18,730 bases of DNA, taken from IMG/VR virus record IMGVR_UViG_2695420817_000007. One strand, written 5' to 3'. The position numbers and the translations under genes were made by a program. Shown piece by piece: positions 1 through 18,730 of the stretch. Positions within the stretch are counted from its first letter, which is position 1, and every line of letters begins with the position of its first letter. The notes beneath the pieces were generated by a model that saw only the letters and a list, made by a program, of their open reading frames with translations, made no database searches and was not told the DNA's origin. The stretch is from a virus. Lineage: Duplodnaviria; Heunggongvirae; Uroviricota; Caudoviricetes.

Positions 1-104
1 CCCCGTCAGTAGCTGAACAGGAGGGACAGCTGATAGAAACAGAAGCCACTGGAGCACCTCAAAAACACCATCATACACTAAATCAGTAAGTTGGCAGCAT
101 CACC
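1..104 (-). mobile_element. IS1 insertion sequence, terminal 104 bp (terminal inverted repeat plus first codons of insA); rest of element lies beyond the window start
   Basis: Reverse complement of 1-104 reads GGTGATGCTGCCAACTTACTGATTTAGTGTATGATGGTGTTTTTGAGGTGCTCCAGTGGCTTCTGTTTCTATCAGCTGTCCC..., which matches the IS1 end as I recall it: 23-bp terminal inverted repeat at about 82-104, then the InsA start (GTG at about 49-47, MASVSISCPSC...). Recalled sequence, not searched. Confidence 0.8.
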
Positions 105-124
105 AAACTGTTGAGGTTTCTACT

Positions 125-1363
125 TTATAAAGAATTGCTACTTTCTAATTCTGGGTTTCTGGATCTATTTTTACAACCTAAATCCGAGTGGTAATTCGGT
201 ATATCGTTTGTCAAATCTTGTTTGATAGCATTAATTAAGATCATTATGTCGAATTTATGCATATCGTCGCCCCCTTCAGACCTTAGATGTTCGGATGTGG
301 TGAGTTGAGTCGCTAATTTGCTGTTTGGCCCCCACACAATATTATTTTCGAATTTTCCTTCATGCATTCTGTTATTATATATACAGTATTGTCTAATGTT
401 TAATGCACTGGCTAAATGTACAATGGCAGTATCTACAGTTATAACAAAATCAGCATGGCGAACCAATGCAAATGAACATCCGGCATCAGAAAATGGAGAT
501 AGAGACACATTATCCAATCCATTGTGATTAATCTGTTTTCCCATATTAAAAACTATTGTGTGATATCCCTTAAGGTTATTAAGGTAAGCTAGTACTTTGT
601 TTATCTGTTCATCAGATAAGGTTCTGCTATTCTGAGAGCCATAAGGGTTAAATATAACTAATTTTTTGTTTTTCTTCCTGAATTCATTTGCAACAATATT
701 TGCTGGTTCATATATTTTGTTGTCAAAATTAAGCGCTGCAGCATAATTATTATTTTTTATCTTTAGTAAAGATAAAACTTTTTTCATTCTTTCAGATGTG
801 TGAATGGAACGATTATCGATTATATTTGTATCAAAAATAGTTACGGCAGGATGATTAAAACAGATAGAGTGTTTAGGTCTAAGTAAATGTAGTGTTTGCA
901 ATCTGGTTATCGCTGTGTTATCAAAATTTGAGAAGTCAACAACAAGATCTACATTCAGTTTTTTTATCTTTGCTTTTAGTTCGTTAAATTTATTTTTCTC
1001 GTAAGATATAAAGGCATCCACGCCAACAATATCAGTAAAGAGGAATGATACTCTTGAAGGTGCTATCACATATACCACCATACCGGATTTTTGAAGTTGT
1101 TTAATAAACCCTGAGGTAACGATGCCGTCACCAATGGCTTGCATGTGCATGAAAATGCACACTGTTTTATAACTATCCGGCTGTAATGATGTTTTCCTTC
1201 TGTATCGCATTTTTAGAAATGCCAGTCTGGCCTTCGTCTTTATCTTTTTTGTTTTAATATTTCGCTGTCTGTTAAGCTGTTTTAATGATGAAATAACATT
1301 CATAATGGTACCCTGAAATTCCAAATCACACATGTCATCCGAAATGAGCAGGGTACTATACAA
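125..1363 (-). CDS. Glycosyltransferase family 9-like protein (ADP-heptose:LPS heptosyltransferase fold) with N- and C-terminal extensions; accessory cargo gene
   Basis: ORF of 412 aa, about 30% GC against about 55% in flanking phage genes. Shows the spaced GT9 pattern by eye: KTVCIFMHMQAIGDGIV (N-terminal strand plus GD motif), KKLVIFNPYGSQNSRTLSDEQ (second Rossmann half), FVITVDTAIVHLASAL (the xDSGxxHLAAAL-type motif). Track start is a TTG; in-frame ATGs at 1333 and 1303 are more plausible starts. About 60 C-terminal residues lie beyond the GT9 core. Confidence 0.6.
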   Translation of the reverse strand: MYSTLLISDDMCDLEFQGTIMNVISSLKQLNRQRNIKTKKIKTKARLAFLKMRYRRKTSLQPDSYKTVCIFMHMQAIGDGIVTSGFIKQLQKSGMVVYVIAPSRVSFLFTDIVGVDAFISYEKNKFNELKAKIKKLNVDLVVDFSNFDNTAITRLQTLHLLRPKHSICFNHPAVTIFDTNIIDNRSIHTSERMKKVLSLLKIKNNNYAAALNFDNKIYEPANIVANEFRKKNKKLVIFNPYGSQNSRTLSDEQINKVLAYLNNLKGYHTIVFNMGKQINHNGLDNVSLSPFSDAGCSFALVRHADFVITVDTAIVHLASALNIRQYCIYNNRMHEGKFENNIVWGPNSKLATQLTTSEHLRSEGGDDMHKFDIMILINAIKQDLTNDIPNYHSDLGCKNRSRNPELESSNSL

Positions 1364-1397
1364 AAAACTGGACTACAATGGTTTGAAATGAAAGCCT

Positions 1398-1997
1398 TTA
1401 TGCTTGTTTACTCCTTGATTCCACTGGGGAAGCTGGCCACTCAATATCCGGTGCTCTTGATGTATCAACACGGTTCAGCAGCACTCGATACTTCTTCCAG
1501 GCTTCCAGCAACGAGATTTCTTCCTCCGTTGCGATTTCCAGATCTACAGCATCCTGAAGTGGCGCAATATGCTCACTGGCTACCTGCATCAGGCTGTTTT
1601 TTGTTTCTTCTGCCTCCCGGATCCGGAACAGTTTTTCTGCTTCCGTATCCTTCACCCAGGCTGTGCCGTTCCACTTCTGATATTCCCCTTCCGGCGACGA
1701 CCAGGTAACATTTTCCGGTAACGGACCGAGTTCAGAAATAAATAACGCGTCGCCGGAAGCCACGTCATAAACCGTTTTACCACGATGATCTTCAACGAGA
1801 TGCCAAGACGCCCCATCACTGTTGAAAACAGCCACGAAGCCAGCTGGAATATCTGGCGGAGCAATATCAGTACTATTTGCAGGCAGACCTGTATGAGGTG
1901 GAATGTATGCATCATCTTCACCAATAAATTCATTGGTTCCGACCAGCAGATTATAAATTTTTATGGTTCGTGGTTGTTCACTCATTCTGAATGCCAT
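1398..1997 (-). CDS. G: Tail fibre assembly protein (P2 gpG-like chaperone)
   Basis: 199-aa ORF immediately downstream of the tail fibre gene with 1-nt junction; tail fibre assembly position and size. Confidence 0.8.
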
Positions 1998-4108
1998 TAT
2001 GCAAGCCTCACAATATAGTTAAATGCGATGTTTTTTACGGTGTTTTCCGCGTTGCCATAAGCGGCAATGGTAATGGTGTGTGTGTGCGAACCAATAGCGA
2101 GCGTATGTGTATGCGCACCTATTGCTACTGTGTGAGTATGAGCTCCTGCGCTTAATACGCGATTACTTGCTGCCTTGCTTGTGTTAGTTGCATGCATTCC
2201 ACCACCGGTACCGGGAGTTTCTGCGTATGCTGAAGTATTGTTGTAAGCAAAGTTGTGTGTATGTGCTCCGGTGTTATTTGTGGATTTAGTTCCGTAATCA
2301 AACGACGATGTGGTTTTCGTCCCCAAATCCGTACTGGATGCGCTGGCGCTGTGGGTGTGCGATTTAATGCCGTCCTGTTCCTGAGACAATACGGCCCGAC
2401 CACTGGCAGGTTTGCCCTTAATCGTCCAGCCACGCATATCAGGGATCACGCCTGACGGATAAGCGACTGCAAGTTTCGGGTAGGCAGATTTGTCAAAAGT
2501 CTGCCCCTGCATCAGGGCATAACCAGACGGAACGGTATCCGATGGCCACGGGATTGGTGCGCCAGGCGGATAAAACTGCTCTGATGGCGTATAGAGTGAA
2601 TAAACTGTACCGTCCGTTAACCCTTCCGGCTTATTAGCAGAATATGCTGGTGACGTATGAATCGTCACGCTGGCATTACTGGTATAATCCCATTGAATAT
2701 TTACACCAGTCGCATAATTTCCGATTGCAACGTAAATATCGTAAGTATCACCAGATGTATTGACCCAGGCAAAATTTGTAAACCCTGCCGATGTGCGCTG
2801 CCATAAAGCACCAGTAATCCCCTTCGGATTACCATTACCTGCACGCAAAACAATTTCAGATATACCTGCCTGTTGAGGTGAACCGACGTTATATCCAGCG
2901 CCACCAATCAACGTAATTGAAACAACAGAACTCGCCTGTGGCATGGTTACCGTTGCTAATTTGAACCAACCAGCACCACCTCTGAATGACATTGTTGTTG
3001 AGTTAAGCGTACCAATATCTTTCGGTGTCAGTGTTATATCCGCTGAAAGCGCCTTACCATTCACCTTACGGGCAGAAGGTACCCGACCATTCGCATTGTC
3101 ATTAGCTGCTTTCACTGCTTTCGGTGTCGCAGCAAGCGTTTCAGATGCGCTGTTAGTCGCGCTGCTTAGCTGGACAATTCCTTTTTGTGCTGTCGTAGCG
3201 TCCTGAGCGGTATATTTCCCGTTAGCAAGGTCATAGGCTGCCTTTACCGACTTTGGCGTTGCCGCCAGCGTTTCAGACGTGCTGTTGGTGGCGCTACTGA
3301 GCTGGACAAGGCCTTTCCGCGCTGTGGTGGCATCCTGCGCAGTATATTTCCCGTTAGCAAGGTCATATGCTGCCTTTACCGCCATTGGTGTTGCCGCCAG
3401 CGTTTCTGAATCGCTGTTGGTGGCGCTACTGAGCTGGACAAGTCCTTTCCGCGCTGTAGTGGCGTCCTGTGCGGTATATTTCCCGTTAGCAAGGTCATAG
3501 GCTGCCTTGACCGCTTTCGGCGTTGCGGCCAGTGCTTCAGACGTGCTGTTGGTGGCGCTACTGAGTTGAACAAAGCCTTTTGCAGTCAGCGAGGCGTCCG
3601 GGTGACGTCGTGACTGTTCATGCTCTTTCAGTTTGTCATCCACGTAATCCACTGTGGCCATCACCATGGTGTTATCCACGGTAAGCGCCACGGTGGCCGT
3701 GCTGGATACGGTCAGAATGGTGCGAAATGTTTGTGCACGTCCGGACCCTTCGGCAACGGTTGGTTTGTAACTTTCGGCAGTATTGCCCACCGCGATTAAA
3801 TCGCCGTGCTCATCAAATACACCAATTTCCCGGATCCAGAATCCGCCCGTTTCAGGAGGAATAACCAGCTCTGCAATAATGCGGTTCTGATGTGTTGCGT
3901 CCAGGATGACGCGATTAACAGTGTGTCGCCACACCTCATGCACAAGACGGGTCTGCTTACTGTCTGGCGAGGGCAACGTGCCGCCGCCGTCACCCACGGC
4001 CATGTGAGTCAGGCGGACCGGTTTACCATCTGGTGTGGCTGCCTGCGCTAATTTTTTTTCACCCGTATCGGTGATAACGGTTTTAAATTTTCGTGTTGTG
4101 GTACTCAT
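1997..4108 (-). CDS. H: Tail fibre protein (P2 gpH-like) with internal tandem repeats and His-rich C-terminal tip
   Basis: 703 aa. N-terminus (MAVGDGGG...HEVWRH...[10 protein letters not shown]...GGFWIRE...AESYKP...[18 protein letters not shown]) matches the conserved gpH N-terminal domain as I recall it. Central 44-aa tandem repeats and C-terminal HTH/HxH repeats are visible. Confidence 0.9.
3089..3595 (-). repeat. About 3.7 tandem copies of a 132-bp (44-aa) repeat inside the tail fibre gene
   Basis: Protein repeat KG(F/L/I)[37 protein letters not shown](R/Q) at aa 177-220, 221-264, 265-308, partial 309-340. The same periodicity shows on the plus strand as repeated antisense ORF peptides ([27 protein letters not shown]). 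Confidence 0.85.
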
Positions 4109-4110
4109 GC

Positions 4111-4641
4111 TTAATCGTCCGGATAAATGGTAATGACTTCACCGTCGTAAGTTGCTGCCGCCGCGAAAATATCCCCCGGAATTTCCTGAATGATATTCAG
4201 CCCTGTCATGTGGCGGCTGACCGGGCGGGCATCAGCAATCAACCGCTCCATTTCCAGATACATTTCCTCCGTCACGCCACTGTCCAGCGTGCCGACTTCA
4301 ACGGTAAATGTTCCCGGTTCTCCGCCGAACTCCCACCACTCAGACACGCGAATGAGGTATCCCAGCGGCTCAATGGCCCGGCGCAGTGCGCTGATGGTTC
4401 CTTTGTGTCGGTGTATCAGCCATGCATCACGAATCACCTGTCGCTTTGTCTCTTCCGGCCAGTTGCGATCCCAGCGGTCAACGGAAAATGCCCAGGCGAG
4501 ATAAGGCAGCAGATGCACCGGGCAGGTGTCCGGTGACCACAGCGTGTTGAGGTCTACCGGGATGTCTGTAATGCGCGCTCCGACAGCTTCGGCGCAACGC
4601 ATGAAATTGCTGGCTGATGGCGGTAACAGTGAATTACTCAT
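4111..4641 (-). CDS. I: Tail/baseplate protein I (P2 gpI-like)
   Basis: Track ORF 4111-4674; likely true start is the internal Met ([10 protein letters not shown]...) at 4641, giving 176 aa. Conserved [15 protein letters not shown] and [12 protein letters not shown] segments match gpI as recalled. Confidence 0.85.
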
Positions 4642-5530
4642 TACGCCCACCTTCGCTGATGGTGAATGACTCACAGCGCGCCGCCTGTATGTCGCTGATG
4701 GCCATATTCTGTGTGGGTTCGATTATCTCCACGCGTTGCACACCGTGCACATGCAGTGCGGCAGCAATGGCGGACAACGCCACGTCCTGACCGATAAGCC
4801 CCTGCTCAGCCAGCCACTTCCTGAACGACGATTCAGCTGCGGCCAGAATAGGTTCGGATTCCGGGCCGGGGTAAAAGTACAGTTTTGCATTCAGCCGCCA
4901 TGTCACGATTCTGGCGCTCTGTACCGTCAGGCGGTCGGCCACCGGGCGGGTATCCTCTGCATTCAGAACGGCGCGAACGGTATTAAGCAACGCCTCCGTT
5001 GCTGTGCCGTCGCCTTCAGTGGACAGGATGGAAACCGTCACATTGGCCGGAGACGGACTGATAGCCCGCGCATCACGCACCAGACCGCTGGCGCTGCGGG
5101 CAAAATACTCGTATGCACCTGACGGGCCAGCAACACTCAGGCCGTCGTACGCCCGCTGCGCCCGCAGTCTAAGCGAGGTGTCGCTCTCCATCACCGCGTC
5201 GGTGGTATCCGTTGCCGGAGTGATAACCAGGCGCTTTGTGTTCATATTGCCCGCGAGGTTGTCCAGGTCTGTCCCGGCGCTGTGGCTTAACATGCAGGCG
5301 CGTGCACCCTCATTGACCCGCTGGCGTAACAGCATTTCACGAAACGCTGTTGTCTGGGCGATAACGTTAAGGGGTTCCGATTCCAGCTCCAGCGCGGCGG
5401 AAACGGCTTCACGCTGTTCGGCGGGATAGGACGCAATCATCATGGCTTTTGTGTCAGCCAGAATTGCTTCAAAGTCAGGCTCCGCGATGATGGCGGGTTC
5501 CGGTAACTGGGAAAGGTCAACGGCGGGCAT
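4634..5530 (-). CDS. J: Baseplate assembly protein J (P2 gpJ-like)
   Basis: 298 aa; MPAVDLSQLPEP start, RVTVQSA and HVHGVQRVE segments match gpJ; correct position between W and I. Confidence 0.9.
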   Translation of the reverse strand: MPAVDLSQLPEPAIIAEPDFEAILADTKAMMIASYPAEQREAVSAALELESEPLNVIAQTTAFREMLLRQRVNEGARACMLSHSAGTDLDNLAGNMNTKRLVITPATDTTDAVMESDTSLRLRAQRAYDGLSVAGPSGAYEYFARSASGLVRDARAISPSPANVTVSILSTEGDGTATEALLNTVRAVLNAEDTRPVADRLTVQSARIVTWRLNAKLYFYPGPESEPILAAAESSFRKWLAEQGLIGQDVALSAIAAALHVHGVQRVEIIEPTQNMAISDIQAARCESFTISEGGRNE

Positions 5531-5533
5531 GAT

Positions 5534-5884
5534 TTACTCCCTCAGCGTGATGGTTAATTCAACATTCTGCATGGTCTGCATGACAGTGCCCGACAGCGTC
5601 ACCCCGGCGCGGCCTCCTGCCTTCCAGACAACGTCGATGGCGTCCAGGGCAATGCGGGGTTCCCATCGTGTCAGTGCAATCACGGCAGCACTCATGCATT
5701 GCAGACGCGTGGTGTTATTCATGGGTTCGTCAATCAAATCAGGCAAAAGGCTGCCATATTCCCGTCGCATAACCCGGCTTGCCAGCGGGGTGGTCAGGAT
5801 GTCCCTGACTGACTGTTTCAGGTGCTCCATATCGTTCAGGTTTCCCGTCCCGTCCGGGTTCATTCCTGTGTAGCGGGTTGTCAC
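5534..5884 (-). CDS. W: Baseplate protein W (GPW/gp25 family)
   Basis: 116 aa; size and position between V and J; lysozyme-like gp25 family pattern. Confidence 0.85.
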   Translation of the reverse strand: MTTRYTGMNPDGTGNLNDMEHLKQSVRDILTTPLASRVMRREYGSLLPDLIDEPMNNTTRLQCMSAAVIALTRWEPRIALDAIDVVWKAGGRAGVTLSGTVMQTMQNVELTITLRE

Positions 5885-6462
5885 TGCGGGCCTCCTGTCG
5901 AATCGCTGCCACCTTTAACGCCACCGTGCTTATGTGTATGCACTGTGATGCCGTTTGAGGTGAAATTGCCGCCGCTGTGCGTGATATTGCCGCTCATCTT
6001 TCCCCCTTTTGTGACGTCAAGCGTCGCCGTTCTCAGAAGGTTTGTGCATTCCACGACGGGCGTGTCCAGTGTCACGCTGACGGATGCCTGCAGGCTGGCT
6101 GTTTTCATGCCGCTGGCGCTCAGTGCGCCTGCGTCCGCGTCGTAGCGGAACACCGCGCCATCCGGCGCGCTGACCACGATTTCTTTCAGGCTTTTGCCGG
6201 GGGCCGGACTGGCATCACTCCACAGGCTGCCAATTATCATGGCGGTTTCCGGGTTGCCGCCGATGCAGGCAATGACCACCTGTTCGCCGGGTGATGGCGG
6301 CAGCCACACATTGAAGGCTCCCGCGCGCGTGGTGTTCCAGCGTAACCAGCCTGTTTCCAGTTCGCCGCTGCGAACGCGCACGCACCAGGACTTCTCATCA
6401 ACTTCAGAGATGATCCCGGTGCGGATGACATTGCTCAGCAGTCGCATGAGTTCTGCGCTCAC
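5881..6462 (-). CDS. V: Baseplate assembly protein V (spike)
   Basis: 193 aa; gpV-like N-terminus (IRTGIISEVD...) and Gly-rich C-terminus; 4-nt overlap with W. Confidence 0.85.
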   Translation of the reverse strand: MSAELMRLLSNVIRTGIISEVDEKSWCVRVRSGELETGWLRWNTTRAGAFNVWLPPSPGEQVVIACIGGNPETAMIIGSLWSDASPAPGKSLKEIVVSAPDGAVFRYDADAGALSASGMKTASLQASVSVTLDTPVVECTNLLRTATLDVTKGGKMSGNITHSGGNFTSNGITVHTHKHGGVKGGSDSTGGPQ

Positions 6463-7103
6463 CGTACAGCCTCCGCAATCCGGCCCAGCACCGTGTTATA
6501 AATCAGGCGCTCATCTGCCTGGCTGATACCCAGCAGCTCACGTACCGGGTAATCGGTGAAAATGCCCGGCGCAACCTGATCGCGCTCACCGAACTGATGA
6601 ACGCGTGCAATACGTGCGGCCACGCCGCTGTAACCCACCGTCACACCGGAAGCATCTGCACGGGTTTTCAGGTAGCGGGCGGTGCGCAGTTTTACGAACA
6701 TGGGGACGCGCCTGGTGCTGTCCTGGTTGATGCGCCGGGTGCGTATTTCCAGAAAACGGTCGATGTCATCCCGGTAAAACGTGCGGATATTGTTTTTATC
6801 CTCATCCCACCCGGTAATGGTTCGCCCGTATTTCCCCGTGTCGTGATGCCAGTTTTTCAGCGTGCGTGCTTCGTTATTCCAGATAAAGCGAATGCGTTCC
6901 TGTATCCGGGTTACGCGGCGTCTGCGTGGTGTCCACGCGGTCCCGTCCGGCGCTTTCTGTGACCGGATACGCGCCTGCTGGGCGCGGCGTAAATCCTGTG
7001 CCAGCTTTCTGGCGATGTTATTGATGGCCTGCTGATTCAGGCTGTCGCGGATGGCCTCAAAGGTTTCATCCACGCGGGTGAATGCCTTATCCATCGCTTT
7101 CAC
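6459..7103 (-). CDS. S: Virion morphogenesis / tail completion protein (P2 gpS-like)
   Basis: 214 aa in the S position between R and V; basic Arg-rich protein typical of this family; longer than P2 gpS. Confidence 0.7.
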   Translation of the reverse strand: MKAMDKAFTRVDETFEAIRDSLNQQAINNIARKLAQDLRRAQQARIRSQKAPDGTAWTPRRRRVTRIQERIRFIWNNEARTLKNWHHDTGKYGRTITGWDEDKNNIRTFYRDDIDRFLEIRTRRINQDSTRRVPMFVKLRTARYLKTRADASGVTVGYSGVAARIARVHQFGERDQVAPGIFTDYPVRELLGISQADERLIYNTVLGRIAEAVR

Positions 7104-7554
7104 CCCACGTCACATCCTGGAATACATGCGACCAGTCGCCTTCGGAAGAGGGCAGACGGGGTTTTGGCTCCGGCAGGTGTTCTGCCTGCGGTGTGCCCTG
7201 ACTGTTGCGCGTGATGCGAACGCGTTCCCGCAGGGGGAGCGTAAACAGGAGGTCGGCGCTGTCATCGTCATTGATAACGGCGGAGAATTTGATGTCCTGA
7301 TTACGCTCAGGGTTGAGCAGCAACTGTGGCTGATTTTCGGATAACCACGCCAGCAGCGGCAGCGTGAGGTCATCCAGCTCCCCGGCGTAATCCATGACAA
7401 ACATCACCATCTGATAGCGGTAAACAAACGAGGGCGTTTCTCCGGTCGTTTCAATGTTGCCGCTCTCCACGAAAATGGTGAATTTTTCCGGGTTGGCCTG
7501 ACACCATCGGCATGAACGGGTCATGGCTTCACGCAGGGAATCAGTTTTCAGCAT
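7087..7554 (-). CDS. R: Tail completion protein R (P2 gpR-like)
   Basis: 155 aa, same length as P2 gpR; N-terminus MLKTDSLREA...NPEKFTIFVESGNIE resembles gpR (MLKPDSLRRA...). Confidence 0.85.
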   Translation of the reverse strand: MLKTDSLREAMTRSCRWCQANPEKFTIFVESGNIETTGETPSFVYRYQMVMFVMDYAGELDDLTLPLLAWLSENQPQLLLNPERNQDIKFSAVINDDDSADLLFTLPLRERVRITRNSQGTPQAEHLPEPKPRLPSSEGDWSHVFQDVTWGESDG

Positions 7555-7831
7555 GGTTGTTGTCCTCGTTGTTCAGTCGTTGCAGCCTGCGCTGTTCCAG
7601 TAATTCAATGGCCCGTTTATCCGCGTTACAGGTTTCCAGTGCATCCAGAAGGCGGTCGCCCCATATACCGAGATTTCCCCATGTGGGAGTGTCAGGGAAG
7701 GGGGGAGGCGTTACCGGTATGGTCAGCGTCTGCGGTATAAGCCGGACTGACGGCGCTGGCCGTGGCGCGTTCTGCGTGCCTGCGCAACCTGTCAGTAAAA
7801 CGAGCGTCAGGCAAAGCGTGGGCGCATTCAT
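7541..7831 (-). CDS. lysC: Rz1-like outer-membrane lipoprotein spanin (LysC-like), out of frame over the 3' end of lysB and running into the R start
   Basis: Signal peptide with lipobox MNAPTLCLTLVLLTGC followed by a Pro-rich segment; track ORF 7541-7861, start taken at the second Met (7831). Confidence 0.7.
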   Translation of the reverse strand: MNAPTLCLTLVLLTGCAGTQNAPRPAPSVRLIPQTLTIPVTPPPFPDTPTWGNLGIWGDRLLDALETCNADKRAIELLEQRRLQRLNNEDNNHAEN

Positions 7832-8099
7832 CTTTTGCAATATCGTTGCGTAGCTGTTCACGTCTGGCCTCTCCGTCCTGATTGCGTTGCTGATTTTCCG
7901 CGCGGAGTTGTGCCAGCACCTGCTGCATATCCTGTACCCCGGCGCTGATGATATTCAGGGTGTCGACGGTACTTTTCAGGGTGCTGGCCTGCGCTTCGTT
8001 TCTGGCGTTCTCCCGGCCCAGTGACCACGACAGACGCATGGATGCTCCCCAGGCGGCAATCAGAAGAAAAGCGACGCCCAGCGTGGGCCAGAGCTTCAT
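7692..8099 (-). CDS. lysB: Rz-like inner-membrane spanin (LysB-like)
   Basis: Track ORF 7692-8243 has an implausible extension overlapping the endolysin gene. The internal Met at 8099 (MKLWPTLGVAFLLIAAWGASM...) gives an N-terminal transmembrane helix then a coiled-coil-like segment (QQVLAQLRAENQQRNQ). Its ATG overlaps the endolysin stop (ATGA). Confidence 0.75.
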   Translation of the reverse strand: MKLWPTLGVAFLLIAAWGASMRLSWSLGRENARNEAQASTLKSTVDTLNIISAGVQDMQQVLAQLRAENQQRNQDGEARREQLRNDIAKDECAHALPDARFTDRLRRHAERATASAVSPAYTADADHTGNASPLP

Positions 8100-8488
8100 G
8101 CCGGATAAACTCCGTGCGGTAACTGAAAATGCGGTCCGTCTTTCAGGGTCTTCCAGTCGCCGCCCCATTCCACCGGAATATTCAGTTCCCGGCTGGCCTG
8201 TCTGAATGCTGCTGCGATTTTTTCGTACAGCGGCCATTCCCATGACACCTGGCTGCCGACATAAGCCACAACATCCACGGCATGCCCCGTAAGGTGGCGG
8301 CTGTTCATGGTCTGGCTCTTACCCGTGGCCACAAGTTGCTTCTGGCGGTAACGGCTGCGCAACCCTTCGGTGATACCAAAATCCACTTCCGAAATTTCCA
8401 GTGCCCGTCGGGTCACTTTCACCAGCTCAGGATTTACGCCCTGCAAATTCTTTTCGCTCCGGCTGCTGAATTTAAATGTGTTGCTCAT
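8096..8488 (-). CDS. Endolysin, peptidase M15 family (L-alanyl-D-glutamate / D-Ala-D-Ala peptidase type)
   Basis: 130 aa; contains the zinc-binding signature SRHLTGHAVD (SxHxxGxAxD); sits between holin and spanins. Confidence 0.85.
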   Translation of the reverse strand: MSNTFKFSSRSEKNLQGVNPELVKVTRRALEISEVDFGITEGLRSRYRQKQLVATGKSQTMNSRHLTGHAVDVVAYVGSQVSWEWPLYEKIAAAFRQASRELNIPVEWGGDWKTLKDGPHFQLPHGVYPA

Positions 8489-8808
8489 TCGTCCTTCTCC
8501 TTCACCCTGCGATTAAAGGCCGCAATAACCTTGTCGCGTGCTTTCTCTGCCCCCATAAAACCGATTGATGCGCCGATAAACGTCACGGCATCTTCAGGAA
8601 AACCGAAGAAGCGCAACGACCCGGCCACGGCCATGGCGAGAACGCCGCACGCCAGCGATCCCGTTACGGTCTGAACCAGTGTTCGTCCGTCATAAAGACT
8701 CATCAGCGCGGAAATGCTGACCGCCGCGCCTGCTGCATACACCGTTGGCAGGTGGTCAAAGAGCCATGCAATAACCTGCTCTGTGATCCCTGTTTGAATG
8801 GTGTTCAC
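8485..8808 (-). CDS. Holin (putative), GTG start
   Basis: Track ORF 8485-9027 has a long improbable N-terminal extension overlapping gene X. A GTG at about 8808, preceded by GGGGGAG, gives a 107-aa membrane protein with hydrophobic segments (VYAAGAAVSISALMSLY, GSLACGVLAMAVAGSL) and a charged C-tail, directly upstream of the endolysin. Confidence 0.65.
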   Translation of the reverse strand: MNTIQTGITEQVIAWLFDHLPTVYAAGAAVSISALMSLYDGRTLVQTVTGSLACGVLAMAVAGSLRFFGFPEDAVTFIGASIGFMGAEKARDKVIAAFNRRVKEKDE

Positions 8809-8810
8809 TG

Positions 8811-9011
8811 CTACTCCCCCCACAACTGAATCATTTCTCGTTTCTTCTTCTCCGGCTCCGGCATCTCCACGTCCTGCCCGGCGTCCAGAAATACCTGCTG
8901 ACAGAGTCCGGGGTTGGCATCCAGCACCTTTTCGGTGACGCCCTGCGTCGTGCCGTAGTACCGGAAACAGAGCGAATCCACGGTGTCGCCTTCCAGTGCC
9001 TTCACTTTCAT
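8811..9011 (-). CDS. X: Tail protein X (P2 gpX-like)
   Basis: 66 aa from the internal Met MKVKALEGDTVDSLCFRYYGTTQGVTEKVLDANPGL..., closely resembling P2 gpX (MKTFALQGDTLDAICVRYYGRTEGVVETVLAANPGL). Confidence 0.85.
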   Translation of the reverse strand: MKVKALEGDTVDSLCFRYYGTTQGVTEKVLDANPGLCQQVFLDAGQDVEMPEPEKKKREMIQLWGE

Positions 9012-9514
9012 CAGCACAACTCCGCAAAGATTCGCGGGCGGCACAGAATGTCAGAGATGGCCCAGCTCACATCGCGCCACAAATCTGATGTCTGTATATC
9101 CAGTGCGTCCGCCCGGCGGTCGCCCTTGTCCGTTGTGTCCGCATCGCGGTAACGCTCCAGAATCAGGGCGCGTGTGGCGGTATAAACAGCATTGCGCCAG
9201 TGCCAGAGATTGACGCTTTCTCCGTTAATTACGGGTGCCGGAACATCGGCCAGCGTCTGATGGCCAGCCGCCTGCTGTTCCTGCTGCCATGCTTCCAGCT
9301 CGCGGGTAACGTGAGCCACCGCCCCGGTGGCGGTATGCAGCAGGCGGGAGGTGGTCACACGGCCCGGCAGTCGTACCGCCAGACGCAGCTCACGCAGCAC
9401 AATATCCGGCCAGAATGCGCCCGCTGAAATACGGGTATCACCATCATCGGTATCGGTGATGTCGTCCTCTGCGGGTCCGGGGTTGGTTCTGGCAACCATA
9501 CTCATGGGGTTCAC
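9011..9514 (-). CDS. L: Head completion/stabilisation protein L
   Basis: 167 aa in the L position between M and X; acidic N-terminus and family-typical length. Confidence 0.8.
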   Translation of the reverse strand: MNPMSMVARTNPGPAEDDITDTDDGDTRISAGAFWPDIVLRELRLAVRLPGRVTTSRLLHTATGAVAHVTRELEAWQQEQQAAGHQTLADVPAPVINGESVNLWHWRNAVYTATRALILERYRDADTTDKGDRRADALDIQTSDLWRDVSWAISDILCRPRIFAELC

Positions 9515-9528
9515 TCCTGAAAAAAATC

Positions 9529-9600
9529 GGGCGGTGGGTGCGCGGTGTAAACGGTCACGGAGTCAAACCGGAACACCGCGCACGCCGCCCGCTGACGGGG
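9529..9600 (-). terminator. Long imperfect hairpin followed by a T-run on the minus strand, between M and L (terminator or attenuator candidate)
   Basis: Arms at about 9537-9557 (cgggcggtgggtgcgcggtgt) and 9582-9600 (acaccgcgcacgccgcccg) are near-complementary. On the minus strand the stem is followed by ATTTTTTTC and then the L ribosome-binding site (GGAGTG) and ATG. Confidence 0.4.
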
Positions 9601-9607
9601 TCAGTCG

Positions 9608-10408
9608 TTAACCGCGCTTCGCCTTCTGCGTCGCGGTGGTTTTTCGTGTTGCAGGCTTCCGCGTTGTCTTTTTACTTTTGCTGCTTTCGTCCTGCGCCTG
9701 CTGTGCGCTGGCGTCTTCTGGTGCGGCTGCGGAATCGGCTTTTTTCAGGGCGCGGGAAAGGGTTGCAATCTCGCGTTTCACACCTGCGTTCGGGTTCAGG
9801 TGCATTGCTTCGCGCAGCAGCTTCAGTGACAGTGCCATGCTGTCCGCATCGCTCAGGCCACGGCGGGCAAAGGCGCACGCCTTGCATAATTTGGCGCGCA
9901 CTTCGTCCGGCATGTCCTGGTCGGTGACAATCTCCCGGAGGGTATCCAGTGGTTCGATAAAGGCGGACAAATCCGCGTCGGCATCCGTCCCGGCCTGCGT
10001 CAGTACCGGGTTGCAGATTTCTTCGGTCAGCACTGTGGCAGCAGTACGGCCAAAGTTATCCGGCATAATGAGGTTATGACGGACCACATACGCACCAATA
10101 CGCAACGCCAGCGGAAGATCGCCGCAGTCAATCGCCCACACCATCAGCGTGGCAATCACTTCATCCTGCTGCCCGCCGTCAGCCTCCAGCGTTCCCTCAA
10201 TCCAGCCGGAAAAATCCGGCAACAACTCTTTTTTGATGGCGGCTTTCGCGCTTCTGGCCTGTACGCCCTTAAGCCGGGCCTGTGCCAGACGCAGACGATA
10301 CAGCACCTCTTCATGCGCGGTACGCGCGGCGTGGTCCACGCCTTCATTCGCCCGGCCTGCGCGCTGTGCCATCACGTTCTGCCAGTGTTGCTGTGCAGGA
10401 GTAATCAT
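9608..10408 (-). CDS. M: Terminase endonuclease (small) subunit M
   Basis: 266 aa; position between N and L; size and N-terminus (MITPAQQHWQNV...) consistent with P2 gpM. Confidence 0.85.
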   Translation of the reverse strand: MITPAQQHWQNVMAQRAGRANEGVDHAARTAHEEVLYRLRLAQARLKGVQARSAKAAIKKELLPDFSGWIEGTLEADGGQQDEVIATLMVWAIDCGDLPLALRIGAYVVRHNLIMPDNFGRTAATVLTEEICNPVLTQAGTDADADLSAFIEPLDTLREIVTDQDMPDEVRAKLCKACAFARRGLSDADSMALSLKLLREAMHLNPNAGVKREIATLSRALKKADSAAAPEDASAQQAQDESSKSKKTTRKPATRKTTATQKAKRG

Positions 10409-10425
10409 TGTTTCTCTCCGTTACA

Positions 10426-10444
10426 GGCGGGCATGATGCCCGCC
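10426..10444. other. Short GC-rich palindrome between N stop and M start
   Basis: ggcgggc-atgat-gcccgcc; no T-run on either strand, so not a canonical terminator. Confidence 0.3.
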
Positions 10445-10453
10445 GTGAGTTGA

Positions 10454-11506
10454 TTAGCTGTCGGCGAACTTCAGGCCAGTGACCATCGCGCACTTGCCAT
10501 AGTCTTCAACGACATAAGCGTCATTGATGGACTGGTAGGTGGCGATGCGGTTGTATTCCGGCTCGTCTTTCATCAGGCGACGCATTGAACCTTTCTGCCA
10601 GTAAATCGACAGGTTGTTGAACGAGGTGATCAGCATCGTTGCATCCGGGAAGAACGGCGCAAGGAACACACCCAGCCCGCCAATGGTGCGCGATGACAGG
10701 ATGAGCTGCCCGGCGAGTAATTCCGCATTGGGATTCTGGCCGCTGATGCTGTTCAGCACGGGCAGACGCAGCGAGTTAAACAGGTTGCGCCCCATAATCA
10801 CCACGAGGTCGTCAGCTTCCTTGTGCCATTCATCCAGCAGGGATGAGCGTGCGTCCTGAACCAGTGCATCAGCATTCGCATACTTACCCGCGTGCGCCAC
10901 GGTGTTGTCCATGTTGCGGGAGGTCAGCGTCACGTCATTCATTACGCGCGCGCTGGCATTGGTTCTGATGTGCTCCAGCCACCCCACGTTAACGTCCTGA
11001 AGCAGCTTGTTGGTGCTGAAGTTGGATTTTTCCGCGTGTGACGTGCCGTTAAAGCCGATCATGATGCGGTCAAGCGCCACCTGTCGGGCAATCTGTGCGC
11101 TGATGCGGGTCTGGAAGTCATTGTGCGCCGCCCAGGCATCAAGCTGCGGATACGAAATAAACGTGTCGTAGTTCACCTGCTCACACTGGTACTGACGGGA
11201 CTTCAGGTCGACAGCGTTAATCGGGTTGCGGCGATCTGTGCCGTCATAACTGGTATTTGTGCGCGCAATCGGCCCGGTGGTGTCCATGAGGACTTTTTCG
11301 CCTTTCTGGTCGGTCACACCGATCACGTTAATTTTTTTTGTAAGTTCGGTGCTATCCTTTGAGGCGTTTTCAAAACGCTGCTGCACCGCGGGTTCCACGG
11401 TAAATCGCGATACCAGTCCAGAAACCGGGATATTGTTAATCGACGCCTGTCGCGTCATGTAGCAGCCCAGCTTGTTACGGGCATTATCTGACATCACCAG
11501 ATTCAT
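10454..11506 (-). CDS. N: Major capsid protein N (P2 family)
   Basis: 350 aa; size and position after scaffold O. Confidence 0.9.
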   Translation of the reverse strand: MNLVMSDNARNKLGCYMTRQASINNIPVSGLVSRFTVEPAVQQRFENASKDSTELTKKINVIGVTDQKGEKVLMDTTGPIARTNTSYDGTDRRNPINAVDLKSRQYQCEQVNYDTFISYPQLDAWAAHNDFQTRISAQIARQVALDRIMIGFNGTSHAEKSNFSTNKLLQDVNVGWLEHIRTNASARVMNDVTLTSRNMDNTVAHAGKYANADALVQDARSSLLDEWHKEADDLVVIMGRNLFNSLRLPVLNSISGQNPNAELLAGQLILSSRTIGGLGVFLAPFFPDATMLITSFNNLSIYWQKGSMRRLMKDEPEYNRIATYQSINDAYVVEDYGKCAMVTGLKFADS

Positions 11507-11529
11507 AAAAAATTTGCTCCTTTGTCTTA

Positions 11530-12366
11530 TCAGAAGTCAGCCAGCTGGTCGGAGGCTGCGCCCGTTGCGGTGAACCGGTTCTGCGGATCGCCGTCCTGCG
11601 TGCGCAGTTTTTCCTTCAGTGCTGTCAGCTCTGTGGTCAGCGAAGTGATTTTCTGGCTGTCCTGCTGATGGTGGGTTTCCAGTGCATTAAAACGGTCGAT
11701 AATGTCGGCCTGTGATGTTGCGACACCTTCCACCGCTTCCTGAATACGGGAGAAACTGGCGTCATCCGCTTTGCGGCCACGGCCAATAATCCCCATAACG
11801 CGGTTAAACCACTGGGTGCCTTCTTCCTGACGTTGTTCGGTGAGTTCGATAAGTTCTGACTCCATAGCGGCGGTAAACATCGCCACGTCTCCCTGCTGAC
11901 AGTTGAATGTCATCAGTTGCATACGTTGTTGTGCCGCAAAGGCCAGACGTTCCGTGCCCAGGCTGGCGGGGGTGTCGGTCATTGCCAGCCCGCGCAGGTA
12001 AGGGCCTCCCGTGATGGTTGACTGTGGTTCCAGCTCAATACTGGAGTAAATTTTTTTACCATCGTTAAGCAGGGACATCATGCGAGCGGTCGGCTCAATT
12101 TCGGCATACAGTGCCGTGCGGCCTGCCAGCGGGCCATCGGTTATGTCTTCGGTGCTCAACCCCACAACATCGCCCATAGCGGAAAACTCGCTGCCGGGGA
12201 GTGGTGACAGGATGTGCTCAATATTCACACGTGCACCATAAACGGACGGGTTATAACTGGTGGCGGCAGCTTTCAGCATGTCGCCGTTGATTTCGCGCCC
12301 GTCTGCCGTCACACCGGAGACAGCCACGCGAAACTTTTTGCGGGATGTCTTTTTTTCATTAGTCAT
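11530..12366 (-). CDS. O: Capsid scaffolding protein O
   Basis: Track ORF 11530-12399. The second ATG (12366) is preceded by GAGGGG at good spacing; the first ATG has no ribosome-binding site. N-terminus FRVAVSGVTADGREINGDMLKAAATSYNPSVYGARVNIEHI resembles gpO (FRIGVEGDTCDGRVISAQDIQEMAETFDPRVYGCRINLEH). Confidence 0.9.
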   Translation of the reverse strand: MTNEKKTSRKKFRVAVSGVTADGREINGDMLKAAATSYNPSVYGARVNIEHILSPLPGSEFSAMGDVVGLSTEDITDGPLAGRTALYAEIEPTARMMSLLNDGKKIYSSIELEPQSTITGGPYLRGLAMTDTPASLGTERLAFAAQQRMQLMTFNCQQGDVAMFTAAMESELIELTEQRQEEGTQWFNRVMGIIGRGRKADDASFSRIQEAVEGVATSQADIIDRFNALETHHQQDSQKITSLTTELTALKEKLRTQDGDPQNRFTATGAASDQLADF

Positions 12367-12399
12367 AGTTTTTGCCCCTCTGACTGGTTCTTCAGTCAT

Positions 12400-12520
12400 G
12401 ATGGCAAAGCGTAACAGGCTGATACAAAGGGCTTTTGTTGTAAGAAAACGGCCAGAACAGGGGGTTAAGGAGAACGGTTTCGCGCGCGGGTAATCTTCCT
12501 GTAATTACTCAGGGGGAGCA
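12400..12520. promoter_or_regulatory. Divergent intergenic region between O and P; expected site of the divergent late promoters
   Basis: 121-bp gap between divergent operons, with GGGGGAG ahead of the P ATG. I could not identify a convincing TGT-N12-ACA activator site by eye. Confidence 0.35.
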
Positions 12521-14272
12521 ATGATTCAGGACGCTTTTGTGCGCCAGCGTGCGCGGCAACTTTACTGGCAGGGTTATCCGCCCGCAGAAATATCACGTCT
12601 GATGGGAATAAACCCGAACACGATTTATGCGTGGAAAAAACGCGACCAGTGGGATGAAACACCACCCGTGCAGCGTGTCACGCAGTCCATCGATGCGCGC
12701 CTCATCCAGCTTACTGAAAAACAGAATAAAACAGGTGGTGACTTCAAGGAAATAGACCTGCTGACCCGGCAGCTTAAAAAACTGCATGATGGCCAGCCGG
12801 ATGCGACGGCCACAGGAAAGAAAAGCCGGGCGAAAAAACTCAAAAATCATTTCACGCCGGAACAGATTGCCGCACTGCGGGAAAAAATCATCAGCAGGCT
12901 GGAGTGGCATCAGCGGGGCTGGTTTGACTCTCTGACCCTTTGCAGGGAAGCCGGGATACGTAACAGGATGATCCTGAAATCCCGACAGATTGGAGCGACA
13001 TGGTATTTTGCACAGGAAGCACTGCTGATGGCGCTGCGTGACGATGTGGCGCAACCTTACCAGCGTAACCAGATTTTTTTGTCTGCGTCGCGTCGTCAGG
13101 CGTTCCAGTTTAAAAGCATTATTCAGAAGGCTGCATCTGAAGTTGATGTGGAGCTGAAAGGGGGCGATAAAATCATCCTCTCCAACGGCGCAGAGCTGCA
13201 TTTTCTTGGTACTTCTGCTGCGACGGCACAGTCCTACACGGGCAATTTTTATTTTGATGAATTTTTCTGGGTCAGTCGCTTTGCTGAACTGCGCAAGGTG
13301 GCTGGCGCTATGGCAACCCTCAGCGGACTGCGGCGCACCTACTTCTCCACGCCATCCACCGAAACGCACGAGGCATACGCCTACTGGAACGGCGACCGCT
13401 GGAACGAGAAAAAGGCCACGCATAAACGCCAGCGTTTTTCTGTTGACTGGAAAACGCTGCATAACGGGCTTATCTGCCCTGACCGGACGTGGCGGCAAAT
13501 TGTCACGCTGGAAGATGTGGTTAATCACGGCTGGAAACACACCGATATCGACGAAATTCGTGATGAAAACACCGAAGACGAGTTCCTCAATCTCTATATG
13601 TGTGAGTTTGTCCGCGAAGGGGAATCGGCATTTAACCTGAATATCCTGATTGGCTGCGGTGTTGACGGATACGACGACTGGAAAGACTGGAAACCTTTTG
13701 CTCCCCGCCCGATGGGGAATCGTCCGGTATGGATTGGGTATGACGCAAACGGCAGCAGTGGCAACGGCGACAGCGGCGCTGTGTCCGTGGTGGTTCCTCC
13801 GGCTGTTCCTGGTGGCCGTTTTCGAACGGTGGAGACGCGACGCGTTCAGGGGCTGGAGTTTGAAGAACAGGCCAGAGTCATTGAAGAGTTCACGTGTCGC
13901 TACAACGTGGAACACATCGGCATTGATGTGACGGGCGGGAACGGGGAGGCTGTTTATCAGATAGTGAAGCGGTTTTTCCCTGCTGCTATTCCGTACACCT
14001 TCACGCTGTCATCCAAACGGTCGCTGGTACTGAAAATGCTGCAAATAATGCGTGCCGGACGGTGGGAATACGATCGCGCCGAACGCGAGCTGGTCGCGGC
14101 CTTTAACGCCGTGCGTAAGGTGAAAACACCGGGCGGCTTTATCACTTACGAAACGGACCGCGCGAGGGGGATCAGCCACGGCGACCTTGCGTGGGCAACC
14201 ATGCTTGCTGTCATTAACGAACCAATTGGCGGCGAAGGAGAAAACGAGCGTTTCACGGTTATGGAGTTCTGA
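12521..14272 (+). CDS. P: Terminase ATPase (large) subunit P
   Basis: 583 aa; Walker A-like KSRQIGATWYF; size and position match P2 gpP. Confidence 0.9.
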   Translation: MIQDAFVRQRARQLYWQGYPPAEISRLMGINPNTIYAWKKRDQWDETPPVQRVTQSIDARLIQLTEKQNKTGGDFKEIDLLTRQLKKLHDGQPDATATGKKSRAKKLKNHFTPEQIAALREKIISRLEWHQRGWFDSLTLCREAGIRNRMILKSRQIGATWYFAQEALLMALRDDVAQPYQRNQIFLSASRRQAFQFKSIIQKAASEVDVELKGGDKIILSNGAELHFLGTSAATAQSYTGNFYFDEFFWVSRFAELRKVAGAMATLSGLRRTYFSTPSTETHEAYAYWNGDRWNEKKATHKRQRFSVDWKTLHNGLICPDRTWRQIVTLEDVVNHGWKHTDIDEIRDENTEDEFLNLYMCEFVREGESAFNLNILIGCGVDGYDDWKDWKPFAPRPMGNRPVWIGYDANGSSGNGDSGAVSVVVPPAVPGGRFRTVETRRVQGLEFEEQARVIEEFTCRYNVEHIGIDVTGGNGEAVYQIVKRFFPAAIPYTFTLSSKRSLVLKMLQIMRAGRWEYDRAERELVAAFNAVRKVKTPGGFITYETDRARGISHGDLAWATMLAVINEPIGGEGENERFTVMEF

Positions 14273-15318
14273 TGAGCAGAAAAAATAAAAAAGTGCGCAT
14301 GAGTTCACGCATTGATCTCGCTGATGCGCTCAGGAAAGAATCATCGCTCAGTGCATTCACATTTGATGGTCCTTATCGCCTGACCGGGCATGACCTGCTG
14401 GACAATATGTACTGTGCTGATAACGGGCGGTGGTATGAAACCCCGGTGGACTGGTACGGTCTGGCAAGAGCCGCCCGGCAAACGTCCTGGCATCAGTCTG
14501 CGCTTTACTTTAAGCGCAATGTATTGCTCGGTTGCTACATCCCGCACCCGCTGCTTTCCCGGCAGGATTTCTCGGCGCTGGCGCTGGACTGGTTTGTGTT
14601 CGGTAACGCATTCCTTGAGCTTCGGAGTAATATGCTCGGCGAACCACTTAAATTACGGCACGCACTGGCGAAATACGTGCGACGCGGAAGCGATCTTGAA
14701 TCATGGTGGTATGTGCAGGATGGCAAGGACGCGTTTCAGTTTCGCCCTGGCAAAGTGTGCCACCTGATGAATCCGGACATTAACCAGGAAATTTACGGCA
14801 TGCCGGAATATCTTGGCGCATTACTCTCGGCCAGCCTGTCTCATTCGGCGGACATGTTCAGAAAACTGTATTACGACAACGGATCCCACGCCGGGTGCAT
14901 CATCTACATCGGTGCAGCGCAGGTAAACCGCGAAAGCATGGACTCCCTGAAAGAAACGCTACAGGGGGCACGTGGTGGTGGTGCGTTTAAAAACGTGCTC
15001 ATTCATGCGCCCAACGGGGGCAAAGAGGGGGTGCAAATTTTGCCGTTCCAGCAGATCACCGCAAAGGATGAGTTCATGAATGTTAAGGCGGCATCCCGTG
15101 ATGATGTGCTGGCTGCGCACCGCGTTCCGCCGCAACTGATGGGGGCGATGCCGGGCGAAAAAAGTGCGTTTGGTGATGTGGAGAAGGCCGCGCGGGTTTA
15201 CGCAATTAACGAGCTGATGCCCGTCATGGAGGCCATGAAGCACATCAATGACTGGCTTGGCGAAGAGGTGATCCGCTTTAACCCTTACGCACTGTTAGAT
15301 ACCCAGCCCACATCCTGA
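14272..15318 (+). CDS. Q: Portal protein Q
   Basis: 348 aa; start overlaps the P stop (TGATG); size and position match P2 gpQ. Confidence 0.9.
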   Translation: MSRKNKKVRMSSRIDLADALRKESSLSAFTFDGPYRLTGHDLLDNMYCADNGRWYETPVDWYGLARAARQTSWHQSALYFKRNVLLGCYIPHPLLSRQDFSALALDWFVFGNAFLELRSNMLGEPLKLRHALAKYVRRGSDLESWWYVQDGKDAFQFRPGKVCHLMNPDINQEIYGMPEYLGALLSASLSHSADMFRKLYYDNGSHAGCIIYIGAAQVNRESMDSLKETLQGARGGGAFKNVLIHAPNGGKEGVQILPFQQITAKDEFMNVKAASRDDVLAAHRVPPQLMGAMPGEKSAFGDVEKAARVYAINELMPVMEAMKHINDWLGEEVIRFNPYALLDTQPTS

Positions 15319-15343
15319 CGCGCTTCGCTTGTCTGCTGCTTCG

Positions 15344-15369
15344 CCGGGGCATAAAAAATTTATGCCCCG
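15344..15369. other. Perfect 11-bp inverted repeat hairpin just downstream of Q
   Basis: cggggcataaa-aaaa-tttatgccccg; no adjacent T-run. Possible operon-end structure or packaging-region element. Confidence 0.4.
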
Positions 15370-15772
15370 ACTCTCCAGCTCCTGTATCAGTCAGATAATT
15401 TCACGACGCTTTCCTGCTTATTGCCATCATCGACGGTCAGATTCTTACGCAATCCCACTGCGCTGACTGCATGTTCTCGCCGCCTCAGTGCGATTTTGAC
15501 GGCCTTACCTTTCACCCCATCAAACCAGAATCCCTCACGTATTTTTCACGCTCAGCGTGAGAAATACGGCCATTCTGTTGTATCTCTGCGACATCGTTCA
15601 GGGAATGCTATTTACCCCCTGAAACGCGGGCTGTTCCCCCGTCACCTGCGCGCAGAAAAAACGCGTTTTTTTGTGCACGTACGGATCCTTGACGGATCCA
15701 GCCACCACGCGGGCCGGAAGTACAAAAAGTCGTTCAAAAAAATTGTGCAAACTTGTGCACTATCGTGCAAAC
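15370..15772. other. Non-coding, palindrome- and repeat-rich region in the position of the cos/packaging site
   Basis: No credible ORF. Contains a 15-bp palindrome tcacgctcagcgtga (about 15546-15560), a duplicated acggatcc (about 15681-15699), and four TGTGCA-type motifs (about 15670-15772). The exact P2/186 19-nt cos sequence as I recall it is not present. Confidence 0.35.
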
Positions 15773-15795
15773 AAAAAAAGCGCCTTATCGGCGCT
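15773..15795 (-). terminator. Rho-independent terminator for the minus-strand 89-aa gene
   Basis: agcgcc-ttatc-ggcgct stem-loop preceded on the plus strand by aaaaaaa (a T7 run after the hairpin on the minus strand), 10 bp downstream of the ORF stop at 15805. Confidence 0.65.
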
Positions 15796-15804
15796 TCAAA
15801 AGTA

Positions 15805-16074
15805 TCAATTGTTGCTGTGTATTAATCGCCAACCACGAACATATGCTTCATAGGCATCTCTGTGCCTTACAGTTCCAGCCTGGCTAAACGGAATGTTAGC
15901 TAAAACTAAATCATTCTGAGCCATAGCGCGTCCTTCAAGCGCATCTTTTATGCCTAGCTCAAAAGCACAGGCAGCGCATTTGTGCCGACCTTCTTGTCCT
16001 TGATATTCAGGGAGAGACAGAAATGTTGGATTATAACGATGAGGGTTCTTGCAAATACCTGTTTTAGCCCGCAC
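15805..16074 (-). CDS. Hypothetical protein, 89 aa, accessory gene
   Basis: GTG start with GAGGT ribosome-binding site 7 nt upstream; dedicated terminator downstream; GC about 45%, lower than the phage backbone. No family recognised by eye. Confidence 0.45.
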   Translation of the reverse strand: MRAKTGICKNPHRYNPTFLSLPEYQGQEGRHKCAACAFELGIKDALEGRAMAQNDLVLANIPFSQAGTVRHRDAYEAYVRGWRLIHSNN

Positions 16075-16095
16075 TTTATTTACCTCATAGGAAAA

Positions 16096-16237
16096 ATATG
16101 CGTGCCTTTACAGAGGTGCGTGTAAGCAATAAAATATACGACGCACATTTTGATTTACTTCGGAAGGCACGCATATCAGGTTAAGTGAGTCCGACCGAGT
16201 TTTACGCCCCAATAGTTGCTGCTATTGGGGCGTTTTG
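16096..16237 (+). ncRNA. Candidate structured small RNA or leader: long stem-loop plus intrinsic terminator
   Basis: 13-bp inverted repeat atatgcgtgcctt / aaggcacgcatat (about 16096-16108 and 16164-16176) enclosing an inner gtgcgt/acgcac stem, then a canonical terminator cgccccaatag-ttgctg-ctattggggcg + TTTTG (about 16205-16237). A 28-codon ORF (16098-16184) with an AGGA site is embedded, so a small peptide gene is not excluded. Confidence 0.4.
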
Positions 16238-16413
16238 CATGGACAATGCCGCGCAATTATCTTGTCGCTCACAATGCGAACGATCTTACAAAAAGGCACA
16301 TTACTGTCAAGATAATTGATCGTTTTAATCGATAGATAATAGACAATCTATTTGTTTAACAGATCGATTATTGAAGTAAGTGTGCCAAATGGAATGATAC
16401 TGTCTCTATAAAC

Positions 16414-16455
16414 GTGAGCATTTTCTCTATAAACGTGAGCATTTTTCGCGCAGAT
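16414..16455. repeat. Two tandem 21-bp direct repeats immediately downstream of parR
   Basis: ctctataaacgtgagcatttt repeated twice head-to-tail; ends a few bp before the parR stop at 16460. Confidence 0.8.
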
Positions 16456-16459
16456 GCTT

Positions 16460-16771
16460 TTACTCAGGAAATAACGCCCGGATATTCCCAGCCATCTGGC
16501 TGGTTATCTTAGCCACTGGTGCAGACTGTGCTTCAAACTTTTTTGAGCTGATTTGTGTCACAGGTAACATCTCATCATCAGCCCATGCGGCCAGTCGGTA
16601 AGCCTCTGCCGGATTCGTCTTCAGAAGTGCCAGCCCGGCCAGAAAAGCCACGCGTTGGCCGCTTTTGCGGGCTTCTGGTGTAAGGCTGTCCAGCCAGGCG
16701 CATGCTTCTCCTTCGTTCTTGACGGCAGCTGGCTTCAGATAGAAACTTATTCTTCTGGTTGGTGTCGTCAT
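16460..16771 (-). CDS. parR: ParR-like centromere-binding adaptor (type II partition)
   Basis: 103 aa; N-terminal segment RRISFYLKPA...AWLDSLTPEARKSGQRVAFLAGLAL parallels R1 ParR/StbB (RRTIAFKLNPD...DTLDSIPQGERSRLNRAALTAGLAL) as recalled; directly downstream of parM. Confidence 0.75.
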   Translation of the reverse strand: MTTPTRRISFYLKPAAVKNEGEACAWLDSLTPEARKSGQRVAFLAGLALLKTNPAEAYRLAAWADDEMLPVTQISSKKFEAQSAPVAKITSQMAGNIRALFPE

Positions 16772-16775
16772 TGGT

Positions 16776-17735
16776 TTACTCCTTGTTCATTGCGTACAGC
16801 CCATTAACCAGAGCAAATTGTGGCACTCCGTCCGCGATGAAAGTCGCATTAACTCCGCAGGCTTCGCGGATAGCGGGTGCCACAATCTCCGCCCCGCCAC
16901 CGACAACCATCACCCGCCCGTAACCCGAAAAAACCGCCAGCGCGCGGATCACGCGTTGTTTCAGTGTTTCTTCCTTTTCACGAATAACCGCCATCAGGCT
17001 GGCGTAATGCGCGTCATTGTGGATGTGCTGGCGCAGCCAGGCTTCATCATGGCGATGTTCGATAATGGTATTGGCGATGTGGTGACTGGTGCGCATACCG
17101 TTAGTGGCCATCACCGACAGTACGGCATCGGCCATCAGGGAAACGCCTACGTGTGGATCGCAAAACACCTGGCTGATACCTGCCAGTTGTCCCTGAACCT
17201 TTGCCACATCCAGCGTGGTTCCGCCTAAATCCACAATCAGCAGGGATTCAAACGGACTCATGTCAGCCAGTGCTTTAAAACCAGCCGGAATGGATTCAGG
17301 CATAACCCGTACGTTACGGATAGTGAATGCTTTTCCGTTCTGGTACGCCACCGGGCGCATGACGTTTGCTTTTTTGCGGTTGATGTTGGCCATGTCCGGC
17401 TGTGCGTTTGTGTCGAAATATTCGCTCAGTGGCAGGGTGACAACCACATCCACTTCCTGTGGTGTGATGCCTGATTTGACCAGCGCGTGATGAATGGCAA
17501 TGACATTCACATCGCTGTACTGGTATTGCGTGTCGGTCGTCTGGACAAAGCGATCGCTGACCGGATCAAAACCATAGCGCACGCCATCAAGCATGTAGTT
17601 CGCGGGCTGCGTGCCACCGAACGGCGCAGACCATTCCGACTTGAAGCTGTTCGGGCTGATGGCGTTGCGGCGTTCGCCGTTCTCAGTCCATGCCAGCTTG
17701 ATGTTGGTGGAGCCGTCATCGATACAAATTTTCAT
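16776..17735 (-). CDS. parM: ParM-like actin-family segregation ATPase (type II partition)
   Basis: 319 aa; N-terminal phosphate-1 motif MKICIDDGSTNIKLAW (R1 ParM: MLVFIDDGSTNIKLQW); further matches YSDVNVIAIHHAL, VMPESIPAG, LIVDLGGTTLD, GVSL, FSGY..V.VVGGGAEI, LVNGLY. Confidence 0.9.
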   Translation of the reverse strand: MKICIDDGSTNIKLAWTENGERRNAISPNSFKSEWSAPFGGTQPANYMLDGVRYGFDPVSDRFVQTTDTQYQYSDVNVIAIHHALVKSGITPQEVDVVVTLPLSEYFDTNAQPDMANINRKKANVMRPVAYQNGKAFTIRNVRVMPESIPAGFKALADMSPFESLLIVDLGGTTLDVAKVQGQLAGISQVFCDPHVGVSLMADAVLSVMATNGMRTSHHIANTIIEHRHDEAWLRQHIHNDAHYASLMAVIREKEETLKQRVIRALAVFSGYGRVMVVGGGAEIVAPAIREACGVNATFIADGVPQFALVNGLYAMNKE

Positions 17736-17811
17736 GTCGCTTTTCCTTATGTTGATTAATTAATCGTTTACGGGATTCTGAAATCCCGTTTTTGCCTGTT
17801 TTATGCGCGCT

Positions 17812-18721
<910 letters not shown>

Positions 18722-18730
18722 TAGCTTTCT

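Follow-up and report, generated by a model that had tools for sequence, protein, structure and literature searches.

The left edge of the window (the whole stretch of 18,730 nucleotides analyzed here) is formed by the end of an IS1 element, and this element is probably a recombinant joint at which the 3' flank of a prophage cargo gene has been fused, by way of an inversion of about 1.7 Mb, to the spacer between cydA and the TPR gene and sucD of an E. coli chromosome. The window itself is a short-read contig that is broken in repeats at both of its ends. The evidence comes from the IS1 end and the prophage beside it, from a sister contig that reads through the IS1, and from the positions and directions of the two joined loci in related chromosomes.

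The IS1 end and the prophage beside it

An earlier note made from the bare DNA had claimed an exact IS1 terminus with the start of insA, 20 bp from the end of an accessory gene, and these claims hold in every detail. The reverse complement of window 1-104 is IS1 nucleotides 1-104, reading GGTGATGCTGCCAACTTACTGATTTAGTGTATGATGGTGTTTTTGAGGTGCTCCAGTGGCTTCTG..., and these 104 nt match at 100% identity an IS1A-family copy annotated in CP080085 as well as the 768-bp IS1 that contig CYEA01000009.1 carries. The left terminal repeat is exact at 104..82, where it is the only match to GGTGATGCTGCCAACTTACTGAT in the window (0.00 are expected in shuffled sequence). After the insA GTG at 49-47 the codons VASVSISCPSCSATDG follow, and then the left window edge is reached. 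There is only one IS1 end within the window; the stop codon of the cargo ORF is at 125-127 on the minus strand, which leaves 20 bp (105-124) between it and the IS1 tip. The observation itself is thus correct throughout, and nothing in it departs from known IS1 or prophage biology. Of the 5,426 complete E. coli genomes searched, about 5,000 contain matches to IS1, and none has the window's joint between IS1 and the cargo gene. The features of the window are as follows.

1-104, minus strand: left end of IS1 (IS1 nt 1-104), the contig stopping inside the repeat; from identity to IS1 copies and the continuation in the sister contig
82-104, minus strand: left terminal inverted repeat of IS1 (IRL), 23 bp, GGTGATGCTGCCAACTTACTGAT; exact pattern match
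1-49, minus strand: first 16 codons of insA, GTG at 49-47; from the full InsA translation in the sister contig
97-70, minus strand: insA promoter-like site; promoter scan
105-124, no strand: 20-bp remnant of the 97-bp spacer between the convergent gpU and cargo stop codons, with the joint at 104/105; alignment with IS-free relatives
105-18600, no strand: P88-like (Xuanwuvirus) prophage fragment with the 3' part of A, ParM/StbB, Q, P, O to G and the cargo gene
125-1303, minus strand: cargo gene, family-9 glycosyltransferase-like (GT9), 392 aa, 33% GC; Pfam PF01075, E=4e-6
1398-1997, minus strand: tail fibre assembly gene (G-like); Pfam matches Caudo_TAP, Phage_tail_fib and Collar, given for the G/H pair
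1997-4108, minus strand: tail fibre gene (H-like); the same Pfam matches, given for the pair
17812-18651, minus strand: ORF with the C-terminal part of A; IS100 joint at 18600/18601
18601-18730, no strand: the last 130 bp of IS100 (IS21 family) at its istB-proximal end; replication gene A is interrupted here

The prophage fragment lacks FI to U, D, ogr, the 5' part of A, and int. It is 96-97% identical to complete prophages at pdxB/flk, and window 105-11997 is 99.97% identical to IS-free prophages; since the nearest of these are only 3-4 substitutions away in 11.9 kb, the IS1 joint must be recent. The G-like and H-like genes lie upstream of the cargo gene and run in the same direction; past them come the baseplate, lysis and head genes, which are of P2 type; P and Q follow on the other strand, and after these ParM/StbB and the 3' part of A. 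Within the tail fibre gene, at 3098-3580, there are internal repeats about 132 bp apart that are 83-87% identical to one another, consistent with Phage_fiber_2 repeat domains.

Gene order was checked in complete prophages (M9 and 94-3024), strains 165 and STEC409, 15 draft contexts and phage P88; the draft contexts came from look-ups of G, H and GT9, which gave 5, 1 and 10 places, respectively, with STEC409 recurring among them. In all of the relatives checked the FI-FII-E-E'-T-U operon is encoded on the other strand and runs convergently toward the cargo and fibre genes, and in all IS-free GT9 prophages examined a spacer of 97 bp and 37.5% GC separates the gpU and GT9 stops. Gene D of the relatives is a full ORF divergent from FI, and their tail module has 92-98% DNA identity to Xuanwuvirus (P88-like) phages; P2-type head, baseplate and fibre genes combined with an inverted FI-U operon that converges on G/H place the prophage among the P88-like phages. 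We considered whether the orientation of the tail operon is a defect of the relatives and rejected this, as P88 and the other Xuanwuvirus records have the same order with a full D gene. The earlier note had expected a sheath operon behind the cargo gene, as P2 gene order would have it, and had proposed that IS1 may have severed it from its late promoter. Neither part of that proposal stands: the operon is convergent, in the relatives as in P88, and the insertion site is between two 3' ends that are 97 bp apart, so that no late promoter is cut off.

Promoter activity directed outward from the IS1 had also been suggested. Because the IS1 tip points at the 3' end of the cargo gene, a transcript leaving the IS1 there would be antisense, and the promoter scan found no promoter-like site that spans the IS1/prophage joint; we therefore rejected an outward hybrid promoter. 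Judging from the orientations, transcription of GT9 would run into IS1 in the insA direction.

Two observations on related phages concern the same region. In P88 (L005 8251-10955) the site between U and G is occupied by an invertase and an invertible fibre and fibre-assembly cassette; given this cassette in P88 and GT9 in the window lineage, the U/G site is a variable locus in Xuanwuvirus. Many GT9 prophages (L002 10007-10981; L032, L033, L036 and L037) carry a deletion that fuses the major capsid gene N to tail gene I, whereas nothing is missing from their fibre genes, GT9 or tail operon.

The right boundary of the fragment is also an insertion sequence. Homology to gene A stops at 18600, and 18601-18730 matches, at 99.2% identity, the end of a 1954-bp IS100 carried by phage 520873. 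An istB annotation lies under database matches to the window's right end. The truncated A' product was found by exact-protein look-up on seven public contigs, six of which are 10-20 kb, and the joint between A' and IS100 is absent from the 5,426 complete E. coli genomes searched. Both ends of the fragment are thus IS joints unique to this clone. The earlier note had allowed that the prophage could be defective, and to judge from its sequence it is so whichever model of the left joint holds, because gene A is cut by IS100 at 18600/18601 and FI-U, D, ogr and int are absent in cis, none being contiguous with the fragment.

Between A and Q the window carries, at 15805-17735 on the minus strand, a ParM/StbB-type partition pair and an 89-aa ORF. 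The ORF has no family match, and none of the three proteins has a PADLOC match; the exact ParM protein occurs in 2,301 blocks of public assemblies. Two Xuanwuvirus records, phage 520873 (L038 2433-4386) and phage 503458, each carry a 1954-bp IS100, which in 520873 lies inside the tail sheath gene and is flanked by a 6-bp duplication. These two records are probably defective prophages and not viable phages.

Read-through of the IS1 in a sister contig

Contig CYBO01000046.1 (18,730 bp) agrees with the window at every comparable position. A contig that crosses the IS1 was reached by exact-protein look-up of the window's tail fibre protein, whose exact sequence is rare because of clone-specific substitutions at window positions 2656 and 2666. 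This contig, CYEA01000009.1 (L012; 189,552 bp), shows no difference from the window in the 14,108 nt that can be compared, and it supplies the other IS1 end that the earlier note had proposed to look for. Its IS1 occupies 14005-14772, is 768 bp long and contains both terminal repeats and no Ns; the right repeat (IRR), GGTAATGACTCCAACTTACTGAT, the partner of the IRL, lies at its far end (14750-14772). It encodes the full 91-aa InsA, has the A6C -1 frameshift motif TTAAAAAACTC, and gives a 232-aa InsAB' product with Zn_ribbon_InsA, HTH_Tnp_IS1 and DDE_Tnp_IS1 domains. The terminal repeats, the 768-bp length and insA/insB' with the A6C frameshift, all seen in the sister contig (the window holds only 104 bp), identify the element as IS1, and this copy is apparently complete and functional.

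The DNA on its two sides does not have the form left by a simple transposition. The immediate flanks in CYEA01000009.1 are CAACAGTTT on the cargo side and AGAAAACAC on the far side (at greater length, ...CCTCAACAGTTT and AGAAAACACTGG...), so that the 9-bp target duplication that the earlier note had also proposed to look for is absent. The IS1 inserted into gene G of strain STEC409 served as a positive control: a 9-bp duplication, TGAATATTG, flanks it on both sides. Lack of a duplication argues against a primary insertion at this place, not against the element being an IS1, and it is explained by the two flanks coming from different loci. On the far side the flank is chromosomal and not phage DNA: it matches E. 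coli chromosomes with 99.9% identity, at a position 817 bp upstream of cydA. Next come a frameshifted TPR gene and then sucD, sucC, sucB and sucA, and from the cydA-sucD spacer onward the contig continues as 170 kb of collinear chromosome. None of the 5,426 complete E. coli genomes has an IS1 at this chromosomal point. The chromosomal far flank and the missing duplication together support the idea, raised in the earlier note, that the IS1 marks an IS-mediated rearrangement.

Of the seven assemblies of the clone, one bridges the 768-bp repeat and six are interrupted at it; what connects the IS1 to the sucD side is thus a single draft contig, which could be mis-scaffolded. The cluster representative of the truncated 248-aa TPR protein is 99% identical to it and comes from a 7.8-kb Logan contig that stops before the IS1 site. 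A literature search on the clone's assembly accessions found nothing.

If the bridging contig were a scaffolding error, the IS1 could be a simple insertion with the tail genes directly behind it. Such an insertion would show a 9-bp duplication of AAACTGTTG and ...CCTGATAAAACTGTTG fused to the IS1 right end; stated as flanks of that end, AGAAAACACTGG is the recombinant joint and CAACAGTTTATCAGG the alternative candidate joint. The proposal has some appeal, since STEC409 has an IS1 with a 9-bp duplication in gene G in the same region, the repeat is unresolved in six of the seven assemblies, and gpU is 97 bp from the cargo stop in all IS-free relatives. We nevertheless consider it unlikely, as the sole contig to read through is identical to the window over its 14,108 shared nt, contains a clean 768-bp IS1, shows no duplication and continues into 170 kb of chromosome. 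Even if it were true, the IS1 would be between two 3' ends, and no promoter would have been cut from the operon.

The earlier note had also named a vector contaminant as a possible source of the match. Fragments of IS1 occur in Tn9-derived vectors, and this is the only point in favor of contamination or of a chimeric assembly artefact. The IS1 tip adjoins natural prophage sequence that is 99.97% identical to E. coli prophages, seven assemblies share the structure, one of them with a full-length IS1; the natural context and the recurrence refute a vector origin, and we give an artefact of either kind virtually no credence.

A predicted inversion around the terminus

In complete genomes the GT9-bearing prophages lie between pdxB and flk, and in these relatives the direction from A to GT9 is that of increasing K-12 coordinates, at about 2.438 Mb. 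The suc genes past the IS1 run in decreasing K-12 coordinates from about 0.77 Mb. The two segments therefore meet head to head, as read from the one bridging contig and the relatives' att site, and a head-to-head joint is of the inversion type. In K-12, dif is at 1,590,750, which would give the proposed inversion arms of about 0.82 and 0.85-0.87 Mb, nearly symmetric about it. A deletion with an endpoint at pdxB/flk would remove about 1.7 Mb including the terminus, which counts against it. Some P88-like prophages use a site at pheA, and an origin there would imply a deletion topology of about 2 Mb, which is not viable.

We propose that IS1 would first have entered the AT-rich 97-bp gpU-GT9 spacer of a P88-like prophage at pdxB/flk. 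Recombination between this copy and an oppositely oriented IS1 upstream of cydA would then have inverted a segment of about 1.7 Mb, roughly centered on dif; alternatively, a one-step intramolecular transposition into the site upstream of cydA could have produced the same inversion. Either route would leave the head, baseplate, fibre and cargo half of the prophage adjoining sucD, and would be predicted to place the sheath, tube, tape-measure and U operon, D and ogr beside cydA behind a second IS1. The predicted joints are GT9-CAACAGTTT-IS1-AGAAAACAC-TPR-sucD and, reciprocally, cydA side-AGAAAACAC-IS1-CAACAGTTTATCAGGACC-gpU.

We infer the clone's original att site, the inversion, the reciprocal joint and any functional consequences; the int/att end of the prophage is absent from the clone's contig, and the integration site is taken from relatives. 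One degenerate pattern for the observed and reciprocal junctions, which does match the window itself, had no match in viral_contigs, genome_contigs or metagenome_contigs, three collections from which the clone is absent. Among the matches listed in the exact-protein look-ups of GT9 and ParM, which were only the longest contigs, all were IS-free.

In an IS-rich genome, a joint like that of a single inversion could also arise through rearrangements in several steps. Another IS1-mediated event, such as deletion of the tail half, translocation of the 18.5-kb IS1/IS100 fragment or successive recombinations, would have left the tail genes lost or at an unpredictable place, and we regard such an event as possible, if distinctly less likely than not to be the answer. 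It would be in keeping with a fragment whose two ends are IS joints found in this clone alone, with an att site known only from relatives, and with CP080085 (below), where repeated IS1 events have pared a prophage to a 1.5-kb remnant of the order IS1-GT9-G'-IS1, again without duplications. Against it, direct deletion from either known att site would cost 1.6-2 Mb including the terminus, and the head-to-head orientation and the nearly equal arms around dif are those that a single inversion predicts. The single inversion is the reading that we prefer, and the chromosome of the clone probably carries a large IS1-mediated inversion.

The cargo gene and comparison with known systems

The cargo protein (RefSeq WP_001100987) has weak similarity to RfaQ/heptosyltransferase I, and its gene, at 33% GC, differs from the remainder of the window (54.5%). 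Exact copies of the 392-aa protein are encoded in 1,944 blocks of public assemblies and in 49 of the 5,426 complete E. coli genomes, and the gene is present in none of 50,697 phage records. As a candidate for a known defence gene it was rejected, as it has no PADLOC match. On the strength of its weak RfaQ/WaaC-like similarity GT9 may modify the LPS core. The LPS core is the receptor of P2-type phages, and GT9 could serve lysogenic conversion or exclusion.

The 1.65-kb cargo region around the invariant and widespread GT9 gene has been hit by IS1 at least four times independently: once at the joint of the window clone, twice in CP080085, and once in STEC409, as a simple insertion into gene G. 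The coordinates that go with these hits are as follows.

Window 104/105: the clone's joint
Window 1538/1539 and 1580/1581: IS1 hit sites
L001 6104/6105 and 7644/7645: IS1 hit sites
L004, about 9436-10211: IS1 hit site

In CP080085 (strain 19SZHZ869Rt; L001 5337-8412) GT9 and a 3' stub of G lie between two inverted IS1 copies in a remnant of about 1.5 kb, with both IRLs pointing inward. The remnant lies a long way from the pdxB/flk att site, with truncated ynbA and ydbA on its two sides, and its outer flanks, GCAGAATTG and CACTTTACC, show no target duplication. The unit has the form of a composite transposon, but it looks like the debris of deletion or recombination; this lineage keeps little beyond the IS1-bounded GT9 at the remnant locus.

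Cargo capture had been among the earlier suggestions, and CP080085, with its inward-facing IRLs around GT9 and the G stub, is what speaks for IS1 copies bracketing GT9 as a Tn9-like composite transposon. The clone has one IS1 only, and the next mobile-element end is that of IS100, some 17-18.5 kb off and beyond the head genes; the CP080085 unit itself sits between truncated ynbA and ydbA without a target duplication. With a single IS1 end and IS100 as the other boundary, capture finds no support in the clone, and we judge it highly improbable.

A bolder reading is that the pair of IS1 copies marks an inversion of about 1.7 Mb, roughly centered on dif, that put the prophage halves on opposite sides of the terminus, and that this, together with the four or more IS1 hits and the IS1-bounded GT9 of CP080085, could reflect selection in which the glycosyltransferase is kept and the phage disabled. 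We think this unlikely; if true, it would be a case of IS-driven domestication of a prophage-borne lysogenic-conversion gene, an LPS-core-type glycosyltransferase.

What the window contains is a canonical IS1 at a recombinant joint in a decaying P88-like prophage, which is an already known phenomenon, and the structure is the one expected in IS-rich E. coli at the places where short-read contigs end. These findings leave knowledge of IS1 and of prophage decay unchanged. They do carry two cautions: a contig end at an IS tip beside a prophage gene is not the same as a simple insertion, and the P2 gene order should not be presumed for every P2-like prophage. For the strain, they mean that the 18.5-kb block is a dead prophage remnant with an intact low-GC glycosyltransferase gene.

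Among known systems, the element itself is of the IS1 family (IS1A-type, E. coli/Shigella), with which it shares the 768-bp length, the 23-bp imperfect terminal repeats, the A6C frameshift and the DDE transposase. Over the 768 positions there are 25 differences between the read-through copy and the IS1A copies of CP080085, and, unlike the usual IS1 insertion, the read-through copy has no 9-bp target duplication. Inversions of megabase size between IS1 copies, reaching across the terminus, have been documented in E. coli, and a close parallel to the proposed rearrangement is the 1.49-Mb inversion between IS1 copies (634,745-2,128,599) in population Ara-1 of the E. coli long-term evolution experiment (PMC4173774); there, too, IS1 acts between distant loci, over about 1.5-1.7 Mb, and the inverted segment spans the terminus. 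Unlike the Ara-1 case, one endpoint here is inside a prophage, which would be split in two, and the Ara-1 inversion has been mapped whereas that of the window clone is deduced from one joint. A Tn9-type composite resembles the window in having IS1 beside a passenger gene, and CP080085 has two IS1 copies around GT9; the window differs from it in having no second IS1, and neither the window clone nor CP080085 has a target duplication.

P2 has its Z/fun ('TO') cargo locus downstream of gene G. The window lineage likewise carries low-GC cargo directly downstream of the tail fibre assembly gene, but in P2 the operon that follows (FI...) has the same direction, and its promoter is on the side of the cargo, whereas in the window lineage the neighbor is the 3' end of gpU. 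The window's second variable locus, which holds ParM/StbB between A and Q, corresponds to the gpA-gpQ hotspot that has been described in P2-like phages (PMC9122126). The nearest match in gene order is Escherichia phage P88 and its genus Xuanwuvirus (Peduoviridae), in which D on the minus strand is followed by FI, FII, E, E', T and U on the plus strand, converging on the variable site, G and H on the minus strand; in P88 the variable site holds a DNA invertase and alternative fibre genes, in the window lineage it holds GT9, and the window copy, unlike P88, is broken by IS1 and IS100.

Follow-up and report, generated by a model that had tools for sequence, protein, structure and literature searches.

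An 18,730-nucleotide stretch of a Caudoviricetes genome (IMG/VR record IMGVR_UViG_2695420817_000007, hereafter the window) carries, directly behind the tail-fibre genes of a P2-like prophage, a glycosyltransferase gene of family GT9. Judged from the protein sequence, the nearest characterised relative of the encoded enzyme is the outer-core transferase WaaU (heptosyltransferase IV) of K-12, and we consider it probable that this prophage-borne WaaU-like gene alters the outer core of the LPS and, with it, the surface of the lysogen, a case of lysogenic conversion. The homologues of the gene on bacterial chromosomes and in other prophages carry most of the argument, complemented by the fold of the protein, its conserved motifs and the selection acting on it in E. 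coli.

Pfam-based gene assignment placed the window in the late region of a P2-like prophage, which is read here on the minus strand. Profile matches located the genes L (9011-9514), holin (8485-9027), endolysin (8096-8488), R (7087-7554) and S (6459-7103), as well as the tail fibre gene H (1997-4108; Phage_tail_fib, four copies of Phage_fiber_2 and Collar) and the tail-fibre assembly gene G (Caudo_TAP; 1398-1997; PF02413, E = 1.1e-43), all on the minus strand, the last of them immediately upstream of the GT9 gene. From position and P2 gene order, we infer that O, N and M occupy 9608-12399, that V, W, J and I occupy 4111-6462, and that 12521-15318 on the plus strand contains P and Q. Past Q, the window also holds a ParM/StbB partition pair (16460-17735). 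At the opposite extremity, positions 1-104 correspond to the outer end of an IS1 copy, found 20 bp past the GT9 stop codon. This segment matches thousands of places across E. coli genomes, the single record with an annotation over the aligned IS1 part names an IS1A family transposase, and the homology shared with other carriers of the GT9 gene begins at position 105. The possibility that IS1 had cut or changed the gene was rejected, given this distance and a protein identical to that of copies without IS1.

The coding sequence spans positions 125-1303 on the minus strand (392 aa, stop codon at 125-127) and opens at an ATG (MNVISS...). The maximal uninterrupted ORF extends further, from 125 to 1363 on the same strand, opening at a TTG. 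This longer start was discarded in favour of the ATG at 1303, which is the RefSeq start (WP_001100987.1) and has an equivalent methionine in all 34 homologue clusters. A start at residue 52, where the PHROG profile begins, was also rejected, as it would remove the first beta-strand. The GC content of the gene is 33.1% (GC3 29.5%), against 47.7% in G, 50.8% in H and 55.2% over positions 1398-15318, and the dip is limited to the gene and its short flanks. The preliminary description of an AT-rich, intact gene placed after G is therefore accurate. Its further reading, that the low GC implies recent acquisition, does not hold, because K-12 waaU is itself low in GC (31%): this composition is a trait of the WaaU-like clade and no proof of recent arrival. 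Furthermore, the gene has diverged by up to 4% among E. coli loci (dS 0.08), which argues against a very recent arrival, and it persists in heavily decayed prophages.

The protein is a GT9 transferase with a GT-B fold, on the agreement of profile, fold and motif evidence, and the family membership first proposed from the letters of the sequence was confirmed by the Glyco_transf_9 profile (PF01075), which scored 26.9 bits (gathering cutoff 22; E = 3.7e-6) over residues 206-312 alone. Of the 34 homologue clusters, 20 have precomputed PF01075 matches. At the level of sequence, the likeness to GT9 is weak, with a profile search against PDB sequences returning E = 0.07. A strong profile match was obtained to PHROG 36326, a family of unknown function (806 bits). 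An AF2 model based on the 34-sequence alignment (pLDDT 90.1, pTM 0.86) displays a GT-B fold closing with the usual C-terminal helix (residues 353-365). Searched against the PDB with Foldseek, its top matches were the GT9 structures 3TOV, WaaC and WaaF, along with PNSB1, a plant NDH subunit related in fold (E = 5e-14 to 3e-9), the remaining GT-B families ranking lower (6e-7 or worse).

The residues expected of a GT9 enzyme are in place. The alignment identifies G58-D59 (codons at 1127-1132, minus strand) as the counterpart of the catalytic-base motif G12-D13 of WaaC, and this pair shows no variation in the 34 family members or in K-12 WaaU, WaaQ, WaaC and WaaF; from the structural literature on WaaC, we take D13 to have a catalytic role. 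The donor-binding motif of the family, D(T/S)xxxH, is present as D291-T-A-I-V-H296 (codons at 416-433, minus strand), with D291 and H296 invariant across the 34 family members and the four K-12 GT9 enzymes. The stretch around D291 aligns with WaaC residues 235-279, D261 included, and R172 is also invariant relative to K-12 WaaC, WaaF, WaaQ and WaaU.

Within GT9, the affinities of the protein lie with WaaU. Among the NCBIfam equivalogs, neither RfaQ (NF007742, 24.6 bits against a cutoff of 467) nor heptosyltransferase I (TIGR02193, 22.9 bits against 185.3) was reached, and these wide margins rule out orthology to WaaQ or WaaC. BLASTP against K-12 aligned it with WaaU over 334 aa at 23% identity (E = 3e-17), from residue 24 onwards and thus covering the N-terminal segment, and gave E = 3e-4 for WaaQ, 3e-4 for WaaC and 5e-3 for WaaF. 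Scored with an HMM of the family, the same K-12 enzymes ranked in a similar way (WaaU 118 bits, WaaQ 23, WaaC 15, WaaF 9). Among 1.84 billion representative proteins, the profile of this family retrieved 118 at E <= 1e-30, a number that rises to 748 at E <= 1e-10. In the K-12 outer core, the third glucose receives the fourth heptose from WaaU (RfaK), a putative ADP-heptose:LPS heptosyltransferase IV (PMC4483631). It shares with our protein the GT9 fold, the G-D and D-T-x-x-x-H motifs, an N-terminal extension ahead of the first Rossmann strand and an insertion after the motif (IYNNR...NNIVWGPN versus FYPNS...HLIWSPN). Unlike WaaU, the protein studied here is encoded on a prophage, outside the waa operon, has a far more basic N-terminal helix and ends in an additional disordered tail of about 25 aa. 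The identity is just 23%, so its donor and acceptor could differ from those of WaaU. The inner-core enzymes of the WaaC/WaaF type, to which the protein had initially been compared, are hence not its closest relatives; WaaC, WaaF and WaaQ are devoid of the N-terminal helix, and their sequence likeness to it is confined to the donor motif.

The two ends of the protein had been described as extensions absent from housekeeping enzymes, a statement that is right for WaaC, WaaF and WaaQ and wrong for WaaU, which shares the N-terminal helix. This long basic helix covers residues 2-33 (NRQRNIKTKKIKTKARLAFLKMRYRRK; positions 1205-1300, minus strand; AF2 pLDDT 83-89), and the first 38 residues contain 14 K/R and zero D/E. 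Six of its positions and neighbours (N11, R12, N15, K19, K22 and R35) are nearly invariant among 34 homologues. Matches to the family profile in the 1.84 billion representative proteins mostly begin at its first positions, which makes the helix a feature of the WaaU-like clade, and the alignment shows an equivalent segment in K-12 WaaU. The basic segment thus exists and is conserved family-wide, and its supposed novelty is lost, a chromosomal enzyme having it too. At the other end, the alignment with WaaU runs up to about residue 340 and the fold itself to the helix at 353-365, leaving only residues 371-392 disordered (positions 128-193, minus strand; pLDDT < 50); the model and the alignments together rule out the C-terminal extension of about 60 aa initially reported. 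The tail of 22-27 aa is restricted to the E. coli lineage and missing from homologues in other genera.

An LPS-directed role, already put forward in the preliminary description, is the best-supported reading, because the chromosomal homologues of the gene sit within waa, LOS and O-antigen clusters. For instance, a homologue with 55% identity (P0009) belongs to a waa cluster ordered WaaL, GT9, WaaG-like, WaaP-like, GT4, GT8, GT8, the homologue itself, WaaA and CoaD, and relatives of this type hold a late position in the waa cluster equivalent to that of WaaU. Two other homologues (P0027 and P0029) and a copy in Citrobacter are located where O-antigen clusters begin, at asmA/galF, with P0029 adjoining an additional WaaL-like ligase and a GT2 gene. 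Copies in Orbus and Gilliamella are found among GT8, GT2, GT9 and Ept-like (phosphoethanolamine-transferase-like) genes, and a further homologue (P0019) adjoins a GT25 gene. In addition to these chromosomal settings, the gene recurs in prophages of other genera. In Providencia stuartii and P. alcalifaciens, the copies are found in E217-like myovirus prophages, at the end nearest the fibre; in P. stuartii, the fibre and TAP genes directly precede the copy. P. rettgeri carries a copy after TAP in a prophage with a Mu-type baseplate, paired with a GT2 gene and trailed by an integrase, and an orphan copy with no phage genes around also occurs in this species. On one further contig, a prophage copy follows the portal gene. 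Among isolated phages, a megablast search found no carrier of the GT9 gene, and the sole WaaU-like ORFs returned by tblastn were in two 'Campylobacter phage' records devoid of annotation. The distribution over chromosomes and prophages is our main argument for an LPS substrate and for repeated capture of the gene by prophages.

The enzyme would accordingly be imagined as a cytoplasmic, membrane-associated GT-B transferase of family GT9, captured by a P2-like prophage downstream of H and G. In the lysogen, a distal residue of the lipid A-core would receive a single sugar from it before export, at the inner face of the inner membrane; ADP-heptose is the likeliest donor and L-glycero-D-manno-heptose the likeliest sugar. 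The basic N-terminal helix may keep the enzyme at the anionic membrane or at its acceptor. The altered outer core would present phages with a different surface and might also affect the ligation of O-antigen, either its site or its occurrence. The lysogen would then be shielded against phages that depend on the unmodified core, among them perhaps phages like the prophage itself, and we hypothesise on this basis a role in superinfection exclusion or defence.

The repeated association with fibre genes suggests an elaboration that we offer only tentatively and regard as unlikely: fibre tip, assembly chaperone and transferase would form a mobile module moving across unrelated myovirus backbones, in which the enzyme removes the LPS epitope of its own fibre and the gene is kept by the host after decay of the prophage. 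This proposal stems from the position of the transferase behind a Caudo_TAP gene in no fewer than three distinct myovirus backbones, with P2-like, E217-like and Mu-like tails, and from the comparison of P. stuartii with the window, in which the TAP/G proteins are 43% identical over their full length and the transferases 52% identical. The fibre-tip and TAP module is also common to lambdoid prophages, in about 5000 genomes.

In E. coli, the gene was detected in 49 of 5426 complete genomes, always on the chromosome, with a tail-fibre assembly gene annotated under the same match in 46 of these 49 carriers. G is replaced by IS2 in two of the 49, and the GT9 gene is interrupted in one. In phage P2, H and G are followed by fun(Z), which is encoded on the opposite strand, and then by FI to D, which run the same way as H and G. 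Of the 15 E. coli loci examined, 14 have H, G and GT9 followed by a convergent U and then T, E, FII and FI, and the fifteenth retains the convergent arrangement with only a fragment of U. U to FI therefore run opposite to H and G, unlike in P2, which establishes that the FI-U block of the F operon is inverted relative to P2 in the carrier lineage. The gpD gene was left behind, split, in the E. coli carriers, and no convincing inverted repeats were found flanking the inversion. The position ascribed to the gene in the preliminary description is supported on one side: the gene lies as cargo directly after G, where P2 has fun(Z). On the other side, the sheath operon named in that description is not visible in the window, whose sequence there is the IS1 end; in each of the 15 related E. 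coli loci, the far-side neighbour is gene U, with its 3' end towards the GT9 gene as a result of the inversion.

The state of these loci bears on whether the gene does anything in its present hosts. An inert passenger from an AT-rich donor, riding with the tail-fibre module and deprived of acceptor or expression in E. coli, could account for the rarity of the gene (49 of 5426 genomes) and for carrier prophages that are mostly defective and rearranged, with a degraded prophage in each of the four RefSeq carrier genomes inspected. The upstream region is also compatible with such a passenger, since no clear promoter precedes the gene. The G-GT9 intergenic leader (positions 1304-1397, minus strand) was scanned and folded: a consensus scan gave no convincing sigma-70 promoter upstream on the strand of the gene, no terminator was predicted between G and the GT9 gene, and a possible hairpin burying the Shine-Dalgarno sequence (GUACCCUG/CAGGGUAC stem) was not significant (z = -1.2). 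The upstream regions of nine homologues do not align, revealing no conserved promoter or leader. Against this, the ORF is intact in all 15 E. coli loci with dN/dS of 0.1-0.3, its catalytic residues are invariant, and it outlives neighbouring phage genes that were pseudogenised or deleted. In strain L6-21, for instance, the GT9 ORF is intact beside mere fragments of U and G. The gene is under purifying selection in E. coli, and an intact ORF with low dN/dS even in decayed prophages indicates selection in the host, dispelling the concern that it might prove to be a disrupted pseudogene. We therefore judge an inert passenger unlikely. The inverted F operon and the mostly defective prophages further suggest that the benefit may be the host's rather than that of an active phage.

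A switch of the O-antigen attachment site is a related scenario, in which the added residue makes or removes a site for WaaL, with effects on the smooth or rough phenotype, serum resistance and colonisation rather than on phage exclusion. In K-12, HepIV is the O-antigen attachment site, a precedent in its favour. The enzyme that places the last heptose on the K-12 outer core is WaaU (PMC4483631). The genomic contexts of two homologues also point this way, with P0029 beside its additional WaaL-like ligase in an O-antigen cluster and WaaL included in the waa cluster of P0009. No ligase, by contrast, accompanies the prophage copy in E. coli. Taken as the primary function, this switch seems to us quite unlikely, and it overlaps the outer-core modification proposed here, as a variant of it, rather than excluding it.

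Glycosylation of a protein by a heptosyltransferase like TibC or Aah, which would transfer heptose from ADP-heptose onto an autotransporter or onto the adjacent tail fibre, is very unlikely. The ranking of folds and the chromosomal contexts both disfavour it, the TibC/Aah autotransporter heptosyltransferases are clearly further from the protein than the LPS GT9 enzymes, and no autotransporter partner is encoded near the gene. An intracellular anti-phage defence acting on incoming phage components instead of LPS is highly improbable: the slot is the one in which P2 has its T5-blocking fun(Z) and P2-like hotspots are rich in defence genes (PMC9122126), but that hotspot is the gpA-gpQ locus and not the GT9 slot, no defence-protein family of PADLOC-DB 2.0 was matched at E <= 1, and the fold and family context indicate LPS assembly.

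Modification of the outer core by this enzyme would have several implications. It would offer temperate phages a one-gene route to alter core-dependent receptors in both E. coli and Providencia, it would possibly alter the site of O-antigen ligation too, and it would account for the survival of the gene beyond its prophage, while giving an entry point into the poorly characterised WaaU-like branch of GT9. These implications are relevant to the prediction of phage host range and to phage therapy where core type serves as a predictor. Lysogenic conversion of LPS is as an idea no surprise to specialists, and it is cheap to test. The name of the family is no novelty either: the RefSeq product is already called a GT9 protein, and GT9 annotations exist in uncultured phages. 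A full-text literature search brought up no publication describing this protein or any WaaU-like enzyme borne on a prophage, in agreement with the preliminary description, which did not recognise a single GT9-like gene in this slot as described, and the literature yielded no characterised prophage-carried core-type GT9 enzyme. Of the two papers on P2/P4 hotspots, Rousset 2022 analysed the gpA-gpQ locus and does not mention glycosyltransferases, and the NAR 2026 study mentions neither glycosyltransferases nor LPS.

Among known systems, the closest in location is fun(Z) of P2, annotated as a gene of lysogenic conversion that is non-essential and blocks T5. Like the GT9 gene, it is positioned just after G at the end of the V operon; unlike it, it encodes an unrelated protein and lies on the strand opposite to G, whereas the GT9 gene is co-directional with G. 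The closest in predicted effect are the well-known prophage LPS modifiers, namely glucosylation by GtrABC, O-acetylation by Oac and the Wzy/Iap systems, which target the O-antigen and are mostly periplasmic. Like the GT9 gene, they are prophage accessories with a predicted change of LPS in the lysogen affecting phage receptors or serotype. By contrast, their folds are unrelated, and the protein encoded in the window is a single, predicted cytoplasmic GT-B enzyme of the core type.

Judged from its sequence, the fibre tip is a mosaic module of wide distribution. The segment comprising the tail-fibre assembly gene G and the distal part of the fibre gene H (window 1398-2300) shares ~91% DNA identity with stfR/tfaR and tfaQ, modules carried by lambdoid cryptic prophages, and matches of this type are present in ~5000 of the 5426 complete E. 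coli genomes searched. The H tail-fibre protein itself (1997-4108, minus strand) carries four Phage_fiber_2 repeats in tandem, each of ~42 aa, starting near residue 173. At the Providencia stuartii locus (L005 9281-11107), the tail-fibre assembly protein adjoining the GT9 homologue is a full-length match to the window G protein at 43% identity, and the collar region of the fibre displays 32% identity to its counterpart in the window. Fibre tip, chaperone and transferase may thus move jointly.

In the E. coli carriers, the organization of the tail genes next to the GT9 gene differs from that of P2. In all GT9-carrying E. coli prophages read (L001 1082-9199, L002, L004 and L067-L080), the FI-FII-E-T-U block is reversed, with U running convergently towards the GT9 gene, while gpD is split and left on the strand opposite to the inverted FI-U block. 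Inverted repeats flanking this inversion were looked for, and none was convincing. In the window, the outer end of an IS1 copy occupies positions 1-104, with an insertion point located 20 bp 3' of the GT9 stop codon; this IS1/GT9-side junction was absent from complete RefSeq E. coli genomes, which therefore do not include the strain of origin. Beyond the portal gene Q, the cos-proximal variable region harbours a plasmid-partition pair composed of ParM (319 aa) and a StbB/ParR-like protein (103 aa; window 16460-17735, minus strand).

Upstream of the GT9 gene, a possible leader hairpin (window 1304-1355, minus strand, closing stem GUACCCUG/CAGGGUAC) was predicted, within which the AGGG Shine-Dalgarno of the gene is base-paired. 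Its folding did not differ significantly from that of shuffled sequences (z = -1.2), and the hairpin is not conserved among homologues.

Other homologues were recovered from contrasted genomic contexts. An orphan Providencia rettgeri copy (L098 7275-11464), directly beyond acpS and a ferredoxin-like gene, and the decayed copy of E. coli L6-21 (L003 6081-10199) are both housed in a tadA-mltF-purL chromosomal neighbourhood, suggesting a common prophage integration region. Two unannotated 'Campylobacter phage' records of ~174 kb each (MG065691.1 and MG065686.1) contain a WaaU-like ORF with 23% identity to the window protein across residues 24-339, the same range as the K-12 WaaU alignment. Finally, a homologue with 46% identity lies within an O-antigen cluster (L099 4258-9089), adjoining a GT2 gene and an additional Wzy_C/WaaL-like ligase gene, and its position beside this extra ligase hints at a connection of the WaaU-like GT9 clade with O-antigen attachment sites.

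Follow-up and report, generated by a model that had tools for sequence, protein, structure and literature searches.

Few restriction-modification systems have been studied as much as those of the DpnII/MboI/Dam type. Some of the other described systems that come closest to the small phage gene presented here are also connected with restriction-modification. Controller (C) proteins are helix-turn-helix dimers. They are ~80-100 aa long, as is the protein described here, and are likewise found inside restriction-modification operons, where their genes often lie immediately upstream of the restriction gene. RalR of the Rac prophage is a small cysteine-rich protein connected with restriction-modification; it is encoded by a moron that also has an antisense small RNA. 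Most type I toxins, in comparison, are small hydrophobic membrane peptides, SymE and RalR being exceptions. The mRNAs of hok, tisB, and zorO have long leaders that sequester the ribosome-binding site. In IS10 (pIN/pOUT), a GATC site is located in the promoter and the convergent antisense RNA-OUT covers the 5' end of the mRNA. RAMA and HARE-HTH are predicted N6-methyladenine readers tied to restriction-modification systems (Iyer, Zhang and Aravind 2016, PMC4738411). They are found in N6-adenine methylase operons and in fusions with HNH, restriction-endonuclease-fold, and ParB-like (DndB) domains (PMC4738411).

The protein analyzed here belongs to none of the RalR, C protein, RAMA/HARE-HTH, and IS10 families. 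It is encoded in an 18,730-nt stretch of viral DNA (the window) derived from a P2-like prophage of the genus Xuanwuvirus (P88-like). Our tentative reading, to which we give a little less than even chances, is that it is an accessory factor of GATC/Dam-linked restriction-modification encoded by a moron under tight regulation, with a layout resembling that of a type I toxin-antitoxin pair. The coding sequence (15805..16074, minus strand) has a GTG start codon (16074-16072) and a TGA stop codon and encodes 89 aa. On the plus strand, the genes for the terminase large subunit (12521-14272) and the portal protein (14272-15318) are followed by the presumed cos region. On the other side, the minus strand carries genes for a ParR-like partition protein (16460-16771) and ParM (16776-17735) with a replication gene beside them. 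The 89-codon gene is found in a variable cargo slot with portal/cos on one side and parR on the other. The initial annotation described this position as a hotspot, and the same portal-parR interval indeed holds unrelated genes in the Xuanwuvirus phages P88, Chuche, and Shae_phiSM. Phage 520873 has the same gene as the window. Identical DNA is found in 166 of 5426 complete E. coli genomes, in every case on the chromosome; strains 503025 and CFSAN051542 are two examples. O157 and O111 strains are among the ~3% of complete E. coli genomes that carry the module.

The gene has its own ribosome-binding site and terminator, as initially annotated. A GAGGT sequence (16082..16086, minus strand) is located 7 nt 5' of the GTG. 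The intrinsic terminator (15767..15797, minus strand) begins 8 nt past the TGA stop; its 8-bp stem (15797..15777, 5 G-C pairs) with a 5-nt loop is followed by TTTTTTTG, a T-rich tail. A second terminator-like hairpin exists beyond it on the same side (15760..15745). The GC content is 0.43-0.46 across 15700-16150 compared to 0.51-0.57 across the structural genes (13000-15400), so that the reported drop below the phage backbone is also reproduced. The gene is not, however, the compact transcription unit it was taken for. The best predicted promoter (16310..16283) is ~200 nt upstream, so the leader passes through what had been noted as a neighboring RNA element, and this element belongs to the module of the gene rather than being a separate feature. 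The par genes, whose co-occurrence with the gene had been proposed as a check together with that of the RNA element, do not belong to it. The gene and its leader are also found in P22-like and lambdoid phages without par genes, and we dropped a functional tie to parMR for this reason. A conserved upstream leader peptide was also considered and rejected, as the 22-codon open reading frame ending 6 nt before the GTG is not kept in other clades.

By sequence, the window protein is a member of PHROG 3941 (E = 6.3e-49, 165 bits, residues 4-89 aligned with positions 1-86 of the 86-position profile). An exhaustive phmmer search gave 172 clusters at 50% identity, and a family profile search gave at least 1228 clusters at 90% identity across phyla. 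The gene had been called an orphan of no recognizable family. This does not hold, though the family is absent from Pfam, NCBIfam, and PADLOC: none of the three gave an informative match for the window protein, and neither did a Pfam scan of 52 family members. All source-given names within the 1228 clusters are "hypothetical protein". The PHROG 3941 entry itself carries no function or context; it mentions neither the restriction-modification link nor the internal repeat nor the antisense RNA described below. Literature searches on DpnII accessory or controller zinc proteins, on GATC-linked type I toxin-antitoxin systems, and on the neighboring DUFs found no description of the family.

The gene is under strong purifying selection. 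Pairwise dN/dS among diverged phage copies is ~0.02-0.06 (e.g., dN 0.028 with dS 1.6, and dN 0.045 with dS 0.76), and all 33 of the near-identical IMG/VR copies are intact. Two observations could be taken to mean that this is a chance open reading frame or a decaying remnant without function. RefSeq leaves it unannotated in many of the E. coli genomes, and three single bases are deleted from the copy in phage 503458. All three deletions are in homopolymer runs of one assembly, though, and are probably assembly or sequencing errors. Against a chance origin, the PHROG match, the more than 1000 clusters across phyla, and the low dN/dS establish a real and conserved gene. These conservation data refute the idea, and its probability is practically nil.

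The protein is a tandem duplication of a unit, LPxSQxGxxRHK followed by four residues and AYxxG(Y)xxG. Residues 17-47 are homologous to residues 57-87 (hhalign probability 98.9%, E = 4e-17), and a CxxC pair is retained only in the first copy. In the alignment of 52 sequences, C8, H12, Q25, H31, C33, C36, and S64 are at least 90% conserved, while R30, G41, Q65, R70, and H71 are invariant in the family alignments. AlphaFold2 with the 52 sequences gave a confident model (pLDDT 91, pTM 0.84), in which each unit consists of a short and a long helix joined by a loop, and C33 and C36 are at the start of the helix 34-46. C8, H12, C33, and C36 form a putative zinc site of the treble-clef-like kind, and the protein is probably zinc-stabilized, as judged from the conservation of the four putative ligands. 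A Foldseek search of this model against PDB and BFVD gave nothing below E = 1, and a sequence-profile search of PDB was empty. Remote homology and structure prediction, the first check proposed in the initial annotation, thus yielded a family and a confident model but no match to a known fold. With such a predicted fold, the structure of the protein is worth determining.

The window protein is polar (12 K+R, 8 D+E) and has a pI of 9.2. The family is near neutral with a median pI of 6.8. The idea of an acidic DNA mimic was dropped for this reason. The model shows only short amphipathic helices and no hydrophobic span or membrane helix. Pfam scans of the window protein and the 52 members found no helix-turn-helix family. 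Lar_restr_allev was not matched by the window protein (E up to 10) or by any of the 52 members (E up to 0.01). Weak matches to ribosome modulation factor (RMF, PF04957) were found in four of the 52 members (best E = 2e-4). This candidate was rejected: a profile-profile comparison with 105 RMF sequences gave a probability of only ~10-13% over 12-17 residues, and the likeness comes down to a shared A-x3-GY-x2-G helix motif.

Elsewhere, the family is embedded in restriction-modification operons. Loci of species-representative genomes were examined by calling genes and clustering the neighbors; 80 loci were taken and 79 were analyzed. Because these loci are the best 80 matches of pattern-based scans, they are not a random sample. 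Within this sample, 54 of the 79 loci have a restriction-modification gene no more than four genes away. Same-strand gaps are mostly 20 nt or shorter, indicating that these genes form operons. The neighbors include a Dam-family D12 adenine methylase in ~50 loci (PF02086; TIGR00571, 299 bits), an N6_N4 methylase in 34, and a DpnII restriction endonuclease in 31 (PF04556, E = 6e-112). A DUF6996-DUF6997-DUF7226 protein, recognized by PDLC03513, the PADLOC model of a type II restriction enzyme (E = 2e-148), is found in 11 loci, and PDDEXK_11 and another PD-(D/E)XK protein in six loci each. Four gene orders are typical: Dam methylase, family gene, DpnII, and N6_N4 methylase; Dam methylase, DpnII, N6_N4 methylase, and family gene; Dam methylase, type II restriction enzyme, and family gene; and family gene, Dam methylase, and PDDEXK_11. 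The position of the family gene in the operon varies, and it is often the last. Some operons have the N6_N4 methylase alone without the D12 enzyme, and one operon (L020) encodes two family-containing proteins.

The family domain is also fused to other domains (DndB/DpdB-like, WYL, HEPN, HNH, and NOV_C). A twin-unit form, in which all four putative ligands are present in both copies, is fused to NOV_C, which has the restriction-endonuclease fold, or to HNH nucleases. In 58 of 83 metagenome loci, these nuclease fusions are located beside D12/N6_N4 methylases together with PDDEXK_11, DpnII, or MutH/Sau3AI-like nucleases. Elsewhere, members of the family are accessory third components of Dam-type (GATC) operons or two-unit fusions to HNH/NOV_C nucleases. 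The RAMA and HARE-HTH domains share this pattern of contexts, but they have no sequence match in Pfam to the present family and its predicted fold is different.

Methylases of two unrelated families co-occur with the family, as do nucleases of at least four unrelated families, several of which target GATC. The common denominator is the GATC/Dam target and not any single enzyme family. Within the restriction-modification loci, GATC occurs at 0.1-0.5 per 220 nt, compared to ~0.86 expected from base frequency alone. This depletion is consistent with GATC-targeting systems.

In phages and plasmids, the gene is mostly solitary. We scanned the window together with 80 viral contigs and seven loci from phages or plasmids, and 83 of these 88 loci have no methylase or restriction enzyme within ~5-6 kb. 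All of the copies in enterobacterial genomes are solitary. Profiles made from the neighbor clusters found no D12, N6_N4, DpnII, DUF6996/7, PDDEXK_11, or MutH-like open reading frame anywhere in the window; a complete DpnII/Dam-type type II system is therefore ruled out there. In a P22-like Salmonella phage, the gene is located downstream of the one for the cI repressor; in a Providencia phage, it is on the opposite strand between Q and the lysis genes; and in the window, it has cos on one side and par on the other. The window gene is a prophage cargo gene (moron), probably transcribed independently. Plasmid copies are known from Vibrio, Aeromonas, Serratia, Kosakonia, E. marmotae, and Lactobacillus, and seven of the 12 plasmid matches are on conjugative plasmids. 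Vibrio, Aeromonas, Serratia, Kosakonia, and the hosts of the enterobacterial phages are lineages with an orphan Dam.

Such a distribution would suit an anti-restriction or restriction-alleviation factor, functionally like Ral of lambda or Lar of Rac, that shields phage DNA from GATC nucleases by masking GATC or by stimulating a Dam-family methylase (host Dam in enterobacteria). The family is tied to Dam-family methylases whatever the nuclease is, and its solitary copies are carried by enterobacterial phages and by plasmids of Vibrio, Aeromonas, Serratia, and Kosakonia, many of the plasmid matches being conjugative. However, the operons with only an N6_N4 methylase make a specific methylase partner unlikely, and the protein lacks the acidic character of the DNA mimics Ocr and ArdA. 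Phage DNA grown in a Dam+ host is, moreover, already largely protected from DpnII-type enzymes. No anti-defence family was matched in PADLOC, which contains only defence models. We consider an anti-restriction role quite unlikely.

The solitary copies differ from the operon-borne copies in what is found upstream of the gene. A sigma-70 promoter with 10 of 12 matches is predicted in the window on the minus strand (16283..16310), with TTGACA (16310-16305) and TAAGAT (16288-16283) separated by 16 nt. From this promoter, transcription would start near 16276, leaving a 5' leader of ~200 nt (16075..16276, minus strand) predicted from folds, inverted repeats, and the leader alignment. The leader includes a GC hairpin and a 13-bp long-range stem (16096-16108 with 16164-16176), and in minimum-free-energy folds of six leaders the ribosome-binding site is buried by leader pairing. 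One GATC (16282-16285) overlaps the 3' end of the -10 hexamer, another (16318-16321) is 8 nt upstream of the -35 hexamer, and a third is located at 16362-16365. GATC is rare in the window as a whole (40 compared to 65 expected).

This architecture is shared by solitary copies whose sequences have diverged. We compared the upstream regions of 26 distinct solitary copies. A sigma-70 promoter is found ~205 nt 5' of the start codon in diverged copies and ~236 nt in the clade of the window. A GATC 8-10 nt upstream of the -35 hexamer is kept in all but two of the 26 leaders, and several clades have a -10 hexamer that overlaps GATC (TAnGATC). The leaders also share the GC-rich hairpin and a long hairpin, TGTAAAG is invariant among them, and their ribosome-binding site is buried by pairing. 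In the GC-rich hairpin, compensatory changes are found at nine of the ten stem pairs among 22 sequences.

GATC sites on both sides of the window promoter, and an 11-bp perfect dyad that brackets it (16254-16264 and 16308-16318), are what one might expect of a transcription regulator that works like a C protein but is not of the helix-turn-helix type. It would time the restriction enzyme in operons and regulate its own synthesis in phages. In 14 loci the family gene immediately precedes the DpnII gene in the same orientation, which is the usual position of a C gene. C proteins have a helix-turn-helix, however, and the family instead has a repeat with a C/H/C/C set, nuclease fusions unusual for a pure regulator, no match to a controller family in Pfam, and a variable place in the operon. 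The dyad is not conserved in other clades of the leader alignment. Upstream of the restriction-modification operons, GATC is not enriched (0.24 compared to 0.37 per 220 nt), so that, for the operon-borne copies, a simple controller binding GATC operators is unsupported. A controller function is very unlikely.

On the opposite strand, another sigma-70 promoter is predicted (16107..16135, plus strand; TTTACA, 17-nt spacer, TAAAAT at 16130-16135). It would give a cis-antisense RNA of ~95 nt (16142..16237, plus strand; fold z-score -4.2), fully complementary to the middle of the leader. The GC hairpin, when read on the opposite strand, becomes the terminator of this RNA (16204-16215 paired with 16222-16233, followed by TTTT). 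Its U-tract is short, TTTT in the window and CUUUCCC in many others. The antisense -35 hexamer (TGTAAA on the gene strand) is invariant in the 26 leaders, with a TAnnnT -10 after 17 nt in every clade. A second, highly diverged solitary clade from Klebsiella, Citrobacter, and Serratia shares the TTTACA promoter and also has a strong terminator on the opposite strand. GATC sites at the antisense promoter are found only in about half of the clades, and the clade of the window lacks them. The leader/antisense region matched no Rfam family at gathering and E-value thresholds; the only likeness, to ctRNA_pGA1, sar, and Spot 42, is at the level of the terminator and far below threshold.

This antisense arrangement is specific to solitary copies. 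Of 67 solitary leaders, 51 have TGTAAA between -27 and -50, but only five of 53 copies beside restriction-modification genes do. Together with the restriction-modification context elsewhere, it fits the earlier guess that the gene is defence, anti-defence, or toxin-type cargo. From the first reading, then, the observation itself and the type of cargo stand, while the orphan status and the compact unit do not. The overall layout of the module is also analogous to that of RalR/RalA. There is no sequence kinship between them, as the absence of a Lar_restr_allev match indicates. RalR acts on type I (EcoKI) systems and the present family is linked to type II GATC systems, and the predicted RNA, unlike RalA, is fully cis-antisense to the 5' leader. 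Another analogy is found in IS10, with its promoter GATC and convergent antisense RNA. Of the GATC sites at the window promoter, one overlaps the -10 hexamer at its 3' end and another precedes the -35 hexamer, and a convergent antisense promoter is predicted. The element and its product differ from those of the present module.

The same arrangement could mean that the module is a true type I toxin-antitoxin system for addiction or abortive infection. The soluble 89-aa protein would then be the toxin, perhaps binding or damaging DNA as RalR does, and the cis-antisense RNA would be the antitoxin, stabilizing the prophage or killing infected cells. The restriction of the convergent promoter and terminator to solitary copies is what one would expect in that case. 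The long leader sequesters the ribosome-binding site in the manner of the hok, tisB, and zorO mRNAs, and the moron slots (after cI, between Q and lysis genes, and next to par) are of the kind that often hosts such modules. The protein itself does not have the properties of a small hydrophobic membrane peptide; being soluble, polar, 89 aa long, and without a membrane helix, it differs from most type I toxins. In ordinary restriction-modification operons, moreover, the same protein is co-transcribed without an antisense partner, which argues against intrinsic toxicity, and the intact state of all the near-identical IMG/VR copies also speaks against a toxin. A toxin-antitoxin module of this kind is unlikely.

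As the GATC/Dam-linked accessory factor that we tentatively favor, the protein would act on GATC-containing or Dam-modified nucleic acid. Three observations point in this direction. The heterogeneous partners share only their target, the conserved residues are kept also in solitary copies in Dam-positive hosts, and the two-fold repeat suits a palindromic site. We find action on GATC nucleic acid more likely than action on one partner enzyme. The idea of a DNA reader is weakened by the lack of GATC enrichment upstream of the operons and by the near-neutral charge of the family, and a role as a protein-protein adaptor would also fit the operon with two family proteins. By acting on such nucleic acid, the protein may modulate the result of restriction or modification directed at GATC. 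Its expression in enterobacterial phages would be driven by the promoter flanked by GATC sites. The transcript would extend through the structured ~200-nt leader in which the ribosome-binding site is buried, and the convergent ~95-nt cis-antisense RNA would oppose it post-transcriptionally. With the ribosome-binding site predicted to be buried and an antisense RNA to oppose the transcript, protein output is probably low and conditional. The promoter, and with it the output, is possibly sensitive to Dam methylation.

A bolder form of this reading is that the family is a previously unrecognized third component of Dam/DpnII-type systems, a zinc domain with a two-fold repeat that would read GATC sites or the state of their methylation. 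It would have been captured by temperate enterobacterial phages, as a solitary gene behind a Dam-sensitive promoter and an antisense switch, either to manipulate GATC restriction or methylation or to kill cells upon a change in methylation. We regard this fuller version as unlikely.

A comparable accessory protein is found neither in Pfam, NCBIfam, and PADLOC nor in the literature that we retrieved. A conserved partner that spans more than 1000 clusters and goes with nucleases of at least four unrelated families would add a new element to restriction-modification biology, whether it regulates, reads the target, or serves in self-protection. In E. coli, the phage copies make it easily accessible to experiment, with one small gene and one predicted small RNA. 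The module could reveal a new mechanism of anti-restriction, exclusion, or toxin-antitoxin action tied to Dam methylation.

The window is poor in GATC, with 40 sites where shuffling gives 65 +/- 7. The regulatory region of the 89-aa gene has three of them, close together at 16282-16365. The restriction-modification loci that carry other members of the family (L013-L092) have 0.1-0.5 GATC per 220 nt where the operons are present, compared with the approximately 0.86 that base frequency alone would predict. Such a low density in the operon loci fits the idea that GATC is avoided as a restriction site.

The predicted promoter of the 89-aa gene is flanked by a perfect inverted repeat of 11 bp (CAATTATCTTG / CAAGATAATTG; 16254-16264 and 16308-16318), which could serve as an operator. 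Judged by eye, this inverted repeat is not conserved in the other clades. The leader, which is the predicted 5' region of the gene, also contains an upstream ORF of 22 codons on the minus strand (16080-16148, ATG to TAA), whose stop codon lies 6 nt ahead of the GTG start. A 1-nt change within a T-run, which some E. coli variants have, joins the upstream ORF to the 89-aa gene, and the product becomes 114 aa long (P0002). The upstream ORF, too, is not conserved in the other clades. The gene also occurs in Escherichia phage 503458 (L259, locus 440-800), where it has three single-base deletions, every one of them in a homopolymer run. The deletions probably arose in assembly and do not mark a pseudogene.

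Other elements exist around the 89-aa gene and elsewhere in the window. Directly downstream of the ParR-like gene are two perfect tandem copies of a 21-mer (TCTCTATAAACGTGAGCATTT, 16403-16444), a candidate parC-type centromere of the ParMR pair. The presumed cos region, which separates the portal gene from the terminator of the 89-aa gene, contains a direct repeat (ACGGATCC) at 15684-15698; its two copies are 3 nt apart, and both include a GATC site. The P2-like tail-fibre region contains a strong match to Rfam IS009 (1456-1654, minus strand; 218 bits against a gathering score of 117).

In Citrobacter, Buttiauxella, and Klebsiella (L031, L032, and L050), a member of the family is found in a small integrative island at about 8000-10900. 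There the family gene, with its antisense promoter, is followed by genes for a 331-aa DUF4062 protein and what is probably an integrase. The DUF4062 protein has no match in PADLOC or NCBIfam. The family gene and the DUF4062 gene could form a two-gene system. In a Chitinophagaceae MAG (L020, 6849-9996), a single DpnII operon encodes two proteins with the family domain. One is a DndB/DpdB-like fusion of 474 aa, and the other, of 279 aa, has two copies of the unit. The presence of two family-domain proteins in a single operon may point to a homotypic role or to one as an adaptor.

Follow-up and report, generated by a model that had tools for sequence, protein, structure and literature searches.

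In IS10 (Tn10), RNA-IN and RNA-OUT are transcribed from facing promoters, the antisense transcript, short and stable, can base-pair with the 5′ portion of the mRNA, and a GATC in the core hexamer of the sense promoter lets Dam methylation gate expression. In the R1 CopA/CopT and ColIb-P9 Inc/repZ systems, an antisense stem-loop pairs with a leader stem-loop upstream of the ribosome-binding site, and translation is altered indirectly via the structure of the leader. Tight multi-layer control, mobility, and prophage location are typical of type I systems such as hok/sok and symE/symR. P22 sar, P1/P7 C4, and lambda OOP regulate phage developmental genes at fixed genome positions.

Here, we describe a locus that resembles each of these systems in part. 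It lies in an 18,730-nt stretch of DNA (hereafter, the window, taken at its full length) belonging to a P2-like (Peduoviridae, Xuanwuvirus-like) prophage of E. coli, directly upstream of a gene for an 89-aa protein. We think it probable that facing promoters at this locus give rise to an 89-aa mRNA with a folded leader and to an antisense RNA that controls its translation in cis. Both promoters are conserved among homologous loci, the hairpins covary, and the comparison identifies the strand on which each hairpin works. The features of the locus, in window positions, are as follows.

15777–15797, minus strand: intrinsic terminator of the 89-aa gene, which closes the cassette (terminator scan: 8-bp stem, then TTTTTGTTT)
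15805–16074, minus strand: 89-aa gene with a GTG start, the putative regulated gene (phrog_3941, function unassigned)
16075–16276, minus strand: predicted leader (5′ UTR, ~200 nt) of the 89-aa mRNA (fold; layout in all lineages)
16096–16176, minus strand: hairpin B of the sense leader, with a 13-bp inverted repeat as its outer stem
16098–16184, plus strand: 28-codon open reading frame (ORF), judged not to be a gene
16107–16135, plus strand: antisense promoter inside hairpin B (promoter scan, 10/12 matches)
~16142–16237, plus strand: predicted cis-antisense RNA of ~95 nt (start ~7 nt past the −10, end at the terminator)
16204–16237, plus strand: hairpin A, the probable intrinsic terminator of the antisense RNA (12-bp stem, 6-nt loop, UUUU; covariation)
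16283–16310, minus strand: sense promoter of the 89-aa gene (promoter scan, 10/12 matches)
16460–16771, minus strand: ParR-like gene, neighbor of the control region
16776–17735, minus strand: ParM, neighbor of the ParR-like gene

The module shares with IS10 its facing promoters, a short predicted antisense RNA able to pair with the 5′ part of an mRNA, and a GATC in the core hexamer of the sense promoter. However, the IS10 overlap covers the mRNA 5′ end and the ribosome-binding site, whereas the predicted overlap of the module (16142–16237) does not; its antisense RNA would end ~65 nt upstream of the start codon and could not directly occlude the ribosome-binding site. The gene under control is not a transposase, and there is no sequence or Rfam similarity to IS10. 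As in CopA/CopT and Inc/repZ, the antisense RNA is predicted to consist of a stem-loop and a terminator, and an alternative pairing of the hairpin B 3′ arm with the start region suggests a comparable logic, but the module has no conserved leader peptide and its gene is not a replication gene. An antisense promoter inside the target leader, a folded mRNA, a sequestered ribosome-binding site, and carriage by prophages recall hok/sok and symE/symR, from which the module differs in its 89-aa, soluble-looking protein of unrelated sequence. Finally, the predicted RNA is a short prophage-encoded antisense RNA ending in an intrinsic terminator, as are sar, C4, and OOP, but the module moves among unrelated phage types together with an accessory gene. 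We therefore regard the module as a member of none of the systems compared and as a previously undescribed case of what appears to be cis-antisense control of a structured leader.

Rfam 15 returned nothing at gathering score in 15700–16500, where the best sub-threshold matches covered only the terminator hairpin (ctRNA_pGA1, 22.1 versus 45 bits; sar, 22 versus 43; Spot 42, 19.4 versus 80), and gave no match at the module in ten homologous loci. The hairpin and terminator sequences were not found in the literature searched. Two named candidates were rejected: Esr41 (EcOnc14) of EHEC, which is located in SpLE1 and not in this prophage, and the Pas small RNAs, whose preprint does not mention P2-like phages. 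Elsewhere on the contigs of homologous loci, C4 antisense RNA and isrK were found above gathering score (L106, 266–464; L045, 4657–4840), unrelated to the module, and in the tail-gene part of the window 1456–1654 (minus strand) is a full-length match to Rfam IS009 (RF02111, 218.5 bits) that overlaps long ORFs.

Facing promoters in a mobile prophage cassette

Gene order in the window runs from the terminase and portal (14272–15318) genes through the cos-side intergenic region, the 89-aa gene, and its control region to the ParR-like gene, ParM, and a replication gene; the 89-aa, ParR-like, and ParM genes are all encoded on the minus strand. ParM and ParR (StbA/StbB) form a complete plasmid-type partition pair (16460–17735, minus strand) that has the replication gene on one side and cos on the other in this integrated P2-like prophage, with just ~76 bp upstream of parM available for a centromere. 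An 11-bp perfect hairpin right after the portal gene (15345–15369) is probably the portal terminator, and the palindrome AAAAAACGCGTTTTTT lies at 15656–15671 in the cos-side intergenic region. Just downstream of parR, 16403–16444 is a perfect tandem duplication of the 21-bp unit TCTCTATAAACGTGAGCATTT. Most other E. coli copies appear to hold one unit, since alignments to them span 780, not 801, bases, and we regard the duplication as a candidate for either a variable repeat or a segment of a centromere-like site.

Of 5,426 complete E. coli genomes, 166 carry the locus on the chromosome (identity at least 99%), O111 and ETEC strains among them, and the 89-aa gene is frequently unannotated in these genomes. 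The 35 E. coli loci compared are 98.9–100% identical and hold no covariation information, none in the 13-bp stem included; SNPs among them are confined to loops, the linker, or one terminator position. Homologs of the protein (50–64% identity) are encoded in Providencia, Arsenophonus, Enterobacter, and Frischella and on numerous contigs of viral or metagenomic origin. When the 89-aa protein alone was used as query, a word-indexed search returned near-identical copies only, and a profile of distant members was needed.

The 89-aa gene and ~230–400 nt of upstream DNA recur as a cassette at differing prophage positions. In P2-like phages, the cassette is flanked by cos and the replication gene (beside parMR); elsewhere, it occupies the lambdoid gap that separates the Q antiterminator from the holin, the nin region, or a site downstream of a cI-like repressor. 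All of the homologous genes retain 340–400 nt of non-coding upstream DNA and a downstream terminator of their own. The ~230-nt upstream region always contains the same four elements, namely a sense promoter, hairpin A, hairpin B, and an antisense promoter. From this organization, we interpret the region as the control region of a self-contained prophage accessory gene, or moron.

The sense promoter consists of a −35 TTGACA (16310–16305), a 16-nt spacer, and a −10 TAAGAT (16288–16283), with transcription predicted to start at ~16276. A GATC at 16318–16321 is located 8 nt upstream of the −35, and a second, at 16282–16285, overlaps the −10 (TAAGATC, 16288–16282), so that a GATC falls in the core hexamer of the promoter, with an equivalent in most lineages. 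Of 28 non-redundant homologous loci, 26 have the layout GATC-N6-8-TTGAnn-16/17-TAnnAT(C), frequently accompanied by another GATC over the −10. Across the enterobacterial control region, GATC is the commonest 4-mer palindrome and is enriched approximately four-fold (3.8 sites per 260 nt versus 0.92 expected). These sites may make expression from the sense promoter sensitive to Dam methylation.

We note that the GATC sites form pairs of constant spacing. The sense promoter is bracketed by two sites 36 bp apart (in the window and in L042, L091, L106, and others), and a second pair, 29–30 bp apart, brackets the antisense promoter in most lineages, with one site in the spacer and one at the transcription start; the latter pair often reads GAGATCTC and GGGATCC and is lost in the E. 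coli version present in the window. Two inverted repeats also lie at the sense promoter. The first, immediately upstream (16312–16371), is a 26-nt imperfect repeat rich in ATCGAT/GATC that is common to sister P2-like parMR loci (L083, 1220–1285) and not to other lineages, and it may be an operator or a ParR-binding site. The second is an 11-bp perfect repeat, CAATTATCTTG/CAAGATAATTG, at 16254–16264 and 16308–16318, which brackets the promoter core with one arm over the −35 and the other at ~+12 to +22 of the leader; in L083, the single sister locus checked for this repeat, we saw no counterpart.

Facing the sense promoter at a distance of ~134 bp is the antisense promoter, with a −35 TTTACA (16107–16112), a 17-nt spacer, and a −10 TAAAAT (16130–16135). 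TTTACA-17-TAnnnT, with exactly this spacing, occurs at the same place in 54 of 55 unique upstream regions, which is every one that has the module; the remaining one (L151) is an unrelated sequence that matched TGTAAA by chance. The spacers are unrelated between lineages, and the −10 varies (TAAAAT, TAGACT, TAAACT, TAATCT, TACAAT, TACGAT). The conserved promoter is located on the opposite strand within the predicted target transcript, as expected of a cis-encoded antisense RNA.

The inverted repeat and the predicted antisense RNA

The arms of the inverted repeat, ATATGCGTGCCTT (16096–16108) and AAGGCACGCATAT (16164–16176), are 13 nt each, 100% complementary, and 55 nt apart, and folding predicts an inner stem within the repeat, as the original prediction from the sequence of the window had described. 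They form the longest perfect close inverted repeat of the entire 18.7-kb window, in which the chance expectation for a close 13-bp repeat is ~0.03 (estimated as 18,730 positions × ~100 spacings × 4^−13). A second hairpin (16204–16215/16222–16233) has a perfect 12-bp stem and a 6-nt loop. Compared to shuffled sequences, 16090–16240 folds far more stably on the plus strand (−58.2 kcal/mol, z = −6.1) and on the minus strand (−51.7 kcal/mol, z = −5.95). The 28-codon ORF (16098–16184) is present as reported, and the GTG of the 89-aa gene at 16074 lies 22–24 nt from the repeat, in line with the ~23 bp first given. Retrons have flanking inverted repeats and occur in P2-like phages, which prompted a comparison; a retron msr-msd was rejected, as the arms are only 55 nt apart and no reverse transcriptase is encoded nearby.

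One proposal for this region was an independent plus-strand RNA of ~140 nt (16096–16237) containing the whole hairpin and the terminator and acting either as a small RNA or as the mRNA of a fold-back-controlled 28-aa peptide. We consider it very unlikely, even though the plus strand folds stably, an AGGA precedes the ATG of the 28-codon ORF by 5 nt, and the orientation of the terminator fits that strand. The promoter scan found no promoter-like site on the plus strand upstream of the ORF or of 16096, and the conserved promoter is inside the hairpin, which would make the RNA begin past the ATG. In homologs, hairpin B contains U·G pairs that are valid only on the other strand, that of the 89-aa gene, so we set aside a ~140-nt transcript folded through the 13-bp stem.

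Family searches returned no protein-family match for the 28-codon ORF, no counterpart was found among the homologous loci of other lineages, and a mirror-image ORF of 29 codons is present on the minus strand (16085–16174). Because the palindrome holds ATATGCG...CGCATAT, the 28-codon ORF follows from the symmetry of the repeat, which produces the minus-strand ORF as well. It is also not contained in the predicted antisense RNA, since its ATG at 16098 precedes the conserved predicted transcription start (~16142). We conclude from these comparisons that the ORF is a by-product of the palindrome, not contained in the plus-strand transcript that the promoter data support. For annotation, we recommend leaving the 28-codon ORF uncalled and assigning the terminator to a predicted, so far unannotated small RNA. 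A leader-peptide coupling via the minus-strand 29-codon ORF, which ends at the Shine-Dalgarno sequence of the 89-aa gene, was likewise rejected: this ORF is not preceded by a Shine-Dalgarno sequence, and the ATG of the 5′ arm is missing from other lineages or followed there by a stop within 1–10 codons.

Transcription from the antisense promoter is predicted to start at ~16141–16143. The resulting RNA would span the right arm of the repeat, a U-rich linker, and the terminator, leaving out the left arm and the ATG at 16098, and it has a predicted fold of −35.6 kcal/mol (z = −4.2). On sequence grounds, a plus-strand RNA is in all likelihood real.

Hairpin A would provide the 3′ end. It had been called a textbook intrinsic terminator, which is generous: the U-tract is short (only TTT after the stem, or UUUU counting the closing A-U pair), and the consensus terminator scan did not call the 16204–16237 hairpin. 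The base of the 12-bp stem is GC-rich. Loci of the E. coli type and of group 1, a subgroup of the homologous loci, have a good U-tract; in Providencia, Arsenophonus, and Frischella, it is poor or absent. Stem sequences change by lineage with pairing kept (CCCCAATAG/CTATTGGGG, CCCTGATAG/CTATCAGGG, CCCTGACAG/CTGTCAGGG, and CCCGATAT/ATATCGGG), and per-lineage folds contain 33 G·U pairs in the antisense orientation versus 10 in the sense orientation. This conservation and strand bias support a terminator role for hairpin A as part of the plus-strand antisense RNA.

From group 1, we derived a covariance model comprising the 5′ tail, stem-loop 1, and terminator of the predicted antisense RNA. It gave full-length antisense-strand matches just upstream of the gene in every lineage, with E-values from 1e-21 to 0.02. 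Sister loci of the window matched with E-values between 1.6e-6 (L084) and 9e-4 (L080), most at ~1e-5. In the window itself, the model matched at the terminator only (16203–16232, plus strand; E = 0.15), owing to divergence in the 5′ part of the E. coli version. Among 54 distinct sequences, 19 of the 21 pairs in the two helices of the antisense RNA have compensatory changes, 90.4% of cells pair compared to ~50% when slid, 230 cells are compensatory versus 53±7, and the covariation score is 0.546 versus 0.173, counts that are inflated because the alignment (A7) was fitted to the covariance model. The predicted antisense RNA thus appears to have a conserved structure and a 3′ end of its own, again as expected of a cis-encoded antisense RNA.

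A structured leader and its possible control

Within the leader of the 89-aa mRNA lie the strand complementary to hairpin A, then hairpin B, and, ahead of the start codon (16072–16074), the Shine-Dalgarno sequence GAGG (16083–16086). On the minus strand, 16045–16276 folds with −72.3 kcal/mol (z = −4.0), and in this fold the 13-bp stem is extended at its base by pairing between ACCU (16178–16181) and the Shine-Dalgarno sequence. Leaders are similar in length and layout across all lineages. The 3′ arm of hairpin B (16108–16096 on the minus strand) follows the family-invariant TGTAAAG, which is found in the 3′ arm 34–47 nt before the start codon; the outer arms vary by lineage and yet remain complementary. 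In most lineages, a short hairpin C sequesters the Shine-Dalgarno sequence.

RNAalifold on an all-lineage MAFFT alignment recovered no structure because the arms are too diverged for sequence alignment. We replaced this alignment with a subgroup alignment, per-sequence folds, and the covariance model. On the gene strand of group 1 (n = 18), RNAalifold recovered hairpins B and C. In these hairpins, 94.4% of cells pair, a share that drops to 35–48% once partners are slid; compensatory changes occur at five pairs, and none of 500 shuffles reached the covariation score (0.231 versus 0.132). Covariation across related prophages had been named as a check on the stem, and its pairing is indeed kept in homologous loci. 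U·G pairs are frequent in hairpins B and C in the sense orientation only (e.g., 16/18 at one position), and since the other strand would have C·A mismatches in their place, the hairpins act on the strand of the 89-aa gene. Per-lineage folds of the Shine-Dalgarno hairpin agree, with 26 G·U pairs in the sense and 4 in the antisense orientation. We conclude that the 13-bp stem most likely forms in the minus-strand leader of the 89-aa mRNA; the strand assignment of this exact stem rests on positional homology because the near-identical E. coli copies are uninformative.

The variation of the arms between lineages bears on the suggestion that the repeat is recognized as DNA, as an operator, a cruciform, a partition centromere, or a Dam/SeqA site bound by, for example, ParR or the 89-aa protein. 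The arms bracket a promoter, parM-parR is directly upstream, and the approximately four-fold enriched GATC sites hold fixed positions flanking both promoters in most lineages, all of which would suit such an element. We nevertheless regard it as highly improbable. The arms have been replaced by unrelated but complementary ones, G·U pairs included, which is the signature of an RNA helix rather than of a conserved protein-binding sequence, and there is no GATC inside the hairpin of the window. As for a centromere, parC is always linked to parM-parR and consists of iterated ParR-binding repeats, whereas no iterated repeats are present within 16096–16237 and the module occurs without parMR in most lineages, e.g., in lambdoid prophages.

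An alternative that retains the leader structure is that the leader acts alone in cis, as a temperature, ligand, or protein sensor, with the antisense promoter silent or incidental and hairpin A a leader stem. Hairpins B and C are clear sense-strand structures that hold the ribosome-binding site, and in our folding model most of that site stays sequestered both with and without blocking of the antisense-covered region. However, RNA structure alone hardly explains an exact 17-nt spacing of TTTACA and TAnnnT with unrelated spacers, the G·U bias of hairpin A favors the antisense strand (33 versus 10), and the two helices of the antisense RNA covary. We therefore judge a leader acting alone to be unlikely, and cis-antisense control of the translation of the 89-aa protein, as suggested by the conserved layout, to be the most likely reading. 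To this extent, the conserved promoters and covarying hairpins support the original prediction of a regulatory RNA and of a small RNA-controlled module that includes the 89-aa gene.

Under cis-antisense control, the sense promoter (16310–16283) would produce an 89-aa mRNA with a ~200-nt leader in which the ribosome-binding site is held in structure, and the antisense promoter in hairpin B would produce an RNA of ~95 nt that ends at hairpin A. This RNA would be able to pair along its whole length with the central part of the leader, which takes in hairpin A and the 5′ arm of hairpin B. By capturing the 5′ arm, it could free the 3′ arm, which may then pair with the Shine-Dalgarno and start-codon region; alternatively, the duplex of antisense RNA and leader may trigger cleavage. 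Either route would keep the 89-aa protein off in the lysogen.

Two observations are consistent with the alternative pairing. The 5′ arm resembles the translation start region in several lineages, so the 3′ arm is able to pair with either: in the sister loci, GAGGTGT corresponds to the Shine-Dalgarno sequence GAGGTAA; in group 1, GAATGTTTT corresponds to ..GAATG at the start codon; and in the window, ATGCGTGCC corresponds to GTGCGGGCT. In partition-function folding with the antisense-covered stretch blocked, predicted start-codon accessibility averages 0.16 instead of 0.28 (in the window, 0.05 instead of 0.36), a change that is modest overall and reversed or absent in a few lineages (L117, L155, L043). 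Because the 3′ arm can pair with the start region and blocking reduces start-codon accessibility, we favor repression over activation as the predicted outcome.

The 89-aa protein and GATC restriction-modification

The profile search gathered 1,248 clusters of ~87–92-aa proteins with invariant C8, H12, R30-H31, C33, C36, Q65-A66, and R70. The only match of the 89-aa protein was to phrog_3941; no Pfam family, PADLOC match, or PDB sequence match was found. AlphaFold2 models the protein as a helical globule (pLDDT 87), for which there was no structural neighbor in PDB or BFVD, and the sequence reads as hydrophilic, without a hydrophobic stretch.

These properties bear on a special case of the antisense model, a type I toxin-antitoxin system in which the 89-aa protein would be toxic and the antisense RNA its antitoxin. 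The multi-layer control (a sequestered Shine-Dalgarno sequence together with an antisense RNA), autonomous mobility, and prophage location speak for such a system. We hold it to be doubtful: by its sequence and model, the 89-aa protein does not resemble a small (usually under 60 aa), hydrophobic, membrane-active toxin and is confidently predicted to be folded and helical, it has no PADLOC or Pfam match, and homologs in Bacteroidota occur inside restriction-modification operons without such a leader (three loci read), a setting that argues against intrinsic toxicity.

In Bacteroidota, the homolog was inside a DpnII-type GATC restriction-modification cassette in all 11 loci examined (L004–L006, L207–L214). 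The usual order is a D12-class methyltransferase, the DpnII endonuclease, the 89-aa homolog, and an N6_N4 methyltransferase; in L004 and L005, the homolog is fused to a C-terminal domain of ~190 aa with no assigned function. Together with the GATC enrichment of the enterobacterial control region, this linkage suggests a functional tie to GATC methylation, which we offer as a lead and not as a finding.

The comparison thus defines an uncatalogued sense/antisense RNA module in prophages of several enterobacterial genera, with strong comparative support. The module marks the 89-aa family (~1,250 clusters) as one that cells keep under unusually tight control, and the independent linkage to GATC restriction-modification is a testable lead to the role of the protein in phage-host conflict. 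It is conceivable, although we give it only a small chance, that the cassette works as a switch, responsive to GATC methylation, for a hitherto unrecognized accessory factor of GATC restriction-modification systems. If so, the protein would be made only when the prophage GATC sites are un- or hemi-methylated, e.g., after entry or during rapid replication, and it would alleviate restriction, boost methylation, or bind GATC DNA. Such a protein would be a counterpart of lambda Ral for GATC systems, with epigenetic and antisense-RNA control combined.
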